Part shown: positions 1 to 64,000 of the stretch, one piece after another
Numbering within the stretch: the first letter of the stretch is position 1
Layout of the letters: each line of letters starts with the position of its first letter
Assembly: GCA_037130265.1 (NCBI GenBank)
Contig: JBAXTI010000001.1
Location: 98,092-162,091, forward strand
DNA length: 64,000 nucleotides
Source of the DNA: a bacterium
Lineage (GTDB): Bacteria > Patescibacteriota > Minisyncoccia > Phycocordibacterales > JBBTRF01
Direction of reading: 5' to 3'
Position numbers and translations under genes: made by a program
The notes under the pieces: generated by a model
Told to the model about the DNA's origin: nothing
The model's input: only the letters and a program-made list of their open reading frames with translations
Databases searched by the model: none

Positions 1-1
1 C

Positions 2-1060
2 GGCCGTATCGTGCGCCTCCAGGCGAATGAGCGAGAAGAGGTGAAGAAGGTGTATGCCGGAGAAATCGCCGCTGCGGTGGGTCTCAAGGATGCGCTTACC
101 TCACACACTTTCTGTGACGAAGAGCAGCCGGTTATTCTCGAAGCAATCAAGTTTATGGAGCCGGTGGTCTCTCTTCGTGTAGAGCCAAAGACCAAAGCCG
201 ATCAGGAAAAGATGGGCATGGCTTTGAAGAAACTCGGAAACGAAGACCCAACCTTCAAGATTAGTTCCAACTCAGAGACTGGTGAAACCATTATTTCAGG
301 TATGGGAGAACTTCACTTGGAAATCATGGTGGACCGTATGAAGCGTGAATTCGGTGTCGAAGCGAACGTTGGCAAGCCTCAGGTAGCATACCGAGAGACC
401 ATTCAGGGTGAGGCAGAGGCAGAAGAGAAGTACATCAAGCAGACCGGAGGAAAGGGTCAGTACGGTCACGTGATCATCACACTCCGACCAATGAAGCCAT
501 TGGAAGAGGGGGAGAAGGTGAAGAAGAATGTCAGCCGATTCGCCGACTTCGAATTTATCAACTCAATCAAGGGAGGTGCGATTCCAGGAGAATTCATCCC
601 TGCGGTGGAGAAGGGTGTACACGAGGCGATGGACCGAGGTGTTATCGCCGGATACCGAATGGTGAATGTGTCTTGTGAATTGACGTTCGGTAGCTACCAC
701 GATGTGGACTCATCAGAAATCGCGTACAAGATCGCTGGTTCATTGGCTTTCCAGAGCGCATCAAAGCGTGCGAAGCCGGTGATTCTCGAGCCGATCATGA
801 AGGTGGAGGTATTGTTCCCAGAGAAGTTTATGGGTGATATCACTGGTAGCATCTCTTCAAAGCGAGGTACTATCGAGGAAATGACTGAGCGAGGCCAGGC
901 GAAGGTGATGCATGCCAAGGTACCGTTGTCCGAAATGTTCGGTTACACCACCCAGCTCCGATCTATGACCTCAGGACAGGGTTCTGCAACCATGGAATTC
1001 GATCATTACGCGCCGGTGCCGAAGTTTGTGGAGCAGCAGATTATTGAGGCTCGTAAATAA
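2..1060 (+). CDS. fusA: Elongation factor G, C-terminal part (5' end outside window)
   Basis: Translation ([33 protein letters not shown]... domains III-V) is unmistakably EF-G; ORF is open to the window edge, stop TAA at 1058-1060. Confidence 0.95.
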
Positions 1061-1168
1061 GGAAATACAAAACACCCTTCTTGGGGTACGCGTAAAAGCT
1101 TGCTAGCTTTTCGCTCCGGCTCGGCCCGACGGCCTCCGCAGTCCCCAAGAAGGGTGTTTTGTATTTCC
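1061..1168 (+). repeat. 26-bp perfect inverted repeat (1061-1086 / 1143-1168) enclosing a conserved 64-nt structured element (copy A, 1083-1146)
   Basis: ggaaatacaaaacacccttcttgggg ... ccccaagaagggtgttttgtatttcc is a perfect palindrome. The enclosed core aligns with 15627-15690, with compensatory changes in two hairpins. Confidence 0.75.
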
Positions 1169-1244
1169 TGAATCACGAAACTCAACTCGCATTCCCTCAC
1201 AAAAGGTGTTTTTGTTTTCTTACACATCCCGATCAATTTCAAGG

Positions 1245-1277
1245 TCAAAAAGAAAACCCCGCGGTTGGGCCGCGGGG
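1245..1277 (-). terminator. Rho-independent terminator of the minus-strand 142-aa gene
   Basis: ccccgcgg-ttgg-ccgcgggg hairpin; A-run on the plus strand is a U-tract on the minus strand. Confidence 0.6.
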
Positions 1278-1318
1278 TGGTAAAATCTCTGGTTCGGAAT
1301 CCCATTGGTTTCCATATG

Positions 1319-1747
1319 TCAGTCCGTATAAACGGGTCTTTTTATCTTCCGATCGAAACCAGTCAAGACGTAGACCTCGGGAGTTGCCAGGATGAACAAT
1401 CCATCTCCGTCGTCATCAATCCAGCCTTCGATCAGTTGACCGTCGTGCTCTGGCCAGCCACTGATGACCCGTGCGCCGAAACAGTAGTGGTCCGGGGCAG
1501 TCGGCATGTATTTGATAGCAAAGGCTAGGACCTTGATATCAGCGTCTGCGGGTGCTATTTCCGACCGGTTGAGGTAGTGGATACTGGCGATTTTGAGCCG
1601 GAAAGGCTCTTTTTTATATTGGAAATCCACCATATCATCGATTATCGGCCCCGATACGAAGCGAAAGTGGCAGACCTCGGGGTAGAGACCGTTCTCGACC
1701 GCGCGGACGGTTAGATACATAGAAGGCGGGTTCCTTTCTGGATTCAA
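1319..1747 (-). CDS. Hypothetical protein (142 aa) inserted between fusA and tuf
   Basis: Clean ORF with its own terminator; protein-like composition (acidic DDDGDG patch); no family recognised by eye. Confidence 0.55.
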   Translation of the reverse strand: MNPERNPPSMYLTVRAVENGLYPEVCHFRFVSGPIIDDMVDFQYKKEPFRLKIASIHYLNRSEIAPADADIKVLAFAIKYMPTAPDHYCFGARVISGWPEHDGQLIEGWIDDDGDGLFILATPEVYVLTGFDRKIKRPVYTD

Positions 1748-1943
1748 AGTGTTGCTTATTCAAATCCGCTCTAAAGCCTATTCTTTTGAGGGGTGGGTGT
1801 CAATGAGGCTGGTTCATGTTTCGACACCTCGCACTCAATTCCTTTATCAAAAATTAGGCTTTTCTTGAATCATTCTTAGTGATTTCTTTATCACCCTTTT
1901 GATATGCTTTCTTAGTCTGCCTTGTCGACGGCAGACTTGGTTG

Positions 1944-1973
1944 ACACAAGTTTATCTTAAGATAAACTTGTGT
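1944..1973 (+). promoter_or_regulatory. Perfect 30-bp palindrome (acacaagtttatctt|aagataaacttgtgt) overlapping a ttgaca -35-like hexamer and the antitoxin start: candidate TA autoregulatory operator
   Basis: 15+15 nt perfect inverted repeat ending 2 nt before the ATG (1976) of the Phd-like antitoxin gene. Confidence 0.6.
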
Positions 1974-1975
1974 AT

Positions 1976-2224
1976 ATGAAAACCAACATTATCGGCCTTA
2001 AAGAGCTGCGGGAGAATATGGAAAAATATATCTCAGAAGTAGAAAAAGGGCGGTCTTTTGTGGTAGTGAAAAAGTCGAAACCCGCTTTCAAAATGGTGCC
2101 TGTCGACGAGTGGGGGGACGAGGGAGTATGGAAGACCCTGGTCGATTTTACCGAAATTGATCCAAATGGGGTGCGTATCGAAGAAGTAATCGCCTCGCTG
2201 AAACGTCTCGATGCACAAAATTGA
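1976..2224 (+). CDS. Type II antitoxin, Phd/YefM family
   Basis: Small acidic protein MKTNIIGLKELRENMEKYISEVEKGRSFVV..KSKPAFKMVPVDEW matches the Phd/YefM fold pattern; overlaps the downstream toxin by 14 nt. GTG at 1970 is an alternative start. Confidence 0.75.
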   Translation: MKTNIIGLKELRENMEKYISEVEKGRSFVVVKKSKPAFKMVPVDEWGDEGVWKTLVDFTEIDPNGVRIEEVIASLKRLDAQN

Positions 2225-2450
2225 TAAATTCCTCGCCAAGCTGGAAGAAAAGCAAAGAGAGCGGATCCTGTTAATCATCACACGGATCAAAGCACACGAT
2301 TTTACCGGTCTCGACCTCAAAAAGCTCAAAGGAGGCTTTGATATCTATAGAGTACGTTCTGGGCAATACAGGATCCTCTTTCACCTGACAAAGGACGGCA
2401 TCTTTCTTCTCGATGTCACCAGCCGCGACGACACCACCTACCATCTATAG
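2211..2450 (+). CDS. Type II toxin, RelE/ParE superfamily
   Basis: 79 aa; motif GGFDIYRVRSGQYRILFHLTKDGIFLLDV is typical of the RelE/ParE (plasmid stabilisation) core; overlaps the antitoxin gene. Confidence 0.75.
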   Translation: MHKIDKFLAKLEEKQRERILLIITRIKAHDFTGLDLKKLKGGFDIYRVRSGQYRILFHLTKDGIFLLDVTSRDDTTYHL

Positions 2451-2775
2451 AGTGATGGGTATAGTAATATAGAGTGTAATCATTCAACCCTGCCGCCGCC
2501 ACTGACGAAGACCTCTCGCAGGCGCGACGGCGCCGAGAGGAGCCGAAATTTCAGTAGAAATTTACGGCGTGTCTGAGGCAGTGGCGGCAAGGTTGACTTT
2601 ATTGCTCAATTTGTTACTATACCCATTGTCGCATTTTTTGCGTCTTTGGCCGTTTCGAATCAAAAGAAACGTCCTGGTATTAACTCGATTTATTATCATT
2701 AATTTTTGTTCTTAAGTTACAAGGCTCAGCCACTCTCGCGCGTTGAGCTTTGAGAATTAGGGACTCATTAAATAT

Positions 2776-3972
2776 ATGGCAGAAGTATTCGATCGATCAA
2801 AGCCTCACGTTAACGTCGGTACTATTGGTCACGTCGACCACGGCAAGACTACTCTTACCGCGGCTCTTACCGTTGTGCAGTCAAAGAAAGGTCTCGCGAC
2901 CCCAATTGCGTACGACCAGGTAGCAAAGGCGTCTGAGAAGGATGGACGACGAGATCCTTCAAAGATCATTACCATTGCGATTTCACACGTTGAGTACTCA
3001 ACTGTGGCTCGACACTACGCTCACGTCGACTGTCCAGGTCACGCTGACTACGTCAAGAACATGATTACTGGTGCCGCTCAGATGGACGGCGCTATTCTCG
3101 TGGTATCTGCTGTAGACGGACCAATGCCACAGACTCGAGAGCACATTCTCCTCGCAAAGCAGGTGGGTGTTCCAAAGCTTGTTGTATTTTTGAACAAGTG
3201 TGACATGGTAGATGACAAGGATATGCTTGACCTCGTTGAGGCCGAGATCCGAGATTTGATGGACAAGTATGGATTTGACGGAAAGGGAACCCCAGTGATC
3301 CGAGGTTCAGCGCTCAAGGCGATCGAAGGCGACCCAGTATGGGTAGCAAAGATTGATGAGCTTTTGAATGCGCTCGACACCTACATCCCTATGCCAGTGC
3401 GTGAGATCGACAAGCCATTCTTGATGCCTATCGAAGACATCTTCTCTATTGAAGGACGAGGAACCGTGGTTACTGGCCGAATCGAGCGAGGAATCGCAAA
3501 GGTTGGCGAGGAAGTTGAAATCATTGGTCTTAAGCCGACTGCAAAGTCTACTATCACCGGTATCGAAATGTTCAACAAGCAGTTGAACGAAGGTATGGCA
3601 GGTGACAACGCGGGTGTCCTCCTCCGAGGTACTCGAAAGGAAGACGTAACCCGAGGTCAGGTACTTGCAAAGCCAGGTACTACCACTCCTCACACTGATT
3701 TCGAAGGAGAAATCTACGTTCTCAAGAAGGAAGAAGGTGGCCGACACACTCCATTCTTCAATGGTTACAAGCCACAGTTCTACATCCGAACCACAGACGT
3801 CACCGGTGAGGTAACCCTCGCTGCTGGTACTGAAATGGTTATGCCAGGAGACACTGTAAAGTTCATCGTTAAGCTCGTAGCGCCTATTGCGCTCGAAGAG
3901 AAGATGCGATTTGCAGTTCGAGAAGGCGGACGAACCGTAGGTGCGGGTGTGGTCACTAAGATCACTAAGTAA
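2776..3972 (+). CDS. tuf: Elongation factor Tu
   Basis: [32 protein letters not shown]-motifs; full length 398 aa. Confidence 0.98.
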
Positions 3973-4016
3973 GTCGCCGGCTCCGCGATTCATTCAAGAG
4001 GAGCCACATACTCACC

Positions 4017-4382
4017 ATGACCACAAAAGAAACAAAGAAATCTGACAAGGCCAAGACACACAAGGGCCAGGAGGTGAGCCACAAGCTCCGCATTCGTGTG
4101 CGAGCGTACGAGCACAAGATCCTCGATGCTTCTGTGAAGCAGATCATGGATACAGCGCTTCGATACGATGCCACCATCCTCGGACCGATCCCACTTCCTA
4201 CAGAAATCAAGAAGTACACTGTAAATCGAGCAGCCTTTGTCTACAAAGATGCACGAGAGCAGTTTGAGATGCGAGTTCACAAGCGATTGGTAGACATTGT
4301 GAATCCAAATCCAAAGACAATTGAGGCTCTCACCAACCTGAGTCTGCCTTCAGGAGTCAACATCGACGTAAAGATGATCTAA
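4017..4382 (+). CDS. rpsJ: 30S ribosomal protein S10
   Basis: [13 protein letters not shown]...NIDVKMI; canonical position after tuf. Confidence 0.93.
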
Positions 4383-4422
4383 TCCACCCATAATCCACTT
4401 ATAACCGCCTCACCTAACCCAC

Positions 4423-5037
4423 ATGAAATTCATTATCGGAACAAAACTGAATATGACCCAGGTCTTCGACCAAGAGGGAAATGTTCACCCAGTGACCATC
4501 CTCAAGGCTGGTCCGGTGACCGTCACTCAGGTCAAAGAATCTGCGAAGGATGGCTATTCAGCTGTTCAGATTGGATTTGGCGAGATTCGCGAGAAGCTCG
4601 TTTCGAAGCCTCAGCAGGGACACACCAAGGCGCTCGGTCTTTTCCGAACGTTCAAGGAATTTCGAGTTATTGCTCCTTCTCATAAAGTTGGCGACAAATA
4701 CGATGTATCTCTCTTCAGTGAGGGCGACGACGTGACCGTCTCTTCTATCAGTAAGGGTAAGGGTTTCCAGGGTGCGGTGAAGCGACACGGCTTCAAGGGA
4801 GGTTCCCGAACTCACGGTCAGAAGCACTCTGAGCGAGAAGTAGGTACTATCTCTGGTGCAGGACGAGCCGGCGGCCGTGTAGCTCCAGGTATGCGAATGC
4901 CTGGACGAATGGGTGGTGATCGTGTTACTGTCAAGAACCTCAAGATCGTGCAGATCAACCAAGCAGAGAACCTCATCCTCGTTTCTGGAGCAATTCCAGG
5001 CCGAAGGGGTACTTTGGTAGAAGTGATGGCACAGTAA
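4423..5037 (+). CDS. rplC: 50S ribosomal protein L3
   Basis: GTKLNMTQVFDQEGNVHPVTIL...GFQGAVKRHGFKGG; operon order. Confidence 0.93.
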   Translation: MKFIIGTKLNMTQVFDQEGNVHPVTILKAGPVTVTQVKESAKDGYSAVQIGFGEIREKLVSKPQQGHTKALGLFRTFKEFRVIAPSHKVGDKYDVSLFSEGDDVTVSSISKGKGFQGAVKRHGFKGGSRTHGQKHSEREVGTISGAGRAGGRVAPGMRMPGRMGGDRVTVKNLKIVQINQAENLILVSGAIPGRRGTLVEVMAQ

Positions 5038-5058
5038 TCCTGAAATAATCCCGAACAC

Positions 5059-5820
5059 ATGAACACTCTAGAAGCAAAAATCTATACTCAGGACGGCAAG
5101 GCTGCTGGCGCTTTCGAGCTCCCAGAGAATGTCTTTGGTCTGTCTTGGAATGCCGACTTGGTACATCAGGTGATGACATCAATGTTGACTTCAAAGCGCA
5201 ACCCAGTTGCTCACACTCAGACTCGAGGTGATGTCCGAGGAGGCGGTAAGAAGCCATGGCAGCAGAAGGGTACCGGTCGTGCTCGACACGGTTCTATCCG
5301 ATCACCATTGTGGCCAGGTGGAGGTGTGTCTCACGGTCCTCGAAACGACAAGAACTTCGACCGAAAGATCAACCAGAAGATGAAGGCGAAGGCGCTCTTC
5401 ACCTTGCTCTCAAAGAAAATGCGAGATGGCGAAGTATTGTTCGTTGAGTCTATTACTCTCAAGGAGGCAAAGACTAAGCAGGCGAAGTCTCTCATTGCTG
5501 CACTCGCAGGGGTGAAGGGCTACGAAATGCTCGCTACCAAGAAGAACAACACCGCCTTCATTGCAATGTCTGCAAAGAGCGCTTCAGTAGACCGAAGCTT
5601 CGGCAACATGAGCAATATTTCAGTCAATGAAGTACGAAACCTCAATGTTCTGGACCTCATGAAGTACAAGTTTGTTGTTATAGAGAATCCAAAGAGCAGC
5701 GTCAGTTCTCTCGAAAGCCGACTTCCTGCACGAACCGCAGCGAGCGCACCTAAGGTGTTTGTGAAGAAGGAGGTAGCAAAGAAGGCGCCAAAGGCAGCCG
5801 TTAAGACTTCAAAGAAATAA
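5059..5820 (+). CDS. rplD: 50S ribosomal protein L4 (with Lys/Ala-rich C-terminal extension)
   Basis: GGGKKPWQQKGTGRARHGSIRSPLWPGGGVSHGPR motif. Confidence 0.93.
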   Translation: MNTLEAKIYTQDGKAAGAFELPENVFGLSWNADLVHQVMTSMLTSKRNPVAHTQTRGDVRGGGKKPWQQKGTGRARHGSIRSPLWPGGGVSHGPRNDKNFDRKINQKMKAKALFTLLSKKMRDGEVLFVESITLKEAKTKQAKSLIAALAGVKGYEMLATKKNNTAFIAMSAKSASVDRSFGNMSNISVNEVRNLNVLDLMKYKFVVIENPKSSVSSLESRLPARTAASAPKVFVKKEVAKKAPKAAVKTSKK

Positions 5821-5821
5821 C

Positions 5822-6118
5822 ATGACTACTATTACCGTAAAACAAGACCCAGTATCTGTCATCCTCGGTCCACGTATCACCGAGAAGGCGGCCCGCTTGG
5901 CCGAGAAGAAGGTCTACACCTTCAACGTGACCCAGAGTGCCAACGTCGCTTCTATTAAGGCGGCGATCAAGACCTTGTACAAAGTGAGCCCAATCGACGT
6001 GAAGATCCTCGCGGTGCCTTCAAAGCGATCATTTGTCCGAGGTAAGGCTGGCGTCAAGCAGGGTGGTAAGAAGGCCTATGTTACCCTCGGCAAGAAGGAG
6101 ACCATTGAATTTGTATAA
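5822..6118 (+). CDS. rplW: 50S ribosomal protein L23
   Basis: Position and sequence (ILGPRITEKAARL...) fit L23; ATG overlaps the rplD stop. Confidence 0.9.
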   Translation: MTTITVKQDPVSVILGPRITEKAARLAEKKVYTFNVTQSANVASIKAAIKTLYKVSPIDVKILAVPSKRSFVRGKAGVKQGGKKAYVTLGKKETIEFV

Positions 6119-6157
6119 TCGTCGCACCATCCCCACCAAATACCACCAAACACTCCA

Positions 6158-7006
6158 ATGAAACACTATAAACCATTCACAAAGTCTCGCCGAGGTATGA
6201 CCACTGTGTCATACAGCGAACACTTGACCACAGACACTCCTCACAAGGCGCTCGTCTCTGGATTCAAGCATCGAGTTGGTCGCAACTCTGACGGTCGCAT
6301 CACTGTGCGACACAAGGGAGGTGGACACAAGCGACTCTATCGACATGTCGACTTCGTCTTCGATAAGAAAGACATTCCAGCTATCGTACAGACCATTGAG
6401 TACGATCCAAACCGAACTGGTTTCATTGCGCTCGTGTGTTACAAGGATGGTGAGAAGCGATACATCCTTTCTCCAAAGGATCTCAAGGTAGGGGACAGCA
6501 TTATCGTGTCTGAGAAGGCAGAGCTCAAGGTGGGCAATCGTACCCTTTTGAAGAATATTCCTGTAGGTGCATTCGTGCACAGTGTGTCTATCCAGCCAAG
6601 CGGTGTCGCTCAGCTCGGACGATCAGCGGGTAACTTTATCCAGGTGATTGCACAGGACGCTGGCATGACTCACCTCAAGATGCCTTCTACAGAAGTGCGA
6701 AAGGTGCTCGACACCGCTTGGGGCTCTATTGGTACTGTTTCAAATGATGAAAATTGGCTCGTGAACATTGGTAAGGCAGGACGATCTCGTTGGATGGGTA
6801 TCCGACCGACTGTCCGAGGTATGGTGATGAACCCAGTAGACCACCCATACGGAGGAGGAGAAGGTAAGCAGGGCCGAGGTCTCCGCCGAGCGAAGACTAT
6901 GTGGGGTAAGCCTTCAGGTAAGGGTCAGAAGACTCGAACTCCGAAGCGATACTCAAATCAGTTTATCGTCTCTCGACGAAAGGTTGGAAAGAAGAAGGAG
7001 GCTTAA
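6158..7006 (+). CDS. rplB: 50S ribosomal protein L2
   Basis: GRNSDGRITVRHKGGGHKRLYR, MNPVDHPYGGGEGK motifs. Confidence 0.95.
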   Translation: MKHYKPFTKSRRGMTTVSYSEHLTTDTPHKALVSGFKHRVGRNSDGRITVRHKGGGHKRLYRHVDFVFDKKDIPAIVQTIEYDPNRTGFIALVCYKDGEKRYILSPKDLKVGDSIIVSEKAELKVGNRTLLKNIPVGAFVHSVSIQPSGVAQLGRSAGNFIQVIAQDAGMTHLKMPSTEVRKVLDTAWGSIGTVSNDENWLVNIGKAGRSRWMGIRPTVRGMVMNPVDHPYGGGEGKQGRGLRRAKTMWGKPSGKGQKTRTPKRYSNQFIVSRRKVGKKKEA

Positions 7007-7007
7007 A

Positions 7008-7049
7008 AGCCAAAAGAAAAATCCCCGAGAGGGGTTTTTTCTTTTGGCT
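7008..7049 (+). terminator. Rho-independent terminator after rplB, interrupting the S10 operon
   Basis: Nested hairpin agccaaaag..cccc-gaga-gggg-tttttt..cttttggct. Confidence 0.7.
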
Positions 7050-7095
7050 ACATAGCTCGGGCGTTTACACTTCGTAACTTTCCATATCTAGCGTA

Positions 7096-7123
7096 TTGAC
7101 AAAGTAATGACATCGTCTATACT
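7096..7123 (+). promoter_or_regulatory. Sigma70-like promoter for the dinJ-yafQ pair (ttgaca-17-tatact)
   Basis: ttgaca at 7096-7101, tatact at about 7118-7123, followed by a GAGGG RBS and ATG 7130. Confidence 0.55.
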
Positions 7124-7129
7124 AGAGGG

Positions 7130-7399
7130 ATGAATACTACCATTCAACTTCGTATCGATAAGGCGACCAAAGTAAGCGCTCAAAAGGTGCTTGCCGAGCT
7201 TGGCTTGGACATGTCTTCCGCCATGAAGCTCTTTCTCCGCACGGTGTCACGGACCAAATCGATTCCTTTCGAAATCCGCACGGTAAATGGCTTTACTCCT
7301 GCCCAGGAGGCGCGAATGCTCAAAGAGATTGCTTGGACCGAGAAGTATGGAAAAGGATACAAGACCGCTGAAGAATTAACAAAACACCTGCTCTCGTAA
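7130..7399 (+). CDS. dinJ: Type II antitoxin, RelB/DinJ family
   Basis: MNTTIQLRIDKATKVSAQKVLAELGLDMSSAMKLFLRTVSRTKSIPFEI matches the DinJ ribbon-helix-helix N-terminus (RIDEDLK..A..VL...GL..S.....L..V..E..LPF). Confidence 0.8.
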   Translation: MNTTIQLRIDKATKVSAQKVLAELGLDMSSAMKLFLRTVSRTKSIPFEIRTVNGFTPAQEARMLKEIAWTEKYGKGYKTAEELTKHLLS

Positions 7400-7402
7400 G
7401 TA

Positions 7403-7681
7403 ATGCTTGAAATAAGAGAGACGAAACAATTTAAAAAGCAATTCAAACGAGTTGCCCGATCGGGCGATTTCGATATGAGACTGTTCCATGCAGTGCTTAA
7501 TGTGTTGGCAAGAGGCGAATCTCTTGATGAAAAGTATCGAGATCACCAGCTTTCCGGTGACATGAAGGAGGCTCGAGAATGTCATCTAAAAGGTGATTTG
7601 TTGTTGGTGTATAAGATAAGAAAGGAAATTCTCGTTTTATCCCTTGTCGGCATTGGTAGCCACTCTGAACTCTTCGACTAA
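7403..7681 (+). CDS. yafQ: Type II toxin, YafQ family mRNA interferase
   Basis: YRDHQLSGDMKEARECHLKGDLLLVYKI...GSHSELF aligns with the YafQ core (YKDHPLQGSWKGYRDAHVEPDWILIYK...GTHAALF). Confidence 0.85.
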   Translation: MLEIRETKQFKKQFKRVARSGDFDMRLFHAVLNVLARGESLDEKYRDHQLSGDMKEARECHLKGDLLLVYKIRKEILVLSLVGIGSHSELFD

Positions 7682-7784
7682 ATGACGCCCAACAACAAGC
7701 ATTCTATTCTTTTTGCACCCTCCTTTCTGGGCCAGCAGGAGAGTTGAGTTGACTTTATTTCTGCTTCTGCTAAGATACTAAGCC

Positions 7785-8156
7785 ATGGCTCAGGTGAGCT
7801 ATTTTCATTCATACATGACACGATCACTCGCAAAAGGACCATACGTCGCGGAGATTCTTCTCAAGAAGATCGCCGGCAAGAAGCCAGAACAAGCTGGTGT
7901 TATTAAGACCTGGGCTCGAGACAGCCAGATCTCTCCTGAAATGGTGGGATATAAGTTTGGCGTTCACAATGGTAAGGATCATATTGAAGTACTTGTCACC
8001 GAGGAAATGGTAGGTCACCGCCTCGGTGAATTTGCGCTTACCCGAAAGTTTGTACGACACGGAGGTAAGATGCAGAAGGAGCTTGAAGCCAAGAAGAAGG
8101 AGGCTGAGATCGCAGCTGCCCAGACCGCAAAGGCTACCGTGGCAGAAAAGAAATAA
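7785..8156 (+). CDS. rpsS: 30S ribosomal protein S19 (true start may be ATG 7815; Ala/Lys-rich C-terminal tail)
   Basis: [18 protein letters not shown]...[13 protein letters not shown]. Confidence 0.92.
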
Positions 8157-8182
8157 TCCTCTATCATTTTATTATTACTCCA

Positions 8183-8587
8183 ATGGTTACCGCATCACTC
8201 AACGATTATCGACAAGCACCACGAAAGGTTCGCCTTGTTGCAAACCTCGTAAAGGGCAAGAAAGTAGGGGATGCGATGAACATGCTCAACTTCCTCGTGA
8301 AGGAGGCTTCTGGTCCAATGAAGAAGCTCATTGCTTCAGCTGTGGCAAATGCCAAGACAAATTTCAATCTCTCTTCTGAAAACCTTTTCATCAAAAGCAT
8401 AGAGGTCAATGGTGGTACCATCATGAAGCGCAGTATGCCTCGAGCTCGCGGTAGTGCCTTTCCGATCCACAAGCACTCAAGTCACGTCACTTTGGTATTG
8501 GATGTCATGGTAGAGAAGCCAAAGAAGGCCGCAAAGGTAGCGAGTGCAGCAAAGGCGGCTCCAAAAACTAATAAAGACACCAAATAA
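8183..8587 (+). CDS. rplV: 50S ribosomal protein L22 (KPKKAAK C-terminal tail)
   Basis: APRKVRLVANLVKGKKVGDAMNMLNF...MPRARGSAFPIHKHSSHVT. Confidence 0.93.
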   Translation: MVTASLNDYRQAPRKVRLVANLVKGKKVGDAMNMLNFLVKEASGPMKKLIASAVANAKTNFNLSSENLFIKSIEVNGGTIMKRSMPRARGSAFPIHKHSSHVTLVLDVMVEKPKKAAKVASAAKAAPKTNKDTK

Positions 8588-8591
8588 TCAC

Positions 8592-9287
8592 ATGTCACAC
8601 GTCGTCCATCCATATGCACATCGATTGGGAATCATCCGAGACTGGAAGTCTCGCTGGTTTGGTGCTGACAAGACAAAGTACGTGGCGTACCTTAAGTGCG
8701 ACGTCACTCTTCGAGAGTATTTGGACAAGAAGCTCCGTGGTTTTTACACCGCCGGTGTAGACATCGAGCGAAATTCTAAGAACCTCCGAGTGGTCATCAA
8801 GACTTCTCGACCAGGTATGCTCATTGGTAAGAGCGGTGAGGGCGCGACCACTTTGCGAAATGACATCCTTAATTTCATCAAGAAGAACAAGCTTGCGATG
8901 CCTCCAGAGCTCAAGCTCGACATCGAAGAGGTGCGATCTCCAGAGTCAAACGCCGCTATTGTAGCGTACACTGTTGCAGAAGGTCTCGAGAAGCGACTTC
9001 CATTCCGACGTGTCATGAAGCAGACTATTGAGAAGGTGATGGCGAACCGAGACGTATTGGGAGTGAAGATTTACCTCACTGGCCGACTTGGTGGCGCCGA
9101 CATGGCCCGACAGGAAGAGCTTAAGCGTGGCCGAGTTCCTCTCCAGACCTTGCGAGCGGATGTTGATTTCAAGCGCGAGAAGGCACACATGACCTACGGT
9201 GATATCGGCATCAAGGTATGGATCTACCGAGGTGAGATCTTTGCTGAGAAGGCGAAGACCGCAAAGCCTAACCACAATCAGAACTAA
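8592..9287 (+). CDS. rpsC: 30S ribosomal protein S3
   Basis: MSHVVHPYAHRLGIIRDWKSRWF...; start chosen just after the rplV stop (the ORF track 8544 start overlaps L22). Confidence 0.92.
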   Translation: MSHVVHPYAHRLGIIRDWKSRWFGADKTKYVAYLKCDVTLREYLDKKLRGFYTAGVDIERNSKNLRVVIKTSRPGMLIGKSGEGATTLRNDILNFIKKNKLAMPPELKLDIEEVRSPESNAAIVAYTVAEGLEKRLPFRRVMKQTIEKVMANRDVLGVKIYLTGRLGGADMARQEELKRGRVPLQTLRADVDFKREKAHMTYGDIGIKVWIYRGEIFAEKAKTAKPNHNQN

Positions 9288-9298
9288 CCAACACCACC

Positions 9299-9715
9299 AT
9301 GTTACTCCCAAAGAAAGTAAAACATCGCAAGTGGCACCGAATGCGCCGAAACTACGCTAAGCCTTTCATCGAGACTCGAGGCATTGCTTTGGCGTTCGGT
9401 TCATTTGGCCTCAAGGCGATGACTCCTGCGCGAGTAACCTCAAACCAGATCGAAGCAGCTCGAAAGGTTATTGCTCGATTTGCTGGAAAGTCTGGAAAGG
9501 TGTGGATCCGTATCTTCCCAGATATGCCATATACTGCCAAGGCTGCGGAAGTGCCGATGGGTTCTGGAAAGGGTGAGCCACAGGGATACTGTGCAGAGGT
9601 AAAAGCAGGCCGAATCATCTTCGAAGTGGACGGTGTTGTCGACACCGAAGCAAAGGAGGCTCTCCGAAAGGCGGGCACCAAGCTCCCATTGAAGTCTAAA
9701 GTCATTTCACGATAA
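9299..9715 (+). CDS. rplP: 50S ribosomal protein L16
   Basis: MLLPKKVKHRKWHR...GSGKGEPQGYCAEVKAGRIIFE. Confidence 0.95.
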   Translation: MLLPKKVKHRKWHRMRRNYAKPFIETRGIALAFGSFGLKAMTPARVTSNQIEAARKVIARFAGKSGKVWIRIFPDMPYTAKAAEVPMGSGKGEPQGYCAEVKAGRIIFEVDGVVDTEAKEALRKAGTKLPLKSKVISR

Positions 9716-9720
9716 CTCCC

Positions 9721-10005
9721 ATGAAAGAAATCAAGAAAATCAGCGACAAAGAACTTTTGAAGGCCATCGATGAGAAGCGAGTAGCTTTGAAAGAATTTCG
9801 ACTTGGCTCTTCAGGTAGCAAGCTCAAGGATGTGAAGGCTGGCCGAAACCTCCGAAAGGATATCGCCCGACTTCTCACCGAAGTGTCTGCGCGAAACAAC
9901 GCCGCTCCTGTCGCCCCAGCTGCTCCAAAAGCAGTTGCTGCACCAAAGAAGGCTGTAAAGGCAAAGGTTGCTAAGGTCACTAAGACTAAGGTTGCCACTA
10001 AATAA
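9721..10005 (+). CDS. rpmC: 50S ribosomal protein L29 (with APK-rich C-terminal extension)
   Basis: Position between L16 and S17; coiled N-terminus ELLKAIDEKRVALKEFR. Confidence 0.88.
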   Translation: MKEIKKISDKELLKAIDEKRVALKEFRLGSSGSKLKDVKAGRNLRKDIARLLTEVSARNNAAPVAPAAPKAVAAPKKAVKAKVAKVTKTKVATK

Positions 10006-10010
10006 TTTCC

Positions 10011-10295
10011 ATGGAAAAGAACACAAAAATCAAAGCAGCTTCTGGTACCGCTCCTGCGGCAGTTGTTGCATCAGAGCCAAAGACCCTCACTGGTAAGGTC
10101 GTGTCTGACAAGATGAAGGACACCATCGTCGTCGCTGTTGATACTTTCAACAAAATGCCAAAGTACGGCAAGTACATGAAGAGCACCAAGCGATTCCAGG
10201 CTCACGATGCAGGTAACACCAAGAAGATTGGCGACACCGTCACTATCGTTGAGACTCGACCCATCTCAAAGAATAAGCATTTTCGAGTCATTTAA
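10011..10295 (+). CDS. rpsQ: 30S ribosomal protein S17
   Basis: KTLTGKVVSDKMKDTIVVAV...AHDAGNTKKIGDTVTIVETRPISK. Confidence 0.92.
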   Translation: MEKNTKIKAASGTAPAAVVASEPKTLTGKVVSDKMKDTIVVAVDTFNKMPKYGKYMKSTKRFQAHDAGNTKKIGDTVTIVETRPISKNKHFRVI

Positions 10296-10304
10296 TACAC
10301 TCAT

Positions 10305-10676
10305 ATGATCCAACCACGCTCAATCGTAACTATTGCAGACAACACCGGCGCGAAGATCGGACGTATCTTCAAAGTGCTTGGTAGTGCAGGGAAGCGATAC
10401 GCTCAGATCGGTGAGCTTGTGATCCTCTCTGTGCAGAAGGCAGAGCCTCGAAAGGCAATCAAGAAGAAGGATGTGCTCCGAGCAGTGGTGGTGCGACAGC
10501 GCAACCCATTCCGACGCAAGGATGGTTCTTACATCCGATTCGACGAGAATGCTGTGGTAATCATCGAGCGAGAGAAGACAGAGCCGATCGGTGGTCGTGT
10601 CTTCGGACCAATTCCTCGAGAGATTGCGGAAAAGGGTTTCCAGAAGATTGCTTCTTTGGCCCCAGAAATCGTATAA
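10305..10676 (+). CDS. rplN: 50S ribosomal protein L14
   Basis: MIQPRSIVTIADNTGAK... Confidence 0.95.
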   Translation: MIQPRSIVTIADNTGAKIGRIFKVLGSAGKRYAQIGELVILSVQKAEPRKAIKKKDVLRAVVVRQRNPFRRKDGSYIRFDENAVVIIEREKTEPIGGRVFGPIPREIAEKGFQKIASLAPEIV

Positions 10677-10698
10677 CGACACCATTAACCATACTCCA

Positions 10699-10929
10699 AT
10701 GCACGTAAAAAAAGACGAAAACGTAATAGTAATTGCCGGAAAGGACAAGGGCAAGAAAGGAAAGATCCTCAAGGCGATGCCAAAGGAGAATTTGGTATTG
10801 GTGGACGGCGTCAATGTCCAGAAGCGCCACATCAAGGCTCAGCGAAACGGGAAGAAGGGCGAGATTATCGAGAAGGCGATGCCGATTCACGTCTCAAACG
10901 TCAAGCTCGTCGAAGCTCGTAAGAAATAA
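10699..10929 (+). CDS. rplX: 50S ribosomal protein L24
   Basis: MHVKKDENVIVIAGKDKGKKGKIL (KOW motif); start set after the rplN stop. Confidence 0.9.
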   Translation: MHVKKDENVIVIAGKDKGKKGKILKAMPKENLVLVDGVNVQKRHIKAQRNGKKGEIIEKAMPIHVSNVKLVEARKK

Positions 10930-10940
10930 TTATAACTATC

Positions 10941-11522
10941 ATGAACGGAGTAAAAGAAAAGCAGAGTAAGACATTCGAGACCATCAAGGGGGCACTCGGC
11001 ATCACCAATGTGATGGAAACACCAAAGCTTGTAAAAGTGGTGCTTTCGTCTGGCATTGGTTCTGTAAAGGACAAGAAGAAGATCGAGCTCATCGCCGACC
11101 GTATGAACCGCATTGCGGGTCAGAAGGTGGTGGTGAAGACTGCGAAGAAGTCCATCGCAACCTTCAAGTCTCGAGAGGGCGACCCTGCAGGCTACCAGGT
11201 GACCCTCAGAGGCGACCGAATGGTAAACTTCCTCAACAAGCTCATCAACATCGCTCTTCCTCGAACCAAGGACTTCCGAGGTATTGCTCGAAAGGCGATC
11301 GATGAGATGGGAAACATCAATATCGGTATCCGTGAGCACACCATCTTCCCTGAGACTTCAGACGAAGAGCTCAAGGACGTCTTCGGCTTCGCGGCGACCA
11401 TTGTCACTACGGCGAAGGATGCGAAGTCGGCAGAAATCTTCTTCGAGTACCTCGGCATCCCATTTATGAAGCCTGAGGAGGAGAAGAAATTGGCAGCTAA
11501 GGGTCGAAAATCCAAGGAATAA
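10941..11522 (+). CDS. rplE: 50S ribosomal protein L5
   Basis: ...NIALPRTKDFRGI...EHTIFPE... Confidence 0.93.
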   Translation: MNGVKEKQSKTFETIKGALGITNVMETPKLVKVVLSSGIGSVKDKKKIELIADRMNRIAGQKVVVKTAKKSIATFKSREGDPAGYQVTLRGDRMVNFLNKLINIALPRTKDFRGIARKAIDEMGNINIGIREHTIFPETSDEELKDVFGFAATIVTTAKDAKSAEIFFEYLGIPFMKPEEEKKLAAKGRKSKE

Positions 11523-11531
11523 TCAAAGCAA

Positions 11532-11585
11532 GAGAGCGTGGTTTGACATCAGCAGTCCGTATTGCTAGTATGTCTCCACGCTCTC
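11532..11585 (+). promoter_or_regulatory. Hairpin (gagagcgtgg / ccacgctctc) whose loop contains a consensus-spaced promoter (ttgaca-17-tagtat) between rplE and rpsZ
   Basis: 10-bp stem flanking ttgaca (11543-48) and tagtat (11566-71). Confidence 0.5.
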
Positions 11586-11618
11586 AAAGAGCCTCATTTT
11601 TTTAATTACCAACACACC

Positions 11619-11804
11619 ATGGCGAAAACATCAGTCATCGCACGATCTCAGAAGAAACCGAAATTTTCTACTCGGATTGTTCGACGATGTTTCCGTTGCG
11701 GACGAAAGCGAGGTTTTATGCGAGATTTCGGTCTCTGCCGTATTTGCTTCCGTGAATACGCAAACGAAGGTATGATCCCAGGCATTAAAAAATCATCATG
11801 GTAA
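11619..11804 (+). CDS. rpsZ: 30S ribosomal protein S14 type Z (zinc-binding, 61 aa)
   Basis: [46 protein letters not shown]: CxxC...CxxC. Confidence 0.92.
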
Positions 11805-12190
11805 GAGATACACTCAGCGATTATATTTCAAACATCAAGAACGCCGCTGCTTCACAGAAGGAGCTCGTCACTTTGCCTTACTCGAACCTTTTGATGGCCG
11901 TCACCGACGTGCTTGAGACAGAAGGGTATGTGAAGAATACCACCAAGAAGGGCAAGAAGGGGATTAAGAGCGTCGAGATCAAATTGGTCTACGCTGGCAA
12001 CCTTGCTCGCATCCACGGTGCGGAGCGCATTTCAAAGCCTTCAAAGCGCATTTACGCTGGCTCTACCGATCTTCCTCGAGTGAAGAATGGTTTTGGTCTC
12101 ATCATCGTCTCGACCTCAAAGGGCGTCATGACCGATGTGCAGGCACGAAAGGATGGTCTTGGCGGGGAGCTTCTCTTTAAGATTTGGTAA
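11798..12190 (+). CDS. rpsH: 30S ribosomal protein S8
   Basis: [16 protein letters not shown]...GGELLFKIW; overlaps the rpsZ stop. Confidence 0.93.
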
Positions 12191-12208
12191 TTATTTAATC
12201 ATACCCAC

Positions 12209-12742
12209 ATGTCACGAATTGGAAAAAAACCTCTCGCCATCCCTGAAATGACCACTGTTACCGTGGCTGGTAAGACCGTGACCGTAAAGGGTCCACTCGG
12301 AGAGTTGGTTCGCGACATTCATCCATTGATCAGTGTTGTTATTACTGATGGCTCAGTCGTCGTGACCGCACAGAACGCCACCGCCGAGGCAAAGATGCTC
12401 TGGGGCACCTGGTCTTCACATATCATGAACATGATGGAAGGTGTTACCAAGGGCTACACTAAGAAGCTCATTGTCGAAGGTATCGGTTACAAGTCTGATG
12501 TAAAGGGCGACACTCTCGCAATGTCTCTCGGCTTTTCACACCCTGTGAACATGAAGCTCCCAAAGGGTCTCAAGGTCACTGCGGAAAAGAACCTCATCAC
12601 CATCACTGGTCAGGACAAGGAGCTCGTTGGTCAGTTTGCGGCACAGGTCCGTGCAAACAAGGTTCCTGAGCCTTACAAGGGCAAGGGTATCCGATACGAT
12701 GACGAGACCATCCGACGAAAGGAAGGTAAGAAGACTGCATAA
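12209..12742 (+). CDS. rplF: 50S ribosomal protein L6
   Basis: MSRIGKKPLAIPEMTTVTVAGKTVTVKGPLGEL. Confidence 0.93.
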   Translation: MSRIGKKPLAIPEMTTVTVAGKTVTVKGPLGELVRDIHPLISVVITDGSVVVTAQNATAEAKMLWGTWSSHIMNMMEGVTKGYTKKLIVEGIGYKSDVKGDTLAMSLGFSHPVNMKLPKGLKVTAEKNLITITGQDKELVGQFAAQVRANKVPEPYKGKGIRYDDETIRRKEGKKTA

Positions 12743-12759
12743 TCCATCATCACACCCAC

Positions 12760-13113
12760 ATGGCTACTACTAAAACACAACTTGCACAGATCACCCGAGC
12801 ACGACGCCAAAAGCGAATTCGCTCGAAGATTTCTGGTACTGCAGAATGCCCTCGCCTTGCTGTGTATCGATCAAATAAGTATGTGTACGCTCAGCTCATC
12901 AACGATGAAGCAGGGAAGACTCTCGCAGCATCTTCTTCTCTAAAGATGAAGGGCAAGATGATGGAGAAGGCAGTCATGGTGGGCAAGGAAATCGCGGAGA
13001 AGGCGAAGACTTTGAAGATTGGCAAGGCCGTCTTCGATCGAGGTGGTTTCATCTACACCGGTAAGATCAAGGCCATCGCCGACGCTGCCCGAGCCGGCGG
13101 CCTCACATTCTAA
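12760..13113 (+). CDS. rplR: 50S ribosomal protein L18
   Basis: PRLAVYRSNKYVYAQLINDEAGKTLAASSS. Confidence 0.92.
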   Translation: MATTKTQLAQITRARRQKRIRSKISGTAECPRLAVYRSNKYVYAQLINDEAGKTLAASSSLKMKGKMMEKAVMVGKEIAEKAKTLKIGKAVFDRGGFIYTGKIKAIADAARAGGLTF

Positions 13114-13120
13114 TACTTAT

Positions 13121-13834
13121 ATGGATACCAACCCAACACAATCAAACACCCCTGTAGAAGCAAAGCCAGCACCAAAGGCGGGAACTGCGCCTACTCAGCA
13201 GATTGCTCAGGCAGAAGGGAAGAATCCTCAGCCGGTTCGAAGTGGTTTCGGTGGTTTCAGCCGAGGTGGCGCACGCGGAGGTGCTTCAGCTGGCGGAGAC
13301 CGACCTCGACGTGGTCCAGCTCGAGAGCCTCGAGCAAAGCCTGAGTTTGATCAGAAGATCATCAGCATCCGACGTGTGACTCGAGTCGCAGCCGGCGGAC
13401 GACGCTTCACCTTCTCTGTAGCTATTGCTGCAGGAAACCGAAAGGGTTGGGTAGGTGTTGGTACCGGCAAGGCTGGTGACACTGCTATTGCTATCGACAA
13501 GGCAATGCGAAGTGCAAAGAAGCACATGATCAAGCTCTCTTTGACCAAAGATATGTCAGTCCCTTACGATGTTGATGCAAAGTACTGCAGCGCACGAGTG
13601 TCTATCCGACCAAACCGAGCAAAGGGTCTCGTTGCAGGTAGTTCAGTGCGAAACGTCTTGGAATTGGCAGGTGTAAAGAACGTTACTGCAAAGCTTTTTT
13701 CAGGCACAAAAGACCATTTGAATAACGCACGAGCCGCTATCAAGGCGCTCTCAGTATTTGACCCAAAGAACGTACAGCATCGATTGGTTCGACCAGCACG
13801 AGCTGCTCACACCGCAGGCACTGTAAAGGCGTAA
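13121..13834 (+). CDS. rpsE: 30S ribosomal protein S5 with about 90-aa low-complexity N-terminal extension (RGG/Gly-Arg rich)
   Basis: Core IISIRRVTRVAAGGRRFTFSVAIAAGNRKGWVGVGTGKA...; N-terminus FGGFSRGGARGGASAGGDRPRRG. Confidence 0.9.
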   Translation: MDTNPTQSNTPVEAKPAPKAGTAPTQQIAQAEGKNPQPVRSGFGGFSRGGARGGASAGGDRPRRGPAREPRAKPEFDQKIISIRRVTRVAAGGRRFTFSVAIAAGNRKGWVGVGTGKAGDTAIAIDKAMRSAKKHMIKLSLTKDMSVPYDVDAKYCSARVSIRPNRAKGLVAGSSVRNVLELAGVKNVTAKLFSGTKDHLNNARAAIKALSVFDPKNVQHRLVRPARAAHTAGTVKA

Positions 13835-13844
13835 TCCAACCCCC

Positions 13845-14285
13845 ATGCAATCACACCAAATCAACCGAATTCATAAGAACAAGATCAGCCGCCAGGTAGC
13901 GCGCGGTGGAAAGCGTGGCAAGACTGCAGGTCGAGGTACCAAGGGTCAGAACTCTCGATCTGGACGCAAGAAGCGACCAGAAATGCGAGATATCATCAAG
14001 AAGATTCCAAAGCTCCGAGGCCGAGGCCGAAATAGCTTCCTCGGTTTCCAGTTGGCGATGGTCCCTGTCAATTTTGAGGCAATCGAAAAGCACTTCTCAG
14101 CAGGGGATGAGGTCAATCCAGAGACCCTTGTTGCAAAGGGTTTGATCGAAATGTTCAAGGGAGGTTTCCCTCCAGTGAAGATTCTCGCAGAAGGCGAGCT
14201 CACGAAGAAGGTAACTGTCTCAGGCTGTGCAGTATCTGCTCCAGCTAAGGCAAAGATCGAGAAGGCGGGCGGTATGGTAAAATAA
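13845..14285 (+). CDS. rplO: 50S ribosomal protein L15 (follows rpsE directly; no L30 gene)
   Basis: GGKRGKTAGRGTKGQNSRSGRKKRPEMRD... Confidence 0.93.
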   Translation: MQSHQINRIHKNKISRQVARGGKRGKTAGRGTKGQNSRSGRKKRPEMRDIIKKIPKLRGRGRNSFLGFQLAMVPVNFEAIEKHFSAGDEVNPETLVAKGLIEMFKGGFPPVKILAEGELTKKVTVSGCAVSAPAKAKIEKAGGMVK

Positions 14286-14322
14286 TCGTGGGGCGTAGCC
14301 CCGTAACCTAAACGGCACTCCT

Positions 14323-15603
14323 ATGGCAACGCTTATCGAAAAAATGAAACTCATCTTCACTGACAAGCTCCTTCGCAAGAAGGTGTTGTTTGTGTTGATT
14401 GGCCTGGTCTTGTTCCGCCTCCTCGCTACTATCCCAGTCCCAGGAGTGGATGTCATCCGACTGGAAGCCTTTTTCCGCACCAATGAATTTTTGAGTCTCA
14501 TCAACATCTTTTCAGGTAGTGGTTTGTCGAATCTTTCTGTCGTAATGCTTGGTGTCGGTCCGTACATCACTGCGTCTATCATTATGCAGCTCCTCACCAT
14601 GATGTCGCCAAAGCTTAAGGCGATGTATCAAGAAGAAGGGGATGCTGGACGCATTAAGTTTTCTCAATACTCTCGACGTCTCAGCATTCCTCTTGCGATG
14701 GTACAGGCGTACGGCTTCCTCCTTCTCTTGTCGAAGCAGGGGTTGCTCGGCAATCTCAGCGGCACCAGTCTTTTTGTGAATATTATCGTGATCACTGCTG
14801 GTTCAGCGCTCCTTATGTGGATTGGTGAACTGATCACCGAATACGGCATCGGCAACGGTCTCTCTATGATCATCTTCGCTGGTATCGTCTCACGCGTTCC
14901 TGCGGTGGCCGGACAGTTCCGAGACATTCTCGCGGCCGATCCTTCAAAATTACCTCTCTATATTGCTTTTGCACTTATTGCCTGTGTCGTGATCTGGGCG
15001 GTGGTTATTATCACCGAAGCGGAGCGTTCGATCCCTGTCACCTATGCCAAGCAGATGCACGGTAGCAACGCTACCAACGGTGGTTCCACCTATCTTCCTT
15101 TGCGAGTCAATCAGGCTGGTGTGATTCCAATCATTTTCGCTTTGTCGATCCTCCTTTTGCCGCAAATGGTCTTCAACTTCTTGAAAGAATTGAGTACTAA
15201 TCCAACTCTCATCGATATCTCACAGAAGGCGCTCCTATTGCTGAACAACAACTGGTTTCATGCGATCGCATATTTTGTGCTCGTCTTCCTCTTCACTTAC
15301 TTCTACACCGCGGTTACGTTTGATCCTCAGCAGATTGCCTCAAACCTCCAGAAGGGTGGCGCATTCATCCCAGGTGTTCGACCAGGCGACTCTACCGCTG
15401 AGTATCTTTCAAAGGTGGTGACTCGTATTACGCTCGTTGGTGCGGTCTTTTTGTCAGCAATTGCGGTGCTCCCACTCATCTTGCAGAATACGACTGGCAA
15501 CACTTCGTTTGCGATTGGCGGTACTGCGCTTTTGATTGTTGTGTCTGTCGTCATTGATTTGGTGAAGAAGATTGAGGGACAGGTTTCGATGCGGTCTTAC
15601 TAG
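14323..15603 (+). CDS. secY: Preprotein translocase subunit SecY
   Basis: 10-TM protein; SIIMQLLT, GIGNGLSMIIFAGIV signatures. Confidence 0.95.
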   Translation: MATLIEKMKLIFTDKLLRKKVLFVLIGLVLFRLLATIPVPGVDVIRLEAFFRTNEFLSLINIFSGSGLSNLSVVMLGVGPYITASIIMQLLTMMSPKLKAMYQEEGDAGRIKFSQYSRRLSIPLAMVQAYGFLLLLSKQGLLGNLSGTSLFVNIIVITAGSALLMWIGELITEYGIGNGLSMIIFAGIVSRVPAVAGQFRDILAADPSKLPLYIAFALIACVVIWAVVIITEAERSIPVTYAKQMHGSNATNGGSTYLPLRVNQAGVIPIIFALSILLLPQMVFNFLKELSTNPTLIDISQKALLLLNNNWFHAIAYFVLVFLFTYFYTAVTFDPQQIASNLQKGGAFIPGVRPGDSTAEYLSKVVTRITLVGAVFLSAIAVLPLILQNTTGNTSFAIGGTALLIVVSVVIDLVKKIEGQVSMRSY

Positions 15604-15626
15604 TAAAGAAATTGCGGTGTATACAT

Positions 15627-15703
15627 GGGGTACGCATAAATCTCTGCTGAGATTTTGCTCCGGCTCGCGCCAGTCGCGCTCCGCAGTCCCTGTTTTTTGT
15701 TTG
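15627..15703 (+). terminator. Copy B of the conserved 64-nt structured element (15627-15690) plus U-tract: terminator of secY/spc operon
   Basis: Aligns base-for-base with 1083-1146, with compensatory changes in both hairpins; followed by tgttttttgtttg. Confidence 0.7.
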
Positions 15704-15758
15704 CGCGCGGGTAGGTGAAAACACTGACAGACGGGCCTTCGGGTGATATTATGGCGAC

Positions 15759-16415
15759 ATGAACGAAAAAGCATCTACAGCTACAGCGGCTCCGCAAACC
15801 TTCATATTTATCGGCCGATCGGGGTCGGGGAAGGGTACGCAGGCGACCTTGCTTCAGGCATATTTGGAAAAGGGTGCAGGCAGGAGTGGCGACGTTGCTG
15901 GTGCGGGGGCTGCGCCGGTGAAATATCTCCAGACCGGTGCGGAGTTCCGCTCTTTTTTGCAGGGCGATTCGTATACGCAGAAGACGGCGAAGGCTTTGTC
16001 GACAAAGGGGGCATTACAGCCGGCGTTCTTGGCGATCTACATGTGGGCGAAGTTTTTCACCGAGAAGCTCACTGGAGGCGAGCATTTGATTATTGATGGT
16101 ACGCCTCGCAAGCGTGATGAGGCGCAGGTGCTCGACAGCGTCTTCGGCTTTTATGGTCGCACGAAACCAGTCATCCTTTTCATGAATGTTTCTGAGGTAG
16201 AGGCGGCTCGAAGACTCGCCGCCCGCCAGCGCCTCGACGACAACAGTGTCGAAATCCGTGGCCGCCTCGCTTGGTACAAGACCGATGTTGAGCCAGCAGT
16301 GGAGTGGTACCGTACCAATCCAAACTATCGCTTTGTCGAAGTGAACGGCGAACAGTCGGAAGCGAAGATTCACGAGGATATTGTCGCTGCAGTTGTGGCC
16401 ACGCCCACCAAATAA
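15759..16415 (+). CDS. adk: Adenylate kinase
   Basis: FIFIGRSGSGKGTQA P-loop, short LID without a zinc knuckle; position after secY. Confidence 0.88.
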   Translation: MNEKASTATAAPQTFIFIGRSGSGKGTQATLLQAYLEKGAGRSGDVAGAGAAPVKYLQTGAEFRSFLQGDSYTQKTAKALSTKGALQPAFLAIYMWAKFFTEKLTGGEHLIIDGTPRKRDEAQVLDSVFGFYGRTKPVILFMNVSEVEAARRLAARQRLDDNSVEIRGRLAWYKTDVEPAVEWYRTNPNYRFVEVNGEQSEAKIHEDIVAAVVATPTK

Positions 16416-16416
16416 C

Positions 16417-17250
16417 ATGTCTTTAATTAAATCTCCGGCCGATATTTTATTACTCAGAGAAGCGGGGAAGCGCCACGCACGGATTTTACGTGTGGTATCA
16501 GAGATGGTGAAGCCTGGCATTGAGACACGGGCGATCGACGATCGTATTTATATGCTGATTACCAAGGGCGATGCGAAGCTCGGTATTACTGGCGGCGATG
16601 AACCCTCATTGCTCAATTTCCAGCCCGATTTTGCTGATCGACCATTTCCAGCATCGTCTTGTATTTCTGTGAATGAAGAAGTGGTGCATGGCATTCCCAA
16701 CGAAAACAATCGTGTGCTTCAAGTGGGTGACATCGTCAGTATCGACTTTGGTCTGCTGCACAAGGGTGTGTATACCGACGCCGCTGTGACTGTATCTGTG
16801 GTGGGTGAAGGTGTCGGTGTGGATGGTGCTGTGGTCGCTGGTGGTGTCTCGCCTGAGATTCAGAAACTATTATCTGCGACGAAAGAGGCGCTCGTTGCAG
16901 GAATTAAAGCTGCGAAGGGCGGAGCGCGCATTGGCGACATTGGCTATGCCATCGAGCAGGTGTGTAAAAAACACAAACTCGGCTTGGTGGAAGAGTTGTG
17001 TGGTCATGGAGTGGGGAATGCTGCGCACGAGGAGCCGTATGTGCCGAATTTTGGCAAGCGTGGTGACGGTATGCTCCTGAAGCCTGGCATGGTACTCGCG
17101 ATTGAGCCGATGTTTAATCTTGGCACGGCCAATATCGTCCTCATGCCTGACGGCTACACCTTCCGCACCGCCGATATGAAGCCAAGCGCCCATTTTGAGC
17201 ATACGGTACTTATCCGTGAGGGGGATGCGGAGGTTTTGACGGTAGAGTAG
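16417..17250 (+). CDS. map: Methionine aminopeptidase type I (with internal insertion)
   Basis: HGVGNAAHEEPYVPNFG, GMVLAIEPMFNLG metal-ligand motifs. Confidence 0.9.
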   Translation: MSLIKSPADILLLREAGKRHARILRVVSEMVKPGIETRAIDDRIYMLITKGDAKLGITGGDEPSLLNFQPDFADRPFPASSCISVNEEVVHGIPNENNRVLQVGDIVSIDFGLLHKGVYTDAAVTVSVVGEGVGVDGAVVAGGVSPEIQKLLSATKEALVAGIKAAKGGARIGDIGYAIEQVCKKHKLGLVEELCGHGVGNAAHEEPYVPNFGKRGDGMLLKPGMVLAIEPMFNLGTANIVLMPDGYTFRTADMKPSAHFEHTVLIREGDAEVLTVE

Positions 17251-17253
17251 AAA

Positions 17254-17277
17254 AGCCCTTAAAACAAGGGTTTTTTC
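17254..17277 (+). terminator. Rho-independent terminator after map
   Basis: cccttaaaacaaggg hairpin plus tttttt. Confidence 0.7.
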
Positions 17278-17290
17278 GGCCTTCCTGCTA

Positions 17291-17319
17291 TTGACTTTGT
17301 AGACTCATTGTGCTATAAT
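17291..17319 (+). promoter_or_regulatory. Consensus sigma70 promoter (ttgact-17-tataat) driving the first gene of the accessory cassette
   Basis: ttgact 17291-96, exact 17-nt spacer, tataat 17314-19. Confidence 0.7.
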
Positions 17320-17377
17320 ACTCAGCAGGAAAGCACATTGACACAAGCAGACAAAAAAGCGCCTAACAGCGCCGCAT

Positions 17378-18886
17378 TTGCCCGTTTGCCGATTGGCAAT
17401 CCTCTCACGTAGTCCAACAACACAACGGGGATATTCCCCAGAAAGGTTCCTTGTGAACTCGCAGCAAAATAACGGTAGTGGTAACGGCACGGTCACGCAG
17501 GCGGTCGGCACTCAAGTGGTGCAGCCGTATGCTGTTCGGTATATTCTACTCCACATGCTTCCGCACATGGACGAGTGGGCGGCCCTCTGGATCGTCCAAA
17601 AATTCGGTGCGAAGGCTTTGCCGGGCGCCGAAAAAGCCCAAGTGCGCTTCGTCGAGCGGGTTCCGCAGATGAAGGTGGAAAACATCGAAGCGAATGGCTT
17701 CCTTTGTCTTGGCCTCGGCCTGGGTGACGGACGCTGGAGCATCGATGAGCACTGTGTAAATGTGCGGGGGAGCGATCGGCTGCCTAATGAGTGCACTGCG
17801 ACGCTCGCCGCCAAGCGGGTCGGCGAACACGCAGATCTCGCCCTCAAGCGCATACTCGACGAAGTGCTCTGGTGTGACACCCAAAGTGGTGTCCGCTACA
17901 CGCATCTCGCCGAGCTAGTGAAGCTCCTACATCGCTTCCTCAAGGGTAATTCCGCCGAGGTTATGAAATGGTTGTTTCCTGCGCTCGAGGCCATCTACAT
18001 GCAACAGGTCCTCGCCATCGCCGCTCAGACGGATGAGCCGAGCCTGTCGGACTTCTTCACTGACTATGCCAAGAAGGCGGAGGTCACGAATGAGAAGCTT
18101 ATCCAGTCGATCGAGAAGAAGATTGCGGACAGCGTCGAGAACATCGACCGCTCGGTGACAGAGTTGGCCTACGTGGTCCGCTCAATGTATCGCCAAGGTG
18201 TCTCCAAGGAAACGATCTACACGTTCTGCTCCAAGGTCTTCGAGGCCTGGGAGTTCGACCAGGTCGAATTCGATGAGGCGCTTGTTGTGGTGGATGCGTC
18301 GCCTACCTTTGCTGTCACGGTGAAGGGGAGCGAGGAATTCGAGCTCAAAGCGACGGTGGTGAGGGGCGACTCTCTCCATCTCCTGAGGGCAGCGAACTTC
18401 CGCGGCAATCGGTTGGTTGTTATCCAAAACAGCCGGGGCCAGGTGCAGATCTTCGTGAACACCAAGACGCCTGACTTCGTCACCCTCGACACGCTCGTCG
18501 GTATGGTGCGGTTGCTGGAAACAGCGCCCGCAAAGCGCAAGGTGCTCAACTGGCAGGCGATCCGGAAGACAGCAGGAGAGTTTGTTGTGCCGCAGTGGTA
18601 TTACTTCCGAGACGCTCGGCAGCTCTTCAATGGCTCCTCGACCCACCCTGCGGTGACGCCGACGGAAATCCATCTGCCCGCGATCGTGGACGCCTTGAAG
18701 CATGCCTTCCATCCTCGGCTCATTGCCAAGTGGATGCATCGCATCGGTGATCCGCTCAACCTGTTCGGTCGGAAGCCCGAGTCGGATTCGGCTGTGAAGT
18801 CGGCCGCAAGGCTGGTTGCCCAGGTGGTGCAGAGCGACCTCGGGCCTGCCCTCGATGGTGCGCCGCCGGCTGACACCGCGGCCTAG
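17378..18886 (+). CDS. Hypothetical protein, GC-rich (ORF from TTG 17378; more likely start ATG 17555, about 443 aa)
   Basis: Long ORF with protein-like hydrophobic periodicity; GC and codon usage (CGC/CGG/GCG/CCG) differ from neighbours; motifs HMDEW, GLGLGDGRWSIDEH; no family recognised. Confidence 0.6.
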   Translation: MPVCRLAILSRSPTTQRGYSPERFLVNSQQNNGSGNGTVTQAVGTQVVQPYAVRYILLHMLPHMDEWAALWIVQKFGAKALPGAEKAQVRFVERVPQMKVENIEANGFLCLGLGLGDGRWSIDEHCVNVRGSDRLPNECTATLAAKRVGEHADLALKRILDEVLWCDTQSGVRYTHLAELVKLLHRFLKGNSAEVMKWLFPALEAIYMQQVLAIAAQTDEPSLSDFFTDYAKKAEVTNEKLIQSIEKKIADSVENIDRSVTELAYVVRSMYRQGVSKETIYTFCSKVFEAWEFDQVEFDEALVVVDASPTFAVTVKGSEEFELKATVVRGDSLHLLRAANFRGNRLVVIQNSRGQVQIFVNTKTPDFVTLDTLVGMVRLLETAPAKRKVLNWQAIRKTAGEFVVPQWYYFRDARQLFNGSSTHPAVTPTEIHLPAIVDALKHAFHPRLIAKWMHRIGDPLNLFGRKPESDSAVKSAARLVAQVVQSDLGPALDGAPPADTAA

Positions 18887-18944
18887 TCGCCAGTCTGCTT
18901 GTTGAAAATTCGGTAGAGCGTTTCGTACGCTCACACACACGAAG

Positions 18945-18973
18945 CCCAGGTTCAACACCTGGGTTTTCTTTTT
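18945..18973 (+). terminator. Rho-independent terminator
   Basis: cccagg-ttcaaca-cctggg plus ttttcttttt. Confidence 0.7.
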
Positions 18974-19014
18974 GCATTTTCTAAAGCGTATTTTGTTGCT
19001 ACAATAGAAGTACT

Positions 19015-21306
19015 ATGGCAGAACGTCCTAAGGCCCCAGAATCATTGACGACGAAATTTAACGCGGTAAACAACTCAGAACAGCTCTGCGCTGCTTTAGA
19101 CGCGATTCCAGCCACGACAACTTTTTTGATCACCGACGTGCCACGTGGTCAGGATATTGCACCAGGTGACAAGGGGGCGGTTATTAAATTGGTACAGCAA
19201 CTTTTTGAATTTGCCGATGCCTCCACGATGCGTACCGATTCGGATATTACTGGCCGAACTTCTTTCCTCGAACAGTTAATTAAGGAAAGCGTCATCGAAG
19301 ATGGTGAAGAAGCACTCAGTCTCATAAAAGCAATTCAACGAGCGATGCTTAGTGAATTTCCGGAGTATGGAGATGGAGCAGTGTCTGGACAGCCAACTTC
19401 TCCGACCCCAGGCGTACCGCAGCCGACTCCAGGCGAAGTCCTGGTTTTGCCAGCGGCATTTGAATTCAATGATGTGGCAAGGGACGCTCTGGGGGCTTTG
19501 GGTTGGCCAGTAGAAATGATTGATCGATTGACTCCTGAAAAAGCCGAGAAGATATTGAAAGAACAAAAGCCTTATGTTGTTTTGAAAAAGGTGCCGGCAG
19601 CTCCTAAGGTGGCGCCGACTGTTCCACCCCAACCCACTCCAAAAGCACGTCCCTCGGCTCAAAAACCAGCCGCACCTAGTGCGCCAGCCGTTCTACTGAC
19701 ACCGAAAGGTCAGGCAGCTGCTGATCTTTCGAGACTTTTGCCTAAAAAGCCAGAAGTTGTTGTTGCGGCTGCGGCTACATCTGCGACAGGCGCGCCTGCG
19801 GCCCCTGGCATTGAAACTATTGCGACCGTCTTTGACAGCCCGGAATTTCGCGCGTTCATCGCGAAAACACCGAATGCTCAGGAACTTATGTTGAGGCAGG
19901 ACATGGCCGAGATCGGTTTGTATAAAAAAGCTTTTGAAATAAAAGACAAGTTGGCCACTGACCTGTATGTGCTTGCCAACGGCGCAATCAAGGGCGACTT
20001 CCTTCTTGATTTTGAGAACTCCGCTTCGAATCTGCCAAAAAACGGCAAAGCGGAATTTCAGAAGTATGTAGATGCTGAGGCGCTCGAGCGACCAGAACAG
20101 CTGTTGAATCTCGCCACTCAGCTCGAGACACGACAGGTTTTAGAGAAAAATATCGGTACTGCAAAGGCTGAGTTTGAGCGTCTTGGTGGGAAAGATCTCT
20201 TTGATAAGGCAGAACGTGAGGCTGCTGAAATGAAGCAGCACCTTGAGCGCGCTCACGAGAGCACTCGCCGCGACTCGTTGGTGGGATATGTGCCACACGG
20301 TCTGCATCTCGCTTACCTGAGGTTGTCACATTGGGTGTATGAGCGGTGGGCCGGATGGGAGGGGCAGACCGAAGCTACAGTGAAAGCGGATTTTGAACAG
20401 CAGCGAAAGGATTTCTTGATTAAACACCCGGAAGCCACGCTCACGCCATCAGAAAGATCTGATCTAAACAAGATTACTCAGAATGAAATCGTGAAGCTTG
20501 CTGGCCTCAAAGAGCATCAAAAATTAGGGGAGAGAATGGTGGAGGTTTCGGAGTGGGGTGTATCCCGTGAGAAATTGAAGGGGGGCAGCGTTAAGCTCGG
20601 TCTCGGCAGTCTCACTAGCTATAGTCCGTCGTGGTGGACTGCACATCCTGATATTGCCCGTGAGTTAGACGCGGTGAACGGTCGGCTTGCTGATATTCGT
20701 CAGAGGAAGCAGACGATCGAGCAGGCAGAAAAAAATCTTGCGGACATCACTGCAAGCTTTGAGACGATCCGCACTTCGGTATATGCTGAATTGCCACCGA
20801 CTATTGCATTGGTTCGATATGCCCAGGTCCAGATCAAAAATACCCTCACTTCCTTTACGGCGGATACGGCAGTGGAGGATCTGCAGAGAATTTACGATTA
20901 CGCCATCTTCCTCGGCGAGAATCAGCGTCAGAGCTCTGATGTTGGAAAAAATACAGGCAAGAGTGCTTTTGCTCTAATGAATACCGCTGAGGTCCGTGTT
21001 GCTGAGAACAAAATCCATGAAGCCATCGTCGCCCAATGGGGGAGGCAGGTACTCGACGTTTTTGCAAAGACTAATTTGAATAAGAAGGGTGCAGGTGCCG
21101 AAATGGAAAAGACGATCAAGGCACTATTGAAGAAGGAGGCGATCGGACAGTACAGAAATGAGGACGAAAAGATCGCTGTCGTGAAAGCTCTTCTTGTTGA
21201 GGCTTTCAAAAAAATCGATCCGGCTAAGGGCGATGGTCAGGAGCGGCGTTTGGTACTCATGGGTGTGATGATTAATTGCGGTCTGTTGAAGCCAGGTGAA
21301 AAATAA
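19015..21306 (+). CDS. Hypothetical 763-aa protein with Pro/Ala-rich linkers and a long predicted helical/coiled region
   Basis: Extended -10 (TGcTACAAT) upstream; linkers PTSPTPGVPQPTPGE and APKVAPTVPPQPTPKARPSAQKPAAPSAPA; no NTPase or other known motifs. Confidence 0.65.
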   Translation: MAERPKAPESLTTKFNAVNNSEQLCAALDAIPATTTFLITDVPRGQDIAPGDKGAVIKLVQQLFEFADASTMRTDSDITGRTSFLEQLIKESVIEDGEEALSLIKAIQRAMLSEFPEYGDGAVSGQPTSPTPGVPQPTPGEVLVLPAAFEFNDVARDALGALGWPVEMIDRLTPEKAEKILKEQKPYVVLKKVPAAPKVAPTVPPQPTPKARPSAQKPAAPSAPAVLLTPKGQAAADLSRLLPKKPEVVVAAAATSATGAPAAPGIETIATVFDSPEFRAFIAKTPNAQELMLRQDMAEIGLYKKAFEIKDKLATDLYVLANGAIKGDFLLDFENSASNLPKNGKAEFQKYVDAEALERPEQLLNLATQLETRQVLEKNIGTAKAEFERLGGKDLFDKAEREAAEMKQHLERAHESTRRDSLVGYVPHGLHLAYLRLSHWVYERWAGWEGQTEATVKADFEQQRKDFLIKHPEATLTPSERSDLNKITQNEIVKLAGLKEHQKLGERMVEVSEWGVSREKLKGGSVKLGLGSLTSYSPSWWTAHPDIARELDAVNGRLADIRQRKQTIEQAEKNLADITASFETIRTSVYAELPPTIALVRYAQVQIKNTLTSFTADTAVEDLQRIYDYAIFLGENQRQSSDVGKNTGKSAFALMNTAEVRVAENKIHEAIVAQWGRQVLDVFAKTNLNKKGAGAEMEKTIKALLKKEAIGQYRNEDEKIAVVKALLVEAFKKIDPAKGDGQERRLVLMGVMINCGLLKPGEK

Positions 21307-21315
21307 CCACATAAT

Positions 21316-21684
21316 ATGGCACCAAGAAAGAACAATTCAAGCGTCCCGTCAAAGGTTTTTGCGAAGCGTTCCGCTGGTACGGGTCGTGTTGGTGTTGCGA
21401 AAAAAGCCGACTTTTCGAAGCTTTCCGAACTCGTCGAAAAGCGCGACATGGTTGGGGCGCAGGCACTCATCGATGATTTGATGAAAAAGAAGCTCACCGA
21501 GGCTGAAAAGGCGCGGATTCATATGGATATGCTCTCGACCTATCTCGAAGTGTCGAACGAGCTCAACAAGCACTATCTCGCGGAGCTTGAGGATGTGGTG
21601 GCTTTCATGAAAGAGTTGAAAAAGGAGGAAAAGGTGGTCTCTGAGGAGCTTGCTTTGGCAAAGGTGCGTGCGAAGCTTGGCTAG
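21316..21684 (+). CDS. Hypothetical 122-aa alpha-helical protein
   Basis: 10 nt after the previous stop; charged helical composition; no homology recognised. Confidence 0.5.
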   Translation: MAPRKNNSSVPSKVFAKRSAGTGRVGVAKKADFSKLSELVEKRDMVGAQALIDDLMKKKLTEAEKARIHMDMLSTYLEVSNELNKHYLAELEDVVAFMKELKKEEKVVSEELALAKVRAKLG

Positions 21685-21745
21685 AAATGTGGTTGGTGTT
21701 TGCTGAGCGGTTGGTGGCAGGTGAGGCTCGGTATATAATACAGAC

Positions 21746-24502
21746 ATGAATCCCGGTCCTGAAGCGTTGCACACCCCTGAGCAAGAGCTCGCTTTTTTGC
21801 GTGAGCAGGTGTCGCAGAAGGAGCGCGAGCTTCGCGAGCGCGGGGAGGCGCAGCCCCTGCAAGAGCGGGTGATGAAGGAAAAGCTTGTCGAATACCAGGG
21901 GCTTCCGACTGAAAAGGTGCTCGCCCCAGATCATCGTCTCACTCCGGCAGCGTCTGAGGCGATCGTGCTGAATATTGCTCCCGAAGCACATGACGAAAAG
22001 ATGGCGGAGCTCCTCGCTGTCCTTCAAAAGCATGGTTTGAAAAACGCCCTCGATGTCGTTGAAAAGTTGAAAAATCCGCACCTCGAGGACGATTTTCATC
22101 GCTTTGTAATCCAATACATCAAGGCCGGCCATCGCGTTGATCAAATGAATCCAAAAGAAGCGATTTCCAAGGCGTTGAAAATGACATTGTACGAGATCGC
22201 ACTTCCAGAGCGTGACGGTGAAGCGCCAGAAAAGTCGCTCAAGGAGCTCGTGTCTTCGATGGAGCAGTTTTACTCCGGTATGTCTTCCGTCGCCGATGAT
22301 GACGACACTTCTGCGCACTACTTCACTATTGAGCTTGCTGTTTCCAATTATAGTGACGAATTCGTATTTTATATGGCGGTGCCGGATACGAAGCGAGATT
22401 TGTTTGAGAAGCAGATTTTGGGTATTTTTCATAACGCACGCATCACTGAAAAGAATGACGACTACAACATCTTCTCTGAGAAGGGGGTCGTGGCTGGCTC
22501 GGCGATAGGGTTGGACAAGAAGCCAGCACTGCCGATAAAAATGTATGACCAGTTTGATCACGATCCACTCAATGTTATTCTGAACACATTTTCAAAGATC
22601 AAGCGCGACGGCGAGGGCGCGGCACTTCAGATAGTGTGCATGCCGGTAAAAGACGACTTTTATTTGAAGCGATATCGACGAGCCATCGAACGTATCGAGA
22701 AGGGAGTGAAGACAAAAGACGCGATCGACTTTCCTGACACTTTTTTCGACCACTTTAGCCACATTTTCAAGGGTTCAACTGCGCCAAAAAAGCCAAAGGA
22801 AGGCGAAAAATCAGACATCCGTGTGGATGATGCGGCGATTGAGGAGATCAAGCGAAAGCTCGAAAGTCCGACCATGCTCACCAATGTCCGTCTGATGGTG
22901 TCAGCTGATACCGACACCGCGGCAGAGCGTATTTTGAGCGACATGGAGTCGGCGTTCAATCAATTCCAAAACACACAAGGTAATCGCTTCACTTTCGAGC
23001 GCATGAAGAAGGGTAGATTGCAGAAATTTGTCGATGCGTTCGCGTATCGTCTGTATGACGAGGATACGAAATTGGCATTGAGTCTTCGTGAGCTCACTAC
23101 GGTGATGCATTTACCGGCGACCGTCTTGAAATCGGCGCCGCAACTAAAGATTTCTAAGGCAGGTACCGCACCTGCGCCGCTTGATTTGCCGAAGGGAGGT
23201 ATCTTGCTGGGCGTGAATGAATTCCGCAACATGAAGACGGATATCCACATGACTCCGGAAGACCGCCTTCGCCACTTCTATGTTATTGGTCAGACTGGTA
23301 CTGGTAAGACGAGTTTGTTGAAGAATATGATCGTGCAGGATATCAAAAATGGCGACGGTGTCTGCTTCATCGATCCGCATGGCAGCGATATTCAGGATAT
23401 TCTCGCGAAGATTCCGAAGGAGCGCTACGAAGACGTTATCTATTTCGATCCGGCATACACCGAGCGACCGATGGGTTTGAACATGCTCCAGTACGATCCT
23501 CGCTTCCCAGAGCAGAAGACCTTTGTGGTCAATGAAATGCTCTCTATCTTCAACAAGCTCTTCGATATGAAGACGGCGGGTGGTCCGATGTTTGAGCAGT
23601 ATTTTCGTAATGCCGTGCTTTTGACTATCGACGATCCGTCTTCTGGCGGGACGTTGCTCGATGTGTCACGTGTGTTGTCGTCGAAGATTTTCCGCGAGCA
23701 AAAATTGCTGAAATGTACCAATCCAGTAGTGACCCAATTCTGGAGAGAGGTGGCGGAGAAGGCGGGTGGGGAGTCGTCTTTGGCAAATATCGTGCCGTAT
23801 GTGGTGAGCAAGTTTGATACATTTTTGAGTAACGACATCATGCGGCCGGTGATCGCACAGGAGAAGTCGACCTTCAATTTCCGTGAGATCATGGATACCA
23901 AGAAGATTTTGTTGGTGAATTTGTCGAAGGGTCGCTTGGGCGATATCAATGCCAATTTGATCGGCCTTATTTTGGTGGGCAAGATTTTGATGGCCGCTTT
24001 GTCACGCGCGGATTCGCTCAATGGGCAGGCAGGAGCGCCGCAGATGCCGCCATTCTATCTGTATATTGATGAGTTCCAGAATGTGACCACCGATTCGATC
24101 TCGGTTATCCTGTCTGAGGCACGAAAGTACAAGCTCAGTTTGAATATTGCACACCAATTCATCGCGCAGCTCCAAGAGGGGATTAAAAATTCTGTGTTTG
24201 GCAACGTCGGATCGATCGCGGCGTTCCGCGTTGGCGCTGAAGATGCGGAGTATTTGGAGAAGCAGTTTGCGCCGGTATTTACGGCCAAGGACAGCATGAA
24301 TGTCGACAATTATCAGGCATACGTGAAGCTGTTGGCTGGTGGCCGGCCGGTGAAGCCGTTCAGCATGCAACTCGTCGCACCGCAACCCGGCCGGCCGGAT
24401 CAGATAGAAAACCTCAAGCAGCTTTCGTACATGAAATTCGGCCGCAATAAGGCCGATGTCGAAGCCGAGATTTTATTAAAGTATCAGAAAAAGAACGCAT
24501 AA
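21746..24502 (+). CDS. P-loop ATPase of the HerA/FtsK-VirB4/VirD4 (DUF87-type) superfamily with an about 480-aa acidic N-terminal extension and no TM segments
   Basis: Walker A GQTGTGKT, FIDPHG motif, Walker B FYLYIDEFQNV, SLNIAHQ motif. Confidence 0.75.
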   Translation: MNPGPEALHTPEQELAFLREQVSQKERELRERGEAQPLQERVMKEKLVEYQGLPTEKVLAPDHRLTPAASEAIVLNIAPEAHDEKMAELLAVLQKHGLKNALDVVEKLKNPHLEDDFHRFVIQYIKAGHRVDQMNPKEAISKALKMTLYEIALPERDGEAPEKSLKELVSSMEQFYSGMSSVADDDDTSAHYFTIELAVSNYSDEFVFYMAVPDTKRDLFEKQILGIFHNARITEKNDDYNIFSEKGVVAGSAIGLDKKPALPIKMYDQFDHDPLNVILNTFSKIKRDGEGAALQIVCMPVKDDFYLKRYRRAIERIEKGVKTKDAIDFPDTFFDHFSHIFKGSTAPKKPKEGEKSDIRVDDAAIEEIKRKLESPTMLTNVRLMVSADTDTAAERILSDMESAFNQFQNTQGNRFTFERMKKGRLQKFVDAFAYRLYDEDTKLALSLRELTTVMHLPATVLKSAPQLKISKAGTAPAPLDLPKGGILLGVNEFRNMKTDIHMTPEDRLRHFYVIGQTGTGKTSLLKNMIVQDIKNGDGVCFIDPHGSDIQDILAKIPKERYEDVIYFDPAYTERPMGLNMLQYDPRFPEQKTFVVNEMLSIFNKLFDMKTAGGPMFEQYFRNAVLLTIDDPSSGGTLLDVSRVLSSKIFREQKLLKCTNPVVTQFWREVAEKAGGESSLANIVPYVVSKFDTFLSNDIMRPVIAQEKSTFNFREIMDTKKILLVNLSKGRLGDINANLIGLILVGKILMAALSRADSLNGQAGAPQMPPFYLYIDEFQNVTTDSISVILSEARKYKLSLNIAHQFIAQLQEGIKNSVFGNVGSIAAFRVGAEDAEYLEKQFAPVFTAKDSMNVDNYQAYVKLLAGGRPVKPFSMQLVAPQPGRPDQIENLKQLSYMKFGRNKADVEAEILLKYQKKNA

Positions 24503-24538
24503 ATAGAGACCGTAAGATTATTCAGAAATATCCTACCC

Positions 24539-25162
24539 ATGCCACACACCAACATTCAAAAATACAAATACGAACGCACTTTGGTGGTTATCAAGCCTGA
24601 CGGCATCCAACGCGCTCTCATCGGTGAAATCATCCAGCGATATGAACGCACTGGATTGAAAATGACTGGCCTCAAGATGCTCGTCCCAAAGCCGGATTTT
24701 ATCGAGAAACACTACACGCTCGACCCAGAGTGGCGTCGTCTGACGGGGGAGAAGAATATCAAGGGGTACGAGGCGAAGGGGTTGGTCCATCCGCACAAGG
24801 ATGACCCTCTCAAGGTGACTGAGATCATTCTCCAGAAGCTCAAGAAATACCTATCGAGCGGGCCGGTCATCGCGATGGTGTGGCAGGGTGCGCATGCCGT
24901 GCAGATCGTGCGCAAGCTCACTGGTAGCACTGAACCATTGATGTCTGATGTCGGTACGATTCGCGGCGACTTCGTGTTGGATTCGTACAAGATCTCAGAC
25001 GATGACACACGGGCCGTGCGCAACCTCGTCCATTCGTCTGGATCGGTGAAAGAGGCAGAAGACGAAATTGCTCATTGGTTCTCGCAGGACGAAATTATCA
25101 CCTACAAAACGGTGCAGGAACGCATTCTTTACGACGTGAATCTTGACGGCATCCTCGACTAG
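24539..25162 (+). CDS. ndk: Nucleoside diphosphate kinase (with insertions)
   Basis: ERTLVVIKPDG, active-site region NLVHSSGS. Confidence 0.85.
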   Translation: MPHTNIQKYKYERTLVVIKPDGIQRALIGEIIQRYERTGLKMTGLKMLVPKPDFIEKHYTLDPEWRRLTGEKNIKGYEAKGLVHPHKDDPLKVTEIILQKLKKYLSSGPVIAMVWQGAHAVQIVRKLTGSTEPLMSDVGTIRGDFVLDSYKISDDDTRAVRNLVHSSGSVKEAEDEIAHWFSQDEIITYKTVQERILYDVNLDGILD

Positions 25163-25482
25163 TTTCCGATTGTTGTTTCGCGCACTGGAACTGCTTGCAT
25201 CGCCAAAAGGGAGGCATATAATTGCAGTAGGGTTATTTCCAGTATTAACTCTATAACACATATTAAGGGAGATTTAATTGTTCGGATCTCGATGAGCGCT
25301 TCGGTGTTCTGACAGAACCGACTGCGATCACCCACCTGGCTTAGGCTGGGTAAATACTGACTAATAACCCTATGAAGAACCCGTCCTTGGCACGAAGCCG
25401 AGCGACGGATTTTTCATATCCAAAAATCAAACATGATGGCATCAAATTGGCATTGCCGAGCCGATTGGGATAGGATAGCGGG

Positions 25483-26136
25483 GTGAAACAACAGGCCCAA
25501 AATGACCCAAAAACCGCTGAAATCAGAGCATCTTTTTGGGCACTTCTGCCACTGGCCATGGGCCTCGTTTTGTTCGTGGTGAACCCATTTTCGCCCTTAG
25601 AAGCCCCGGAAATCAATGTCGATAATGTTTCAGCACTTGGCACCCAAAACCCCGGTACGTTGCCTGTAGACTACTCAGGCATGCCCCTACAGCTCCGGAT
25701 CCAGAGGATCGGCGTGGATGCACCATTTGAGCCGGTCGGCGTGTTGGCAGACGGCAGTATGGGGGTGCCAAAACAGCCTGAGCGAGTGGGGTGGTATGCC
25801 TTCGGTCCAAGACCAGGCGAGCGTGGCAGTGCTGTGGTGGCTGGGCATCGTGGGTGGAAAAATGGCATGGCGGTGTTCGACCGACTGAGCGAGCTCCGCG
25901 CCGGCGATACTATTTTGGTGGCTGATGCGGAAAATGTTTGGCATACGTTTATCGTGCGCGGGAGCAAGGTGTTTGATCCGACACAGGATACTGAAGAGGT
26001 GTTTAGGCGCGCTGGCGTGAGTGGACGAAGTGGAAAAAACGGCGTCTTTCTCAACCTCATCACTTGCGAAGGCGAATGGGATCGCTCAGCCGGACAATTC
26101 ACCAAGCGCCTCGTGGTGTTTGCGGAGGGGATTTAG
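25483..26136 (+). CDS. Sortase family transpeptidase
   Basis: N-terminal TM helix; catalytic His VVAGHRGW, Cys motif LNLITCEGEW (TLxTC), Arg near the C-terminus. Confidence 0.8.
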   Translation: MKQQAQNDPKTAEIRASFWALLPLAMGLVLFVVNPFSPLEAPEINVDNVSALGTQNPGTLPVDYSGMPLQLRIQRIGVDAPFEPVGVLADGSMGVPKQPERVGWYAFGPRPGERGSAVVAGHRGWKNGMAVFDRLSELRAGDTILVADAENVWHTFIVRGSKVFDPTQDTEEVFRRAGVSGRSGKNGVFLNLITCEGEWDRSAGQFTKRLVVFAEGI

Positions 26137-26240
26137 CGCCGCAGACATCATTTCGATTTTATTGAAACTTCATCATTTCTTCATCATTTCTTTATCGGTT
26201 CTTAGCAGTTTCTCTATTGTCATTTTGCTAGACTTTCTGA

Positions 26241-26732
26241 GTGGCTTATCAGAAGGAAAATAACTACGCGTTTATTGATACCCAGAATCTTATTTGTGGA
26301 GTGGAGAGGCTTGGTTGGATGGTGGACTTCGAAAAACTACATCGATACCTTTCTGATAAGTATCGAGTGACGAAGGCCTTCCTTTTTGTCGGATATTTGG
26401 ATAATTTTAAAGACACTTACGCTTTCCTACAAAAAATCGGATACACTTTATGTTTTAAGCCGGTTTCCGGTGGCGATGGTGGTGGTCTGAAGGCTAATAT
26501 CGATGCCGATTTGGTCCTAAAAGCTGTGCTGGAAAAAGACAATTACACAAAGGCCGTGATTATAAGTGGTGACGGAGACTTCTATTCCTTGGTCGAACAT
26601 CTTCGCAAAGAGAGCAAGCTTAAAATGATACTCTGCCCAGATTCCAAAAGATGTTCTATTCTGTTGCGGCGCTCTGCAGGAGGGTTGTTGGAGGGTCTGG
26701 AGAGGGAGAGCCGTGAAATAGGGAGGTTTTAA
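26241..26732 (+). CDS. NYN/LabA-like PIN-domain protein (putative RNase)
   Basis: AFIDTQNL ... IISGDGDF motifs characteristic of NYN domains; GTG start. Confidence 0.7.
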   Translation: MAYQKENNYAFIDTQNLICGVERLGWMVDFEKLHRYLSDKYRVTKAFLFVGYLDNFKDTYAFLQKIGYTLCFKPVSGGDGGGLKANIDADLVLKAVLEKDNYTKAVIISGDGDFYSLVEHLRKESKLKMILCPDSKRCSILLRRSAGGLLEGLERESREIGRF

Positions 26733-26871
26733 AATGAAAAAGCACCGCGTGGACACGCAGTACTCACGAAATGCTTTTTCGTCGTAACGAACAAGATAAT
26801 AATAGCAACCTCCGTTTTTAAAGTCAAACGTCCGCCACATTCGTGAGTAAAACTTTGCTATACTTATCTCT

Positions 26872-28302
26872 ATGAACGAACAAGTCAGTAAACCGCGAAT
26901 CACATTTTATGGCGGGGTGGGGGTGGTGACGGGCGCGAATTTTTTGCTGGAGACACTCGACTCAGCGACGGGTACTGCCGGCGTCTCTGCTGGCAAGCGC
27001 ATCCTTGTGGATTGCGGCCTCGAGCAAGGTTCGCCTGAATCATCGCGACGCAATCGCAAGGCTTTCGAATACGACCCCGCTGGCATTGATTTTCTTTTCA
27101 TTACCCACGCTCACCTTGACCATGTCGGACGCATCGGCAAGCTGGTGAAGGACGGTTTTCGCGGCGTTATCTATTCGACTCCTGAAACCAAAGCATTGGC
27201 GGAGCTCATCATGGAGGATGCCGTAGGTCTCCTTGCTCGCGAAGCACAGCGTGGCGGTGTGTTGCCGCTCTATGAGGCGAAGGATGTCGGGGAGGCGATT
27301 GGTATGTGGAAGACGATCGAGTATTACACACATTTCCCAGTGTGCGAAGGTGTGTCGGTGTACCTTCGTGATGCGGGACACATTCTCGGATCAGCGATGA
27401 TCGAATTCACCCTCGCTCTCGCTTCCGGCGAAAAGCGAAAGGTGCTGTTCACTGGCGATCTCGGCAACTCGCCGACACCACTATTGAAAGATACTGAGTC
27501 GATAGAGAATTCTGGCGCCGACTATCTCGTGATGGAGAGTGTGTATGGCGACCGCAATCATGAGCCGGTTGAGGAGCGCAAGGAAAAATTGAAGCGCGTG
27601 ATCAACGAAACGGTGGCGCGTCGCGGGGTGGTGGTGATCCCTGCATTTTCTGTCGAGCGTACGCAGGTGATTTTGTATGAGCTCAACAACATGGTGGATT
27701 GCGGGCAGATTCCAAGCGTGCCGGTCTATGTCGACTCACCATTGGCGATTAAGGTCACCGATATCTACAAAAAATCGACACGCTTTTTCAATCAGGCGGC
27801 GCAGGCTGATGCGAGTGAGGGCGATCATCAGCTATTCAATTTTCCACGCCTCAAATATGTGCCAACCAACGAAGCTTCTCGAGCGATCGAAAATATGCCT
27901 GGTCCAAAGGTGATCATTGCTGGTTCTGGTATGTCTGCTGGCGGGCGCGTGATTCGTCACGAGGCGGAATACTTGCCGGATGAAAAGAATACGATTTTAC
28001 TCGTGGGATATCAAAGTGTCGGCACACTTGGGCGCCAGCTCCTCGACGGACACAAGACGGTGCGGATCAACGAACGCGATATCCGCGTGAAGGCGCACAT
28101 CGAAACAATCTACGGCTACTCCTCACACAAGGACTCGGATCATCTTGTGGAATTTGTTGGCGAGACTGCGTCGTCGTTGAAGAAGGTGTTCGTGGCGATG
28201 GGGGAGCCGAAGGCGTCGCTCTTTTTGGTGCAGAAGTTGCGGGACAATGTTGGGGTGGATGCGGTGATGCCCGAGCGAGTGGTTGCATACGAAATTAAGT
28301 AA
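26872..28302 (+). CDS. Metallo-beta-lactamase fold beta-CASP ribonuclease (RNase J/CPSF-like)
   Basis: HAHLDHVGRIGKLV (HxHxDH), downstream D/H motifs, 476 aa. Confidence 0.8.
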   Translation: MNEQVSKPRITFYGGVGVVTGANFLLETLDSATGTAGVSAGKRILVDCGLEQGSPESSRRNRKAFEYDPAGIDFLFITHAHLDHVGRIGKLVKDGFRGVIYSTPETKALAELIMEDAVGLLAREAQRGGVLPLYEAKDVGEAIGMWKTIEYYTHFPVCEGVSVYLRDAGHILGSAMIEFTLALASGEKRKVLFTGDLGNSPTPLLKDTESIENSGADYLVMESVYGDRNHEPVEERKEKLKRVINETVARRGVVVIPAFSVERTQVILYELNNMVDCGQIPSVPVYVDSPLAIKVTDIYKKSTRFFNQAAQADASEGDHQLFNFPRLKYVPTNEASRAIENMPGPKVIIAGSGMSAGGRVIRHEAEYLPDEKNTILLVGYQSVGTLGRQLLDGHKTVRINERDIRVKAHIETIYGYSSHKDSDHLVEFVGETASSLKKVFVAMGEPKASLFLVQKLRDNVGVDAVMPERVVAYEIK

Positions 28303-28330
28303 ACAGTCTATATTCTCGATAGGTCAATAG

Positions 28331-29029
28331 TTATTCGCTCAATACGAATTCATAACAATAGCGGTCGCCTAGCACTCCGCAACTTTTTGCATTAGGAAAC
28401 TGTTCCATGAAGATTTCAGAGGCAGAATTTTCAAAAAATACTTTGAGATAGAAGATGGGTTTTTCGGAAATAATCGCTAATCTTTCCTGGTAACTTTTTC
28501 CATCGAGTGGATCTGTTGGAATTTTACTAATATTTTTTGGTTCAAGTTCGGATAGTGATTGTGGAAGGCGTCCATTGCTGTCAGAATATAAAATTGTTGC
28601 AAGGTTTAGGGTTTTTACATCTGATTTCCTCTTGTCGTCTCTTGTCTTCATCTGTAATCTCTGTTCAGCTTCATCTGCACTGGTTTCCTGTCCCTGTCGG
28701 ATCGATGTCGTTGAAGGGGTCATTGTTACTGCCTTGAAAATTACAGAGAGTAAAATGGTCCCAATGACACCAAACATAATTAATAACGTAAGCCAATTAG
28801 TCCACCTTGCTGCGGGCGGTAGTGGACTAATTGTGGACTCTGTTGCCATCTTTTTGTATCTAAGTATTCTGAATAAGATATATAAAAGGAAGACTGGTAT
28901 GGAGCCGAAGAAGACCAGAGTTGACCAAAGTCCGGGAATGACTGAAACACCCCGTGCTCTGAATTTTTTTGCATCTTGATGGACCCATGTTGCCAGGCAG
29001 ATGTTGATTATGAAGTAGAGTAGTTTCAT
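28331..29029 (-). CDS. Membrane protein (3 TM) with pseudopilin-like C-terminal domain
   Basis: TM N-terminus; C-terminus LATILYSDSNGRLPQSLSEL...IPTDPLDGKSYQ resembles the GspG/pilin globular domain, without a prepilin leader. Confidence 0.5.
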   Translation of the reverse strand: MKLLYFIINICLATWVHQDAKKFRARGVSVIPGLWSTLVFFGSIPVFLLYILFRILRYKKMATESTISPLPPAARWTNWLTLLIMFGVIGTILLSVIFKAVTMTPSTTSIRQGQETSADEAEQRLQMKTRDDKRKSDVKTLNLATILYSDSNGRLPQSLSELEPKNISKIPTDPLDGKSYQERLAIISEKPIFYLKVFFENSASEIFMEQFPNAKSCGVLGDRYCYEFVLSE

Positions 29030-29082
29030 GGTTTCTTGTATAAGTTGGTAGTCGCCTAATTATACACGCCAATGAATCAAAC

Positions 29083-29109
29083 AAAAAACCGCCTGATGGC
29101 GGTTTTTTT
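29083..29109. terminator. Bidirectional rho-independent terminator (A-run / ccgcc-tgat-ggcgg / T-run)
   Basis: Terminates the minus-strand infC-rpmI-rplT operon. Confidence 0.7.
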
Positions 29110-29125
29110 GTTTATTTTGTATTTC

Positions 29126-29470
29126 TTATTTAACTTGCGCAACTACTCGCTTGAAGGTCTCTGGATGAAACTCGGCGAGGTGTGCCATGATCTTTCGGTC
29201 GACTTCGATGTTCTGCTTCTTCATTGCGCCGATGAACTTGCTGTATGAAAGGCCCATAGGGTCGAGTGCGGCGTTCATCTTTACGATCCACAAGCGTCGC
29301 ATGACACCCTTCTTGTCTCGTCGGTGAGCGAAGGCGTAGGTACCAGCGTGAGCGATGGCCTCGTATGCCATCTTTTCCTTTGAACTTCGGCCAAATCGAT
29401 AACCCTTGACCTGCTTGAGGACATTCTTTCGGGTTTTAAGGGCATTTGTTGCTTTCTTTACGCGTACCAT
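29126..29470 (-). CDS. rplT: 50S ribosomal protein L20
   Basis: MVRVKKATNALKTRKNVLKQVKGYRFGRSS... Confidence 0.93.
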   Translation of the reverse strand: MVRVKKATNALKTRKNVLKQVKGYRFGRSSKEKMAYEAIAHAGTYAFAHRRDKKGVMRRLWIVKMNAALDPMGLSYSKFIGAMKKQNIEVDRKIMAHLAEFHPETFKRVVAQVK

Positions 29471-29527
29471 TGGGGTGTTGTTATGCTTGTGGGGATTTTA
29501 ATAAAGGGGTATTTCGTCTTTTCTCGA

Positions 29528-29728
29528 TTACCGTCCGAGAGCGGCATTGCCTCCGAGGAAGCGTGCGCGGGTCTTGTTGGTCATGATAATAGCACCCATG
29601 CGATTCTTCTTCATCTGAGAGCGTCGTCGCTCCTTGGCGTTGAAGTGGTTGTGGCCTTTGCCTCGAGCGAGCACTTTACCCGTCTTCGTGACTTTGAGGC
29701 GCTTAGTGTATGACTTGTTTGGTCGCAT
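29528..29728 (-). CDS. rpmI: 50S ribosomal protein L35
   Basis: 66 aa, very basic; KVTKTGKVLARGKGHNHFNAKE.. pattern; between infC and rplT. Confidence 0.85.
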   Translation of the reverse strand: MRPNKSYTKRLKVTKTGKVLARGKGHNHFNAKERRRSQMKKNRMGAIIMTNKTRARFLGGNAALGR

Positions 29729-29780
29729 GGGATTGGTATTAAAATTCGATGTTATTTTTTGGTTTGTGTTTGGCGTTTCG

Positions 29781-30416
29781 CTATTTCTTTTCGATGATGA
29801 CCGTGAGGCCCTTGAGCGCCTTCTTCGGCGGTTCGGCGATCGTGTACTCCTCGGTGATGAGCTTGAGGATGCGTTCGAGGCGCTCTTTGAGGAAGTTGAA
29901 TTCCATGTACTTCGAGCGGCCGGTGAGGAAGAGGTCGATTTTGATTCGATGTCCCTCCTTCAGCCATTCCGATGCCTTTTTTGCTTTCAATGCCAGATCG
30001 TGTTCGCCGGTGCCGATCTTCACTTGGACATTCTTCACTTCGATGACGTGGGCTTTCGCCTTGGCCGCCTTGAGCTTTTTGTTTTGATCGTACTGAAACT
30101 TTCCGTAGTCCATGATCTTCGCGATCGGCGGGACTGCATTCGGAGAGATTTCGATGAGATCAAGACCCGCTGCCAGGGCTTTGTCGAGGGCGTCCTTGAG
30201 GCTGATGACCCCAAAGTTTTCCCCGACAGGACCGATGACGCGTAGCTCCGCGACTCGAATTTGATGATTTATCCTGTGATTTACGGTGCTCACGATGTAT
30301 GAAGTAACCCAGCATTTATAGCACAATAGGCCTTTTTGTGCAATGTTTGGGCCGTCTGGATGGTTGTGAGGCGGGCGAGAAGCGGAATTTCTTATTTCGT
30401 CGCCAATTCTAGCCAT
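29781..30416 (-). CDS. infC: Translation initiation factor IF-3 (ORF extent; true start probably internal, e.g. GTG at 30293 giving about 170 aa, or a non-canonical start as in E. coli infC)
   Basis: IRVAELRVIGPVGENFGVISLKDALDKALAAGLDLIEISPNAVPPIAKIMDYGKFQYDQ. Confidence 0.88.
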   Translation of the reverse strand: MARIGDEIRNSASRPPHNHPDGPNIAQKGLLCYKCWVTSYIVSTVNHRINHQIRVAELRVIGPVGENFGVISLKDALDKALAAGLDLIEISPNAVPPIAKIMDYGKFQYDQNKKLKAAKAKAHVIEVKNVQVKIGTGEHDLALKAKKASEWLKEGHRIKIDLFLTGRSKYMEFNFLKERLERILKLITEEYTIAEPPKKALKGLTVIIEKK

Positions 30417-31408
30417 TTCATGAGGACGCCGAAGTCCTTCTCGCGATTGTCGGAGCCGAGGAGGATGAAGGCGACGCTACGTGAGCTTTTTTGGATGGGG
30501 AGTTGGAACAGGGAAATGAGCGTTTCGCCGGCCTCAGAGGTGAAGCCGGTTTTGCCGCCGAGGAAGCGAGGGTCGTTTGCGAAGAGGTTGATGTTTTGCA
30601 GGTCGCGGTAGGTGGGGGCATCGGTGGCGGAGTAGACGCTGGCGGCCTGGAAGCGATAAGGGTCGGAGCGCTCGGTGTCGAGCATTACCGTTTTCTCGTG
30701 CGTCTTGGTGATGGTGAGAATGTCCGGTGCGAGATCCTTGATACTTTTGGCGAGGAGGAGGAGGTCGTAAGCAGTAGAGCGATTCTGTGCTGAAAGGCCG
30801 GATGGGTCGGCGAAGTATGTGTGGGTCATGTCGAGGAGCGCAGCTTGGCGATTCATTTGGTCGACGAAGTATCCAACATTGCCGAGGCCGTCGTATATGC
30901 CGGCGATTTGGTCGGCTGCGACGTTGCTTGATTCCATGAGGAGCGGATAGAAGAGTTCTTGCACTGGCGATGGTGCGCCGTACTGATGTGCAGTGAGTGC
31001 AGTCACGAGTTTGGTGAGTGAGGCGATGGGAAGAGAGAGGGCGGGTTGGCGACTGATGAGGACTTGGCCAGTGTCGGCGTCGGCGACGAGGAAGGCGGTG
31101 GCGGAAATGTTTTGTGGGCGGGCGATTTTTTGGTCGAGCTTGATTGCTGGTTTTTCGAGCCAGGAGAGCTTGGGTTTGGCGGCGGAGTCGATGACGGATT
31201 GTGGGCCGCCGTTAGTCTTGGCGAGACGTTGACGAATGTTTTTTGTTTCTCGTTCGGTCTGTGCCGTCTGCGCGGCGGATCTCGGCGAGAAATGTGCGTA
31301 GGTGGAGCGGCCGAGGAGAATAGTGATCAATAGGAGGCCGCCCCATTTCAGAGTGAAGGCGAGGCCTTGGGTGTCGAGGGTGCGGGGCGGGGTGTAGAGA
31401 GGGTCCAC
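30392..31408 (-). CDS. D-alanyl-D-alanine carboxypeptidase (peptidase S11, PBP5/6-like)
   Basis: SxxK (IASLTKLV), SxN (MESSNVAAD), KTG (GGKTGFT) motifs; N-terminal signal/TM. Confidence 0.85.
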   Translation of the reverse strand: MDPLYTPPRTLDTQGLAFTLKWGGLLLITILLGRSTYAHFSPRSAAQTAQTERETKNIRQRLAKTNGGPQSVIDSAAKPKLSWLEKPAIKLDQKIARPQNISATAFLVADADTGQVLISRQPALSLPIASLTKLVTALTAHQYGAPSPVQELFYPLLMESSNVAADQIAGIYDGLGNVGYFVDQMNRQAALLDMTHTYFADPSGLSAQNRSTAYDLLLLAKSIKDLAPDILTITKTHEKTVMLDTERSDPYRFQAASVYSATDAPTYRDLQNINLFANDPRFLGGKTGFTSEAGETLISLFQLPIQKSSRSVAFILLGSDNREKDFGVLMKWLELATK

Positions 31409-31491
31409 GGGATAATGATAGCATGGGGAAGAATTTGAAAAATTGATAGAAAGACGTAGTGTTTTTTCTGCGAAGGTTTATAATTGTAGGA

Positions 31492-32322
31492 ATGTCAGAG
31501 CAAATTACCTCAACTGGCCACAATAAGGAGTTCGAGTCGATCAAAGAAATCGACGAAAACGGTATTGAGTTCTGGAGAGCCAGAAATCTATTTTCTTTGC
31601 TTGGGTATGCGACGTGGCAGGCTTTTGATGAGGTTGTTTTACGTGGTGCCAAAGCGGCCCTAAATAGCGGTCAGGTGGTGGAAAACCATTTTAGCCGGTT
31701 GACTAAAATGGTCGAGACAGGGTCTGGTGCTAGGCGAGAAGTTAAGGACTGGAAACTTGATCGCTATGCATGTTATTTGATCGCCCAGAATGGCGACTCA
31801 AAGATTCCGCAGATTGCCTTGGCTCAAACGTATTTTGCTATTCAGACACGAAGGCAGGAAATATTTGATACGTTGTCCGAAGCAGAGAAAAGGCTTTTTA
31901 TCCGCGGGGAGGTGGCTAGTGAAAACAAGAAATTGTTTAAGACCGCAAAGGAAGCGGGAGTTTCTCATTTTGGATTATTTAATGATGCCGGATACAAAGG
32001 TTTGTATGGTGCACCGCTCTCTGTTGTTGAGGCGAAGAAGGGTATTAAGAAAGGAGAATTATTAGATCGTGCTGGTGCGACAGAGCTTGCGGCTAATTTG
32101 TTTCGTATCACACAGACGGATGAAAAGCTGAAGAAGGGTGGTGTGAGGGGCGATGGTCCTGCCCAGAATGCCCATAACATGGTCGGCGGAAAGATTCGTC
32201 AGACGATAAAGGATATTGGTGGGGAATTGCCAGAAAATTTGAAGCCGGAGAAGCATATCAAAGAGGTTGAGAAAGATGTGAAGCAGTTAGGGAAAGGGAA
32301 GAAGCTTTTTGATAATAAATAA
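31492..32322 (+). CDS. dinD: DNA-damage-inducible protein D homolog (Bro-N/KilA-N-like N-terminus)
   Basis: Blocks RYACYLIAQNGD, TYFAIQTRRQE, EKRLFIRGE, GATELAANLFRITQTDEKLKK shared with E. coli DinD; ATG 31492 preceded by aggaa RBS. Confidence 0.8.
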   Translation: MSEQITSTGHNKEFESIKEIDENGIEFWRARNLFSLLGYATWQAFDEVVLRGAKAALNSGQVVENHFSRLTKMVETGSGARREVKDWKLDRYACYLIAQNGDSKIPQIALAQTYFAIQTRRQEIFDTLSEAEKRLFIRGEVASENKKLFKTAKEAGVSHFGLFNDAGYKGLYGAPLSVVEAKKGIKKGELLDRAGATELAANLFRITQTDEKLKKGGVRGDGPAQNAHNMVGGKIRQTIKDIGGELPENLKPEKHIKEVEKDVKQLGKGKKLFDNK

Positions 32323-32488
32323 TTGTACTCGTATGAAGATTCGTTCTAAAAAGCGTGCCATCGGAGCTGTTCTGTGGGCTCAAGCCGAGCCGACTGTACG
32401 AGGTGATTTGCGAGAGCTTGTGAAGTATCTAGCAGAGTAATTTTTTGGGCGGTTGAATGTCTTGAGGATGTGGTGTACTGTGGTGGAT

Positions 32489-32680
32489 ATGAGAAAGTTA
32501 TTGGTGTCGATGCTTCTGGTGGGGAGTTTAATCGGTTCCTTTGCGACGGGTATGGAGGCGAAAGCGAAGGCTTCGAACTATGGGCCGATGGCGCAGTGTC
32601 GAGATGGGACGTATAGCTATAGCATGAATCATCGCGGGACGTGTTCGTGGCATGGAGGGGTGAGGGTGTGGTTTAGGTAA
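32489..32680 (+). CDS. Small secreted DUF3761-like protein
   Basis: Signal peptide then CRDGTYSYSMNHRGTCSWHGGV, the DUF3761 signature (C.DGTYS.S.....GTCS.HGGV). Confidence 0.7.
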   Translation: MRKLLVSMLLVGSLIGSFATGMEAKAKASNYGPMAQCRDGTYSYSMNHRGTCSWHGGVRVWFR

Positions 32681-32687
32681 CAATGCT

Positions 32688-33506
32688 ATGAAGAAATTTC
32701 TTTCAATTTTGGTTTTGGTAGTGCTCGTGACCCCTCAGGTGGCGATGGCAGCTTGGTGGAATCCGTTTAGTTGGAGTGTGTTTCAGAAAAAGGAGGCGAA
32801 TGTGCAACAATTGGAGGTTCGAATCAAGGAGTTGGAAAAGAAGTTGGAGGCCGCTTCGACGACAGAGAAGGTTGTGGTTCCGAAGCCTGTTGTTGTGGAG
32901 AAAAAGAGTGTGAAGAAGGTGGTGCCGGTGGTTGAGGAAGAAGTTGCACCAGTGGTGCCGAAGACGTTTGTTTTGCCGAATGGGAGCGTTGTTGATGTAG
33001 CGGGGAATGTGGTGAGTGCGGCGCCAGTTAAAGACGATAAGACCATCGGTGAGGATTATTTTAATGAGCATAAGACTTGTGCCGGGTTGAGGGACGTTCA
33101 GCCTAATTCGTATTCATTCTGTGTTGATTATGCCCTTAATAAGGTGGACGTACCGGTCAGTAATTCGCAGAGTGTCCAGGGCGACAAGTTTACTGGCGAG
33201 AATTATTTCAAGGAACACAAAACCTGCGCAGGACTGAAAGATGTAAATGCTAACCAACATTCTTTTTGTATCAGTTATGCATTGAATGGTGACAATTCGT
33301 TTGATAGTAAGCAGTCGAGATTAAATGCTATAAATCTTAAGATCGCTAATCTTAATGCGAAATATGCTAAAGATCTTGCTGCCGCAAGAACGCAAGGAAG
33401 TAGTACTGATTATTCCGAAGGACTGATGAGATACATAAGTATTCAGTACAATATTGACTACGCAGCCTTAATGGCTGAATTCCAACAAATTCAATACAGC
33501 AATTAG
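32688..33506 (+). CDS. Secreted protein with two tandem about 45-aa Cys-containing repeats
   Basis: Signal peptide MKKFLSILVLVVLVTPQVAMA; repeats GEDYFNEHKTCAGLRDVQPNSYSFCVDYALN / GENYFKEHKTCAGLKDVNANQHSFCISYALN. Confidence 0.7.
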   Translation: MKKFLSILVLVVLVTPQVAMAAWWNPFSWSVFQKKEANVQQLEVRIKELEKKLEAASTTEKVVVPKPVVVEKKSVKKVVPVVEEEVAPVVPKTFVLPNGSVVDVAGNVVSAAPVKDDKTIGEDYFNEHKTCAGLRDVQPNSYSFCVDYALNKVDVPVSNSQSVQGDKFTGENYFKEHKTCAGLKDVNANQHSFCISYALNGDNSFDSKQSRLNAINLKIANLNAKYAKDLAAARTQGSSTDYSEGLMRYISIQYNIDYAALMAEFQQIQYSN

Positions 33507-33646
33507 TGGGGGAATTGGTCACAGGTTCTTTTTGCTCCGCAAAAATCCCCGCGACCCCGCCTCGCTCGGTGCAATTCGCTTCGCTCATATAGCACCGTCG
33601 CTCCGGCTTTCAATTCCTGCTTCCATGTTTCCAAACAAACAAAAAA

Positions 33647-33670
33647 GCATCCGGGGAGGATGCTTTTTTG
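33647..33670. terminator. Bidirectional terminator (A-run / gcatcc-gggga-ggatgc / T-run) serving the minus-strand tmRNA
   Basis: Hairpin flanked by A and T runs, immediately 3' of the tmRNA end. Confidence 0.7.
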
Positions 33671-33677
33671 TTTGTTG

Positions 33678-34069
33678 TGGAGATGGGAGGAATTGAACCC
33701 CCGTGCAGAAGAGTCTAGTGAATGGGTCTACGAAGGGTAGGGCGCTTCTATGTCTGCGGGGCAGACAATTCGCGTGTGCCGTTATGAAACGACCGAAAGG
33801 CGGCTCGCGCTATTCCCATGATCTCGAATCGGCGGCGGGACTCCGCTGATCCTATTCCACAAATATAGCGTCAGGACCGAACGGTGTGGAAACCATCCGG
33901 CTGGCGTCGCTTAGGCTTTAGCGTAAGCGAATGCAAAGTCGTTCGCACTTGCGTACGGAGACTTTACAGATCCAAGTTTTGCACTTAGAATTTTCAGCCT
34001 TTTTAAGAGTTACTGAAGCTCTCCTTCGCACATTCAAGAGATATTCTTCCGTCGATGCCTGGCATCCCC
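33678..34069 (-). ncRNA. ssrA: tmRNA (SsrA), about 392 nt
   Basis: Minus strand 5'-GGGGATGCCAGGCATCGACGG... and 3'-...GGGGGTTCAATTCCTCCCATCTCCAC (tRNA-like T-arm and acceptor); candidate tag ORF ...GCGAACGACTTTGCATTCGCTTACGCTAAAGCCTAA (ANDFAFAYAKA*); smpB immediately upstream. Confidence 0.85.
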
Positions 34070-34149
34070 GTATGAAAATCTGTTTGTGTGGAGCCGACTC
34101 GCATGTACACATCATCTTTTGTGATGTGGGCGCGGCGGCAATGTTGTTG

Positions 34150-34605
34150 TCAACGATCTCGGTACTCTCGGGCGACGTCGCGCGCAGACTGCTTCTTCTT
34201 CATCGATTCTCGCTTGTCGTGCTTCTTTTTGCCTTTCACGACGGCGATTTCTATCTTCAGTTTCCGACCCTTATTATACACCGAAACAGGCACTATTGTC
34301 AAACCCTGTTTCGACTCAATATTGGCCAATTCCTGAAGCTCTTTTTTACTCAGCAAGAGCTTGCGGATGCGAGCCTGATCAAAATCTTTTGGTGCGTTGA
34401 GGGGTTGAAAAGGCGGAATCTCGGTATTCATCAGAAAGGCCTCGCCACCGCGGATGGTGACGTAGCCGCCTTCGAGCTTGCCGAGCTTGGCGCGGACAGA
34501 CTTCACTTCGGTGCCGAGCAGCTCAATACCAGCCTCGTATTTCTCGAGGATTTCATAATCAAGGCCGATTTTTTTGTGCTGCAACAGCGCCATGGGTATC
34601 ATCAT
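34150..34605 (-). CDS. smpB: SsrA-binding protein
   Basis: GTEVKSVRAKLGKLEGGYVTIRGGEAFLMNTEIPPF...RKLLLSKKELQEL...GLTIVPVSVY...KGKKKHDKRE. Confidence 0.92.
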   Translation of the reverse strand: MMIPMALLQHKKIGLDYEILEKYEAGIELLGTEVKSVRAKLGKLEGGYVTIRGGEAFLMNTEIPPFQPLNAPKDFDQARIRKLLLSKKELQELANIESKQGLTIVPVSVYNKGRKLKIEIAVVKGKKKHDKRESMKKKQSARDVAREYRDR

Positions 34606-34732
34606 AGCATGGGGGAATGGGGTGGCCGCGCTTTACTTCGTCTCCAAAATATGGTATTTCTATAGCTAGTCTAGCAGTAGGGAAAAAAGCAATAAAATAA
34701 TAACCAGGAAAAAAGAAAGGGAACCACACTGT

Positions 34733-35323
34733 ATGAATGCAAGCCTGTTCCTCGCCACAAGTTTCGTGCTCGCGCTCCTCGGAATCCTCGCCTATACCAT
34801 TTGGTATCGGGAGAGCAAGCGCTTGATGCGCAAATGCAGAAACATCCTCCCGAGCGGTAGGGTGTGCGTTTGTGATCCTCGTCGGATTGGTCAAATCTAC
34901 CAAATGGTTCAGCCCTCCGGAACGGACCCGTTGTTTGATGGGACAAAGGTGCTTGCCCTGGTGCTTGCGCGTTGTCAGGTCACCGGTGATACGATAATCG
35001 CGAAGCATGAGCAGAAACATATCCATCCGATAAGTCGGCGATGGAAGATGTTCATGGAGCCAGTTGCTTACCGGCCAAATATTGAGTTTCTCCTCTCTGT
35101 TCGCGATCCTGTCACTGTTGTCCAGATGTTGGAGTTGATTAGGCTTTCCAATGGCAAGGATGCGACGACATTATTGGATGGCATCCTCCCGGATCCGCAG
35201 TCGGTGCCACAGCACTACATGGATCTTCGTGATGTTGTCGGTCGGCGACGCAAAGCTCGGCGCGATAAGGACGGAATAGGTCCATTAAAAAGCCCACGAC
35301 CGCTTCAAGGCCTCCTCGTATGA
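34733..35323 (+). CDS. Hypothetical protein with N-terminal TM helix (uncertain)
   Basis: 196-aa ORF between smpB and ftsH; competing antisense ORF overlaps smpB, so the plus ORF is preferred. Confidence 0.35.
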   Translation: MNASLFLATSFVLALLGILAYTIWYRESKRLMRKCRNILPSGRVCVCDPRRIGQIYQMVQPSGTDPLFDGTKVLALVLARCQVTGDTIIAKHEQKHIHPISRRWKMFMEPVAYRPNIEFLLSVRDPVTVVQMLELIRLSNGKDATTLLDGILPDPQSVPQHYMDLRDVVGRRRKARRDKDGIGPLKSPRPLQGLLV

Positions 35324-35430
35324 TCTGTTGCCCTCCCCTCAAACGCGTTCCTGTCATTGCACAGGGCCGCGTTTTTCTTTTTGGCGAGATTTTTTCTTCC
35401 TTTCTCCTCGAAAATCTGTATAATCACCCC

Positions 35431-37467
35431 ATGAATCAGATTCCATCCAACGAGCCAGCGGGCGCTCAAAAGCCACCCAAAATGCCGAAGGCACCAAAGA
35501 TAAAGCTGCCGAAGGGTGCAAAGGAGCCGAGTAGCTTTCTGTCGAACCTGCTCACAGTACTCGTGGTGCTTTTCCTGCTGACAGGCCTGTTTTCTGGTCT
35601 GGTGTCTTCTGGGGTAAAGACTGAAACAATTGCACTTTCCGAATTGGCGCAAGACGTGAATGCGCAGAAAGTGGCGGTGATTACGGTAAGTGGTAGTGAT
35701 CTCACGATTGAATACCAGAAGGTGAAGCCGACACCAGGCACAGGCGCTTCTGCGGCGGTGGCTGGTACGGCCGGTAGCGCAACCACTTCCACCGAAGTCG
35801 CGGCTGTCGTGAAAAAATCTAAAAAAGAAACTGATTCTTCTCTCACTGACACGCTCGCGCGATATGGTGCGACAGCGGAAAAGTTGAAGGCGGTGAAGAT
35901 TGAGATCAAAGACCCGAGCGGCTTTGGATATTGGGCGGGGAAGCTCCTTCCGGTACTCATCCCACTGCTCGGATTGCTCATTATCATCTGGTTTCTTTCG
36001 CGACAGATGCGTGGCGCGGGGATGCAGGCCATGTCTTTTGGTCAATCGAAGGCGCGCATGATTTTGCCGAGCGATGAAAAACAGCGAGTGAAGTTTAAGG
36101 ACGTGGCAGGTGCAAAGGAAGCGAAGCAAGAGCTTTCCGAGATTGTGGACTTTTTGAAGAATCCAAAGAAATTTTTTGAGATAGGTGCAGTGATTCCGAA
36201 GGGCATCATGCTCATGGGTGCGCCCGGTACTGGCAAGACCTTGCTCGCGCGGGCCGTGGCGGGTGAGGCGGGTGTGGCGTTCTTCTCAATCTCTGGTTCA
36301 GAGTTTGTGGAAATGTTTGTCGGTGTCGGCGCGTCTCGCGTGCGCGATTTGTTTAAGATGGCGAAGGAGGCCTCACCATCGATTATTTTCGTGGATGAAA
36401 TCGATGCGGTGGGTCGTGTTCGTGGTACCGGTGTGGGTGGTGGCAATGACGAGCGCGAGCAGACCTTGAACCAGATCCTCGTGGAGATGGACGGTTTCGA
36501 ACCAACTGAAAAGGTGATTGTGATGGCGGCGACCAACCGTCCTGATGTGCTTGATCCTGCATTGCTTCGACCGGGCCGATTTGATCGACGGGTGACTATC
36601 GACCTGCCAGATCGTGGCGACCGCGAGGAAATTTTGAAGATCCATTCAGCGAAGAAGCCGTTTGCTGAAGATGTAAATTTGAAAGTGATTGCGGAACGTA
36701 CCCCAGGCTTTTCTGGTGCCGATTTGTATTCGCTCATGAACGAAGGTGCTATTTTGGCAGCCCGCGAAGAGCGCAAGAAGGTGGCGCAGTTTGATCTTAT
36801 ACGTGCGATCGAAAAGGTGATGCTTGGTCCGGAGCGTCGCAGTCATTTGTTGTCGAAGAAAGAAAAAGAGGTCACAGCGTATCATGAGGCGGGTCACGCA
36901 CTCATTTCGTCGATCTTGCCTCATGCTGATCCTGTACACAAGATATCGATCATCTCTCGTGGTCGCGCAGCAGGATACACTTTGCATTTGCCGCTCGAAG
37001 ATCGCAAGATGCAATCGAAGAAAGAATTTTTGGATGATATCGCGGTGTCATTGGGAGGATACGTGGTGGAGAAAATGGTGTTTGGCGATATCACGACCGG
37101 CCCATCGAATGACCTGCAGGTGTCTACCGCTTTGGCTCGCGATATGGTGACGAAGTATGGTATGTCCGACAAGTTGGGTCCAATCGCTCTCGAAGGTTCC
37201 GGTGGAAGGGCGTTGTTTGGTCGCGGTGTTGAAGACAAGGAGTATTCTGAGCGAGTGAGTGCAGAGATCGACGGGGAAGTTGCGCGCATTATGAGCGAGG
37301 CCCGCGCGAAGGCGGAGGAAGTGGTCACCAAGCATCGCGCTGCTCTCGATGCGATCGCTGTGCGGCTGGTGGAAGTGGAGACGATCGAGCGAGAGGAATA
37401 TGAGAAGCTCGTGTTGGCGTTTGGAATTGTCGCAAAAAAGAAGGATATCATTGCGCCGACGGTGTAG
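35431..37467 (+). CDS. ftsH: ATP-dependent zinc metalloprotease FtsH
   Basis: Two N-terminal TM segments, AAA Walker A GAPGTGKT, Walker [10 protein letters not shown], zinc motif HEAGHAL. Confidence 0.95.
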
Positions 37468-37526
37468 TCGGAAAGTTGCTTCGTTTACGTTTTTGTTGTA
37501 TAAAGTGCGAAGCAAAGCACTCGCCT

Positions 37527-37826
37527 ATGTTGGCGAGACGTCACCACAATCGCATGAAACAACCCAAAAGACCGCCAAGAAAGAATCCCTATTCAACATG
37601 GGGAATTGATCCAGTGATGGAGCTAGTGGAAGTTCTGAAAAGCCAGACGCCTAGAAGCCGGGCCGAACGCTGGCACAGAACTCATCGCCTTCGGTTGCTT
37701 GCTGAACGCATGTCGGATCTGCCCGGAGAGGTGCGTCACAGGAGGATTTCATCTCTTGCCGCCAGACTCTGTCCGATGCTGGCCGGAATGGAGCCGATGC
37801 CTGAACTCGATGGGAGGTCAGCATGA
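37527..37826 (+). CDS. Putative small basic protein (very uncertain; GC-rich island)
   Basis: ORF MLARRHHNRMKQPKRPPRKNPY...; its TGA overlaps the ATG of the next ORF (ATGA); the region ends in a strong terminator. Confidence 0.25.
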   Translation: MLARRHHNRMKQPKRPPRKNPYSTWGIDPVMELVEVLKSQTPRSRAERWHRTHRLRLLAERMSDLPGEVRHRRISSLAARLCPMLAGMEPMPELDGRSA

Positions 37827-38038
37827 GCCTTGCTCCACGAACGAATCCATATTTCGACTGGCCTGAATGGCAAGTTCGCGACGAGATCGCCAAATTGAAT
37901 GTCCCGCCGAGAATACTCAAGACCTGGCCGATGTCTGACAAGCAACGGCGCACCATCAAGCTTCAGGGTTTGAATCAGCGTTTGGAAGAGATCCTGCGTT
38001 TTCAGTCGGAACCGTGTTTGCCCATCAGTAGTTGCTGA
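37823..38038 (+). CDS. Putative small protein, translationally coupled to the preceding ORF (very uncertain)
   Basis: 71-aa ORF with ATGA overlap; multiple overlapping ORFs in all frames because of high local GC. Confidence 0.25.
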   Translation: MSLAPRTNPYFDWPEWQVRDEIAKLNVPPRILKTWPMSDKQRRTIKLQGLNQRLEEILRFQSEPCLPISSC

Positions 38039-38068
38039 GGTTGCTATCCGACATGTTCTCGCTCAAAA

Positions 38069-38102
38069 CCCGCCGTTGCAAGACGGCGGGTTTTTCTTTT
38101 TT
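38069..38102 (+). terminator. Rho-independent terminator
   Basis: cccgccgt-tgcaa-gacggcggg plus tttttctttttt. Confidence 0.75.
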
Positions 38103-38112
38103 GTAATGTCGT

Positions 38113-38141
38113 TTGCGGATACCTCCACGTTCCTTTATGAT
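38113..38141 (+). promoter_or_regulatory. Promoter for tRNA-Ile (ttgcgg-17-tatgat)
   Basis: Spacing exactly 17; about 70-nt leader follows. Confidence 0.45.
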
Positions 38142-38219
38142 ACAACTATGCGCCCGTATACTATGCGGGCGCTGCGTTCGGAACGAAAGTCTGAGCCAGC
38201 TCGCCTTTGTTCCTCACTT

Positions 38220-38292
38220 GCGCCCGTAGCTCAGTTGGTAGAGCAGGTGTCTTATACACACCTGGCCGGGGGTTCGAATCCCTCCGGGCGCA
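38220..38292 (+). tRNA. tRNA-Ile, anticodon UAU (TAT)
   Basis: Cloverleaf GCGCCCG/CGGGCGC acceptor, GCTC-AGTTGGTA-GAGC D-arm, anticodon stem GGTGT/ACACC with loop CTTATAC (U33, A37), T-arm GGGGG-TTCGAAT-CCCTC; CCA not encoded. Confidence 0.8.
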
Positions 38293-38309
38293 CATTTTTT
38301 CAGACGAGG

Positions 38310-40607
38310 TTATTCAAAATGAATCTTCTCTCCCGCGGTGGCGCGTTTTGTGAGGCTGTCGCGGAGAAGGGGGAAGGCGGAGAGGGAGTCGTCGGTGTCG
38401 ATGAGCCGCGCGGCCTCGGCGCGCGCGGCTTCCACCATCTTCAGATTTTGCAACGCTTCCATGGCGACGTCGGTGATGCCCCATTGTCGATGGCCGTACA
38501 GTTGGCCTGATCCACGAAATTTCAGATCATATTCTGCCAATTCAAAACCGTTCTTCGCTGTCTTCAGCGCCTTGAGCCGATCCACTGTTTTCTCCGATTT
38601 GCTTTCGGCGAAGACATAACAATACGCTTGGTGATTGCTGCGGATGACGCGGCCGCGGAGCTGGTGCAGTTGTGCCAAACCAAAGCGCTCGCCACCCTCG
38701 ATGATGATCGACGTCGCATTCGGCACATTCACACCCACCTCCACCACCGAAGTGGCGCAGAGAATGTCGATCCTGTGTGCTTTGAAATCAAGCATCACCT
38801 CGTCTTTCGCTTTCGGCGTCATCTTGCTGTGCAAAATACCGAGTGTGTATTCTTGAAACACTTTTTCTTTCAACCGCTTGGCTTCTTCGGTCACCGATTT
38901 GGCATTGACCGCAGCTTCTTTGTCGGGGTCAGGCTCGTTGATGCGCGGGCAGATGACGTATGCCTGCCTTCCAGCTTGCAGCTCAGTGCGGATCTTTTCA
39001 TACACAGCATTTCGGCCGTTTGGTAGGACGATCTCGGTGATGATCGGCTTGCGGCCCATTGGCATTTGGTCGAGCAGGGTGAGATCGAGGTCGCCATACA
39101 AAGTGAGGGCGAGCGTTCGAGGAATCGGCGTTGCGGTCATTGAGAGGAGGTGTGGGGCCACGGCCGCGGAGGGTGCGATCGCGACTGACGCATCATTTTT
39201 CAACGCAAGTTTTTGGCGCTGCGAGGTGCCGAAGCGATGTTGCTCGTCAATGATGACATACGCCAAATGTTTGAATTTCACGGCCTTCTGAATGAGTGCG
39301 TGGGTGCCGATGAGGATGGGAATCTCGCCACTCTCGACCCATTTCAGCAGCTGGGTGCGGGAAATGTCAGTCCAATTTTGACGGCCTTTTTCCGCGGCGA
39401 TGCGGGCATTCGAAGCGACCTTCGAGGGGAATTTTCGGCAGCCAGAGCCGGTGATCAGGCCCACCTGCAGGCCGAGGTGAGTGAAATAATTGATGAAAGA
39501 TTCGAAGTGCTGCGTCGCGAGGATTTCGGTGGGGCACATATAGGCGACTTGGAGATTGCCGAACGTCTGTGGAATGCGCTTGCCGTCTTTCACCATGCTC
39601 GGGCGCGAAGTCACGATGGCATAGACGGTCGCGGCTGCCACGGCGGTCTTGCCGGAACCCACATCACCCTCCAACAGTCGCGACATCGGTTTGCCACTTT
39701 TGAAATCGGCGAGGATGGTGTGGATTGCGGTGTGTTGCGCCTCGGTAGCTTTGAATGGAAAGCGACCGATGAAGTCAGCGAGTTCTTGCTCGGTCTTTTC
39801 GATGATGAAGCCGTTGAGTTTTTGATACTGCTTGCGGTCGCGTTGCTTTTGTAGCTGGATGAAAAAGATCTCTTCGAAAGCGAAGCGTTTGCGTGCGGCG
39901 AGCGCGTCACTTCCTTTTTGCGGCGCGTGGATCCAGATGAGGGCGGTGCGCAGTGAGGGGAGATTGTATTTTTCGATGATAGCGGTCGGGAGGGGATCGA
40001 TGAGGGTTTCCAAAATACCGGATTTGAAGACTCTCTGAATGGCGTGATACATCCAATTGGAAGTGATGCCGCGTGATTCGGGATATACCGGATACAAGGT
40101 GTGGGCCTCGCCGTCGGCGCCGAACAGAGAATCGCCGACGGCGATCGGCACCTTTGCGATGGCTTCGATTTTTGGATTACTCAAATACAATTCGCCGCGC
40201 ACGGTCGGTTCGGCGATCACTTCGCCGTCTGCATTCTTTTTCCGCTTCTCACTCACCTTACCTTCGACACGCACAAAGGCACCCTCGGCTGTCATCTTCG
40301 CGAGGTACGGCTGGTTGAACCACACGGCTTTGATCCGGCCAGTGTCATCTTCAATCGTTCCCTCTGCCATGGCGATGTGACTACGAAAACCCTTGCTGGT
40401 TTTCAGACCGGTGATGCGACCGAAGATCACTGCGACGTCACCTTTGGCGAGATTGGCGATTGGGCGCATGTCGGACACGTCACCGTATCGTGCGGGGAAG
40501 TGGTAGAGGAGGTCTTCGGCGGTGCGGAGGCCAAGTTTCGCCAGTGCCTTCTTCTGAGGCTCTAGTAGGCGCTGGAATTCGGTGATGGGAGTCTGCAAAT
40601 ACATCAC
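38310..40607 (-). CDS. recG: ATP-dependent DNA helicase RecG
   Basis: Wedge domain, helicase motifs GDVGSGKT, DEQHRFG, QLRGRVIRS. Confidence 0.93.
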   Translation of the reverse strand: MMYLQTPITEFQRLLEPQKKALAKLGLRTAEDLLYHFPARYGDVSDMRPIANLAKGDVAVIFGRITGLKTSKGFRSHIAMAEGTIEDDTGRIKAVWFNQPYLAKMTAEGAFVRVEGKVSEKRKKNADGEVIAEPTVRGELYLSNPKIEAIAKVPIAVGDSLFGADGEAHTLYPVYPESRGITSNWMYHAIQRVFKSGILETLIDPLPTAIIEKYNLPSLRTALIWIHAPQKGSDALAARKRFAFEEIFFIQLQKQRDRKQYQKLNGFIIEKTEQELADFIGRFPFKATEAQHTAIHTILADFKSGKPMSRLLEGDVGSGKTAVAAATVYAIVTSRPSMVKDGKRIPQTFGNLQVAYMCPTEILATQHFESFINYFTHLGLQVGLITGSGCRKFPSKVASNARIAAEKGRQNWTDISRTQLLKWVESGEIPILIGTHALIQKAVKFKHLAYVIIDEQHRFGTSQRQKLALKNDASVAIAPSAAVAPHLLSMTATPIPRTLALTLYGDLDLTLLDQMPMGRKPIITEIVLPNGRNAVYEKIRTELQAGRQAYVICPRINEPDPDKEAAVNAKSVTEEAKRLKEKVFQEYTLGILHSKMTPKAKDEVMLDFKAHRIDILCATSVVEVGVNVPNATSIIIEGGERFGLAQLHQLRGRVIRSNHQAYCYVFAESKSEKTVDRLKALKTAKNGFELAEYDLKFRGSGQLYGHRQWGITDVAMEALQNLKMVEAARAEAARLIDTDDSLSAFPLLRDSLTKRATAGEKIHFE

Positions 40608-40730
40608 TGTATTGTATCCGACTCCGCCGTTGGCTGCAGATTGACTTTTTATCCAAAATGTGCTAGGGTTTAGGCCGTTTCGCTCTGATCTGTTTCAGAG
40701 CACATTGCACAAAAGTAAAAAATAAATCCT

Positions 40731-41255
40731 ATGCCACCCAAGAAAAAGCGTCCGACGCCGCTGCTTGTTGCTCTCGCGGTCACTTCTGCACACAACATTC
40801 GTGACGTGCCACCTTCCGCGGTGGAAGTAATCGCCGCAAAAGTCATTGGTGGGTCGCGTCTCAAGACGGACACTTTCTACCAGCACACTACCAACATTGG
40901 AGGCTCGGCCCTCCTGGTCGCACAGGATTTCGTGAAATGGCTTGTTCATCATACGGAGAGTCCGCTCTGCGTGGTGGTTGGTCTCGAAAGATTCGCAAAC
41001 ACAGCCCTAGGTCGTATGATCGGCTCGTGCGGTCAACACCTCAAAGTTTACGACCTTGCATCGATGGTGTCCGGACAGGCCCTTGACCTCGCCATGGTTA
41101 TCGAGATTACGGAAAACATTGCCCATGGCGCTATCGATGCCACAGGTGGTCACATTCCGCCACGGCGCGAAGTTGATTTCATCGAGGCGCAGCTCAAGGA
41201 GCGCTTCAAGGGCCTTTTGCCTCTCACGATGCGCAAACGCCGCCCGACAAAGTAG
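40731..41255 (+). CDS. Hypothetical protein (GC-rich), N-terminal basic PPKKKRP stretch
   Basis: 174-aa ORF preceded by ttgact-17-tagggt and followed by a terminator; no family recognised. Confidence 0.45.
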   Translation: MPPKKKRPTPLLVALAVTSAHNIRDVPPSAVEVIAAKVIGGSRLKTDTFYQHTTNIGGSALLVAQDFVKWLVHHTESPLCVVVGLERFANTALGRMIGSCGQHLKVYDLASMVSGQALDLAMVIEITENIAHGAIDATGGHIPPRREVDFIEAQLKERFKGLLPLTMRKRRPTK

Positions 41256-41288
41256 TCGGAAAGCAATTTGAGTCGAAGTAAGTTCTCG

Positions 41289-41321
41289 CCGCCCGCGCCT
41301 TCATCGGCCGGGCGGTTTTTT
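41289..41321 (+). terminator. Rho-independent terminator
   Basis: ccgcccg...cgggcgg plus tttttt. Confidence 0.65.
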
Positions 41322-41360
41322 CTTTTTACATCCGCCACTTCGGCACGCTATACTGTCCCC

Positions 41361-42068
41361 ATGGAAGCATTGGTCGTGAAGATGGAGTCTTCTTGGAGGA
41401 AGGTCCTGGCTGGCGAATTTGCGAGGCCATACTTCGAGGTGCTCTCACGTTTTGTTGACGAGGAGTATTTGCAGAGCAAAAAAGGTGTGAGTGGCACAAA
41501 GGCGATTTTTCCACCGTCGACAGAAGTATTTCGCGCCTTTGATCTGTGTCCGTTCGATCAAGTGAAAGTAATAATTCTCGGACAGGATCCGTATCATGGC
41601 GCCGGGCAGGCGAATGGCCTGTGTTTTGCGGTGAATAAAGGCGTGGTCCCGCCGTCACTGAAAAATATATTCAAAGAACTCGTGGCCGACCTTGGTCCAG
41701 ATGCGGCGCCCGAGCCAGGTGCTTGTGGCGACCTGTCTCGTTGGGCGAAGCAAGGCGTCTTGCTTTTGAACGCAACACTCACGGTCCGTGCAAACACACC
41801 CGGCTCGCATCAGGGCAAGGGTTGGGAAGAATTCACTGATGCGGCGGTGTCGGCACTGTCGCGCGAGAAGGAGGGGCTTGTCTTCATGTTGTGGGGCAAC
41901 TATGCCAAGAAAAAAGGCGCGATGATCGATCGCTCAAAACATCTCGTACTCGAAGCTGCGCACCCGTCGCCATTTTCTGCATACGACGGATTTTTTGGCT
42001 GCAAGCATTTCAGCAGGGCCAACGCATATTTGAAGGCGAAAGGGATCAGTGAAGTCGATTGGCGATAG
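41361..42068 (+). CDS. ung: Uracil-DNA glycosylase (family 1)
   Basis: VKVIILGQDPYHGAGQANGLCFAV, HPSPFSA motifs; ATG 41361 preceded by tatact. Confidence 0.9.
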   Translation: MEALVVKMESSWRKVLAGEFARPYFEVLSRFVDEEYLQSKKGVSGTKAIFPPSTEVFRAFDLCPFDQVKVIILGQDPYHGAGQANGLCFAVNKGVVPPSLKNIFKELVADLGPDAAPEPGACGDLSRWAKQGVLLLNATLTVRANTPGSHQGKGWEEFTDAAVSALSREKEGLVFMLWGNYAKKKGAMIDRSKHLVLEAAHPSPFSAYDGFFGCKHFSRANAYLKAKGISEVDWR

Positions 42069-42082
42069 GGTGAGCAAAAAGA

Positions 42083-42125
42083 AAACCGCTTCCGTCGTGT
42101 CTGGGACGGAAGCGGTTTTCTTTTT
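42083..42125. terminator. Bidirectional terminator between ung and the convergent minus-strand operon
   Basis: aaaaccgcttccgtc...gacggaagcggtttt plus T-run. Confidence 0.75.
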
Positions 42126-42127
42126 GT

Positions 42128-42595
42128 TTACTGAGTGACAATGATCAACCCCTTTGCTGAAGGATTGTTCTTGTTGAAATACTGATAGGTCCCTGGGGTC
42201 ACGAAGCTAAAGTTGTACACGCCGCCTTTGCCAACAGATCGCTCTTGGTTGAATGTTGGGAATTCGCTGTGATATGCGTCAGGGCCTGACATCACCCACA
42301 TTGAGAGGGTGCTGTTGTTTACAAATTTCATACCCTCGCCGGCCTTCACGTTGAGAGTGGTTGGGGTGAACGCTCCTGCGGCGTATGAAACGGTATTCTT
42401 CGCAACTGGTGTTGCCTTCACTACTGGCTTTGGTGTTGGGGCTGTAGGGGTGGTGTCCTGTACTGGTGGTGTGAGGGTGGCCTGAGATTGCTGTTGAGTA
42501 TTTTGTTCAGCTGGTGCCTGTGCGCTATTGAAATAGAAGAAGAGTCCGACGATGACGATGACTGCGACGAGCGTGATGGATTGATTTTTATTCAT
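42128..42595 (-). CDS. Membrane-anchored cupredoxin-like domain protein lacking copper ligands
   Basis: N-terminal TM, Pro/Thr-rich linker, C-terminal beta-sandwich pattern ...TLNVKAGEGMKFVN...PGTYQYFNKNNPSAKGLIIV with no Cys/His/Met ligand set. Confidence 0.5.
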   Translation of the reverse strand: MNKNQSITLVAVIVIVGLFFYFNSAQAPAEQNTQQQSQATLTPPVQDTTPTAPTPKPVVKATPVAKNTVSYAAGAFTPTTLNVKAGEGMKFVNNSTLSMWVMSGPDAYHSEFPTFNQERSVGKGGVYNFSFVTPGTYQYFNKNNPSAKGLIIVTQ

Positions 42596-42658
42596 ATTGA
42601 TTGTCTTGTGGGTATGCGGATAAGTATACTCCTGGCCGTTTGGGAGCGCGAGGGATAT

Positions 42659-43090
42659 TTATTGGATTGGCGGCAAAAGAACAATTGGAGGTACTATCTG
42701 TGCCGCACTGCGAGCATTAGAGATTTTTGCGCTCACTGTTGCTAATAAAAGGTAGGCTAACACGAAGACTGAAACAAGCCAGAAGGCCTTCAGTTTTTGT
42801 TGAGAAAATAGTCCCCGAATTGCGCACACGACTACGTAGCTTAGTAATATCGAGAAAATAATTATTGGTACGACGAAGAGAGGCAGTGTGTATGTTTCTA
42901 CGGAGAAAGTTTTTAGTGGAGTAATGATTAACACTGCGATCGGGGTGATCATCGCGCAGACGACACTTAAACTACTGCTAAATCCACATCCTATAGCGAG
43001 AAGCGGCGTAAATGCAAAAAAGATGCTTAAGAATAGTACGTAGAAAAAGGTTTTTACGTTAACTTTAAAAAATGACTTTTCTGTTTCCAT
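42659..43090 (-). CDS. Hypothetical 4-TM membrane protein (co-operonic with the cupredoxin-like gene)
   Basis: Four hydrophobic helices; minus-strand ORF upstream of 42128..42595. Confidence 0.5.
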   Translation of the reverse strand: METEKSFFKVNVKTFFYVLFLSIFFAFTPLLAIGCGFSSSLSVVCAMITPIAVLIITPLKTFSVETYTLPLFVVPIIIFSILLSYVVVCAIRGLFSQQKLKAFWLVSVFVLAYLLLATVSAKISNARSAAQIVPPIVLLPPIQ

Positions 43091-43152
43091 TTACAAATAA
43101 TAACACGTTTCAACTTCAATAGTCTGTAAAATACGGAAATATTATATATGGC

Positions 43153-43410
43153 GTGTCGGTGGAGACGACCAACATCCCATTATTCGAAGGGAAAAAAGTA
43201 CGTAAGATCGTTCATGATGATAAATGATGGTTCTCTATTGTTGATATTTGCGAAGTATTGACCGGTAGTCCTGATCCAGGTGCCTACTGGAGAAAGCTCA
43301 AGCAAAGGCTTATTGATAAAAATAGTGAAGTCGTGACATTTTGTCACGGGTTGAAACTGGAGGCACAGGTTTGGGCGGAAAGAGTGGGCGTACGCGGGTT
43401 TCGGCATTGA
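43153..43410 (+). pseudogene. Decayed duplicate of the 5' end of the Bro-N gene at 43597 (in-frame TGA after about 24 codons)
   Basis: About 75-85% nucleotide identity to 43597-43830 over the first about 230 nt; translation SVETTNIPLFEGKKVRKIVHDDK* versus SVETTKISLFEGKKVRKTIHCDEWW. Confidence 0.7.
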
Positions 43411-43596
43411 TTTTATTGCAGCCTTTGTGAGTATTTGGGCGGTGGATGGGTTTGGTGGTGCGCTGGCTCTGCCGGTTGTCGCGTTTGCGATACTGGCAGT
43501 GAGTTATGTGTACGGGGAGAAGCTGCGGAAAGGTGCGGGCGCAGAGAATGTTGCGTAGTAATGATTTGAGTCACGTCCGAGGAATTTTGATATAAT

Positions 43597-44436
43597 GTGT
43601 CGGTGGAGACGACCAAGATCTCATTATTCGAAGGGAAAAAAGTACGTAAGACCATTCATTGTGATGAATGGTGGTTTTCTGTTGTTGATATAGTCGAAGC
43701 TCTCACGGACTCAACGAATCCACGCGTATATTGGGCAGTGATGAAAGATCGCTTGGAGAAAGATGAGAAAGTTCAACTGTTTACATTTTGTAAACAGTTG
43801 AAATTGGAGGCGTCTGATGGCAAAATGCGAGAAACTGATTGTGCGAATACCGAAGGGGTATTTCGTATTATTCAGTCTATTCCATCGCCGAAAGCGGAGC
43901 CATTTAAACGTTGGTTGGCACAGGTTGGGTACGAGCGTGTCAAGGAGATCGAAAATCCAGAATTGGCCCAGGACAGAATGAAGGCGTTGTATGAAAAGAA
44001 GGGTTATTCAAAGGGCTGGATCGACAAGCGGATTCGTGGCATTGCGATACGGCAGAGTTTGACTGATGAGTGGAAAGAAAGGGGGATTTTTGGCGAACAA
44101 GATTACGCTATCTTGACCGCTGAGATTTCTAAGGCGACATTCGGCATGACTCCGAGCGAGTACAAGGAGTACAAGCACTTGAAAAAGGAAAATTTGCGTG
44201 ATCACATGACCGACTTGGAGCTTATCTTTACGATGCTTGGAGAGCGGGTGACGACTGAGATATCGGAGATTGAGAAGCCGGAAACGTTTGATAAAAATAA
44301 GCAGGTGGCGAAGCGTGGTGGTAGGGTTGCGGGGAATGCGAGAAAGCAGACGGAGAAGGAAATTGGGAAGAGTGTGGTGTCGAAGAAGAATTTTTTGGGG
44401 AAAGGGGATGTTGGGGTGTTGGAGAAAGAGCTTTGA
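43597..44436 (+). CDS. Bro-N domain protein (phage antirepressor-like N-terminus) with C-terminal charged domain
   Basis: ISLFEGKKVRKTIHCDEWWFSVVDIVEALTDSTNP...GVFRIIQSIPSPKAEPFKRWLAQV is a typical Bro-N/KilA-N-like pattern; GTG start. Confidence 0.7.
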   Translation: MSVETTKISLFEGKKVRKTIHCDEWWFSVVDIVEALTDSTNPRVYWAVMKDRLEKDEKVQLFTFCKQLKLEASDGKMRETDCANTEGVFRIIQSIPSPKAEPFKRWLAQVGYERVKEIENPELAQDRMKALYEKKGYSKGWIDKRIRGIAIRQSLTDEWKERGIFGEQDYAILTAEISKATFGMTPSEYKEYKHLKKENLRDHMTDLELIFTMLGERVTTEISEIEKPETFDKNKQVAKRGGRVAGNARKQTEKEIGKSVVSKKNFLGKGDVGVLEKEL

Positions 44437-44440
44437 ATTT

Positions 44441-44530
44441 TGGCGGAAAGAGTGGGATTCGAACCCACGGTCCGTTTAACGGGACGACGGTTTAGTAAAC
44501 CGTTGATTTAAACCACTCATCCATCTTTCC
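44441..44530 (-). tRNA. Class II tRNA, Ser-like, anticodon ACU (A34), CCA encoded
   Basis: GGAAAGA/TCTTTCC acceptor, 3-bp D-stem with GAGTGGTTTAA loop, anticodon stem ACGGT/ACCGT with loop TTACTAA, long variable arm, discriminator G. Confidence 0.7.
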
Positions 44531-44719
44531 AAGGTTTTGATTCGGTCCCTCGACCATCGTCAAATTGATTCGGTCCCTACAGGACCTGTACAGGCTTCGT
44601 ATTTTCTTAAAGCTCGCACGGCTCGCTTATCGAAAATATACTCAGCCTTTTCGAATCCCCCACGAAAAGTCCGAAGGGACTTTTCTCCCTTCCTTGTTCG
44701 TGAGCTCCGCTCACTTTCT

Positions 44720-44807
44720 GCGGAAGGGGGGGGATTCGAACCCCCGAGGGTTGTTTAGACCCTGCCTCTTTAGCAAAGAGGTACATTCGACCGCTCTGAC
44801 ACCCCTC
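44720..44807 (-). tRNA. tRNA-Ser, anticodon GCU
   Basis: GGAGGGG/CCCTTCC acceptor, D-loop GAGCGGTCGAA, anticodon loop TTGCTAA, long variable arm, T-arm GGGGG-TTCGAAT-CCCCC, discriminator G. Confidence 0.8.
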
Positions 44808-44878
44808 CGTGGACATTGGCGATGATAGCATATTTTCCTGCGTTTATGCCAGTCTTTGTCGGACTAGCAGGGGGTATT

Positions 44879-45622
44879 TTAATGAGCGAGGGCAATAGCG
44901 AGTACCTCGCTGGCGCCCGCTCGCCGCAGTGTCTCGCGGGCTTGCCCCAGGGTGCTCCCGGTAGTCATGACGTCATCGATGATGAATATCTTCCGGTCAC
45001 GCGTATTTTCGCATGCACCGCCAATGTTTGAAACCTCAAAACAATCGTTCAGATTTTTTAGCCGTTCCGCTCGTGAGAGTTTTGTTTGCGGTGTCGTGTG
45101 ATGTTTGCGACGCAGGAGGTCTGGCGCGACACACCACTCCTCATTTTTCGGCAATTGTTCGAGGATCAGTTCAATCTGATTGTATCCGCGCTCGCGCTGT
45201 CGCTTCTCGGAAAGGGGGATCGGTACAAGAAGGATGGGTGCTCTACCACCGTCACTCGTTGAGACATGTTTTTGTAGTTCCTCCGCCACCAACTCGGCAA
45301 AAAGCTTCGCCACCTTGGCATTCTTCCGATATTTCAGTTCCCACACCGCGGCACGGACATGACGGTCACGATAGGAGAGGATCGCACGTGACCAGTCGGC
45401 ACATTCTGGTGGGTAATGGCCACGGAAGCGACGGCTGTGGGGGCTGGATGTGGTGTCGCCGGATGAGATGCTGCCAGCAAAACACTCCGCCGACATCTGC
45501 TCGAGCTCCCGCACCAAGCCGCTTTTCGGAAACAGGAGGTTGAGAATAATATCCAGGGCGGTGTAGAGTGATGCGCGTAAGCTTGTGCGTAGGGTGCTGT
45601 GGAATTTCGCGAAACATTTCAT
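44879..45622 (-). CDS. comFC: ComF family protein (ComFC, phosphoribosyltransferase-like)
   Basis: N-terminal Cys/His zinc-finger region, C-terminal PRTase motif IFIIDDVMTTGSTL. Confidence 0.8.
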   Translation of the reverse strand: MKCFAKFHSTLRTSLRASLYTALDIILNLLFPKSGLVRELEQMSAECFAGSISSGDTTSSPHSRRFRGHYPPECADWSRAILSYRDRHVRAAVWELKYRKNAKVAKLFAELVAEELQKHVSTSDGGRAPILLVPIPLSEKRQRERGYNQIELILEQLPKNEEWCVAPDLLRRKHHTTPQTKLSRAERLKNLNDCFEVSNIGGACENTRDRKIFIIDDVMTTGSTLGQARETLRRAGASEVLAIALAH

Positions 45623-45645
45623 GCTATAATTTTACCACCTTCTCA

Positions 45646-46734
45646 ATGGACAATCCCTTCCGAAAACTTACCGGTCTCTTCAAAAAAGGGGAGTCGAGCG
45701 TCGTTGGCGTGGATATTGGTCCTTCGTCGATCAAGGTGGTGCAACTAAAAAAGCAGAATGGCAGGGCGGTGCTTGAAACATACGGTGCTTTGGCGCTCGG
45801 TCCGTACGCAGGTATCGAAGTGGGGCGTGCCACCCGTCTGCCACCGCAGAAGCTCGCCGAAGCTTTGCTTGATTTGCTTCGAGAGGCAAGTGTCACCACG
45901 AAGAATGCGGGCCTCTCAATCCCAATGTCTTCGAGTTTGGTGAATGTTATCCAAGTGCCGGAAGTGGACCAGAAGCAGCTTGTGCAGATGATTCCGATCG
46001 AAGCCCGAAAGTATATTCCAATCTCAATCAGTGAAGTGTCTCTCGACTGGTGGGTGATTCCAAAAGATGAGACACAGGAAAAAGATGGCAAGCTCGACGT
46101 GTTGCTTGTGGTGATCCACAACGACGCTCTTCAGCAAGCGAGAGATGTCATCAAGCTTTCGGCCCTCGACACCTCTTTCTTCGAGATTGAGATTTTCAGT
46201 ACAATCCGCGCTGTACTTGACCATGAAGCTGATCCGGCGATGATTATTGACCTCGGCGCCGGTTCAACCAAGCTCTACATTGTCGATCGCGGCATTCTCC
46301 GTGTTTCCCATATCGTGACTCGAGGTTCGCAGGATTTCACCCTCGCATTGTCGCAATCACTCGGCATCACTATCGAAGAAGCCGAAGTGATGAAGCGTGA
46401 GAAAGGACTGCTCGCCGGTGCGGAAAACAGTGAGCTCGCTGGTGTGATGACCTCGAGTATCAACATGATTTTCTCCGAGGCCAACCGCGTGCTCCTCAAT
46501 TATCAGAAGAAATTCCACAAAAATGTCGGCAAAGTGGTGCTCACTGGCGGTGGCTCGATGCTCAAGGGTTTTGCTGAGCTCGCCCAGAAGGAGCTTCAGA
46601 CCCCAGTGGTCTCCGCCGATCCATTTACCAAGATCCAGTCGCCAGCTTTTCTCGAAAAGGTGCTGAAAGACGCCGGTCCGGAGTTTGCGGTGGCTGTCGG
46701 AATCGCTTTGCGCAAGCTACAGGAGTTTGATTAG
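45646..46734 (+). CDS. pilM: Type IV pilus assembly protein PilM (actin-like ATPase fold)
   Basis: VGVDIGPSSIKVVQL..., GGGS motif LTGGGSMLKGF; first gene of the pil cluster; extended -10 tgctataat upstream. Confidence 0.85.
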   Translation: MDNPFRKLTGLFKKGESSVVGVDIGPSSIKVVQLKKQNGRAVLETYGALALGPYAGIEVGRATRLPPQKLAEALLDLLREASVTTKNAGLSIPMSSSLVNVIQVPEVDQKQLVQMIPIEARKYIPISISEVSLDWWVIPKDETQEKDGKLDVLLVVIHNDALQQARDVIKLSALDTSFFEIEIFSTIRAVLDHEADPAMIIDLGAGSTKLYIVDRGILRVSHIVTRGSQDFTLALSQSLGITIEEAEVMKREKGLLAGAENSELAGVMTSSINMIFSEANRVLLNYQKKFHKNVGKVVLTGGGSMLKGFAELAQKELQTPVVSADPFTKIQSPAFLEKVLKDAGPEFAVAVGIALRKLQEFD

Positions 46735-46802
46735 CCTCCCGCCCCTAGGATATACACAGTGTCCGGCAAGCGCTCCAGACTATTCCGTACTATAATAGAC
46801 GG

Positions 46803-47408
46803 ATGGATCCGAAGATGCAGTCCTCTTTCATCCCCAAGACGTCGATCTCTGCCGACCGAGGTGGACGTTCATCTAGTACGGTCAATCTTTTTTTTCTGAT
46901 TTCCGTCCTCATACTCATCGTCACCTTGGCAATTGCCGGCTTCTTTTTCTTCTATAATGCCAATCAGCAGAAGCAGATCGACACTATCACCGCCAGCTTG
47001 ATTGCCTCTGAAAAGAAAGACTATTCTGAGCCAATTGTCGATGCTTGGACCGCCCTCGACAAACGCACTCGTGCTGCCAATGAAATGTTGCAGCGCCATT
47101 ACGCTGTTTCGAGCCTATTCAAGCTTTTGCAGGATTTGACAGTGAAGAATATCCGCTTCACCCGCTTTGACTTCACACTCAAGGACGACGCAGCTGAGAA
47201 AACTTCCATCAGCTTGGCACTTTCTGGAGAAGGGCGTAGCTACAATGCCGTCTCGTACCAGTCTGACGTAATGAAGTCTTCCGAGAGTTTGGATGATGCA
47301 CTGTTTTCCGATATCCGCTTGGATGAGAAAGGAAACATTCTCTTCTCGATGAAGGCTTCGGTCGATCCGGATCTCACTTCTTATAAGAAATTGTTCATCG
47401 CACAATAA
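46803..47408 (+). CDS. pilN: PilN-like bitopic pilus assembly protein
   Basis: Short cytoplasmic N-terminus, single TM, periplasmic domain; position after pilM. Confidence 0.6.
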   Translation: MDPKMQSSFIPKTSISADRGGRSSSTVNLFFLISVLILIVTLAIAGFFFFYNANQQKQIDTITASLIASEKKDYSEPIVDAWTALDKRTRAANEMLQRHYAVSSLFKLLQDLTVKNIRFTRFDFTLKDDAAEKTSISLALSGEGRSYNAVSYQSDVMKSSESLDDALFSDIRLDEKGNILFSMKASVDPDLTSYKKLFIAQ

Positions 47409-47412
47409 CACT

Positions 47413-48195
47413 ATGTCCCCGAACATCACCGCCCTTGTCTTGTTGATCGCCTCTGCTGGGGTAGCCTTTGGCTTGGTCAGTCCACAATATGCAAAATATC
47501 AGGTGCTTTCGGAGAGCAAGGTGCAATATCAGACGGCGGCCGACCAGGCAAAGAAAGTGCGCGAGGTACGCGAAAAGCTCATCTCTAGTGCAGCCAATAT
47601 CTCCAACCTGGAGAAGGACCGTCTGGCCCGCATGTTGCCCGACACTGTGGATACGGTGCGTCTGACCATAGACATCACAGGTATTGCTTCGAAGTATGGC
47701 ATTTTGATCAAGAAAATCGATGTGAAGCCAGATGAGAAAAATGCAAACTCGGCTATGCTCGTAGCGTCGCCATTCGCTACCGCTCAAAAAGCGCAGAGTT
47801 TCAATGCACTGCCAATCTCTTTCACACTCAACACAAGCTACGAAAATTTCAATAGTTTTTTATCTGACCTGGAAAAGAGTCTGCGCATGATCGATGTCGT
47901 GTCTATCTCGGTCGTGCCAAACCAGGTCGGTCAATATGATTTCTCGGTGGCCGCACGTACCTATTCATTCGTATCCGGCACGGCGCCGATGGTATCTTCT
48001 AAGACATCTCCGGTTTCTGCCGCGGCCGATGATCCAAAGGTGAAGGTGTTGCTAATGCTCGAGCGCCTTTCTTCTTTGAAGCTCGATCGCGGATTCTTCG
48101 ATAGTCAGCTTTTCAAAAATCTCCGTGACTTTGGAGTCGAAGTGGTGGCGGAGCCAAAAGGTCGACCGAACCCATTCGCGCCGATCGGTCAATAG
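47413..48195 (+). CDS. pilO: PilO-like bitopic pilus assembly protein
   Basis: Single N-terminal TM plus coiled coil; position between pilN and pilB. Confidence 0.55.
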   Translation: MSPNITALVLLIASAGVAFGLVSPQYAKYQVLSESKVQYQTAADQAKKVREVREKLISSAANISNLEKDRLARMLPDTVDTVRLTIDITGIASKYGILIKKIDVKPDEKNANSAMLVASPFATAQKAQSFNALPISFTLNTSYENFNSFLSDLEKSLRMIDVVSISVVPNQVGQYDFSVAARTYSFVSGTAPMVSSKTSPVSAAADDPKVKVLLMLERLSSLKLDRGFFDSQLFKNLRDFGVEVVAEPKGRPNPFAPIGQ

Positions 48196-48198
48196 CCT

Positions 48199-49926
48199 AT
48201 GGATATTATCGACCTCTTGGTACAAAGAAAAGTCGTACATCCTGACGATGCTCAGGCTATTCGTGGCGAAGTGAAGAAGGGCGGAAATATCAACGACGTG
48301 CTACGTCGCCGCGGTATCGACCCGGAAGAGATCATGAAGAGCAAGTCGGAATATTTCAATGTGCCGACAAAGACACTTGGGAAAAACAAGGTGCCATTTG
48401 AGGTTCTGAAGTACATTCCGGAAGAGTCCGCTATCTACTACCAATTTGCACCTGTCGGTCTCACTGATGGCGTACTCGAAGTTGGTATGTTGAACCCGGA
48501 CAACATCGAAGCGCGCGACGCCCTCAACTTTATTTCTACGAAGGCGAACCTTCCGTACAAAATCTTTCTCGTATCCCAAGAGGATTTTGACGCGGTATTG
48601 CAAGCGTATAAAGGCATCGGTGGCGAAGTCGGTAAGGCGCTCACCGAACTTGGTACCGAAGATCACGGCCCGGCAAGTAGTGTGAATTTGAATGGCGAAG
48701 AGGGCGCGCTCGGTGAGAGCGCTTTCGACGGTGACGCTCATATCAAAGAAGATGCACCAGTGACGAAGATTGTCACCACGATTTTGCATTACGCGACCGA
48801 AGGGAATGCTTCCGATATTCACATTGAGGCGATGGAAGACACCGTCCGCGTGCGTTTTCGTGTCGACGGTTCGCTTGTAACGAGTCTCACTTTGCCTGGC
48901 AAGGTGCATTCGGCACTCGTGGCCCGCATCAAAATCCTCTGTAACATGAAGATTGACGAGAAGCGTAAGCCACAGGACGGTCGTTTTAGCCAAATGATCG
49001 ACGGCAAGAAGATCGACTACCGTGTCTCTACTTTCCCTGCATACTATGGCGAAAAGGTGGTGATGCGAATCCTCGACTCTGCCAAGGGTGTCCGACCGCT
49101 CGACCAGATGGGTCTCAGCGAACGCAATCTCAAGACGATTCGCGAGGCGATCGAGCGTCCATACGGACTCATTCTCATCTCTGGTCCGACTGGTTCCGGA
49201 AAATCCACCACTTTGTATTCGATGCTGAACTCGCTCGACAAGGAGACGCGCAATGTGCTTTCGCTCGAAGATCCAGTGGAGTACAACATTCCTGGCATGA
49301 GCCAGTCACAGGTGCGTCCAGAGATTGGTTACACCTTTGCTACTGGTCTGCGTACGACACTTCGACAAGACCCCGACATTATTATGGTGGGAGAAATTCG
49401 AGACAAAGAGACGGCGCAATTGGCGGTGCAGGCGGCACTCACCGGACATCTCGTGCTTTCGACCATTCACACCAACAATGCTGCCGGTGTGATCCCGCGT
49501 CTCATCGACATGGGTGTCGATCCATTCCTCATTGGCCCAACACTCATTTGTGCCATTGCTCAGCGTCTTGTCCGTACGCTCTGTGAAAACGGTGGCAAAG
49601 AAGTGTCAGTGGAGGGTCACATCAAGGACCTCATCGAAAGTGAATTCAAGGATTTGCCGGCAGAATTCCAGAAAGAGATTCCGAAAGGGAAGACGGTATA
49701 CGAAGCGATGGTCACCGATGATTGTCCGAAGGGTACTACCGGTCGCGCCGCAGTGATGGAGGTGCTTGTTATCGACAAAGACATCGAAAAAGTTATCCTG
49801 AACGGTCCGACCGAACCAGCCTTAATGAAGGTGGCTCGAGCAAGGGGGATGCTCACGATGAAAGAGGATGCTATTATAAAGGCATTCGAGCGAAAGATTC
49901 CATTTGAAGAGGTGACGAGTTTGTAA
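48199..49926 (+). CDS. pilB: Type IV pilus assembly ATPase PilB (GspE family)
   Basis: N-terminal GSPII domain, Walker A GPTGSGKSTT, Asp/His boxes, tetracysteine-less variant. Confidence 0.9.
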   Translation: MDIIDLLVQRKVVHPDDAQAIRGEVKKGGNINDVLRRRGIDPEEIMKSKSEYFNVPTKTLGKNKVPFEVLKYIPEESAIYYQFAPVGLTDGVLEVGMLNPDNIEARDALNFISTKANLPYKIFLVSQEDFDAVLQAYKGIGGEVGKALTELGTEDHGPASSVNLNGEEGALGESAFDGDAHIKEDAPVTKIVTTILHYATEGNASDIHIEAMEDTVRVRFRVDGSLVTSLTLPGKVHSALVARIKILCNMKIDEKRKPQDGRFSQMIDGKKIDYRVSTFPAYYGEKVVMRILDSAKGVRPLDQMGLSERNLKTIREAIERPYGLILISGPTGSGKSTTLYSMLNSLDKETRNVLSLEDPVEYNIPGMSQSQVRPEIGYTFATGLRTTLRQDPDIIMVGEIRDKETAQLAVQAALTGHLVLSTIHTNNAAGVIPRLIDMGVDPFLIGPTLICAIAQRLVRTLCENGGKEVSVEGHIKDLIESEFKDLPAEFQKEIPKGKTVYEAMVTDDCPKGTTGRAAVMEVLVIDKDIEKVILNGPTEPALMKVARARGMLTMKEDAIIKAFERKIPFEEVTSL

Positions 49927-49959
49927 TAACAATGATGACACTTTTTAAATAACACCCAC

Positions 49960-50355
49960 ATGGAAAACAGTAACAAAAAGAAAATACTCATCGTGGACGA
50001 CGACAAGTTCCTCGTGAACATGTACTCGATCAAATTCAAGGCGGCCGGCTTCGATGTGTATTCGGCGTTTGACGGTCAGGAGACACTCGCCAAGCTCAAG
50101 GATGGTCTTGTGCCTGATGTGGTGATGCTCGACATGATCATGCCGGCGATGGACGGCGTGGAGATCCTTGCGCGCATTCGAAAAGAGAATCTCGTGCCGA
50201 AGGCCAAGGTGGTCATTTTGTCGAACCAAAACCAGCCTTCGGATATCGAGCGAGCGAAGGCGTTGGGCATCAGTGGGTACATTGTGAAGGCGACGACGAT
50301 TCCATCGGAAGTGGTCGCGGAAGTCGAACTCATCTTAAAGGAAGACTTGCAATAA
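49960..50355 (+). CDS. Single-domain response regulator (CheY-like receiver)
   Basis: ILIVDDD...D(54-like)MIMPAMDG...K; 131 aa with no output domain. Confidence 0.8.
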   Translation: MENSNKKKILIVDDDKFLVNMYSIKFKAAGFDVYSAFDGQETLAKLKDGLVPDVVMLDMIMPAMDGVEILARIRKENLVPKAKVVILSNQNQPSDIERAKALGISGYIVKATTIPSEVVAEVELILKEDLQ

Positions 50356-50356
50356 G

Positions 50357-51424
50357 ATGCAAAACCAATACCAAGCACAACTCGAGTCGCTTCTCGCTAC
50401 GGTCCTCGCCGAGGGGGCTTCCGACCTGCATCTTTCCGAAGGGCGAACACCGGTGATTCGTATTGCGGGGCAACTTTTGCCGATGGTGAAGGCCGAGTCG
50501 CTCACCGCGGAGGTGCTCAGCGGTTTTGCTTCGGTATTTATGACCCCAGAACGCAAGCATCTTTTCATGACAAATCATGAAGCCGACTTCGCATACGACT
50601 TTCAAAGCAAGTCCCGCTTTCGTGTGAATGGGTTTTTTCAGCAAGGGAAGATGGGGTTCGCATTGCGCTTGATCCCAAACCAAATCCGCTCTATAGAAGA
50701 GCTTGGTTTGCCGCCAATTTTGAATACATTTACCGAAAAGCCACAAGGGTTCTTCTTGGTGGTGGGTCCGGTTGGGCAAGGCAAGTCTACGACATTGGCG
50801 GGAATGATCGAATACATCAATCGCCAGCGCGCCGCGCACATTCTCACGATTGAGGACCCGATCGAATATATCTATGAAGCGAAGCGTTCGATTGTCAATC
50901 AGCGTGAGGTTGGTGTCGACACGAAGAGTTTCTCTGGCGCATTAGCAGCGATGTTCCGCGAAGATATCAATGTTGCCCTGGTGGGGGAAATGCGTGATGC
51001 CGAAACGATTTCCACCGCGGTGACTGCGGCGGAGACCGGTCACCTGGTGCTCTCGACTTTGCATACCAACAATGCAGCGCAAACAATCAATCGTATTATC
51101 GATAGTTTCCCAGCGAGCCAGCAGGATCAGATTCGTTCCCAGCTCGCCGCCAGCCTTACTGGTATTTTCTCGCAGCGCCTGATTCCTCGTGTGTCTGGCG
51201 GCTTGGTGCCGGCATATGAATTGCTCATCAACAATACCGCTGTCGGCAATCTCATTCGTGAGAAGCGTGTGCATGAGATCAACACCGTACTCGAGACCAG
51301 CTCCGAGCAGGGGATGATCAGCATGGATCGTTGTCTTGCTGAGCTTGTACGAGCAGGGGAGATTACCGTGGAGAACGCATATTTGCACTCGACGAACACG
51401 AAGATTCTGGAGCGATTGCTCTAG
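50357..51424 (+). CDS. pilT: Twitching motility ATPase PilT
   Basis: GPVGQGKSTT Walker A, AHILTIEDPIEY, GHLVLSTLHTNNA. Confidence 0.9.
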   Translation: MQNQYQAQLESLLATVLAEGASDLHLSEGRTPVIRIAGQLLPMVKAESLTAEVLSGFASVFMTPERKHLFMTNHEADFAYDFQSKSRFRVNGFFQQGKMGFALRLIPNQIRSIEELGLPPILNTFTEKPQGFFLVVGPVGQGKSTTLAGMIEYINRQRAAHILTIEDPIEYIYEAKRSIVNQREVGVDTKSFSGALAAMFREDINVALVGEMRDAETISTAVTAAETGHLVLSTLHTNNAAQTINRIIDSFPASQQDQIRSQLAASLTGIFSQRLIPRVSGGLVPAYELLINNTAVGNLIREKRVHEINTVLETSSEQGMISMDRCLAELVRAGEITVENAYLHSTNTKILERLL

Positions 51425-51456
51425 AAAGCCTCGCGTGAAAGCGCCAACATATTCAC

Positions 51457-52659
51457 ATGATATTCAATTACACCACAATCGACGCAGCGGGAACCAAGTC
51501 TCAGGGCACCATTGATGCCGTGAGTGTCGATGTGGCCATCAGCTCGCTGCAACGCCGTGGACTCACGATCGTCACGATCAAGGCTGAGCAGAAAGAGTCG
51601 GCACTCGACAAATTGACCTTCTTTGGCCACGTCACCAACAAAGATGTGGTGATTTTGTCTCGTCAGATGTCGACACTTTTTTCTGCGCAGATCTCCGCGC
51701 TCCGCGTCTTTCGTCTCCTCGGTTCCGAGACCGAAAAGCCGCAGCTTCGGGTAGTGCTCAATACTGTGGCCGATGACCTCCAGGGGGGTGCCCAGATTTC
51801 CAAGGCGCTGTCGAAGCATCCAGAGGTGTTTTCAGATTTTTATGTCAACATGGTGCGCTCCGGCGAAGAGTCCGGCAAGCTCGACCAGATTTTGCTCTAT
51901 CTCGCCGACTACCTCGATCGATCGTTTGAGGTTACTTCGAAGGCGAAGAACGCTCTTATCTATCCGGCCTTCGTGATCGCGACCTTCACTGTGGTGATGG
52001 TGTTGATGCTTACGATGGTGATCCCAAATATTAGCTCGATTTTGAAGGATTCTGGCCAGGAGGTGCCGATTTACACCAAAATTGTGTTGGGCATCAGCGA
52101 TATCGCGGTGCATTACGGTATCTACGCACTCATCATCCTTGTTGTTGGCGGGTTCTTCTTCTATCGCTTTGCTCGTACCGTCGATGGCGGCATGGCACTC
52201 AATCGTTTACAAATCTCGTTGCCGTATATCGGCACACTCTACAAAAAGCTGTATTTGTCGCGAATTTCCGACAACATGAACACGATGCTTCTGTCGGCGA
52301 TCCCGATCGTGAAGGCGTTGGAAGTGACCGGTGCGGTGGTGGGAAGTGCGGTGTACCAGGCGGTCCTCGGCAAGATCCTCGAAGAAGTGAAGACCGGCAG
52401 CTCCTTGGCTGAAGCGTTTGGCCGCTATCCGGAGATTCCGACTATTATGGTGCAAATGGTGAAGGTGGGCGAGGAGACAGGCGAATTGGGCAATATTCTC
52501 CAGAATCTCTCGAAGTTCTACACTCGCGAGGTCACCAACGCCGTGGATACCTTGGTGGGATTGATCGAGCCAGCGATGATCGTGTCGCTTGGTATTGGTG
52601 TGGCCGTGTTGCTCGCTTCGGTGCTGATTCCGATCTACAACATCTCGGCGGGGGCTTAA
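51457..52659 (+). CDS. pilC: Type IV pilus platform protein PilC (GspF family)
   Basis: Duplicated GspF domains, 3 TM, about 400 aa. Confidence 0.88.
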   Translation: MIFNYTTIDAAGTKSQGTIDAVSVDVAISSLQRRGLTIVTIKAEQKESALDKLTFFGHVTNKDVVILSRQMSTLFSAQISALRVFRLLGSETEKPQLRVVLNTVADDLQGGAQISKALSKHPEVFSDFYVNMVRSGEESGKLDQILLYLADYLDRSFEVTSKAKNALIYPAFVIATFTVVMVLMLTMVIPNISSILKDSGQEVPIYTKIVLGISDIAVHYGIYALIILVVGGFFFYRFARTVDGGMALNRLQISLPYIGTLYKKLYLSRISDNMNTMLLSAIPIVKALEVTGAVVGSAVYQAVLGKILEEVKTGSSLAEAFGRYPEIPTIMVQMVKVGEETGELGNILQNLSKFYTREVTNAVDTLVGLIEPAMIVSLGIGVAVLLASVLIPIYNISAGA

Positions 52660-52674
52660 GGAAATGAAAGGGAA

Positions 52675-52703
52675 GGCCCGCGCCGTACGGCGCGGGCCTT
52701 TTG
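52675..52703 (+). terminator. Rho-independent terminator after pilC
   Basis: ggcccgcgcc-gtac-ggcgcgggcc plus tttt. Confidence 0.75.
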
Positions 52704-52855
52704 TTATCCACACCCCCATTTCCACGGCCAATCAACGGGAGTATAATAAAGGGCAAGGTTTGTATACGACCTTCAGCAACGAAGGCGGTCGAGGGGAAAA
52801 CCGGAAATATTCATTCAATTACATTATTACAAATTAGAAATTAATCGATTTATAT

Positions 52856-53353
52856 ATGAAGAATTCACGAGGTTTTACACTCATCGAATTGTTGGTGGTC
52901 ATCGCAATCATCGGTATCTTGTCTTCAGTCGTATTGGCGAGCTTGAGCTCTGCTCGAAATAAGGGCAAGGACGCAGCAGTAAAGAGCGGTCTTTCAAGTC
53001 TCCGAACTCAGATGGAGATTGACTCAAATGGTGCCAATTATGGTGCAGCTGCTACTTACGCAACTGCAGCTGGTACAAATGCTGCTTGTGCTGTTGGTAA
53101 CTTTAATGCGTCTACTATCACACCGATCAAGACTAATTTGACTGGTAATCTCGCAGTTTCAACCAACATCGTTTGTTCAGTTGATGTTGCACATGCAACG
53201 AACCCAGCTACCAAGTGGGCGATTGCAGCCATCCTTCCTAGTGGTGCAGGTCTTCAGTGTATTGACAGCAGCGGAAATGCTCAGAATTATCCAGCCGTAA
53301 CTACAGTTGGTAGTATTACAACCGCACAGGTAAACAACGGTTCTTGTATCTAA
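52856..53353 (+). CDS. pilA: Type IV pilin, probable major pilin
   Basis: Prepilin leader MKNSRG|FTLIELLVVIAIIGIL; own tataat promoter (about 52741) with about 110-nt leader and a strong terminator downstream. Confidence 0.85.
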   Translation: MKNSRGFTLIELLVVIAIIGILSSVVLASLSSARNKGKDAAVKSGLSSLRTQMEIDSNGANYGAAATYATAAGTNAACAVGNFNASTITPIKTNLTGNLAVSTNIVCSVDVAHATNPATKWAIAAILPSGAGLQCIDSSGNAQNYPAVTTVGSITTAQVNNGSCI

Positions 53354-53364
53354 GCAGTAATTCC

Positions 53365-53420
53365 TAGTCGACCAAACAAAAAACCCACTACCATAGTGGG
53401 TTTTTTGTTTGGTCGACTAG
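53365..53420 (+). terminator. Strong nested-hairpin terminator after pilA
   Basis: ctagtcgaccaaacaaaaaa-cccacta-cca-tagtggg-ttttttgtttggtcgactag. Confidence 0.8.
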
Positions 53421-53474
53421 TCTTTTGGGGGTATAATGAAAAAACATTATAGGCATAAGGATTTATATGTAATT

Positions 53475-53972
53475 ATGAAAAATGAATCTACACAGAATGG
53501 TTTCACTCTTATCGAGCTTCTTGTTGTAATTGGTATTGTCGGTGTTCTTGCCACTGTCATGCTTGCGGTGTTGGGTACAACTAGAAAACAATCTATCGAC
53601 ACTGCGATCAAGCAAACTTTGTCAGGTACAAAGAACCAGGCGGAGCTTTATTACTACAATAACGCCAATAGTTATAGTAATGTTTGTGCGTCGGGAGCAG
53701 TTTCTCTAATTGGGGCTACCAGATCTATTTATCTTCAAGTTGCAGACGCAGCAAAAAAAGCAGGTATTGCGATTGCGTCGGTAAAGGTAAATCCTGTTGG
53801 TGGCGGCGCCTATAATCAGGTCACTTGCAATGATTCTTCTGCAGCGTGGGCTGCAGAAGTGCCACTGAGCACTAGTAAGTCAGGGGCTCCGGTGATGCTC
53901 TGTGTTGATAGTGCGGGTAAATTGAAACAGGAGAGTGTGGTTCTTGGAGTAGGTGCAGTTATTTGTCAATAA
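53475..53972 (+). CDS. Type IV pilin-like protein
   Basis: MKNESTQNG|FTLIELLVVIGIVGVL prepilin N-terminus. Confidence 0.8.
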   Translation: MKNESTQNGFTLIELLVVIGIVGVLATVMLAVLGTTRKQSIDTAIKQTLSGTKNQAELYYYNNANSYSNVCASGAVSLIGATRSIYLQVADAAKKAGIAIASVKVNPVGGGAYNQVTCNDSSAAWAAEVPLSTSKSGAPVMLCVDSAGKLKQESVVLGVGAVICQ

Positions 53973-53979
53973 AACCAAT

Positions 53980-54462
53980 ATGAAAAAAAATATACAACAT
54001 AATCAGTTAAAAGGCTTTACCCTCGTCGAACTCCTTGTTGTCATTGCGATTATCGGTATTCTTTCTTCGGTGGTTCTCACCAGTCTGAACAGTGCCCGTG
54101 CCAAAGCGCGCGATGCTCGACGTATCGCCGAGGTGGCAGAAATGGTGAAGGCGATCCAGGTTATTGATATTGACCCGGCTCCAGTACTGGCGGGCTGTGT
54201 AGGGGCGCATGCCGATGCTTCGACCTGTACCACACCAAACTTCTCCTTGTATCATGATGTATCTGGCGCGACCGTTGCGTGTACCGGCGCAAGCACTGCG
54301 AGCTGCCAGTATTCGATCTCAAAGGAGGATGGCACTGCTGGCGCGACGGCACAAAACTTTCAGGTATGCAGCTATTTGGAAAAAGGCGCAGGAACATTGG
54401 CTGCAGGTTCTTTCAGTGCTCGAAGCAACACTGGTGGCGGTGTCGTAGAGGGCTGCAACTAA
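53980..54462 (+). CDS. Type IV pilin-like protein
   Basis: MKKNIQHNQLKG|FTLVELLVVIAIIGIL. Confidence 0.8.
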   Translation: MKKNIQHNQLKGFTLVELLVVIAIIGILSSVVLTSLNSARAKARDARRIAEVAEMVKAIQVIDIDPAPVLAGCVGAHADASTCTTPNFSLYHDVSGATVACTGASTASCQYSISKEDGTAGATAQNFQVCSYLEKGAGTLAAGSFSARSNTGGGVVEGCN

Positions 54463-54464
54463 TC

Positions 54465-54965
54465 ATGATATTTATTCAACACAAAAATCAGCAGGCGAAC
54501 GCCGGACAGAAGGCCTTCACCCTCATCGAATTGTTGGTGGTCATCGCAATCATCGGTATCTTGTCTTCGGTCGTATTGGCGAGCCTCAATACTGCGCGTG
54601 CGAAGGGAAGGGATGCACGGCGAGTGTCGGATATCAAGCAAATTCAGCTCGCGCTTGAGCTGTATGCGGATCAGAACCTTGGCAAATATCCAACAGCTCT
54701 TTCATCTGTTGCACCGACCTACATTTCGACCTTACCAAAGGACCCAAGTACGAACAACGATTATTTCTATGCCGCCCTTGGAGCCACGAGTTGTACCGGC
54801 TACCACATCGGCGGATTGCTCGAGCAGAATAATCCGGTGCTCACAGGAGACCGAGATGCGGCCGCGGCGATGTATTGTCCGGGAAGTGCAGCTGATTTTA
54901 ACGGTACAGCCAATTGTGTTGCAACTACCGGCACCGACATGTGTTTCGACGTAGCAAACCAATAA
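54465..54965 (+). CDS. Type IV pilin-like protein
   Basis: ...QKA|FTLIELLVVIAIIGIL; C-terminal Cys pair. Confidence 0.8.
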   Translation: MIFIQHKNQQANAGQKAFTLIELLVVIAIIGILSSVVLASLNTARAKGRDARRVSDIKQIQLALELYADQNLGKYPTALSSVAPTYISTLPKDPSTNNDYFYAALGATSCTGYHIGGLLEQNNPVLTGDRDAAAAMYCPGSAADFNGTANCVATTGTDMCFDVANQ

Positions 54966-54966
54966 C

Positions 54967-55836
54967 ATGTTGGCGACTGCGCTTTTGATTCCGACTCCGT
55001 TCATTGTGGCGATGTTTGTGCTCGGCATGCTGGTGGGGAGCTTTCTCAATGTGGTTGCGTTGCGGTACAACACCGGCCGCCTGCGCCAAGCGCTCTTTGG
55101 CGGCGGCCGGTCGCATTGTTTTTCCTGCGACAAGACGCTCGCGTGGTATGAGCTCGTACCTGTGGCGAGCTTCCTCACGCAGGCTGGCCGCTGTCGCGGC
55201 TGCAAGTGCCGACTCTCGTGGCAGTATCCGCTTGTCGAATTGCTCACCGGTTTTCTCTTTGTAATCGCCTTTTTGCACGAGGCAGTCGGTGCACATTCCC
55301 TCGGACTGCTCCTCGCACTCATCATTCTCTCGCTACTTGTGGTGATCGGTGTATACGACTTGAGACACAAAATCATTCCTGACGCTCTGGCGTATGCTTT
55401 TGCAGCTTTCGGCTTGGTGTACAGTGTGGCGCGGCTATTTTCGGGCCCATCCAGCCTCGAATACACCAACACGCTATTTCAAGCCCTCCCTTGGCTGCTC
55501 GCCGCTGGTCCGCTCCTGTTCCTGCCGTTCTATTTGCTCTGGAAGGTGTCTGGGGGCCGCTGGATTGGCCTTGGGGATGGAAAGCTGGCTTTGGGCATGG
55601 GCTGGTTTCTCGGCCTTTCTGGGGGCATTTCGGCTGCTGTTCTAGGGTTTTGGCTGGGGGCTTTGGTTGCTGTTTGTATACTCGCTGTGCAACGCGCTTG
55701 GCCGAAACTCGGCTCAGCGCTCAACATGAAAAGCGAGATCCCGTTTGCGCCCTTCCTCATCATTGGCACTATTCTTGTGTATGCGACCGGCGTGATGCCG
55801 ACCGACATTGTCCTCTTCATTCAGAACCTTTTTTGA
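54967..55836 (+). CDS. pilD: Prepilin peptidase (A24 family)
   Basis: N-terminal CxxC...CxxC zinc motif (HCFSCD, CRGCKC), 8 TM, catalytic Asp motifs including GLGDGK. Confidence 0.88.
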   Translation: MLATALLIPTPFIVAMFVLGMLVGSFLNVVALRYNTGRLRQALFGGGRSHCFSCDKTLAWYELVPVASFLTQAGRCRGCKCRLSWQYPLVELLTGFLFVIAFLHEAVGAHSLGLLLALIILSLLVVIGVYDLRHKIIPDALAYAFAAFGLVYSVARLFSGPSSLEYTNTLFQALPWLLAAGPLLFLPFYLLWKVSGGRWIGLGDGKLALGMGWFLGLSGGISAAVLGFWLGALVAVCILAVQRAWPKLGSALNMKSEIPFAPFLIIGTILVYATGVMPTDIVLFIQNLF

Positions 55837-55850
55837 CATACAATACAGGG

Positions 55851-56579
55851 ATGAATCGTGGGTTCACTCTCTTTGAAATGCTCGTGTCTTTGGGTATTTT
55901 CATGCTCCTGACCACCACGCTGCTGGTGAAGAATTCGCAATTCAAAGGCAATGTCGTGATCGGCAACACGGCATACCAGCTGGCTCTCGCTTTCCGTGAG
56001 GCACAATCATACGGCGTGAATGTTCGAGGTGTGGATCCGTCGACGACAGGTACTCCTACCAACTTTGTATACAATACTGCATACGGCGTGCATTTCGATT
56101 CATTGATCCCGTCTTCGTATTTGCTATTTGGCGACACGAATCCGTCGGCGTCTGGTGGCTCAGCGAATGTGGGTGATCGGCAATACACGAGCGCTCTTGG
56201 TTCCGTTGACGCCCTGGTTCGCACCTACCAGATCGGCTCCGGTACGGAAGTGGTGATGTTCTGTACGCTGCGCTCGACCGAGGTGCTGTGTAGTAACAGC
56301 GGTTCCGGGACGAGTCGACTCACTTGGCTCGATGTGAGTTTCCTCCGTCCGCAGCTTTCCGCGGCGATTCGCGATTCGTCGCAGACCGATCCAGCTTCGC
56401 AGGAGAGTATTTTATACGCTGCTTCAGCCTTGGTGGTCGTGAAAAATGCGCAAGGTATCTGCAAGGCTGTGAAGGTCACGAAGGCAGGCAGTGTTGGTGT
56501 GGTTGAAAATCCGAAGGAGTTGGACGGAGGAACCACTGGCTACGGCAAGGCAGTGATCGATTCCGGATTGTGTCCATAG
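55851..56579 (+). CDS. Minor pseudopilin (prepilin-type N-terminus)
   Basis: MNRG|FTLFEMLVSLGIFMLL. Confidence 0.75.
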   Translation: MNRGFTLFEMLVSLGIFMLLTTTLLVKNSQFKGNVVIGNTAYQLALAFREAQSYGVNVRGVDPSTTGTPTNFVYNTAYGVHFDSLIPSSYLLFGDTNPSASGGSANVGDRQYTSALGSVDALVRTYQIGSGTEVVMFCTLRSTEVLCSNSGSGTSRLTWLDVSFLRPQLSAAIRDSSQTDPASQESILYAASALVVVKNAQGICKAVKVTKAGSVGVVENPKELDGGTTGYGKAVIDSGLCP

Positions 56580-56588
56580 CAAATTTGT

Positions 56589-57116
56589 ATGAAATGTCAT
56601 TTTTCAAAACAGAATACGCAGTGCGGCTTCACACTCATCGAGATGATCGTGTCTTTGTCGCTGTTCATTTCTGTGATGACGGTGGCGGCGAGCTCAATGC
56701 TCTCGATCATTGATGCGAATCGAAAATCACAAGCGACGAACACGGCGGTAGACAATCTCAACTTCGTCATCGACAACATGTCGCGTACGTTGCGTACGGG
56801 GAAGGCGTGGGCCGTGATGCCACTGGCTGGCGGTAATTCGAAAGTCACGTTTGTACCACAGGGCAAGACGGCAACAGACCGTACTTCTTATTTTGCGGAA
56901 AATAATCAGATAAAGATACAAGTCGGCAGTGACCCGGCCGAGGCGCTAACCGATACGGCGTTGATTGTTGATGTGTTGAATTTCTCTCTAGATTCGTCGT
57001 CTACTGCCCAGCCATTTCTGCATGTACTCCTTCGGGCACATGTGAGCGACAAGGCGAAATATCGTAGTAATGTAAATATCTCCACCTCTATTAGTCAGCG
57101 AACATTAAACCGATGA
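56589..57116 (+). CDS. Minor pseudopilin
   Basis: ...QCG|FTLIEMIVSLSLF. Confidence 0.75.
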   Translation: MKCHFSKQNTQCGFTLIEMIVSLSLFISVMTVAASSMLSIIDANRKSQATNTAVDNLNFVIDNMSRTLRTGKAWAVMPLAGGNSKVTFVPQGKTATDRTSYFAENNQIKIQVGSDPAEALTDTALIVDVLNFSLDSSSTAQPFLHVLLRAHVSDKAKYRSNVNISTSISQRTLNR

Positions 57117-57712
57117 ACATGAAACGCTCACAACACGGTTTTACGTTACTCGAGACACTAGTCGCGGTGTCCTTGCTCATGTTGTCCATCGTCGGTCCAC
57201 TCACTATCGCGCAAAAGAGCGTGAAGACATCGACCTACACGAAGAATCGCACCACTGCGTATTATCTGGCCCAGGATGCGCAGGAGTTTTTGCGAAATAT
57301 TCGTGATACGAATTCGCTGGCGGGCGGGACATGGAGCACTCTTGGTGGGGTGTATGGACCTTGTGTAAACGGGAAGTGTGATGTCGACACGCAATACAGT
57401 CCGAGCCAGGTCATTTCAAATTCTGCTACGCGAGCTCAGGCTATTCAGAGTTGTGGTACGACAAATTGTCCAACACTGACTTTTGTCGACGATCCTACCG
57501 ACCTTCATAACGGATATTTTGGGCATAAGGTAGCAGTCAGCACTACTATTGTTGAAAGCCAGTATCGTCGGGAAATCACCATTACTCCATTGAATACATC
57601 ATCACCGGACAGTCGGGAATTACTCATCCGTGTCGATGTTATTTGGCATGAGGGTATCCTTGGTGGGGAAAAGAAAATTTCGTTATATGATGAAGTATAT
57701 GATTGGCAATAA
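57113..57712 (+). CDS. Minor pseudopilin
   Basis: MNMKRSQHG|FTLLETLVAVSLL. Confidence 0.75.
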   Translation: MNMKRSQHGFTLLETLVAVSLLMLSIVGPLTIAQKSVKTSTYTKNRTTAYYLAQDAQEFLRNIRDTNSLAGGTWSTLGGVYGPCVNGKCDVDTQYSPSQVISNSATRAQAIQSCGTTNCPTLTFVDDPTDLHNGYFGHKVAVSTTIVESQYRREITITPLNTSSPDSRELLIRVDVIWHEGILGGEKKISLYDEVYDWQ

Positions 57713-58268
57713 CGCACAACGAAATATGCGAGAGGGCCGCATCTCCGCAGATGGCACGCGCGGTGGCTTCACGATCTTGTATTCGTTGTTGATCATTAGT
57801 TTGCTCATCTCGATCAGCTTGGGTATTTTTGATATTGCGTTGCGTGATTTTGCACTTGCGCAGTCGGCAGCGGATTCTCAGGTGGCGTTGTTTGCGGCCG
57901 ATGCGGGCATGGAGTGTGCCTTGTACTACGACCTGAAATTCCGCGGCGGCAACCTTGCCTTTGCGACCAGTACGGTGAATCCGCAGACTTCGCTCATCCC
58001 GGCATTTTCATACGCTTGCGGAATAATGCCTATGCTGAACACCGTTACTTTTCCTTCGAACAATACGGCAATCACGACACTTACGGTGTATCTGACAATA
58101 CAGTCGGGTGTCGCTACTCCAGATACTGAAGGTCCGTGTGCGATTGTGGCCATACTTAAGAATGATAGCGGCAATTCTACTACCATCGATTCTCGCGGGT
58201 ACAACATCTGTGCCAATTCCACAGGTTCCACAAAGCGTGTTGAACGAGGATTACGCGCGAGCTACTAG
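57687..58268 (+). CDS. Minor pseudopilin-like protein (start uncertain)
   Basis: ...GTRGG|FTILYSLLIISLLISI followed by a Cys-containing globular part. Confidence 0.6.
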   Translation: MMKYMIGNNAQRNMREGRISADGTRGGFTILYSLLIISLLISISLGIFDIALRDFALAQSAADSQVALFAADAGMECALYYDLKFRGGNLAFATSTVNPQTSLIPAFSYACGIMPMLNTVTFPSNNTAITTLTVYLTIQSGVATPDTEGPCAIVAILKNDSGNSTTIDSRGYNICANSTGSTKRVERGLRASY

Positions 58269-58308
58269 GCTGGCCTCATGCCCAGTTTCCGCTATCATTC
58301 GCCTCTAA

Positions 58309-60456
<2,148 letters not shown>

Positions 60457-60514
60457 CGAATAATGTTGTCAGTGAGCGCTGAGACGATGAATGGGAGTGC
60501 CCGCCGACTTTTTT

Positions 60515-60579
60515 GAGTACCCTCGGATTTTGCATCCTTTTTGCATACTTTTGTAAGCAAAATCCGAGGGTACTTTTTT
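60515..60579. terminator. Long bidirectional hairpin terminator after ligA
   Basis: gagtaccctcggattttgc ... gcaaaatccgagggtac flanked by T-runs on both strands. Confidence 0.75.
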
Positions 60580-60607
60580 GTTCGAACTACCCCGTGCTTT
60601 TCAGTTT

Positions 60608-60649
60608 TTTCAAAATAAAAGTGCCGCGCTTCGGAGGGAAGCGCGGCAC
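60608..60649 (-). terminator. Terminator of the minus-strand small gene
   Basis: gtgccgcgcttc-ggaggg-aagcgcggcac; U-tract on the minus strand (A-run 60611-60620 on plus). Confidence 0.65.
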
Positions 60650-60670
60650 GGGAAGGTATTCCTTCGTCGA

Positions 60671-60910
60671 TTAGTTGCCGGTCTGGGCGAAGGCTCGGGC
60701 CATCGAGCCGAAGCCGCCGGGCAAGGGGTCCTGGTAGTGGAACTCGTCGGGAGCGGCAGCCTTCTTCGTGTTGGACCGCGTCGGCGCGGCGGCCTTGGTG
60801 AGAACGAAGAACTTCTCCACAATCCTCCAGTTGTGACGGGAGACTCCCTGCTTGCCTTTCGCTGCTGCGGCTTCGGCGTGTGCGATGTGCTTTTTGGCGG
60901 TAGCGCTCAT
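60671..60910 (-). CDS. Small basic Ala/Lys-rich hypothetical protein (79 aa)
   Basis: Own terminator; sits between the ligA terminator and the gatC promoter; MSATAKKHIAHAEAAAAKGKQGVSRHNWRIVEKFF... Confidence 0.5.
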   Translation of the reverse strand: MSATAKKHIAHAEAAAAKGKQGVSRHNWRIVEKFFVLTKAAAPTRSNTKKAAAPDEFHYQDPLPGGFGSMARAFAQTGN

Positions 60911-61097
60911 GCGTTTTATCCAATGTGTTTTCGAGTTGTCCCCGACAGGCTATGTCGGAAACGGTGCTGTTGCACTAGGGTAGAAGAGTACAATACTTTG
61001 CAAAAAGGCGCAACTGGGCCGGCCTGTGGATGAGGTGTCTGGCGGACGAAGGTCACCAAGGGGCGCCAGCGAAAGAGATATGCTATGATACCCGAAT

Positions 61098-61433
61098 ATG
61101 GTGGAAATCAAGGATATCGAGAAGTTGGCGGCACTCTCGCGCATCTCGCTGACGGAGGCGGAAAAGGCTCAAATGCGCACGGAAATTGAGGCGATTTTGG
61201 GCTACGTGGCCCAGATTCAAAAGGTGTCGGGCACGCCAAAAACGGCAGAGGAACGCTCCCGAGAGAAGAAAGACGAGGTGCGAAATGTGCTTCGTGAAGA
61301 CGGTGTGATTGGCGGTGCGACCGATCAGTCTGGTGCTCGCATGCACACCCCTGGCGAATATTCTGAAGCGTTGTTGGCGAATGCACCGAAGCGCGAAGGT
61401 CGCTTTGTGAAAGTGAAGAAAATTTTGTCGTAA
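61098..61433 (+). CDS. gatC: Glu/Asp-tRNA amidotransferase subunit C
   Basis: IEKLAALSRISLTEAEKAQMRTEIEAILGYVAQI typical GatC. Confidence 0.85.
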   Translation: MVEIKDIEKLAALSRISLTEAEKAQMRTEIEAILGYVAQIQKVSGTPKTAEERSREKKDEVRNVLREDGVIGGATDQSGARMHTPGEYSEALLANAPKREGRFVKVKKILS

Positions 61434-61472
61434 TAATAAAAACGCGCGTCACGCCAATACCCCAAACATCCC

Positions 61473-62939
61473 ATGAAGATCGATCTCAAAACCATCACCA
61501 TCCGCAGCGCCCATGACGCTTTTGTGAAGGGCGATTTTACCGCCACACAGCTCGCGCTGGCATATCTCGATGAGATTGCGGCGAAAAACGCCAAGATCAA
61601 TGCGTATCTCGAAGTGTTTACTGATGTGCTCGAACAAGCAAAAGAGGCAGATGTGCGAATTAAAGAAGGGAAGGGTGGTCTGCTCACCGGTATTCCAATC
61701 GCGGTGAAGGACAATATTTTAATCAAAGGTCGTCGCGCTGGTGCGGCATCGAAAATTCTCGAAGGATATGTGGCTCCATATGATGCGACTGCAATCGCGC
61801 GTTTGAAAAAAGAAGGTGTAGTCTTTATCGGCCGTGCCAACATGGACGAATTTGCGATGGGGGGTTCCAATGAAAATTCCGCGTATGGTCCTGTGCGAAA
61901 CCCACATGACGAGTCTCGCGTGTCTGGCGGTTCTTCTGGTGGTTCGGCGGCTGCTGTGGCAATGTTCGGGGCGCTCGCCGCTTTGGGTTCGGATACGGGC
62001 GGTTCGGTGCGTCAGCCGGCGAGCTTGTGCGGCGTGGTTGGATTCAAGCCGACTTACGGTGCGATCTCTCGATACGGTCTCATGGCGATGGGCTCCTCGC
62101 TCGATCAGATCGGTACGATTGCAAAAAATGCCGACGACGCACAGATTTTGTTTGATGCAATGGCTGGCCACGACGAATATGACAGCACGACATTGCCGGA
62201 GAGTGCATTTGGCGGTATTAAGAGCAACGTGGCTTCAGGTGTGGCTGGCGCAGCGAAGTCGGATGCCGTCGGTGTCAAAAAGCGCATCGGTATTCCACGA
62301 CACTTCATGAAAGAGGGAATTGACGCCGAAGTATTGGCGAATTTTGAAACGGCTGTCGCGCGATACAAAGAGCTTGGGTATGAAATTGTTGAGATTGAAT
62401 TGCCGAATATCGGATACTCGCTCGCGGTGTATTACGTGATCATGCCGGCTGAGGCGACATCGAATCTCTCGCGTTTCGACGGGGTGAAGTACGGCGCACT
62501 GAAAGAGGGAAACGACCTGCTCGCCGACTATCTCCGCACTCGCACAGAGGGTTTTGGCAAGGAAGTGCGTCGCCGTATCATGATGGGCAACTATATCTTG
62601 TCTTCTGGCTACTACGAAGCGTATTATTCCAAAGCCAACCTCGTGCGCGACATGATCAAGGCCGATTTCGTTGAGGCATTCAAAAAAGTGGATTTTATTT
62701 TGACTCCGACTTCGCCAGTGCCCGCTTTCAAGATTGGCGAAAAATCCTCCGACCCATTGCAGATGTACTTGGCTGACATTTTCACTGTCACCGCCAACCT
62801 TGTAGGTGTGCCAGCGATCTCGATTCCTTCTGGTTTCGTTGAGAAAGAAGGGAAACAGCTCCCGCTTGGTATCCAGCTCATGGCACCGCACAAGGCCGAC
62901 GCTTCACTTTTCCACTGCGCCAAAGATTTCCTCGCGTAG
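61473..62939 (+). CDS. gatA: Glu/Asp-tRNA amidotransferase subunit A (amidase)
   Basis: Amidase signature GGSSGGSAAAVA, KDN... catalytic Ser-cisSer-Lys triad context. Confidence 0.92.
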   Translation: MKIDLKTITIRSAHDAFVKGDFTATQLALAYLDEIAAKNAKINAYLEVFTDVLEQAKEADVRIKEGKGGLLTGIPIAVKDNILIKGRRAGAASKILEGYVAPYDATAIARLKKEGVVFIGRANMDEFAMGGSNENSAYGPVRNPHDESRVSGGSSGGSAAAVAMFGALAALGSDTGGSVRQPASLCGVVGFKPTYGAISRYGLMAMGSSLDQIGTIAKNADDAQILFDAMAGHDEYDSTTLPESAFGGIKSNVASGVAGAAKSDAVGVKKRIGIPRHFMKEGIDAEVLANFETAVARYKELGYEIVEIELPNIGYSLAVYYVIMPAEATSNLSRFDGVKYGALKEGNDLLADYLRTRTEGFGKEVRRRIMMGNYILSSGYYEAYYSKANLVRDMIKADFVEAFKKVDFILTPTSPVPAFKIGEKSSDPLQMYLADIFTVTANLVGVPAISIPSGFVEKEGKQLPLGIQLMAPHKADASLFHCAKDFLA

Positions 62940-62960
62940 GTTTGATACAATAGGGAGGAA

Positions 62961-63701
62961 ATGAACCCTCTGTTTTCTTTTTTGCAAGCAGCTGCCGGAG
63001 CCGCAAGTGCATCGGGTGCTGAAGTGCCACGACTCCCAAGTCTTTCGTTTGAAGATATTTTTATTTGGATTATCAACTTCTTTTTCGATATTGCTGGTGC
63101 CGATTATCAGCAGACAGTTGAAACTCTTGTCTTTGCTGCGCGATTCTTCTCTATCTTCCTCTCGCTTCTTTTCATTGTTGGTACGATTTACGCCAAGATG
63201 CAGGCGAAGCAGATTGAGATTCGCCGACATCATCGTGCGGCGCCAAAGAAGAAGCATGCTAAGGCTGCCGAAGGTGGCGCTCCACACGCCTCTGGGGCCC
63301 ATGGCGGACCGGCCAATCTGCCGACTGGAATTCCTGCTGGGTTGCCGGTCTTTGATGAATCAGCCGAGGTCGCAAAAAAGGCACGCAACAACGAGCGCTG
63401 GGCTGCTGTCCTAGAAAATGTCGGGTCAGCAAGCGATTCCGATTGGCGTTTGGCGATTCTCGAGGCGGATATTATTTTGGATGATATGTTGAAAGGTATG
63501 GGGACGTTTGGTGACACTGTTGCGGAGCGACTGAAGTCGGTGAATGAACACACGATACCGAGCGTACAGAAGGCATGGGAGGCACATTTGGTGCGCAATC
63601 GCATTGCACATGACGGTGCCAATTTTGCCCTATCACAGCATGAAGCGCGTCGCATTATCGGGTTGTTTGAGACGGTGTTGAAAGAGGGGAGGTTTCTTTA
63701 G
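62961..63701 (+). CDS. Hypothetical membrane protein where gatB would be expected
   Basis: Two or three N-terminal TM segments, His/Ala/Gly-rich linker, about 110-aa soluble C-terminal domain. Confidence 0.5.
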   Translation: MNPLFSFLQAAAGAASASGAEVPRLPSLSFEDIFIWIINFFFDIAGADYQQTVETLVFAARFFSIFLSLLFIVGTIYAKMQAKQIEIRRHHRAAPKKKHAKAAEGGAPHASGAHGGPANLPTGIPAGLPVFDESAEVAKKARNNERWAAVLENVGSASDSDWRLAILEADIILDDMLKGMGTFGDTVAERLKSVNEHTIPSVQKAWEAHLVRNRIAHDGANFALSQHEARRIIGLFETVLKEGRFL

Positions 63702-64000
63702 GGTTTCTTCATGAATCCTCACAGATTTCTTGATTCGGTCTCTATTCCGTGGTATCCTAACTTTTGTCTAGGGAAGATGTTCCGGACATCTATCGCGGGG
63801 TAGAGAAGCAGTAACTCGCAAGGCTCAAATTTTAGGGCTCATTACTGAGTAATTGGTAATTGATAACTTGTCAAATTCGGTGAAACCTCGGCCTCTCAAT
63901 TTTGAGGGAAGGTGGCAATACCGAGCCAAGCCGAGAACGATCTCGGAAGGTGTAGAGACTAGATGGCAGGCTTCCGCAACGACGCTCAAGTGTCAGCGGA

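Follow-up and report, generated by a model that had tools for sequence, protein, structure and literature searches.

A core T4CP-like ATPase of Paceibacteria and its fast-evolving partners between map and ndk

The T4SS of Patescibacteria is akin to the conjugation systems of monoderms, lacks a relaxase and is encoded near dnaA, where a separate, canonical virB4 is also found (PMC12102498). In the only Patescibacterium amenable to genetics, epibiotic life depends on T4SS genes, and in a Saccharimonadia strain, the sole Patescibacterium with transposon data, they are essential and the T4CP homologue is not (PMC12102498). Patescibacterial genomes carry about two VirD4-like T4CP homologues each, only 148 of 5,713 of which lie near virB4. 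These T4CP-like ATPases are 'orphans' with no assigned role; relaxases are mostly absent, and exaptation has been suggested (PMC12102498).

Here we describe one such orphan, encoded in a 64-kb stretch of DNA (the window, meaning the whole stretch that was analysed). In Paceibacteria, a class of tiny symbiotic bacteria, this ATPase ranks among the most conserved proteins and ends the secY-adk-map block. It has lost the membrane anchor, carries a VirB4-type domain that may serve in docking, and is accompanied in a subset of lineages by a strictly paired, fast-evolving two-gene module. The locus offers testable candidates for the coupling of substrates to a secretion machine in tiny symbionts.

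Layout of the interval between map and ndk

The interval consists of two separate units: a stand-alone gene for a DHH-fold protein, which is its own transcription unit, and an operon that comprises the genes for a 763-aa protein, a 122-aa protein, the ATPase and probably ndk. The features are as follows.

Ending at 17250: map (Pfam Peptidase_M24, 1.4e-42)
17250..17276, + strand: hairpin and U-tract resembling an intrinsic terminator, at the end of map (-11.5 kcal/mol, z -2.4)
17291..17319, + strand: sigma-70-like promoter TTGACT-17-TATAAT with TG, 5' of the DHH-fold gene (11/12 matches)
17453..18886, + strand: 477-aa DHH/DHHA1-fold phosphoesterase-like protein (an alternative TTG start at 17378 gives a 502-aa version)
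18941..18967, + strand: strong intrinsic terminator after the DHH-fold gene (11-bp stem and U-tract; -16.1 kcal/mol, z -4.3)
18997..19005, + strand: candidate extended -10 box TGcTACAAT, read by eye
19015..21306, + strand: 763-aa protein of the c16 family (c16 HMM to residues 208-747, E 1.7e-19)
21316..21684, + strand: 122-aa basic protein of the c24 family, whose members have ~96 aa (c24 HMM, E 1.5e-21; net charge +5)
21746..24502, + strand: 918-aa soluble ATPase of VirB4 architecture with a T4CP-like P-loop motor, Pfam DUF8128
23288..23311, + strand: Walker A, GQTGTGKT, residues 515-522, aligned with the Walker A region of TrwB
24056..24073, + strand: Walker B, YLYIDE, residues 771-776, aligned with the Walker B region of TrwB
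24539..25162, + strand: ndk (Pfam NDK, 5.8e-36)

The ORF list confirms the four frames that an initial annotation of the interval had named (17378-18886, 19015-21306, 21316-21684 and 21746-24502), and most of its transcription signals were recovered. The terminator that it placed after map is present as a hairpin that closes the secY-adk-map unit in this genome. The promoter that it called textbook is the top-scoring site in a scan of the region, and the terminator that it saw behind the first ORF is real by the measure of shuffling, none of 200 shuffles being equally stable. The TGn-extended -10 box is visible 9 nt before the start codon (ATG) for the 763-aa protein, where it would, as a candidate, give a near-leaderless transcript; the promoter scan gave it no score. 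The start of ndk, also as annotated, follows the end of the ATPase gene by 36 bp, and ndk is probably co-transcribed with the ATPase. Directly 3' of ndk, a fold scan found no terminator-like fold. Other neighbours in this genome are adk and the genes for an NYN domain protein and a beta-CASP nuclease.

Architecture, conservation and partners of the ATPase

The ATPase comprises a helical N-terminal region (residues 1-143), an alpha/beta domain like the VirB4 N-domain (~146-455) and a P-loop motor (~480-918). GQTGTGKT, FIDPHG (541-546) and YLYIDEFQ (771-778) are all invariant across 14 homologues. These motifs, together with profile matches and the VirB4-like N-domain, bear out the initial placing of this soluble 918-aa protein, by the same motifs, in the HerA-FtsK / VirB4-VirD4 superfamily. 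Among the T4CP-type profiles of Pfam and NCBIfam only DUF87 passes (24.4 bits, cut-off 23.2); TraG-D_C (21.6 against 22) and TrwB_AAD_bind (18.8 against 20.5) stay below their Pfam cut-offs, and NCBIfam TraD/VirD4 matches fall far below curated cut-offs (SXT_TraD, 53.9 bits against 366). Precomputed Pfam annotation assigns the protein and all 120 listed homologues to PF26449 (DUF8128), itself only a domain of unknown function, of which we found no mention in the literature searched.

The best matches among sequences of solved structure are TrwB and DotL, and the motor agrees with T4CPs (VirD4/TraG/TraD/TrwB) in the placement of Walker A and B. Especially close among known systems are the T4CPs of conjugative elements from monoderms (actinobacteria), such as a protein of an Embleya plasmid (WP_331738717.1; 26% identity, E 2e-57, 707 alignment columns), which passes the Pfam thresholds for T4CPs (T4SS-DNA_transf, TrwB_AAD_bind). 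The Embleya gene has a VirB4-like ATPase gene on one side and the gene of a Replic_Relax relaxase on the other, with PrgI, TrbL-like and NlpC/P60 genes adjoining, and the alignment takes in part of the ATPase region N-terminal to the motor. Whereas the Embleya protein has a transmembrane segment at its residues 34-56, residues 1-730 of the ATPase contain no hydrophobic 19-mer and hence no N-terminal transmembrane anchor; the single hydrophobic peak (734-756) falls in the conserved motor core. The ~143-aa helical N-terminus is likewise extra when compared with T4CPs.

The N-domain tests positive for a VirB4-type N-terminal domain and has the fold of VirB4 in the solved inner-membrane complex of the R388 T4SS. 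With that protein (TrwK of R388; PDB 7o42, 8rtd) the ATPase shares the succession of a soluble alpha/beta domain and a P-loop motor. Pfam and NCBIfam profiles for VirB4 (CagE_TrbE_VirB / TraC / AAA_10) match the ATPase nowhere beyond the Walker A stretch, and hhalign aligns a plasmid VirB4-like ATPase to the motor half only (53% probability). Taken as a whole, the protein is a VirD4/TraG/TraD-like coupling-protein motor in which the membrane anchor is replaced by a soluble helical region and a VirB4-N-domain-like domain.

Full-length homologues are also encoded by phages. The PHROG 5156 profile, with members in SPO1 (gp27.4), phage G (gp156), TP-84 and D6E, matches residues 146-910 at E 5e-82; the phage proteins are ~21% identical over 74-86% of the ATPase. 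They are uncharacterised and have no c16/c24-like neighbours annotated.

The ATPase has more than 1,858 homologues, and relatives occur in at least 478 species-level genomes. Identity to the best 120 of these homologues is 59-89%, with 98-100% of the length covered. Across the 80 best related loci the identity is 54-64% over the full length, with a median (56.9%) close to that of SecY (61.0%) and above those of map (48.9%) and adk (41.6%). The ATPase is a core, vertically inherited gene of Paceibacteria, roughly on a par with SecY in conservation.

The succession secY-adk-map, 0-7 kb, ATPase, 0-4 kb, ndk is kept in about half of the related loci from Paceibacteria: map lies 5' of the ATPase in 27 of the 50 loci with enough sequence, and ndk 3' in 22 of 47. 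The spacing can be very tight, with less than 200 bp between map and the ATPase in 10/32 loci and less than 150 bp between the ATPase and ndk in 15/35; the smallest gaps (-77 bp and -4 bp, respectively) are overlaps. Genomic context tracks the ATPase tree. One derived clade has the gene beside mraZ-rsmH-ftsL-ftsI-murF, and other lineages have it among other housekeeping genes; the contexts include the dcw cluster, RNR, IF-2, RecG, UvrAB and pilus genes. Across Paceibacteria, location between map and ndk is the ancestral state, and of the neighbourhood only the genes that fill the slot between map and the ATPase vary. The initial annotation had contrasted its reading with widespread core genes of known housekeeping function that always adjoin map; the ATPase is widespread and core, follows map in the 27 loci just given, and has no known housekeeping function.

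In addition to the DHH-fold gene, the slot here holds the genes for two of the three proteins in which the initial annotation saw no assignable motif, one of them with Pro-rich linkers. The partner genes are indeed uncharacterised, and the 763-aa protein has no Pfam, NCBIfam or PADLOC match. An HMM of 13 c16 members, built with the 763-aa sequence left out, covers its residues ~208-747. Members of c16 usually have 420-500 aa and share only 13-21% identity with the 763-aa protein, whose residues 1-207 are a lineage-specific extension containing the linkers. Such N-terminal extensions or fusions vary around the conserved core, from +207 aa here to +~800 aa in another locus (L045). The HMM that identified the 122-aa protein as c24 was likewise built without it. 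Beside the ATPase the two families always occur together, in 16 of 16 loci; c24 is directly 3' of c16 in all but one of them, and the pair adjoins the ATPase directly in 13, with one small ORF between in the other 3. The pair adjoins the ATPase in only about 20% of loci. Both c16 and c24 are fast-evolving families that are strictly paired beside the ATPase in a subset of lineages. In other loci, large repeat proteins adjoin c16.

What the ATPase may do

We favour the reading that the ATPase serves the Patescibacterial T4SS as a coupling motor that works without a relaxase and with adaptors or substrates particular to each lineage, and give it a probability of about 0.5. By analogy with its relatives, the ATPase would form a ring. 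It may dock through its VirB4-like N-domain onto the T4SS, with ATP driving the handover of a macromolecular substrate to the channel. The c16/c24 pair would then occupy the slot that a relaxase and an accessory protein take in conjugative elements, and could be a lineage-specific adaptor or a transported substrate; c16 is unrelated to a Replic_Relax relaxase (hhalign probability 0.04%). Arguing for this reading are the core status and ancestral place of the gene, its T4CP identity with the relationship to the Embleya T4CP, the paired partners and the published data on orphan T4CP homologues. Since neither the window nor any of the 80 loci has a T4SS channel gene (virB4, virB6, virB3, virB8) within 10 kb of the ATPase, the link to a T4SS comes from homology only. 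The ATPase is unlike T4CPs in being unlinked to relaxase, VirB4 and channel genes over this range, and unlike conjugative T4CPs in being chromosomal, core and vertically inherited. Counter to the coupling reading, an anchor is missing that canonical T4CPs and the Embleya homologue possess, and phages of Bacillus and Geobacillus, which lack a T4SS, encode homologues over the full length, which indicates that this architecture can work without a channel. The dispensable T4CP homologue of the Saccharimonadia strain (PMC12102498) and the small share of loci with an adjacent c16/c24 pair also count against it. The initial annotation had also considered a transfer module: a T4SS-type link to transfer is now the best reading.

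Alternatively, the ATPase could be a motor that is independent of any T4SS, a soluble ring translocase or helicase-like pump acting on cytoplasmic DNA or RNA, with c16 and c24 as lineage-specific loaders or regulators. Its roles might lie in handling imported nucleic acid for nucleotide salvage or in handling the chromosome at division. We regard this as less likely, yet as a serious alternative. The missing anchor, the lack of nearby T4SS genes and the phage homologues are all consistent with it, and the TP-84 homologue sits 5' of RecB-like, annealing-protein and helicase genes. So are the tight, sometimes overlapping linkage to ndk, the neighbouring genes for adk, the DHH-fold phosphoesterase, the NYN domain protein and the beta-CASP nuclease, and the mraZ-rsmH-ftsL-ftsI-murF context of the derived clade. 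A Patescibacterial T4CP homologue is, moreover, dispensable for T4SS-dependent epibiotic growth (PMC12102498). Against these points, no DNA-binding domain or nucleic-acid-dependent feature came to light in the ATPase, a conjugative T4CP beside VirB4 and a relaxase is its nearest homologue among those whose context can be interpreted, and the N-domain has the fold of a T4SS component. Linkage to adk, ndk and map may be plain inherited gene order. If this alternative is true, the ATPase is an unrecognised core nucleic-acid motor.

A more specific version of the coupling reading makes the DUF8128 ATPase and c16/c24 a relaxase-free delivery branch of the T4SS, in which c16 proteins would be effectors injected into the host and c24 a chaperone or adaptor. 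We consider it quite improbable; if true, the slot between map and the ATPase would be a locus for effectors in the midst of the ribosomal superoperon.

Highly improbable is an anti-phage defence module around a HerA/DUF87-type ATPase with novel effectors (as in Sir2-HerA or MADS), which the initial annotation had raised and which the distribution data largely reject. PADLOC models do match the P-loop half (mad8, 2.9e-12; HerA and DndH, 7.5e-6 to 1.3e-4), the ATPase is flanked by variable genes that evolve fast, and a nuclease-fold gene lies upstream. However, the matches are limited to the generic P-loop region that the superfamily has in common, those to HerA being confined to ~50 residues about Walker A (NCBIfam helicase_HerA, 11.8 bits; cut-off 970), and the N-domain is VirB4-like. 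PADLOC models match none of the three neighbours. MADS operons have eight genes, and here mad8 is the only mad-type match; neither NurA nor Sir2 partners the ATPase, and in PADLOC and the neighbourhoods of the 80 loci no defence or mobility gene accompanies it. The SecY-like conservation of a near-universal, vertically inherited core gene runs contrary to the pattern typical of defence systems, which are patchy and move horizontally.

The weakest reading, in which infA...rplQ gave way to a mobile transfer cassette of 7.2 kb that was acquired recently, is scarcely tenable, and we reject it for the ATPase, which is not an accessory gene inserted into the most conserved locus, as the initial annotation had proposed, but a core gene in its ancestral place. 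It is true that a motif scan finds none of infA...rplQ in the window, that the slot ranges from 0 to 7 kb between genomes, and that the first gene has its own promoter and terminator and is a compositional outlier (GC 0.59; GC3 0.75 against 0.46-0.67 in 11 other measured genes). The composition of the other three genes, however, matches their flanks. In the 80 loci, the 10 kb around the ATPase contain no rpoA or rplQ motifs and only isolated single-motif matches to infA, rpsM and rpsK; because no infA...rplQ cluster occurs there, the break that follows map belongs to the clade as a whole and not to a cassette. An uninterrupted map-infA...rplQ order with the ATPase absent was seen in 0/80 loci. 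The short distances from map to the ATPase also speak against insertion, as does the persistence of the entire four-gene order in close relatives even though their partner proteins are now only 49-59% identical. Repeat boundaries and a tRNA target are absent, as are integrase and relaxase genes; in none of the loci does the ATPase have an integrase, relaxase, VirB4 or phage gene nearby, and its orthologue was not found in 2.9 million viral contigs. The operon is neither a mobile nor a defence island.

The DHH-fold protein

The first ORF of the interval is GC-rich, as initially annotated, but most likely encodes 477 aa from the ATG at 17453 and not 502 aa; this start is backed both by the genes called on this contig and by the N-terminal MNSQ that homologues conserve. 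The protein tests positive for the two-domain DHH + DHHA1 fold, which it shares with phosphoesterases such as PggH, NrnA, RecJ and PAP phosphatase, and is probably a metal-dependent nuclease or phosphoesterase, or a nanoRNase-type enzyme. Conserved in the family are H34, H38, D40, E41, D98-E99-H100, D142 (99%) and N393-G394-S395; this His/Asp/Glu cluster and the N-G-S occupy the places of DHH motifs I/III and GGGH. Compared with DHH enzymes the motifs are variant (H-x3-H-x-D-E; D-E-H), and the 477-aa protein carries a ~130-residue helical insertion. Pfam DHH, DHHA1 and UPF0160 match none of the family members tested (20 for DHH and DHHA1); one homologue (P0130) has canonical PDFD (PDxD) and DHH. 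We take the H-x-D-E motif to be reminiscent of MYG1/UPF0160. The only named member comes from a Patescibacteria group MAG. As a side result, a DHH-fold family of about 1,350 representative clusters that appears uncharacterised is thus brought to notice.

Genes and signals between map and ndk

The four genes downstream of map are not equivalent: they comprise a separate DHH-fold gene, a lineage-variable partner pair and a conserved core ATPase. All of the ORFs, signals and motifs named in the initial annotation were found in the sequence. They are arranged as follows (locus tags in the source MAG, WCO79_00635 to 00650).

17250 (+), 3' end of map
17250-17276 (+), hairpin and U-tract after map, -11.5 kcal/mol, z -2.4
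17291-17319 (+), near-consensus promoter TTGACT-17-TATAAT with TG, 11/12 matches
17453-18886 (+), GC-rich first ORF, probably 477 aa, from the ATG at 17453
18941-18967 (+), strong terminator, -16.1 kcal/mol, z -4.3
19015-21306 (+), 763-aa ORF
21316-21684 (+), 122-aa ORF, 9 bp after the 763-aa ORF
21746-24502 (+), 918-aa ATPase, 61 bp after the 122-aa ORF
ndk (+), 36 bp beyond the ATPase

The first ORF is present and GC-rich as annotated, but its length is most likely 477 aa rather than 502 aa, because the existing gene call of the contig uses the ATG at 17453 and the resulting MNSQ N-terminus is common to homologues. Relatives with a 763-aa homologue at 49-59% identity preserve the whole order map-477aa-763aa-122aa-ATPase-ndk-sortase, and the nearest named relatives among the matches listed are Taylorbacteria and other Paceibacteria. 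Transcription of ndk probably occurs together with that of the ATPase. Two candidate -10 elements lie very close to start codons: a TGcTACAAT box (18997-19005, in the region 18997-19017) that ends 9 nt before the ATG of the 763-aa gene, and TTGGTG-17-TATAAT (21711-21748), whose -10 ends 6 nt before that of the ATPase. Both would yield near-leaderless transcripts, and the second may be an internal promoter for ATPase-ndk.

Distribution and ancestry of the ATPase

The initial annotation proposed an inserted accessory transfer or defence cassette. Comparison of gene neighbourhoods across relatives does not support this view, as the ATPase is a conserved core gene in an ancestral position. There are more than 1,858 homologues, the best 120 of which share 59-89% identity over 98-100% of their length and all belong to Pfam DUF8128, a family that no paper we found names. 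A scan in which each species was represented by one genome found relatives in at least 478 genomes. Across the 80 best related loci, a set that leaves out the low end of the range, the ATPase shares a median 56.9% identity with the window protein, alongside 61.0% for SecY, 48.9% for map, 41.6% for adk and 52.9% for the beta-CASP nuclease.

The order secY-adk-map-ATPase-ndk-(DUF2238)-beta-CASP recurs widely, followed by rplT/rpmI/infC on the opposite strand. The ATPase has map upstream in 27 of the 50 loci that extend 8 kb or more in that direction, and ndk downstream in 22 of the 47 that extend 5 kb or more on the other side. The map-ATPase gap ranges from -77 to 7,022 bp (4,495 bp in the window) and the ATPase-ndk gap from -4 to 3,862 bp; the three genes abut in several genomes (loci L029, L040, L041, L065, L068 and L082). 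In a neighbour-joining tree, ATPase clades match genomic context. One derived clade lies among mraZ-rsmH-ftsL-ftsI-murF, rmuC, a GatB/YqeY-domain gene, rplU, recR and dnaB (names read from the sequences), and the other contexts are also housekeeping (RNR, IF-2, RecG, UvrA, UvrB, PilB, PilM and transporters). None of the loci showed an integrase, relaxase, VirB4 or phage gene, and a scan of 2.9 million viral contigs returned no close relative. The genes had been said to occupy the place of infA...rplQ; neither the window nor any of the 80 loci has an rpoA or rplQ motif, or a cluster of infA...rplQ motifs, after map, and thus the break in gene order after map pre-dates this lineage.

One MAG (CALRBL01) carries two DUF8128 ATPases, at L019 and L032, with 60% and 56% identity to the window protein. 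They fall in different tree clades; either the two are genuine paralogues or the bin is mixed. A second variable slot beside the ATPase, between ndk and the beta-CASP nuclease, holds sortase and NYN-domain genes (25483-26732). The pair also occurs in one close relative (L085), and another (L086) has the sortase only; in most other Paceibacteria loci the slot holds the DUF2238 gene.

The initial assignment of the ATPase to the HerA-FtsK / VirB4-VirD4 superfamily was correct. Its C-terminal half matches Pfam DUF87, TraG-D_C and TrwB_AAD_bind at or slightly below thresholds, and NCBIfam TraD/VirD4 models far below their cut-offs. Only two solved structures could be reached by sequence, TrwB (E 0.003) and DotL (E 0.04), both of them coupling proteins. 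Residues 1-475 modelled alone gave a pLDDT of 82 and a pTM of 0.71, and the top 13 Foldseek matches to this model were all TrwK chains, each with probability 1.00. From the model and these matches, the N-terminal half consists of a helical region of ~143 residues followed by a VirB4-N-domain-like alpha/beta domain. An hhalign comparison with VirB4 aligned only the motor half, so the relationship of the N-domains is one of fold. The protein is soluble, with no transmembrane segment.

Within the helical region, P79, E80, H82, D83, H112, D116 and R119 are invariant in 56 homologues (residues ~79-119, window 21980-22120). This polar cluster looks like a putative metal- or ligand-binding site; the region has no counterpart in the fold matches, and neither an HD domain nor any other fold was matched to it.

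Remote full-length relatives occur in phages and on plasmids. Those of Bacillus and Geobacillus phages (PHROG 5156, E 5e-82) include SPO1 gp27.4, phage G gp156 and a TP-84 protein; these uncharacterized relatives are kept in SPO1-like myoviruses, phage G and thermophilic Geobacillus siphoviruses. The neighbourhoods of the TP-84 (L087:5740-8004) and SP8 (L088:4980-7700) homologues consist of hypothetical proteins throughout and offer no functional clue. Plasmid-borne relatives are found in actinobacteria, clostridia, bacilli and haloarchaea. The best plasmid match, an Embleya protein (26% identity, E 2e-57, 707 alignment columns), exceeds the Pfam thresholds for type IV coupling proteins (T4CPs) and has one N-terminal transmembrane segment, which the window ATPase lacks. 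Its gene lies in a textbook monoderm conjugation cluster, after those for a TrbL-like protein, PrgI and a VirB4-like ATPase and before those for a Replic_Relax relaxase and an NlpC/P60 hydrolase. Given the motor matches, the VirB4-like fold of the N-domain and the homology to the Embleya T4CP, the window ATPase belongs to a T4CP lineage with a VirB4-like N-domain; it no longer has the anchor, and its gene is now chromosomal and part of the core. This agrees with what has been published on Patescibacteria, whose type IV secretion system (T4SS) derives from the monoderm conjugation type, lies near dnaA and lacks relaxases, and whose genomes each encode ~2 T4CP homologues, distant from virB4 and with no assigned role (PMC12102498).

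The partner pair and the 477-aa gene

Clustering of the ORFs of all loci, followed by profile searches, placed the 763-aa and 122-aa proteins in two families that we call c16 and c24. Residues 208-747 of the former correspond to c16, usually 420-500 aa long (E 1.7e-19 when the window protein was left out of the HMM), and the latter belongs to c24, of ~96 aa (E 1.5e-21). Six-frame searches of all loci found both families in the identical 16 loci and nowhere else. The c24 gene is immediately 3' of c16 except in L045, and the pair sits directly 5' or 3' of the ATPase gene, with nothing in between in 13 loci and a single small ORF in the other 3. In ~80% of the genomes the ATPase does not have the pair beside it. 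The two families are thus a strictly coupled pair, not described before. They evolve very fast: c16 members share 13-21% identity with the window protein and just three invariant residues (F, F, G), c24 has none, and the ATPases beside them are 55-62% identical. N-terminal additions to c16 are frequent, as in the window (+207 aa with Pro-rich linkers) and in a 1,217-aa fusion in L045.

Searches of Pfam, NCBIfam, PADLOC and PHROG with the 763-aa and 122-aa proteins gave only two weak matches, to PHROG entries with no assigned function. A relaxase identity for c16 was ruled out: hhalign against the Embleya Replic_Relax protein gave a probability of 0.04%, and neither Tyr nor His is invariant at any position of c16. 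Word-indexed searches, which do not measure breadth, returned 6 close relatives of the 763-aa protein and 10 of the 477-aa protein. In one clade, proteins of 700-1,755 aa with internal repeats of ~110-130 aa, which bear no relation to the extra N-terminal region of the window's 763-aa protein, are encoded directly upstream of c16:

L018:5373-8195, repeat protein
L021:2408-4510, repeat protein
L024:5170-7632, repeat protein
L025:5652-8186, repeat protein
L047:1092-6359, repeat protein
L045:4971-8624, repeat protein fused to c16

The 477-aa gene has its own promoter and terminator, and comparison of composition identified it as an outlier (GC3 0.75). Among the other loci it occurs only in L021, L024, L025 and partly L045, on the opposite strand. 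All five loci with the gene also hold c16/c24 and represent just two clades; a functional connection with the ATPase module is therefore possible but unproven. Searching 1.84 billion representatives with a profile recovered 1,352 clusters, with a sole named member, from a Patescibacteria group MAG, and no Pfam domain in the members tested. Among 149 representatives H34, H38, D40, E41, D98-E99-H100, D142 (99%) and N393-G394-S395 are conserved, and a divergent member has canonical PDxD and DHH motifs; no sequence link to solved DHH enzymes was found. The protein is probably an active enzyme, a putative metal-dependent phosphoesterase or nuclease.

Possible functions, and other features of the window

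We favour, with a probability of about 0.5, a T4CP-like ATPase coupled to a T4SS, with c16/c24 as adaptor or substrate. Its parts differ in strength: classification of the ATPase as T4CP-like with VirB4 architecture is very likely right, and its coupling to a T4SS is a tentative proposal. The ATPase would assemble as a ring and use ATP to handle a macromolecule, and its VirB4-like N-domain may dock it on the T4SS; in the solved R388 inner-membrane complex, VirB4 is accompanied by VirB3, VirB6, VirB8 and VirB10 (structure entry descriptions). The c16/c24 pair would fill the genomic slot of relaxase and accessory protein. What is new here is a T4CP that lacks the anchor, has a VirB4-like N-domain and holds a fixed place where the secY-adk-map block ends, together with its partner pair.

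The main rival, a nucleic-acid motor that acts independently of any T4SS, is rather unlikely. Arguing for it are the missing membrane anchor, the existence of phage homologues, a neighbourhood of nucleotide-metabolism genes without channel genes, and a published Patescibacterial case in which a T4CP homologue was reported to be dispensable. A defence module is poorly supported and highly improbable, and a recent mobile insertion, equally poorly supported, is the least probable of all; MADS (the mad8 system) is an eight-gene operon, and the literature found on it gives no mad8 domain details.

The window also contains a type IV pilus cluster (45568-56579):

45568-46734, PilM
48199-49926, PilB-type ATPase
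50357-51424, PilT-like ATPase
51457-52659, PilC
55491-56579, protein with an N-terminal methylation motif

In ~6 related loci (L015, L039, L074, L006, L012 and L042) type IV pilus genes are found no more than 10 kb from the ATPase, a proximity compatible with chance in genomes of 0.5-1 Mb.

ARAGORN called two tRNA-Ser genes (44441-44530 and 44720-44808, -), one with the odd anticodon ACT; at the Rfam gathering threshold only the first was reported (44444-44530), and the GCT one was not. A tRNA-Ile with anticodon TAT (UAU), rare in bacteria, lies at 38220-38293 and would read AUA without lysidine modification. Positions 31001-33000 show very strong GC skew (0.35-0.42, against ~0.0-0.2 elsewhere) and encode a Bro-N domain protein (31459-32322) as well as a small ORF that contains Cys and looks secreted. 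A tmRNA (33675-34069, -; 87 bits) is followed on its strand by an ORF (34150-34605, -) to whose product the contig's gene calls assign Pfam SmpB, and the two are overlapped by a long spurious ORF on the + strand (33931-34665).

Follow-up and report, generated by a model that had tools for sequence, protein, structure and literature searches.

Location and gene model

The gene studied here (NCBI locus tag WCO79_00635, 'hypothetical protein') is encoded on the forward strand of the window, which is the whole 64-kb stretch of DNA that was analyzed. It lies 3' of the ribosomal-protein cluster, between map and a block of genes common to the related Patescibacteria loci examined: a hypervariable large protein, a small protein, a T4CP-like DUF8128 ATPase, and ndk. 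The coding sequence (17453-18886) begins with GTG and specifies 477 amino acids, as does the NCBI gene model, and a ribosome binding site (GAAAGG, 17441-17446) lies ahead of the GTG. A first-pass annotation had placed the start at an ATG (17555) behind a 170-nt leader. However, the MNSQ/MNSE N-terminus and a near-invariant histidine (His34), both encoded 5' of that ATG, were kept among orthologs, and the sequence 5' of the GTG contained non-triplet indels. This pattern points to GTG 17453, and neither TTG 17378 nor ATG 17555, as the translation start. Because the start is placed at 17453, the leader is about 127-133 nt long. The His/Asp-rich N-terminal peptide motifs quoted in the first-pass annotation were present.

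The dN/dS ratio between orthologs was 0.13-0.21 for the coding sequence, suggesting that the fast evolution of this gene proceeds under purifying selection. No transmembrane segment was found in the 477-aa protein and no paralog in the 64-kb window, and the product is predicted to be a soluble, two-domain protein.

Promoter, leader, repeats and terminators

All of the regulatory features described here are predicted on the forward strand. The left edge of the cassette is the intrinsic terminator of map (AAAAGCCCTTAAAACAAGGGTTTTTT, 17251-17276), identified from sequence, which was nearly invariant in all type-A loci. It was missing from the loci without the gene, where map was followed by 14 nt and then the next gene. 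Downstream of it is a predicted strong sigma-70-type promoter (17291-17319), TTGACT-17 nt-TATAAT with an extended -10 TG, in which 11 of 12 positions match; ATTGACTTT and the TATAAT were invariant across six aligned loci, and transcription is predicted to start near 17326. The non-coding 5' leader (17320-17452) contains invariant blocks, a hairpin (GGGGA-TAT-TCCCC, 17425-17439), and the ribosome binding site. Identity to orthologs was 66-85% in the promoter and leader versus 37-73% at fourfold third positions of the coding sequence, a difference indicating that the leader is kept above the neutral rate and selectively conserved.

The possibility that the leader is a riboswitch or a known RNA was rejected. 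It had no Rfam match at E ≤ 1, RNAalifold found no covariation in it, and its single-sequence fold was unremarkable compared with shuffled sequences (z = -0.45). A scan of the whole window for known RNAs returned tmRNA and tRNAs only, and scanning metagenome contigs with the leader pattern returned only the contig already known. A small hairpin at about 17388-17401, noticed by eye, showed a single T-A to A-T exchange, not enough evidence for a structure.

The gene is bracketed by a 10-nt inverted repeat, with the left arm (ACAAGCAGAC, 17343-17352) in the leader and the right arm (GTCTGCTTGT, 18893-18902) starting 7 nt past the stop codon (6 nt between). There was an exact copy on either side of the gene in the window and in four other loci (L001, L004, L005, and L014), and in a fifth (L015) the right arm had one mismatch. 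No copy was found in the loci without the gene, nor elsewhere in the window or the other fetched loci. Downstream of the right arm, the alignment showed a 3'-UTR hairpin (GAGCG-TTTCGTA-CGCTC, 18916-18932) kept in the window, L001, L005, L006, L014, and L015, and this was followed by the predicted intrinsic terminator of the gene (18941-18977), an 11-bp stem with a T-run. The next gene (start codon 19015) has a separate TACAAT promoter region 3' of this terminator, and its upstream region (TACAAT...ACTATGGCAGAA) was similar to that of the two outgroup loci, L019 and L020. Judged from these features, the gene appears to be a self-contained monocistronic cassette with its own promoter, leader, bracketing inverted repeat, 3' hairpin, and terminator, set off from map by the terminator of the latter. 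An integron cassette would be an ORF without a promoter, followed by an attC site and close to an integrase. The gene does not resemble one, as it has a conserved promoter of its own (11 of 12 positions) and an intrinsic terminator, the 10-nt repeat is not attC-like, and no integrase was noted among the neighboring ORFs.

Comparison of related loci

Eight genus-level related lineages carried the gene at the same place with the same promoter and leader. No trace of it was found in two sequenced close lineages, represented by three loci (L016/L017 and L018) in which SecY was 90-95% identical, or in two outgroup Parcubacteria/Taylorbacteria loci (L019 and L020), and in all of these the next gene came directly after map. 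The gene is thus best described, on this comparison, as an insertion relative to an ancestral arrangement of map and next gene. The insertion is old, because eight lineages share its position, promoter, and leader, and because synonymous sites among the orthologs were near saturation (pS 0.46-0.71).

Orthologs of the gene were 49-79% identical, compared with 85-95% for the flanking genes. In the tree of flanking genes, L016, which does not have the gene, was nested among genomes that do (199 of 200 bootstraps), and L004 and L005 shared 96% identity in both the DUF8128 ATPase and ndk, against no more than 51% in the gene itself. The phylogeny of the gene conflicts with that of its flanks, and the incongruent identities suggest that the cassette was exchanged among relatives by homologous recombination. 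Fast evolution together with the tree conflict argues that this is an accessory cassette, which would have been inserted and then exchanged.

Presence of the gene co-varied with a particular N-terminal form of the neighboring large protein. In genomes without the gene this protein has a long N-terminus, and the idea that the extension is a fused or decayed copy of the gene was rejected, as BLASTP, tblastn, and hmmsearch --max all returned nothing.

These comparisons also bear on whether the unit bounded by ACAAGCAGAC and GTCTGCTTGT is or was a mobile element, either recombinase-dependent or a MITE-like passenger, in which case the repeat would mark the termini of the element and would not be an mRNA feature. 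The repeat brackets the coding sequence at conserved positions in six lineages and occurs in gene-bearing loci only, and the presence/absence polymorphism and incongruent phylogeny are compatible with such an element. However, the empty loci also lack the conserved promoter, the map terminator, and the gene's own terminator, none of which falls within the repeat-bounded unit, so the inserted segment would be larger than that unit. In addition, neither a transposase nor an integrase was seen in adjacent ORFs and no target-site duplication was seen at the junctions, the repeat occurred at no other place in the sequences searched, and all copies found were at one chromosomal site. We consider a mobile element of this kind distinctly unlikely.

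Base composition and codon usage

The first-pass annotation had described the gene as visibly GC-richer than the ribosomal genes, and the measurements bear this out. It ranked first of 60 genes for both GC and GC3, with a GC of 0.591 and a GC3 of 0.747. The 59 other ORFs in the window averaged 0.504 (sd 0.037) and 0.556 (sd 0.079), respectively, so that the values of the gene correspond to z scores of about 2.3-2.4. When the 64 kb were scanned in 1.4-kb sliding windows, GC peaked at 0.591 at 17451, exactly on the gene, and reached 0.58 in 4 of 1252 sliding windows. The reported contrast in arginine codons was also found: CGC and CGG made up 85% in the gene, whereas CGA made up 73% in the ribosomal-protein genes. 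The latter have a strong CGA/CCA bias of their own, so a comparison with them overstates the foreignness of the gene. Relative to the 45 non-ribosomal genes, the main differences were in CGG (44% vs 8%) and ACG (54% vs 24%). The description of the gene as compositionally foreign holds for GC, GC3, CGG, and ACG, but not for its codon-usage distance from the gene pool, which was ordinary (rank 19 of 60), or for its dinucleotide signature. The latter was typical, with a delta* of 0.063 (mean across the window, 0.077; rank 454 of 626).

GC3 was above that of neighboring genes in eight of nine other loci containing orthologs or distant family members. The equally hypervariable neighboring gene was not GC3-rich. 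Since family members from unrelated hosts also exceed the genes around them in GC3, the excess seems to be a family trait rather than a scar of transfer. The persistent GC3 excess does not track similarity to ribosomal-gene codon usage. The suggestion that high GC3 reflects weak expression was rejected: GC3 was weakly and positively correlated with similarity to ribosomal-gene codon usage (Spearman rho +0.35), on which scale the gene was mid-range.

Composition had been the basis for proposing recent horizontal acquisition, in which the gene would have come from a GC-richer, unrelated donor and would not yet have adapted to the host genome. Such an origin would account for the top rank in GC and GC3, the unusual CGG and ACG usage, the absence of the gene from some very close relatives as well as outgroups, and the presence of its own promoter and terminator. 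It is largely refuted by the shared position in eight lineages and the near-saturated synonymous divergence; the first-pass annotation had itself named a homolog at a syntenic position in related genomes as a result that would speak against it. A foreign source is also difficult to reconcile with the native dinucleotide signature and ordinary codon distance, with a GC3 excess that persists in orthologs and in distant members in other hosts, and with the named family members found, which were all Patescibacterial except for one metagenome-assembled genome (MAG) labelled Gammaproteobacteria. Recent acquisition from an unrelated donor is very improbable. What is supported of the original proposal is the insertion into the ancestral arrangement and the conflict with the flanking tree; the acquisition appears to be neither recent nor from a foreign source.

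Predicted fold and sequence family

An AlphaFold2 (AF2) model built from a 60-sequence alignment had a pLDDT of 90.3 and a pTM of 0.85, and the first model agreed with it. An N-terminal DHH domain and a C-terminal DHHA1-type domain are joined by a linker in the model, and its structure matches include DHHA1 and C-Ala domains. By predicted structure and motif register, the protein is assigned to the DHH/DHHA1-superfamily phosphoesterase fold. The DHH-like catalytic domain (residues about 28-148; 17534-17896) contains H34, H38, D40, E41, G87, D98-E99-H100, and D142. Next comes a stretch of about 130 aa that is helical throughout (residues about 150-282; 17900-18298), an insertion that the secondary structure of the model with pLDDT 90 places between the two domains of DHH type. 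Short relatives of 306-370 aa matched the profile in two stretches only, which flank this insertion. The DHHA1-like substrate-binding domain (residues about 285-430; 18305-18742), placed by the model and by conservation, contains R353 and N393-G394-S395-x-T397-H398 at the place of the GGGH motif.

Sequence searches did not recover this assignment. The target protein had no match to Pfam DHH (PF01368), DHHA1 (PF02272), or UPF0160 even at E ≤ 10, and nine close homologs and ten distant relatives also had no match to Pfam DHH or DHHA1 at E ≤ 1 to E ≤ 10. Searches of the protein against Pfam, NCBIfam, PADLOC, PHROGs, and the PDB (phmmer and profiles A1, A3, and A6) gave nothing meaningful; the matches of profile A6 to EGFR covered a 42-residue stretch only and were dismissed as chance. 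Six of 37 short-form relatives (306-370 aa) matched the ChrB C-terminal domain (PF09828) over the N-terminal DHH-like domain, one of them above the gathering score, and neither the window protein nor its close relatives did. We are not aware of any connection between ChrB_C and phosphoesterase activity.

No more than 10-11 relatives came from a word-indexed homolog search, also when the 60-sequence profile was used, and a search for related loci with profile A1 returned two distant loci only. The family was recovered by exhaustive profile search, which gave 1352 representatives at E ≤ 1e-3 and 208 at E ≤ 1e-30. This is a large family without a Pfam or NCBIfam match. Its taxonomic spread rests on a handful of named members, all annotated as 'hypothetical protein', from Candidatus Parcubacteria, Candidatus Taylorbacteria, and the Patescibacteria group; the locus in the MAG labelled Gammaproteobacteria was like the one from Uhrbacteria. 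Distant family members were found in unrelated gene neighborhoods, and on this basis a general functional link between the gene and the DUF8128 system was rejected.

Active-site motifs

Conservation was counted over 157 family representatives. H34 was kept in 147, D40 in 146, D142 in 154, R353 in 148, N393 in 148, and G394 in 150. In place of the DxD of motif I the protein has H38-M-D40-E41, which with H34 forms H-x3-H-x-D-E; the second Asp (D40) is retained, and position 38 was His in 136 representatives and Asp in 11. In motif II, Gly87 stands where the Asp would be, as in 142 of the representatives. Asp87 occurred in just seven, all of which had Ala41, and Ala41 and Asp87 were always found together. 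Motif III reads D98-E99-H100 rather than Asp-His-His, with Glu or Asp at position 99 in 147 representatives, His in 4, and H100 kept in 137. The motif IV Asp is present as D142 in W-C-D-T-x-S-G, an equivalence based on fold position and the D-T-G-like context. In the C-terminal N393-G394-S395-S-T397-H398, the N, G, and S were nearly invariant and His398 was found in only 88 of 157, so that equivalence to GGGH is putative. The motif II Asp is a metal ligand in characterized DHH enzymes, and as it is missing here a loss of activity is possible.

The H38/E41/G87/(E or D)99 set was found in 133 of the 157 representatives and the canonical D38/A41/D87 set in 7. A minority of the family has canonical ligands, and the two ligand sets swap as a unit. 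This suggests that Glu41 takes over the role of the lost motif II ligand and that the predicted site still binds a divalent metal. The metal-dependent hydrolase site proposed in the first-pass annotation was retained as a prediction, but it does not appear degenerate, as had been thought, because its ligands are kept across the 157 representatives with correlated swaps.

The DHH/DHHA1 superfamily includes RecJ, NrnA, PAP phosphatase, PggH, GdpP, and MYG1. The nucleotide and nanoRNA enzymes (NrnA, PAP phosphatase, PggH, and GdpP/Pde2/DhhP) were 3-12% identical to the target in sequence. Compared with NrnA-type enzymes, it has HxDE for DxD, Gly for the motif II Asp, and DEH for DHH, and adds the helical insertion of about 130 aa between the domains. 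It differs from RecJ and from archaeal RecJ-like/GAN/Cdc45 proteins in having no OB-fold or other extra RecJ domains and in its catalytic motifs, and, in contrast to the RecJ group, no replication or repair genes are found in its gene context. To our knowledge, MYG1 is the only characterized DHH branch that shares the H-x4-H-x-D-E form of motif I. MYG1 (UPF0160) is a 3'-5' RNA exonuclease. Alignment with the solved human MYG1 chain (24ah_A) by hhalign covered 56-58 columns only (E 0.006, 6% probability), with H34, H38, D40, E41, the motif II GG, and (F/Y)D(E/H)H in register, and phmmer against the PDB with the target returned no MYG1 chain. The motif II Asp (DVGG) and a true DHH are both present in MYG1, whereas the target has neither the DVGG Asp nor the first His of DHH, and the C-terminal domains of the two proteins could not be aligned by sequence. 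At the place where RNA-acting DHH members have His, RecJ has Gln (PMC6582341). The target has a His (H398) at the putatively equivalent position, like the RNA-acting members and unlike RecJ.

The altered motifs could also mean that the protein has lost catalysis and uses its DHH fold as a scaffold, as do Cdc45 and the C-Ala domain of AlaRS, to bind nucleic acid or a partner such as the hypervariable protein or the T4CP-like ATPase. The lost motif II Asp, the changes in DxD and DHH, the large helical insertion, and the co-variation of the gene with the N-terminal form of the neighboring protein are all compatible with this. However, 137-154 of the 157 representatives, which are very divergent, still have the putative ligands H34, D40, E41, H100, and D142 as well as the N-G-S motif. 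The H/E/G/E and D/A/D/H sets are also exchanged together, as would be expected of a site coordinating metal and not of a decayed one. MYG1, which also has an H-x-D-E motif I, is an active exonuclease (PMC6582341), and distant family members were found in unrelated neighborhoods. We regard a dead scaffold as unlikely.

Proposed explanation and significance

Taken together, the data favor, with a probability of roughly 0.6, a DHH/DHHA1-superfamily phosphoesterase carried on an old accessory cassette that was inserted in one genus-level lineage and then exchanged, with a GC3 excess that looks like a family property. Within that lineage, the cassette would have been inserted between map and the block of hypervariable protein, small protein, DUF8128 ATPase, and ndk, and the gene would have persisted since then as an accessory gene that changes rapidly under purifying selection and is swapped among relatives by homologous recombination. 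The enzyme is predicted to hydrolyze phosphoester bonds, either in nucleotides or in short single-stranded nucleic acids, and to release mononucleotides; pAp, dinucleotides, nanoRNA, and ssDNA or ssRNA ends are the candidates for its substrate. The GC3 excess would accompany the gene family in several hosts instead of being the fading mark of a recent foreign transfer.

A more ambitious version, which we consider a long shot, is that the cassette is a self-regulated exchangeable unit of a new kind in CPR bacteria. The conserved leader and inverted repeat would loop the mRNA or bind a dedicated regulator, and would thereby control expression. The enzyme with its rewired metal site, the adjacent T4CP-like ATPase system, and adk/ndk would together degrade nucleic acids from the host cell to nucleotides, for which these episymbionts are auxotrophic. 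If true, the fast evolution and presence/absence polymorphism would represent adaptation to different hosts.

These findings are not very surprising to a specialist, and the function given to the protein is a proposal. The locus does provide a clean natural case of an accessory gene inside a syntenic block that ranks among the most conserved in a bacterial genome, at the end of the ribosomal-protein cluster, and it illustrates that a persistent GC3 excess need not signal recent transfer. Pfam and NCBIfam do not recognize the family of this protein, which numbers at least 1350 cluster representatives and can now be placed in the DHH phosphoesterase superfamily. The family yields the testable hypothesis that a swap of carboxylate and imidazole ligands preserves the metal site. 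CPR bacteria do not synthesize their own nucleotides and depend on scavenging, and new nucleases or phosphoesterases in their small genomes are candidates for a role in nucleotide scavenging.

Composition of the DHH-like gene

The coding sequence at 17453-18886 (+), which encodes a divergent predicted phosphoesterase of the DHH/DHHA1 superfamily (WCO79_00635), lies in the most GC-rich stretch of the 64 kb, a stretch whose high GC the first-pass annotation had flagged. Mean GC of the window was 50.6%; the top 1.4-kb sliding window was at 17451 with a GC of 0.591, and only 4 of the 1252 sliding windows reached a GC of at least 0.58. The gene itself ranked first of 60 ORFs in both GC (0.591) and GC3 (0.747), with z of approximately 2.3-2.4. 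The contrast in arginine codons with the ribosomal-protein genes also held: CGC (41%) and CGG (44%) in this gene versus CGA (73%) in the ribosomal-protein genes. The ribosomal-protein genes carry a strong bias of their own (CGA, CCA, TCT/TCA, and ACC/ACT), and the 45 other, non-ribosomal genes of the window were much nearer to the DHH-like gene in codon usage than the ribosomal genes were. Its codon-usage distance from the gene pool ranked only 19 of 60, and in dinucleotide relative abundance, at rank 454 of 626, its signature did not stand out from the window. The compositional deviation is real, yet statistically modest. Low similarity to ribosomal-gene codon usage does not account for the GC3 excess; rho between the similarity index and GC3 was +0.35.

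Other parts of the window were also compositionally distinct. The EF-Tu and ribosomal-protein genes at 2776-14285 had a very strong, unusual codon bias that set them apart from the remaining window (CGA 73% of Arg, CCA 54% of Pro, and TCT+TCA 70% of Ser). Four ORFs, at 28331-29029 (-), 42659-43090 (-), 53436-53972 (+), and 30392-31408 (-), deviated more than the DHH-like gene by codon usage; three were low in GC (0.40-0.43, GC3 0.34-0.40), and the GC-rich one (GC 0.578, GC3 0.70) had the largest codon-usage distance of the window.

Conserved position and insertion history

The window lies on a 464-kb contig of a Patescibacteria MAG, whose SecY and L2 showed 90% identity or more to the corresponding proteins of a 'Patescibacteria group bacterium'. 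Eight lineages had homologs of the DHH-like protein (43-82% identity) in precisely this place, after the adk-map pair that closes the ribosomal-protein cluster and before genes for a large protein, a small protein, a DUF8128/T4CP-like ATPase, ndk, and a sortase; for L015 the contig was too short to display the neighbours of its homolog. This shared position contradicts the recent horizontal transfer that had been proposed.

Two sequenced close lineages had no copy of the gene, namely L016/L017, with identities to the window of 95% for SecY and 93% for the ATPase, and L018. It was likewise missing from two outgroups, L019 and Candidatus Taylorbacteria L020, whose ATPases were 64-68% identical. 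In all of these loci the large protein directly followed map, and no remnant of the gene, its leader, or its flanking repeat was found. Over 1800 homologs of the ATPase were found, in Paceibacterota and other Patescibacteria MAGs, and the best 120 had an identity of at least 59%. Because the block without the gene occurs in close lineages and outgroups and the ATPase is widespread, the gene-less block is ancestral and the DHH-like gene is an insertion.

GC3 of the orthologs was 0.62-0.76, compared to 0.56-0.60 for their neighbours, with a single exception (L006), and the excess was kept despite an identity of just 37-48% at fourfold sites for the more distant pairs of alleles. The same held for three distant members of the family, which have unrelated gene neighbourhoods and hosts with 47-53% GC: their GC3 was approximately 0.10 above that of their neighbours. 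The GC3 excess therefore appears to travel with the gene family and not to be a decaying donor signature.

Proposed exchange among relatives

Within the genus, flanking genes were 85-95% identical and the DHH-like proteins only 49-79%. L004 and L005 shared 96% identity in the ATPase and ndk versus 51% in the DHH-like protein, and in a tree built from four flanking genes (adk, map, ATPase, ndk), L016, which lacks the gene, was nested among gene-bearing genomes in 199 of 200 bootstraps. dN/dS was 0.13-0.21 for the DHH-like gene, and 0.02-0.06 for map, the ATPase, and ndk. The simplest reading is that this is an accessory gene whose constraint is purifying, yet relaxed or diversifying. Homologous recombination via the conserved flanks may have shuffled both its divergent alleles and the empty state among relatives. 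Of the recent foreign acquisition put forward in the first-pass annotation, the inserted, horizontally exchanged accessory unit remains, and neither the recent timing nor the foreign origin does.

The large protein downstream (19015-21306; 763 aa, containing a low-complexity region rich in Pro and Ala but no known domain) was equally hypervariable, with 47-58% identity among genomes whose housekeeping genes were approximately 90% identical. Its N-terminal form co-varied with presence of the DHH-like gene: the N-terminal part was approximately 160 aa where the gene was present, and approximately 560 aa of unrelated sequence in L016 (6186-9653) and L018 (5604-8885). The outgroup counterparts (L019, 4991-8677; L020, 5516-8575) were 1019-1228 aa. 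The DUF8128 and VirD4/TraD-like ATPase (21746-24502; 918 aa) was found in the block map, large protein, small protein, ATPase, ndk, adjoining the ribosomal-protein cluster, in every related locus examined, and also matched PHROG 5156 (E 5e-82) and PADLOC mad8 (E 3e-12). According to a preprint (10.1101/2025.01.22.634366), most VirD4-like genes of the CPR are located away from virB4 and were possibly co-opted for another role. Elsewhere in the window, a tmRNA gene at 33675-34069 (-) (Rfam, 87 bits) was overlapped on the opposite strand by a mechanically listed ORF (33931-34665, +), which may start later or be spurious.

Gene model and non-coding elements

The NCBI model in this MAG is 477 aa and starts at GTG 17453, six bases downstream of GAAAGG. 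The ATG at 17555 had been preferred earlier, but the N-terminus MNSQ/MNSE common to the orthologs and the near-invariant His34 are encoded upstream of it, and non-triplet indels separate the orthologs upstream of the GTG. A site resembling a promoter, which matches at 11 of 12 positions and has an extended -10 (17291-17319), a terminator with an 11-bp stem (18941-18967), and the terminator of map (17251-17276) indicate that the gene is monocistronic, with a leader of approximately 127 nt rather than the 170 nt first assigned.

The leader occupies 17320-17452. Promoter and leader were 66-85% identical to those of orthologs, versus 37-73% for neutral sites, so that the leader is conserved well beyond the neutral level. 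They contained invariant blocks and an invariant GGGGA-TAT-TCCCC hairpin immediately upstream of the RBS; Rfam had no family that matched, and the aligned sequences gave no covariation. A 10-nt inverted repeat flanked the gene, with its left arm ACAAGCAGAC at 17343-17352, 5' of the coding sequence, and its right arm GTCTGCTTGT, also 10 nt, at 18893-18902, beginning 7 nt past the stop codon. Loci L001, L004, L005, and L014 carried the pair in the corresponding places, as did L015 with one mismatch; there was no other copy within the window and none in the loci without the gene. A conserved 3' hairpin, GAGCG-TTTCGTA-CGCTC, followed at 18916-18932; it and the right arm both lie in the 3' stretch 18887-18932. 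These elements could represent 5'-3' mRNA pairing, paired protein-binding sites, or insertion relics.

Fold, family, and active site

Sequence searches of Pfam, NCBIfam, PADLOC, PHROGs, and PDB with the protein gave no match, and no transmembrane segment was predicted. A word-indexed search found only ten relatives. When 1.84 billion representatives were searched exhaustively with a profile, 1352 matched at E≤1e-3, and 208 at the stricter threshold of E≤1e-30. Named members were 'hypothetical protein' entries from Candidatus Parcubacteria, Candidatus Taylorbacteria, and Patescibacteria group, one fetched locus was from Candidatus Uhrbacteria, and none of the sampled members matched Pfam DHH. 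A first AF2 model from 10 sequences (pLDDT 73.7) had structural matches only to the DHH superfamily. In the second, from 60 family members (pLDDT 90.3, pTM 0.85), a DHH-like domain (residues ~28-148) and a DHHA1-like domain (residues ~285-430) are separated by ~130 residues of helical insertion, and the tail is disordered.

For the short-form relatives (P0077-P0157 of alignment A6, 306-370 aa), the profile matched only the parts flanking the helical insertion, and many ended in a Cys-rich motif, C-x4-C-x4-C...RC. Pfam ChrB_C (PF09828) matched 6 of 37 short-form relatives over the DHH-like domain, a hint that the fold of ChrB_C is perhaps itself DHH-like. Around the family member, L011 (CAYYFM010000073.1, labelled uncultured Gammaproteobacteria) and L012 (Candidatus Uhrbacteria) had near-alike ORF layouts, agreeing in size and order, with a PBP transpeptidase and a DUF4178 protein in the L012 set; the Gammaproteobacteria label given to the L011 MAG may have arisen from an error in binning or classification.

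Conservation of the residues at canonical catalytic positions was strong among the 157 family representatives: H34 in 147, D40 in 146, E41 in 140, H100 in 137, D142 in 154, R353 in 148, N393 in 148, and G394 in 150. In contrast to canonical DHH enzymes, the family has H-x3-H-x-D-E as motif I, Gly in place of Asp in motif II, and D-E-H as motif III. Seven members had the canonical set of P-D-x-D-A, Asp at motif II, and usually D-H-H, and Asp87 accompanied Ala41 without exception among the 157. A carboxylate ligand of motif II thus appears to have moved to position 41, while His and acidic residues were exchanged at positions 38 and 99. Such a correlated swap would be expected only with selection on the metal site, which suggests that this site is under selection. 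What was suggested earlier to be a degenerate metal-dependent hydrolase site is more aptly seen as a coherent variant site, given how well its putative ligands are conserved.

MYG1, which is active as a 3'-5' RNA exonuclease (PMC6582341), also has motif I in the H-x-D-E form, and hhalign against the solved human MYG1 chain placed all these motifs in register, in a weak match (E 0.006). By analogy with the closest folds, the likeliest candidate substrates are nucleotides that bear a phosphomonoester, or else short oligonucleotides in single-stranded form. The gene product represents a new branch, with rewired catalytic motifs, of a well-known enzyme superfamily.

Follow-up and report, generated by a model that had tools for sequence, protein, structure and literature searches.

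Within the 64-kb window, meaning the whole stretch of DNA that was analysed, an intact open reading frame encodes a 763-aa protein, followed on the same strand by a small gene, referred to here as SMALL, and by a gene for a soluble ATPase (Table 1). Five homologues share the N-terminus MAE[RTL]P, in support of the start codon assigned to the large gene. A terminator-like hairpin was predicted between the upstream ORF and the large gene, and an extended -10-like box, TGcTACAAT, was read by eye close to the ATG. The box was not called by a simple two-hexamer scan; it could possibly act as a short-leader or leaderless promoter of the large gene. Another putative short-leader promoter was placed 5' of the ATPase gene, ahead of position 21746.

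Table 1. Features of the locus, in nucleotide positions of the window.
Feature	Position	Strand	Basis or remark
Terminator-like hairpin, 11-bp stem and T run, between upstream ORF and large gene	18941..18967	+	predicted
Extended -10-like box TGcTACAAT, 9 nt 5' of the ATG	18997..19005	+	read by eye
Large gene, CTD-family large subunit, 763 aa, ATG to stop	19015..21306	+	ORF, translation
N-terminal alpha/beta domain, aa 1-121	19015..19377	+	AlphaFold2, HMM
Linker 1, aa 122-147, predicted disordered	19378..19455	+	pLDDT < 50, composition
Small three-helix LG[WY]P module, aa 148-190	19456..19584	+	AlphaFold2, HMM
Linker 2, aa 191-266	19585..19812	+	pLDDT < 50 save short helix 238-241; composition
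Conserved short motif ADLSRLLPKKP in linker 2, aa 236-246	19720-19752	+	homologue alignment
All-helical C-terminal domain (CTD), aa 267-763; defines the family, co-occurs with the ATPase	19813..21303	+	
SMALL, 122-aa helical protein with basic N-terminal tail	21316..21684	+	starts 9 nt past stop of large gene
ATPase, 918 aa, soluble; N-terminal DUF8128 and TraD/VirD4/HerA-like P-loop	21746..24502	+	domain and motif matches

A preliminary description of this DNA had divided the protein into an N-terminal globular part, a linker, a small module, a second linker and a C-terminal part of about 500 aa, with both linkers rich in Pro, Ala and Thr. The AlphaFold2 model of the whole protein matches this plan, and both of the linkers quoted were found in the translation. 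The pLDDT drops below 50 precisely over aa 122-147 and 190-266. Proline accounts for 27% of linker 1 and 21% of linker 2 (3-7% in the folded parts), and the P+A+T+S fraction is 0.54-0.59 in the linkers versus 0.21-0.31 in the rest of the protein. Linker 1 contains PTSPTPGVPQPTPGE (aa 127-141), and linker 2, which is basic (pI 10.8), contains PAAPKVAPTVPPQPTPKARPSAQKPAAPSAPA (aa 194-225). The length and sequence of the linkers differ between homologues while their composition is retained. Within linker 2, the motif A-[DN]-L-x-[KR]-L-[LM] (aa 236-242) is invariant or nearly so in 10 out of 10 close homologues, with A236, L238, and L241 invariant among 10.

The N-terminal domain was modelled with two strands and five helices (pLDDT 83-93 across aa 10-114) and is acidic in composition, with a pI of 4.4. 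It is confined to the 722-811 aa forms of the protein, and its HMM matches only close homologues of that short form. The LG[WY]P module, also acidic in composition, has helices at residues 153-161, 166-169, and 174-183 in the AlphaFold2 model, with a pLDDT of about 85. Its HMM detects the module in every long form, among them the distant 1019-aa protein of lineage L012 (E-value 5e-22), and has no match in any other ORF across 95 loci. When the C-terminal 501 aa were modelled alone, the model, built from 12 sequences, showed 17 helices with a mean pLDDT of 83 and a pTM of 0.58. This part had been called mostly helical or coiled. The helices are there throughout, but a crude heptad score flags no stretch other than aa 546-593 as resembling a coiled coil. 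This part of the protein therefore seems more like a helical domain than a long coiled coil. The best structure-search matches of the protein were coiled-coil segments of MukB, JetC, Rad50, SMC, and IpaB. The extreme C-terminus is basic and conserved: close homologues have ...GDGKERR...GLLKKGEK, distant ones have GKAKR, and the 763-aa protein itself ends in ...GLLKPGEK.

Searches with the protein matched none of the families of Pfam, NCBIfam, or PADLOC, and gave one insignificant match in PHROGs (E-value 0.002) and chance-level matches (E-value 0.45 or worse) in a sequence profile search of the PDB. No Pfam family was common to more than two out of 11 CTD-family members, even at E-values up to 5, and no consistent one was found among 10 members of the SMALL family in the same range. 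Neither protein matched a Pfam or NCBIfam model, nor did either match a relaxase or relaxosome accessory-protein model. Among distant homologues of the large protein, F278, P360, and G711 are the only invariant residues, which leaves no conserved catalytic Tyr or His triad of the relaxase type. These results agree with the preliminary statement that the protein has no recognisable catalytic motif, and with the scaffold-like, non-enzymatic character proposed for it.

The family is small. Of 1.84 billion representative proteins, about five are significant relatives, and 5.8 billion clusters yielded 10 homologues. Broadening the alignment for a second, word-indexed search brought in no further members, and a GTDB genome scan gave one locus. 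Searches of phages, plasmids, and viral contigs gave no homologues. On present evidence the CTD family is limited to a handful of uncultivated lineages. The CTD occurs either alone, in forms of 394-440 aa, or with one to several linker-borne N-terminal modules, in forms of 722-1160 aa. The 1050-1160 aa forms are extended at the N-terminus, and a correspondence of this extension with a separate upstream ORF of 502 aa was considered and rejected, as there was no similarity.

The preliminary description had also likened the protein to cell-surface proteins and suggested that it could be a structural component, for instance a pilus- or T4SS-associated or receptor-binding protein. In favour of such a role, surface proteins that span the wall have similar linkers rich in Pro, Ala, and Thr; a sortase gene is present 4 kb downstream, and genes of a type IV pilus (PilM/B/T/C) occupy 45.5-52.7 kb of the window. 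However, the signal-peptide and TM check that had been proposed found neither: the N-terminus (MAERPKAPESLTTKF...) is polar, and the Kyte-Doolittle hydropathy in a 19-residue window reaches a maximum of 1.35. A search with the pattern LP.[TSA][GAN] found no LPXTG-type sorting signal. A distance of 24 kb separates the locus from the pilus genes, which the conserved neighbourhood does not include, and the sortase gene is missing at the loci of L009, L012, and L013. Without a signal peptide, TM helix, or LPXTG signal, a surface, pilus, T4SS-structural, or receptor-binding role is unsupported, and the ATPase next door has no membrane anchor either. Judged by these sequence features, the protein is cytoplasmic, and we consider a surface function highly improbable.

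The ATPase carries a Walker A motif, GQTGTGKT, and a Walker B motif, YIDEFQ (within YLYIDEFQN), and its P-loop is of the FtsK/HerA-superfamily type. Its Pfam matches are weak: it exceeds the cut-off of DUF87 (24.4 bits versus 23.2), while remaining just under those of TrwB_AAD_bind (18.8 versus 20.5) and TraG-D_C (21.6 versus 22) and far under those of the NCBIfam models TIGR03743 TraD (53.9 versus 366) and CD1115 VirD4-like (41.8 versus 250). PF26449 (DUF8128) is carried by P0019, a protein identical to the ATPase of the window. The nearest PDB sequence is that of TrwB (E-value 0.005), and residues 146-910 match phrog_5156 with an E-value of 5e-82. By hydropathy, the protein has no N-terminal TM anchor and its N-terminal 480 aa are hydrophilic; the sole hydrophobic peak (aa 734-752) falls between Walker A and Walker B, for which reason we take it to be buried in the protein core. 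Across more than 1,800 homologues, the ATPase keeps about 60% identity. Among the ORFs of at least 500 aa in the 64-kb window there were no virB4, channel, or relaxase genes, nor were there any in related loci; the window has no ORF of VirB4 size.

The suggested association with this DUF87-type ATPase held wherever it could be followed. A CTD gene followed by SMALL, the pair abutting a DUF8128 ATPase gene, was found in 14 out of 14 lineages with readable context, that is, in the window and 13 others. Every CTD gene is followed, 1-45 nt past its stop codon, by the start of a SMALL homologue of 94-130 aa. The window, L001, L004, L007, L008, L012, and L097-L099 share the order CTD-SMALL-ATPase, and L009, L013, L016, and L022 have ATPase-CTD-SMALL. 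The neighbourhood of the trio comprises the r-protein operon, SecY, Adk, and Map ... NDK and RNase J; in L009, the whole trio has moved and lies in the neighbourhood MurB-SecA ... Obg-GatB instead of Map ... NDK. A contig of 14,266 bp is recorded for P0005 and likewise for the ATPase P0020. No fusion of the Rosetta-stone type was found between the ATPase and the CTD or SMALL, the long ATPases having been checked for SMALL.

Most of the close homologues of the large protein come from closely related genomes that share an entire 20-kb synteny block. Synteny among close relatives is weak evidence by itself, and the case for linkage draws most of its weight from distant lineages with a re-ordered or relocated trio. 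As far as gene order can tell, a functional association of the large protein with the neighbouring ATPase is strongly supported. The distant trios also bear on the reading that the large protein is a weakly constrained, lineage-specific filler, adjacent to the ATPase because the genomes share ancestry. The very small family, its rapid divergence, and the 20-kb block common to most close homologues would all fit such a filler. However, the adjacency outlasts both re-ordering and relocation, in lineages where the ATPases are only 58-65% identical to that of the window. In addition, the CTD folds confidently (pLDDT 83) and keeps its motifs, which together with the persistent adjacency argues for constraint. 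We regard the filler reading as quite improbable.

At about 70 of the 95 ATPase loci examined, a CTD/SMALL pair is missing within 7 kb. The usual layout there is Map-ATPase-NDK-RNase J, and relaxed HMM searches of these loci gave nothing significant for either the CTD or SMALL. The pair is therefore either not generally needed by the ATPase or replaced by non-homologous partners. In the ATPase tree, the ATPases that have the pair group in a single sub-clade. Pairs of a large TM protein and a DUF5663-like protein, found with other ATPase clades, were tried as divergent forms of CTD and SMALL and rejected (hhalign probability at most 0.5%).

Among relatives, the CTD is 53-62% identical, compared with 86-95% for Map, NDK, RNase J, and the ATPase (89-93% for the ATPase), and its motifs are still recognisable at 16-22% identity. 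From the sequences, the faster change of the CTD than of the ATPase appears somewhat unexpected for an obligate subunit, and would fit a substrate or a host-facing protein equally well. With a motor at about 90% and a partner at about 55% identity, the partner is likely to be the specificity-determining or conflict-exposed component.

This divergence, which is faster than that of every neighbouring gene, is also an argument for the main competing explanation, in which the large protein would be an effector or other substrate translocated by the T4CP-like ATPase, with SMALL as its dedicated chaperone or adaptor. Such an arrangement would resemble VirE2 with VirE1, or the docking of effector-adaptor pairs on T4CPs. 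Disordered linkers carry variable, expandable N-terminal modules, and a small helical partner is encoded directly 3' of the large gene. T4CP substrates often bear C-terminal signals, and the extreme C-terminus of the large protein is conserved and basic. On the other hand, the ATPase has no membrane anchor of the kind that couples a T4CP to its channel, and there is no VirB4 or further channel gene within the window. Most T4CP-like genes of Patescibacteria are not near virB4 either, according to the passages of PMC12102498 that concern these genes. Moreover, it is a sizeable folded helical domain, and not a short signal, that is best conserved in the large protein. On balance, we consider a role as translocated substrate unlikely.

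Alternatively, the trio could be a housekeeping device for DNA translocation, segregation, or division, in which the large protein would tether an FtsK/TraD-like motor to a cellular landmark in the manner of linker-rich division proteins. The locus does lie among housekeeping genes that are inherited vertically, conservation of the ATPase is high, and its homologue in SPO1 is encoded beside genes labelled 'partition protein' and 'replication initiation by nicking', although these phage annotations are labels only. The pair is, however, missing at most ATPase loci, which would be unexpected for a core segregation factor, and the N-terminal domain and the LG[WY]P module are poor candidates for DNA binding because they are acidic; only linker 2 and the tail of SMALL are basic. 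The large protein resembles no known division or segregation protein in Pfam, NCBIfam, PDB, or structure searches. The preliminary description had named beforehand a known housekeeping or cell-division protein as the identification that would overturn it, and profile searches gave no match of this kind. A DNA-handling device of this sort thus seems improbable to us.

The explanation that we tentatively prefer is that the large protein serves as a modular adaptor or scaffold of an orphan T4CP-like ATPase. The two would belong to a three-gene cytoplasmic module, consisting of the fast-evolving large protein, a helical protein of about 100 aa, and a soluble, hexameric-type DUF8128/TraD-VirD4-like ATPase, and this module would be confined to one sub-clade of Paceibacteria-type Patescibacteria. 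The helical CTD, together with SMALL, may dock on the ATPase or regulate it, which would bring the large protein into physical contact with the motor. The variable heads on flexible linkers, namely the alpha/beta domain, the LG[WY]P module, and the short peptide, would then recruit the cargo of the ATPase, which could be either DNA or protein. A bolder version of this adaptor proposal is possible but doubtful. Here the trio would represent an undescribed machine of the Paceibacteria, in which an exapted, membrane-free DUF8128 motor works with an adaptor and a cofactor, and other clades of the ATPase would employ non-homologous pairs of a large linker-rich protein and a helical protein of about 100 aa. 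If this were true, a conserved motor would be combined with interchangeable, lineage-specific targeting modules, possibly for the delivery of cargo in an episymbiotic lifestyle.

T4CPs such as TrwB, TraD, and VirD4 work with small accessory or adaptor proteins, for example TraM, TrwA, and PcfF, or IcmS/IcmW/LvgA on DotL. The locus is similar in that a TraD/VirD4-like P-loop ATPase adjoins a helical protein of about 100-120 aa and a large multi-domain partner; the ATPase is nearest to TrwB in the PDB, and its top NCBIfam matches are the TraD and VirD4-like models. In contrast to T4CPs, it stays under every curated T4CP model cut-off, lacks a membrane anchor, and has a large DUF8128 N-domain. 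The trio also differs from T4CP loci in having no relaxase, VirB4, or channel genes nearby, and the large protein and SMALL have no detectable similarity in sequence or fold to T4CP accessory proteins. The phage homologues of the ATPase, SPO1 gp27.4 (from a Bacillus phage), phage G gp156, and PHROG 5156, are similar over the full length, the DUF8128 region included, with 21-22% identity over 76-86% of the query in tblastn. Their neighbours differ: SPO1 has nicking-initiator and 'partition protein' genes there, and phage G has a 'VirB-like' protein. Linker-rich helical scaffolds are known from EzrA, ZipA, and coiled coils of the SMC/MukB type, and the large protein resembles these in its long helices, disordered Pro-rich linkers, and low sequence constraint.

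A further close setting for the ATPase is found in Patescibacteria themselves. In the part of PMC12102498 devoted to them, thousands of VirD4-like T4CP homologues are described as not encoded near virB4, and the authors leave exaptation of these orphan genes to another function possible. The ATPase of the window fits this group as it is characterised there. That part of the paper describes no partner genes, and the CTD and SMALL pair adds to it an association restricted to a single ATPase sub-clade. One clade of channel-unlinked VirD4-like ATPases thereby gains a defined and conserved pair of partner proteins, and what was an orphan ATPase beside hypothetical proteins becomes a testable three-protein system.

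The ORF of the 763-aa protein runs from ATG to stop, and its start codon is confirmed by the MAERP... N-terminus, which is conserved in homologues. The preliminary description had divided the protein into a globular N-terminal part, a small module and a long C-terminal part, separated by two Pro/Ala/Thr-rich linkers. The ORF, its composition and AlphaFold2 modeling bore this out with minor refinements. Both quoted linkers were present in the translation (aa 127-141 and 194-225); proline accounts for 21-27% of the linker regions versus 3-7% of the folded parts, and P+A+T+S for 54-59% versus 21-31%. In the full-length model, pLDDT drops below 50 exactly at aa 122-147 and 190-266, aa 10-114 form a confident alpha/beta N-domain and aa 153-183 a three-helix module, and the rest is modeled as helices only. 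The C-terminal 501 residues alone, modeled from 12 sequences, gave 17 helices (pLDDT 83, pTM 0.58). The "helical/coiled" C-terminus of about 500 aa is helical in these models; strong heptad periodicity, by a crude score, is confined to aa 546-593. A short motif in the second linker, ADLSRLLPKKP, varies little or not at all among ten homologues. No known family in Pfam, NCBIfam, PADLOC or the PDB matched the protein.

A cell-surface location had also been proposed. No 19-residue window exceeds a Kyte-Doolittle hydropathy of 1.35, the N-terminus is polar and the sequence has no LPXTG-like motif, so a cytoplasmic location is predicted. The type IV pilus cluster (45568-52659) does not belong to its conserved neighbourhood, and a surface or pilus protein is essentially excluded.

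Upstream of the gene lie the r-protein operon, SecY, Adk, Map and a 502-aa ORF, and downstream a 122-aa helical protein (SMALL), the 918-aa ATPase, NDK, a sortase, an NYN-domain protein (labelled from homologous loci) and RNase J. Close homologues share this block, which is weak evidence by itself because the genomes are related; the decisive cases for a conserved trio are the distant loci. The large protein still precedes the small protein and then the ATPase around a distant homologue, P0011 (L008), and in a Taylorbacteria MAG encoding a 1019-aa protein (L012). The ATPase instead comes first, followed by the large and then the small protein, around a second distant homologue, P0016 (L009), and at L013, L016 and L022 (424, 440 and 394 aa). 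At L009, MurB/SecA and Obg/GatB flank the entire trio in place of Map and NDK. In all 14 lineages with readable context, a gene for a helical protein of 94-130 aa starts 1-45 nt past the stop codon of the gene carrying the family-defining C-terminal domain (CTD), and this pair abuts the ATPase gene, so the suggested tie to the ATPase holds despite reordering and relocation. Iterated HMM searches over the ORFs of 95 ATPase loci revealed the two families only together and only beside the ATPase. Pure synteny without function is very unlikely, as the re-ordered and relocated trios and the confident fold speak against it.

Features of the window and of related loci
Feature	Locus	Position	Strand	Remark
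502-aa ORF	window	17378-18886	+	between map and the 763-aa protein
763-aa protein	window	19015-21306	+	ATG to stop
SMALL	window	21316-21684	+	122 aa
ATPase	window	21746-24502	+	918 aa
Nucleoside diphosphate kinase (NDK)	window	24539-25162	+	207 aa
BRO-N domain protein	window	31459-32322		region of high GC skew
ORF without Pfam match	window	32688-33506		after BRO-N protein
ORF without Pfam match	window	33931-34665		after BRO-N protein
PilM-like	window	45568-46734	+	pilus cluster
PilB-like ATPase	window	48199-49926	+	pilus cluster
PilT-like ATPase	window	50357-51424	+	pilus cluster
PilC-like T2SSF protein	window	51457-52659	+	pilus cluster
DUF5663-like pattern	L012	10572-10862		further site
DUF5663-like pattern	L087	9876-10250		further site
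DUF5663-like pattern	L090	9742-10053		further site

The pairing has limits. Of the 95 ATPase loci, 80 of them obtained by scanning metagenomes, about 70 had neither CTD nor SMALL within 7 kb; there, the genes are typically ordered Map, ATPase, NDK, RNase J. In a neighbour-joining ATPase tree, the loci that carry the pair largely group within a single sub-clade. In another clade (L060, L063, L065, L070, L071, L075, L076, L085 and L088), the gene after the ATPase encodes a protein of 660-930 aa that has TM helices and Pro-rich linkers, and the next one a helical, DUF5663-like protein of roughly 100 aa. Profile-profile comparison (hhalign) detected no homology of either to CTD or SMALL, so a motor, a large linker-rich protein and a helical protein of about 100 aa recur together with different parts.

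The family itself is very small. It comprises 10 clusters out of 5.8 billion; an exhaustive search of 1.84 billion representatives gave four matches below E 1e-30, with P0011 (E 9e-24) and P0016 (E 5e-4) as distant members, and 185,579 GTDB species genomes yielded one locus. Relatives come from Patescibacteria MAGs (WCO79_00640 at NCBI is identical to the 763-aa protein), and collections of phage, plasmid and viral sequences yielded none. The N-terminal architecture is plastic too: the CTD stands by itself in proteins of 394-440 aa, is joined to the N-domain and module in those of 722-811 aa and carries longer extensions of several modules in those of 1019-1160 aa.

The ATPase has an N-terminal DUF8128 domain, Walker A (GQTGTGKT) and Walker B (YIDEFQ) motifs and no membrane anchor. 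It matched DUF87, TraG-D_C and TrwB weakly and scored far under the curated cut-offs of NCBIfam TraD and VirD4-like; TrwB is also its closest PDB sequence (E 0.005). No VirB4 was found among window ORFs of at least 500 aa. Patescibacteria carry thousands of VirD4-like T4CP homologues that lie away from virB4, and the authors of that report do not rule out their exaptation to another function (PMC12102498). More than 1,800 homologues exist at about 60% identity, the best labelled Taylorbacteria, Paceibacterota or Parcubacteria, and PHROG 5156, SPO1 gp27.4 and phage G gp156 are full-length phage relatives. Neighbours of the SPO1 homologue bear the labels 'partition protein' and 'replication initiation by nicking' (L096, gp27.9-gp27.3), and phage G has a 'VirB-like' protein next to its homologue (L095, gp155-gp156). 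These neighbours, whose annotations are only putative, hint at a DNA-processing role for the ATPase family. A DNA-handling or division scaffold would fit both the phage contexts and the housekeeping locus of the 763-aa protein, but is distinctly unlikely given its patchy distribution.

Compared with L001, L004 and L007, the identity was 89-93% for the ATPase, 86-90% for Map, 91-95% for NDK, 86-92% for RNase J, 72-87% for SMALL and 53-62% for CTD; at greater distance CTD falls to 25-32%, with the ATPase still at 58-73%. Such fast evolution, like the conserved basic C-terminus, would fit the main rival explanation, in which the 763-aa protein is the substrate of the ATPase and SMALL its chaperone; however, the ATPase lacks a membrane anchor and no channel genes were found in the window, making this unlikely. 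We tentatively favour, at somewhat less than an even chance, an adaptor or scaffold subunit that would work alongside the soluble TraD-like motor. This reading draws on the predicted cytoplasmic location, the non-enzymatic helical fold, the flexible linkers with variable heads, the obligate pairing with SMALL and a linkage to the motor that survives rearrangement.

Other features of the window were also observed. The 502-aa ORF matched nothing in Pfam, NCBIfam or PADLOC. Its homologues (444-480 aa) occur exactly where the large protein is short (722-811 aa; L004, L097, L099) and are missing where it is long (1051-1160 aa; L001, L007, L098), and BLASTP found no similarity between this ORF and the N-terminal extension of the long forms. 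Downstream of a strong terminator-like hairpin (18941-18967), TGcTACAAT lies 9 nt ahead of the ATG of the 763-aa protein, and the ATG of the ATPase has a TATAAT box that ends 6 nt upstream of it (21734-21745). Neither start shows an evident Shine-Dalgarno sequence. Together, these features suggest separate, possibly leaderless, transcription starts inside an apparent single operon. The Pfam match of NDK, whose length is kept in related loci, is split in two (best, residues 98-186 to profile positions 57-135), suggesting an N-terminal extension or insertion. At 30000-34700, GC skew is unusually high (0.26-0.28 per 2-kb bin versus about 0.0-0.15 elsewhere); this region may be what is left of a mobile element or prophage.

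The large-protein family, the SMALL family and their tie to the DUF8128 ATPase are unannotated, and a full-text literature search for 'DUF8128' returned no paper. Within a very narrow phylogenetic range, the trio opens the orphan T4CP-like ATPases of Patescibacteria to concrete tests. Accessory proteins beside coupling-type ATPases are known in general; these components and their context are not.

Follow-up and report, generated by a model that had tools for sequence, protein, structure and literature searches.

The 73 nt at positions 38220–38292 (+) of the window (the whole stretch of 64,000 nt of DNA that was analyzed) are a genuine tRNAIle gene with the UAU anticodon encoded in the DNA. The reading that we favor, and consider fairly probable, is that this tRNA is the AUA decoder of a CPR bacterium, most probably its sole one, with no requirement for TilS. 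Telling AUA (Ile) apart from AUG (Met) is among the well-known difficulties of the genetic code, and the textbook solution in bacteria is lysidine. For the Patescibacteria (CPR), a UAU-tRNAIle gene is ordinary and standard, and the clade-wide pattern looks under-described.

ARAGORN assigns a tRNAIle with anticodon tat at 38220–38293 (+). Rfam RF00005 aligns end to end with 38220–38292 (+) (model positions 1–71 of 71) at 73.5 bits (gathering score 29) and E = 3.5e-14. The original prediction of a tRNAIle with a genomic UAU anticodon is confirmed, and its coordinates are exact. The minimum free energy fold is a perfect cloverleaf at −33.8 kcal/mol (z = −2.96), equalled by one of 200 shuffles. 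The acceptor stem, as read from the sequence, is GCGCCCG/CGGGCGC; it is followed by TA, the D-arm GCTC-AGTTGGTA-GAGC, a single A, and the anticodon arm GGTGT-CTTATAC-ACACC, the loop of which had been given without error (C32, U33, U34, A35, U36, A37, C38). The variable loop is TGGCC, the T-arm is GGGGG-TTCGAAT-CCCTC, and the discriminator is A73. The bases directly 3′ of A73 are CATTTTTT, and CCA is absent from the gene. The possibility, raised at the outset, of a pseudo-tRNA or of a different fold or anticodon is contradicted by ARAGORN, by Rfam, by the cloverleaf, and by the covariation within the family described below.

The UAU anticodon lies in a 7-nt loop between U33 and a purine (A37), as in a reader of AUA. 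Position 34 is a T in the gene and not the C34 (gene anticodon CAT) of a lysidine substrate. An A37 that follows U36 is the usual site of t6A. Outside the anticodon, the Ile identity elements A73, C4-G69, and U12-A23 are present, together with C5-G68. With A37, the first three fit the E. coli Ile identity set that Nureki reportedly defined in 1994. The pair U29-A41 and residue C38 depart from that set (C29-G41 and A38); as the set refers to an IleRS of bacterial type, it is possibly not the relevant one in this case. The description of the scaffold as Ile2-like is reasonable, in view of A73, C4-G69, C5-G68, U12-A23, and C32/C38; C38 and the same D-arm are found also in TilS-linked tRNA(CAU) genes.

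A pattern made of the D-arm and the CUUAUA loop was scanned over 185,579 species-representative genomes and gave at least 120 matches; ~100 of the 120 listed are MAGs of Patescibacteria (CPR). ARAGORN calls tRNAIle(tat) in 119 of the 120 matches listed. The CPR labels among the matches listed include Kaiser-, Taylor-, Nomura-, Vogel-, Wolfe-, Adler-, Lloyd-, and Staskawiczbacteria, Paceibacteria, WWE3, and Woese-, Beckwith-, and Kuenenbacteria, with many entries labeled by their submitters as “Candidatus Saccharibacteria.” Outside CPR, the matches listed comprise ~10 records from Streptomyces and small numbers from Proteobacteria, Bacteroidota, and Clostridia. In one related genome (L010), all 73 nt of the tRNA are identical, with flanking DNA 82%–87% identical.

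This distribution bears on the statement, made in the original prediction, that a UAU-tRNAIle occurs only in a few reduced genomes. The statement fits the literature. Bacteria without tilS have been described in nine species from three clades, together with a small number of species that have both systems and with 371 tDNAIle(TAT) from metagenomes, of unknown origin (Taniguchi 2013; PMC3575796). In tRNADB-CE, UAU-tRNAIle are found in 19 species, and a 2026 preprint calls the UAU-tRNAIle a “rare case.” A paper on tRNA introns in Patescibacteria gives tRNA counts per amino acid and not per anticodon. Our literature search yielded no paper linking lysidine or TilS with Patescibacteria/CPR. The statement is contradicted by the at least 120 matches of the scan, with ~100 from Patescibacteria, and by the conserved synteny ftsH–tRNA–recG.

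The synteny was assessed by tblastn of the window proteins against the 120 UAU loci listed. In the window, the upstream neighbor of the tRNA gene is ftsH (35320–37467, +; Pfam FtsH_ext/AAA/Peptidase_M41) and the convergent downstream neighbor is recG (38310–40607, −; Pfam RecG_wedge/DEAD/Helicase_C). Among the 120 UAU loci listed, ftsH adjoins the tRNA in 70 and recG in 60–62; at least one of the two is present in 86 and both are present in 44. The smpB gene is near the tRNA in 31–33 of these loci, with the smpB–ftsH adjacency kept in ~31. From these shared neighbors, the order smpB<-ftsH->tRNAIle(UAU)<-recG is an old arrangement, inherited vertically.

Within the tRNA itself, 97 distinct CPR copies were aligned. 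Standard pairs occupy 99.7% of the stem cells, and in 16 of the 17 variable pairs both partners are substituted. Covariation scores 0.778 in the alignment and 0.174 in shuffles (none of 500 reaches 0.778), and controls with slid partners stay at or below 0.13. Positions 8–25 and 32–37 were fixed by the search pattern, so that the invariance there (including T34 in all 97 copies) is uninformative. At two positions left free in the pattern, A73 is present in 97 of 98 and C38 in 95 of 98, and CCA is encoded in only ~20% of the copies. Judged from these substitutions, the family is under purifying selection.

For the meaning of AUA, FtsH and RecG were aligned from ~50 UAU-bearing genomes and the columns holding AUA were scored. 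Over 1159 AUA codons, I accounts for 52% of the residues of the other sequences in those columns, V for 18%, L for 13%, and M for 3%, a profile indistinguishable from that of AUU/AUC columns. AUA thus corresponds to Ile, and an Ile decoder is needed. In the ftsH of the window, three of the four AUA codons fall in Ile-dominated columns (I = 49/52, 42/52, and 32/52) and the fourth falls in an insertion specific to the window. The frequency of AUA, proposed in the original prediction as a check, is low in the window: 29 of 12,021 codons, or 2.4 per 1000 (3.8% of the Ile codons). In EF-Tu and the ribosomal proteins, it is 0.9 per 1000 (3/3,188 codons). Clade-wide, in ftsH and recG, AUA makes up ~24% of the Ile codons.

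Neither a scan of ORFs for the SGGxDS PP-loop nor tblastn with E. coli TilS gave any tilS in ~73 kb (the window and its flanks, with ~9 kb on the right) or in the 120 UAU loci listed. In 30 of these loci, the sequence extends 1.2 kb or more upstream of ftsH; tilS is absent there from all 30, and smpB is present in 20. Pfam scans of 35 ORFs of the window gave no match for tilS or ileS, and tblastn with E. coli IleRS gave no ileS; the gene is absent from the window and from its flanks. Even at E = 0.1, no Pfam family matches the ORFs around the ftsH of the window. Among the contexts of at least 120 FtsH homologs listed, no tilS-bearing CPR context was found; all of the homologs among the matches listed are close relatives from Paceibacteria, with 70%–100% identity. 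The closest named ones among the matches listed (74%–77% identity) are from Candidatus Taylorbacteria, Paceibacterota, and “Patescibacteria group.” A syntenic C34 ancestor in CPR, with the order ftsH–tRNA(CAU)–recG, was not found among the matches listed in a scan of metagenomes (at least 120).

As a positive control, the same tblastn was run on 120 listed loci obtained from metagenomes with the C34 version of the pattern. TilS occurs beside a tRNA(CAU) and ftsH in 6 of the 120 control loci listed, as confirmed by Pfam PF01171. These clusters have the order ileS (DUF5915 type)–tRNA(CAU, C38)–tilS–ftsH and lie on actinobacteria-like contigs with 69% GC. Contigs with this order are L170 (1–5133), L192, L194, L139, L157, L245, L143, and L203; in them, the presumed lysidine-substrate tRNA adjoins the genes of the modifying enzyme and of the synthetase.

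An order tilS–(hpt)–ftsH is widespread in Firmicutes and Actinobacteria. The linkage of tilS with ftsH holds in some phyla only, so that an empty slot upstream of ftsH is weak evidence. Within CPR, the published annotation of Southlakia epibionticum, a cultured Saccharibacterium, places TilS (SEML1_0730) immediately upstream of FtsH (SEML1_0729) and includes a single tRNAIle (PMC10633639). If the submitter labels “Saccharibacteria” are correct, UAU-tRNAIle and TilS may coexist within that class. For the class Paceibacteria, IleRS with DUF5915 appears in parts of the annotation tables of two organisms from methanogenic enrichments, the isolate Minisyncoccus archaeiphilus and the MAG PMX_810, and those same parts contain neither K04075 nor PF01171. 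A “tRNA(Ile)-lysidine synthase” label that does appear in those parts of the Minisyncoccus and PMX tables was discarded, because Prokka had given this name wrongly to an N-acetyl sugar amidotransferase. The E. coli IleRS carries zf-FPG_IleRS and not DUF5915 (Pfam). The DUF5915-type IleRS occurs with TilS in the control loci and is thus permissive for UAU decoding, not diagnostic of it.

These searches weigh directly on the possibility that the UAU tRNA is an auxiliary reader of AUA, with TilS and a tRNAIle2(CAU) encoded elsewhere. The genome measures at least 464 kb, of which the ~73 kb searched are a minority, and both genes could lie outside the part searched. Dual systems do exist, in Lactobacillus casei, Cyanothece PCC 7424, and Ferrimonas balearica (PMC3575796); TilS is reported in ~98% of the bacterial genomes surveyed and is described as evolutionarily stable, and the cultured Saccharibacterium has it. 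Some WWE3/Microgenomates-like loci also have CAU tRNAs of ambiguous identity close to the UAU tRNA. Against such redundancy, the search that was positive in the control loci found no TilS in the UAU loci listed or in the ~73 kb, and the slot upstream of ftsH, filled by TilS in Southlakia and in the control loci, lacks tilS in 30 of 30 UAU genomes. The absence of K04075 from the available part of the Minisyncoccus table goes in the same direction. The clade-wide purifying selection, the fixed location, and the share of AUA among the Ile codons are more in keeping with an essential decoder than with a dispensable one. We therefore take an auxiliary role to be unlikely, although with an appreciable chance of being correct.

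Two other readings deny either the identity or the residence of the gene, and the data leave them very little room. The D- and T-arms are generic, being common to tRNAs for Lys, Val, and Met (they were seen in Val tRNAs), and CPR lineages are known for changes of the code (PMC8629427); a Lys-like scaffold could then have acquired a new anticodon by mutation and accept Lys or Met, or AUA could be reassigned. The AUA columns, over 1159 codons, have the profile of the AUU/AUC columns, and this test led us to reject a non-Ile identity; A73, C4-G69, U12-A23, and A37 moreover fit the Ile identity set. Residue A35 abolishes the anticodon determinant U35 of LysRS, which counts against a Lys identity. 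A charging other than with Ile is, accordingly, very improbable. Still more improbable is that the gene is a pseudo-tRNA, or that a phage or mobile element carried it in as an accessory tRNA, despite two Bro-N genes within 7 kb and the accessory tRNAIle(UAU) known from plasmids and chromosome arms of Streptomyces. Against this stand the high Rfam score and the perfect cloverleaf; the chromosomal neighbors ftsH, recG, and smpB are the same in 86 of the 120 genomes listed, compensatory substitutions extend over the family, and an identical tRNA is kept in a species with 82%–87% DNA identity. Synteny and covariation together effectively refute a pseudogene or a phage-borne gene.

We return to the favored reading, an AUA decoder without lysidine, and to the way in which the gene could be expressed. 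A hairpin with a 13-pair stem (seven G-C pairs) followed by TCTTTTTTGT resembles an intrinsic terminator at 38065–38094 (+); it would end the upstream ftsH unit, and the tRNA is thus probably a separate transcription unit. About 80 nt upstream of the tRNA, at 38113–38141 (+), a promoter-like element is apparent from the sequence, with TTGCGG and TATGAT separated by 17 nt. Both hexamers and their spacing are identical in L010, where the 17-nt spacer differs at several positions. A strict scan for the promoter consensus did not call the element at 38113–38141, which we infer to be the promoter of the tRNA. At the 3′ end, a T6 run (38295–38300, +) starts two bases past A73 and, with the T-arm/acceptor helix, gives a terminator-like end.

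The presumed 5′ leader contains a hairpin, GCGCCCGTAT-ACT-ATGCGGGCGC (38150–38172, +), the arms of which correspond to the two strands of the acceptor stem of the tRNA. An imperfect version is present in L010 alone; the upstream regions of 114 other tRNAs were examined and have no such hairpin. A conserved regulatory element of the family was considered and rejected, the hairpin being restricted to the window and (imperfectly) L010; it could be the remnant of a partial duplication, or a processing or decoy structure.

In the mechanism that we propose, a promoter of its own, between ftsH and recG, would drive transcription of the tRNA, RNase P would trim the 5′ leader of ~70 nt with its acceptor-mimicking hairpin, and the CCA-adding enzyme would supply CCA post-transcriptionally, as none is encoded. 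Charging would be by a type-2 IleRS (eukaryote-like and bearing DUF5915) that presumably tolerates U34. On the ribosome, U34 would pair directly with the third-position A of AUA, making unnecessary the conversion of C34 to lysidine by TilS, on which the tRNAIle2(CAU) of ordinary bacteria depends. The avoidance of AUG could rely on an unmodified U34 with discrimination by the ribosome (as in Mycoplasma mobile) or on a modification of U34. The gene would be old, vertically inherited, and standard across the CPR radiation. On sequence grounds, TilS-independent decoding is plausible but unproven, and we infer that tilS and tRNAIle2(CAU) are absent genome-wide.

A broader and more tentative proposal, to which we give slightly less than an even chance, concerns the Paceibacteria and perhaps most Patescibacteria/CPR, with exceptions such as the Saccharimonadia. 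These organisms would have lost TilS and tRNAIle2(CAU) and would read AUA with a UAU tRNA charged by a type-2 IleRS, the ftsH-linked tRNA being the successor of an ancestral module tRNAIle2(CAU)–tilS–ftsH.

Several known systems offer points of comparison. In Mycoplasma mobile, which has a small reduced genome, a genomic UAU-tRNAIle likewise reads AUA, with A37 and no lysidine expected (PMC3575796). There, the absence of tilS is proven on a complete genome, U34 is unmodified, and the ribosome rejects AUG. The IleRS of M. mobile is of the bacterial type, with Arg865 in place of a conserved Trp, whereas the CPR relatives from enrichments have a type-2 (DUF5915) IleRS in the available parts of their annotation. 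The present gene, moreover, is from another phylum and is conserved across a very large radiation instead of being confined to one species. Bifidobacterium and Neorickettsia combine a UAU-tRNAIle with a eukaryote-type IleRS, as is likely in Paceibacteria, and both lack tilS (PMC3575796), but these lineages are unrelated to the CPR host.

With the canonical tRNAIle2(CAU) and TilS, the gene shares the role of a minor Ile tRNA for the rare AUA, the elements A73, C4-G69, and C5-G68, and, with the TilS-linked genes, C32/C38 and the D-arm. The linkage to ftsH is also common to both, as seen in the ileS–tRNA(CAU)–tilS–ftsH controls and in the tilS–ftsH of Southlakia. On the other hand, T34 leaves no cytidine as a substrate for TilS, the tRNA is downstream of ftsH, and no tilS is nearby. 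In the dual-system bacteria, and with the tRNAIle1(UAU) that suppresses tilS in Bacillus subtilis, a UAU-tRNAIle can read AUA in organisms that use lysidine (PMC3575796; PMC3919564); those cases are sporadic species or laboratory mutants, whereas in CPR a whole radiation has the gene, fixed and in a syntenic position. The tRNAIle(UAU) of eukaryotes (with ψAψ) and of Nanoarchaeum and Korarchaeum also have an encoded UAU and an IleRS of eukaryotic/archaeal type. All of these belong to other domains of life, and the eukaryotic ones differ also in their introns and in the pseudouridines at positions 34 and 36.

With at least 100 species-level CPR genomes having a syntenic and covarying UAU tRNA, and no tilS in the slot used by relatives, a major branch of bacteria would seem to use the solution held to be exceptional. 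The kind of system is already known; what the literature searched apparently lacks is a description of the trait as general throughout a huge radiation and as syntenic with ftsH. If TilS and tRNAIle2(CAU) are indeed lost, this would be by far the largest lysidine-free bacterial radiation, in contradiction with the statements on a “rare case” and on the stability of TilS. Cultured Paceibacteria, such as Minisyncoccus, would then be a natural system for the study of AUG avoidance by a U34 tRNA. TilS is one of the GTDB bac120 markers; it would, in that event, be a biased phylogenetic marker and a poor drug target in the CPR clade.

The window is chromosomal DNA with a gene content that fits a CPR genome and a GC content of 50.6%. 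Together with the names of the FtsH homologs, this places the host among the CPR/Patescibacteria of the Paceibacteria (Parcubacteria) type. It contains the EF-G/EF-Tu/S10-spc ribosomal operon with secY-adk-map, NDK, a sortase, RNase J, tmRNA, smpB, ftsH, recG, UDG, a type IV pilus cluster, ligA, gatCA, and many ORFs without a Pfam family. The tmRNA (Rfam 87.4 bits) and smpB are at 33675–34069 (−) and 34150–34605 (−), divergent from ftsH. A RelB antitoxin/YafQ-ParE toxin pair is present at ~7130–7681 (+), within the S10 operon between rplB and rpsS (L125, 4642–5193). The two Bro-N proteins, at 31459–32322 (+) and 43597–44436 (+), are amid housekeeping genes, one of them adjoining a pair of tRNASer genes. 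Proteins with a Bro-N domain are mostly those of phages and mobile elements. Elsewhere, one close FtsH homolog (P0096, 1079 aa) contains PF14528 and PF14890, of the intein/LAGLIDADG type, which indicates an ftsH interrupted by an intein in a related CPR genome.

Two observations concern other UAU-tRNAIle genes met in the scan. The Streptomyces sequences, on plasmids or chromosome arms (L004, 3053–3572; L022, 5680–6111; L073, 1352–1994; and ~7 more), form a different family with the loop CTTATAA, a longer variable loop, and, often, a tRNALeu(UAA) alongside; they look like accessory decoders of rare A/T-ending codons in high-GC genomes. In a Patescibacteria MAG, the 5′ half of a tRNAIle(UAU), stopping just past the anticodon, lies 68 nt upstream of an intact copy (L011, 1176–1250). 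This half gene could be a decayed duplicate or the scar of a rearrangement.

The window contains three tRNAs according to ARAGORN: Ile-UAU, Ser-ACU, and Ser-GCU. The tRNASer(ACU) is next to the normal tRNASer(GCU), the two genes being at 44441–44530 (−) and 44720–44808 (−); the tRNASer(ACU) has A34, the anticodon loop TTACTAA, G73, an encoded CCA, and an Rfam score of 58.5 bits. Anticodons starting with A, apart from Arg-ACG, are very rare in bacteria (tRNADB-CE has three for Ser), and we found no literature on a tRNASer(ACU). CPR reportedly have no tRNAArg(ACG), which suggests a loss of TadA; A34 may thus stay unmodified, in a dedicated reader of AGU. The tRNASer(ACU) may be more unusual than the tRNAIle(UAU). 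The same ACU/GCU pair of tRNASer genes is present in four other CPR loci (L008, 4098–4368; L042, 980–1224; L045, 7529–7798; and L079, 397–645).
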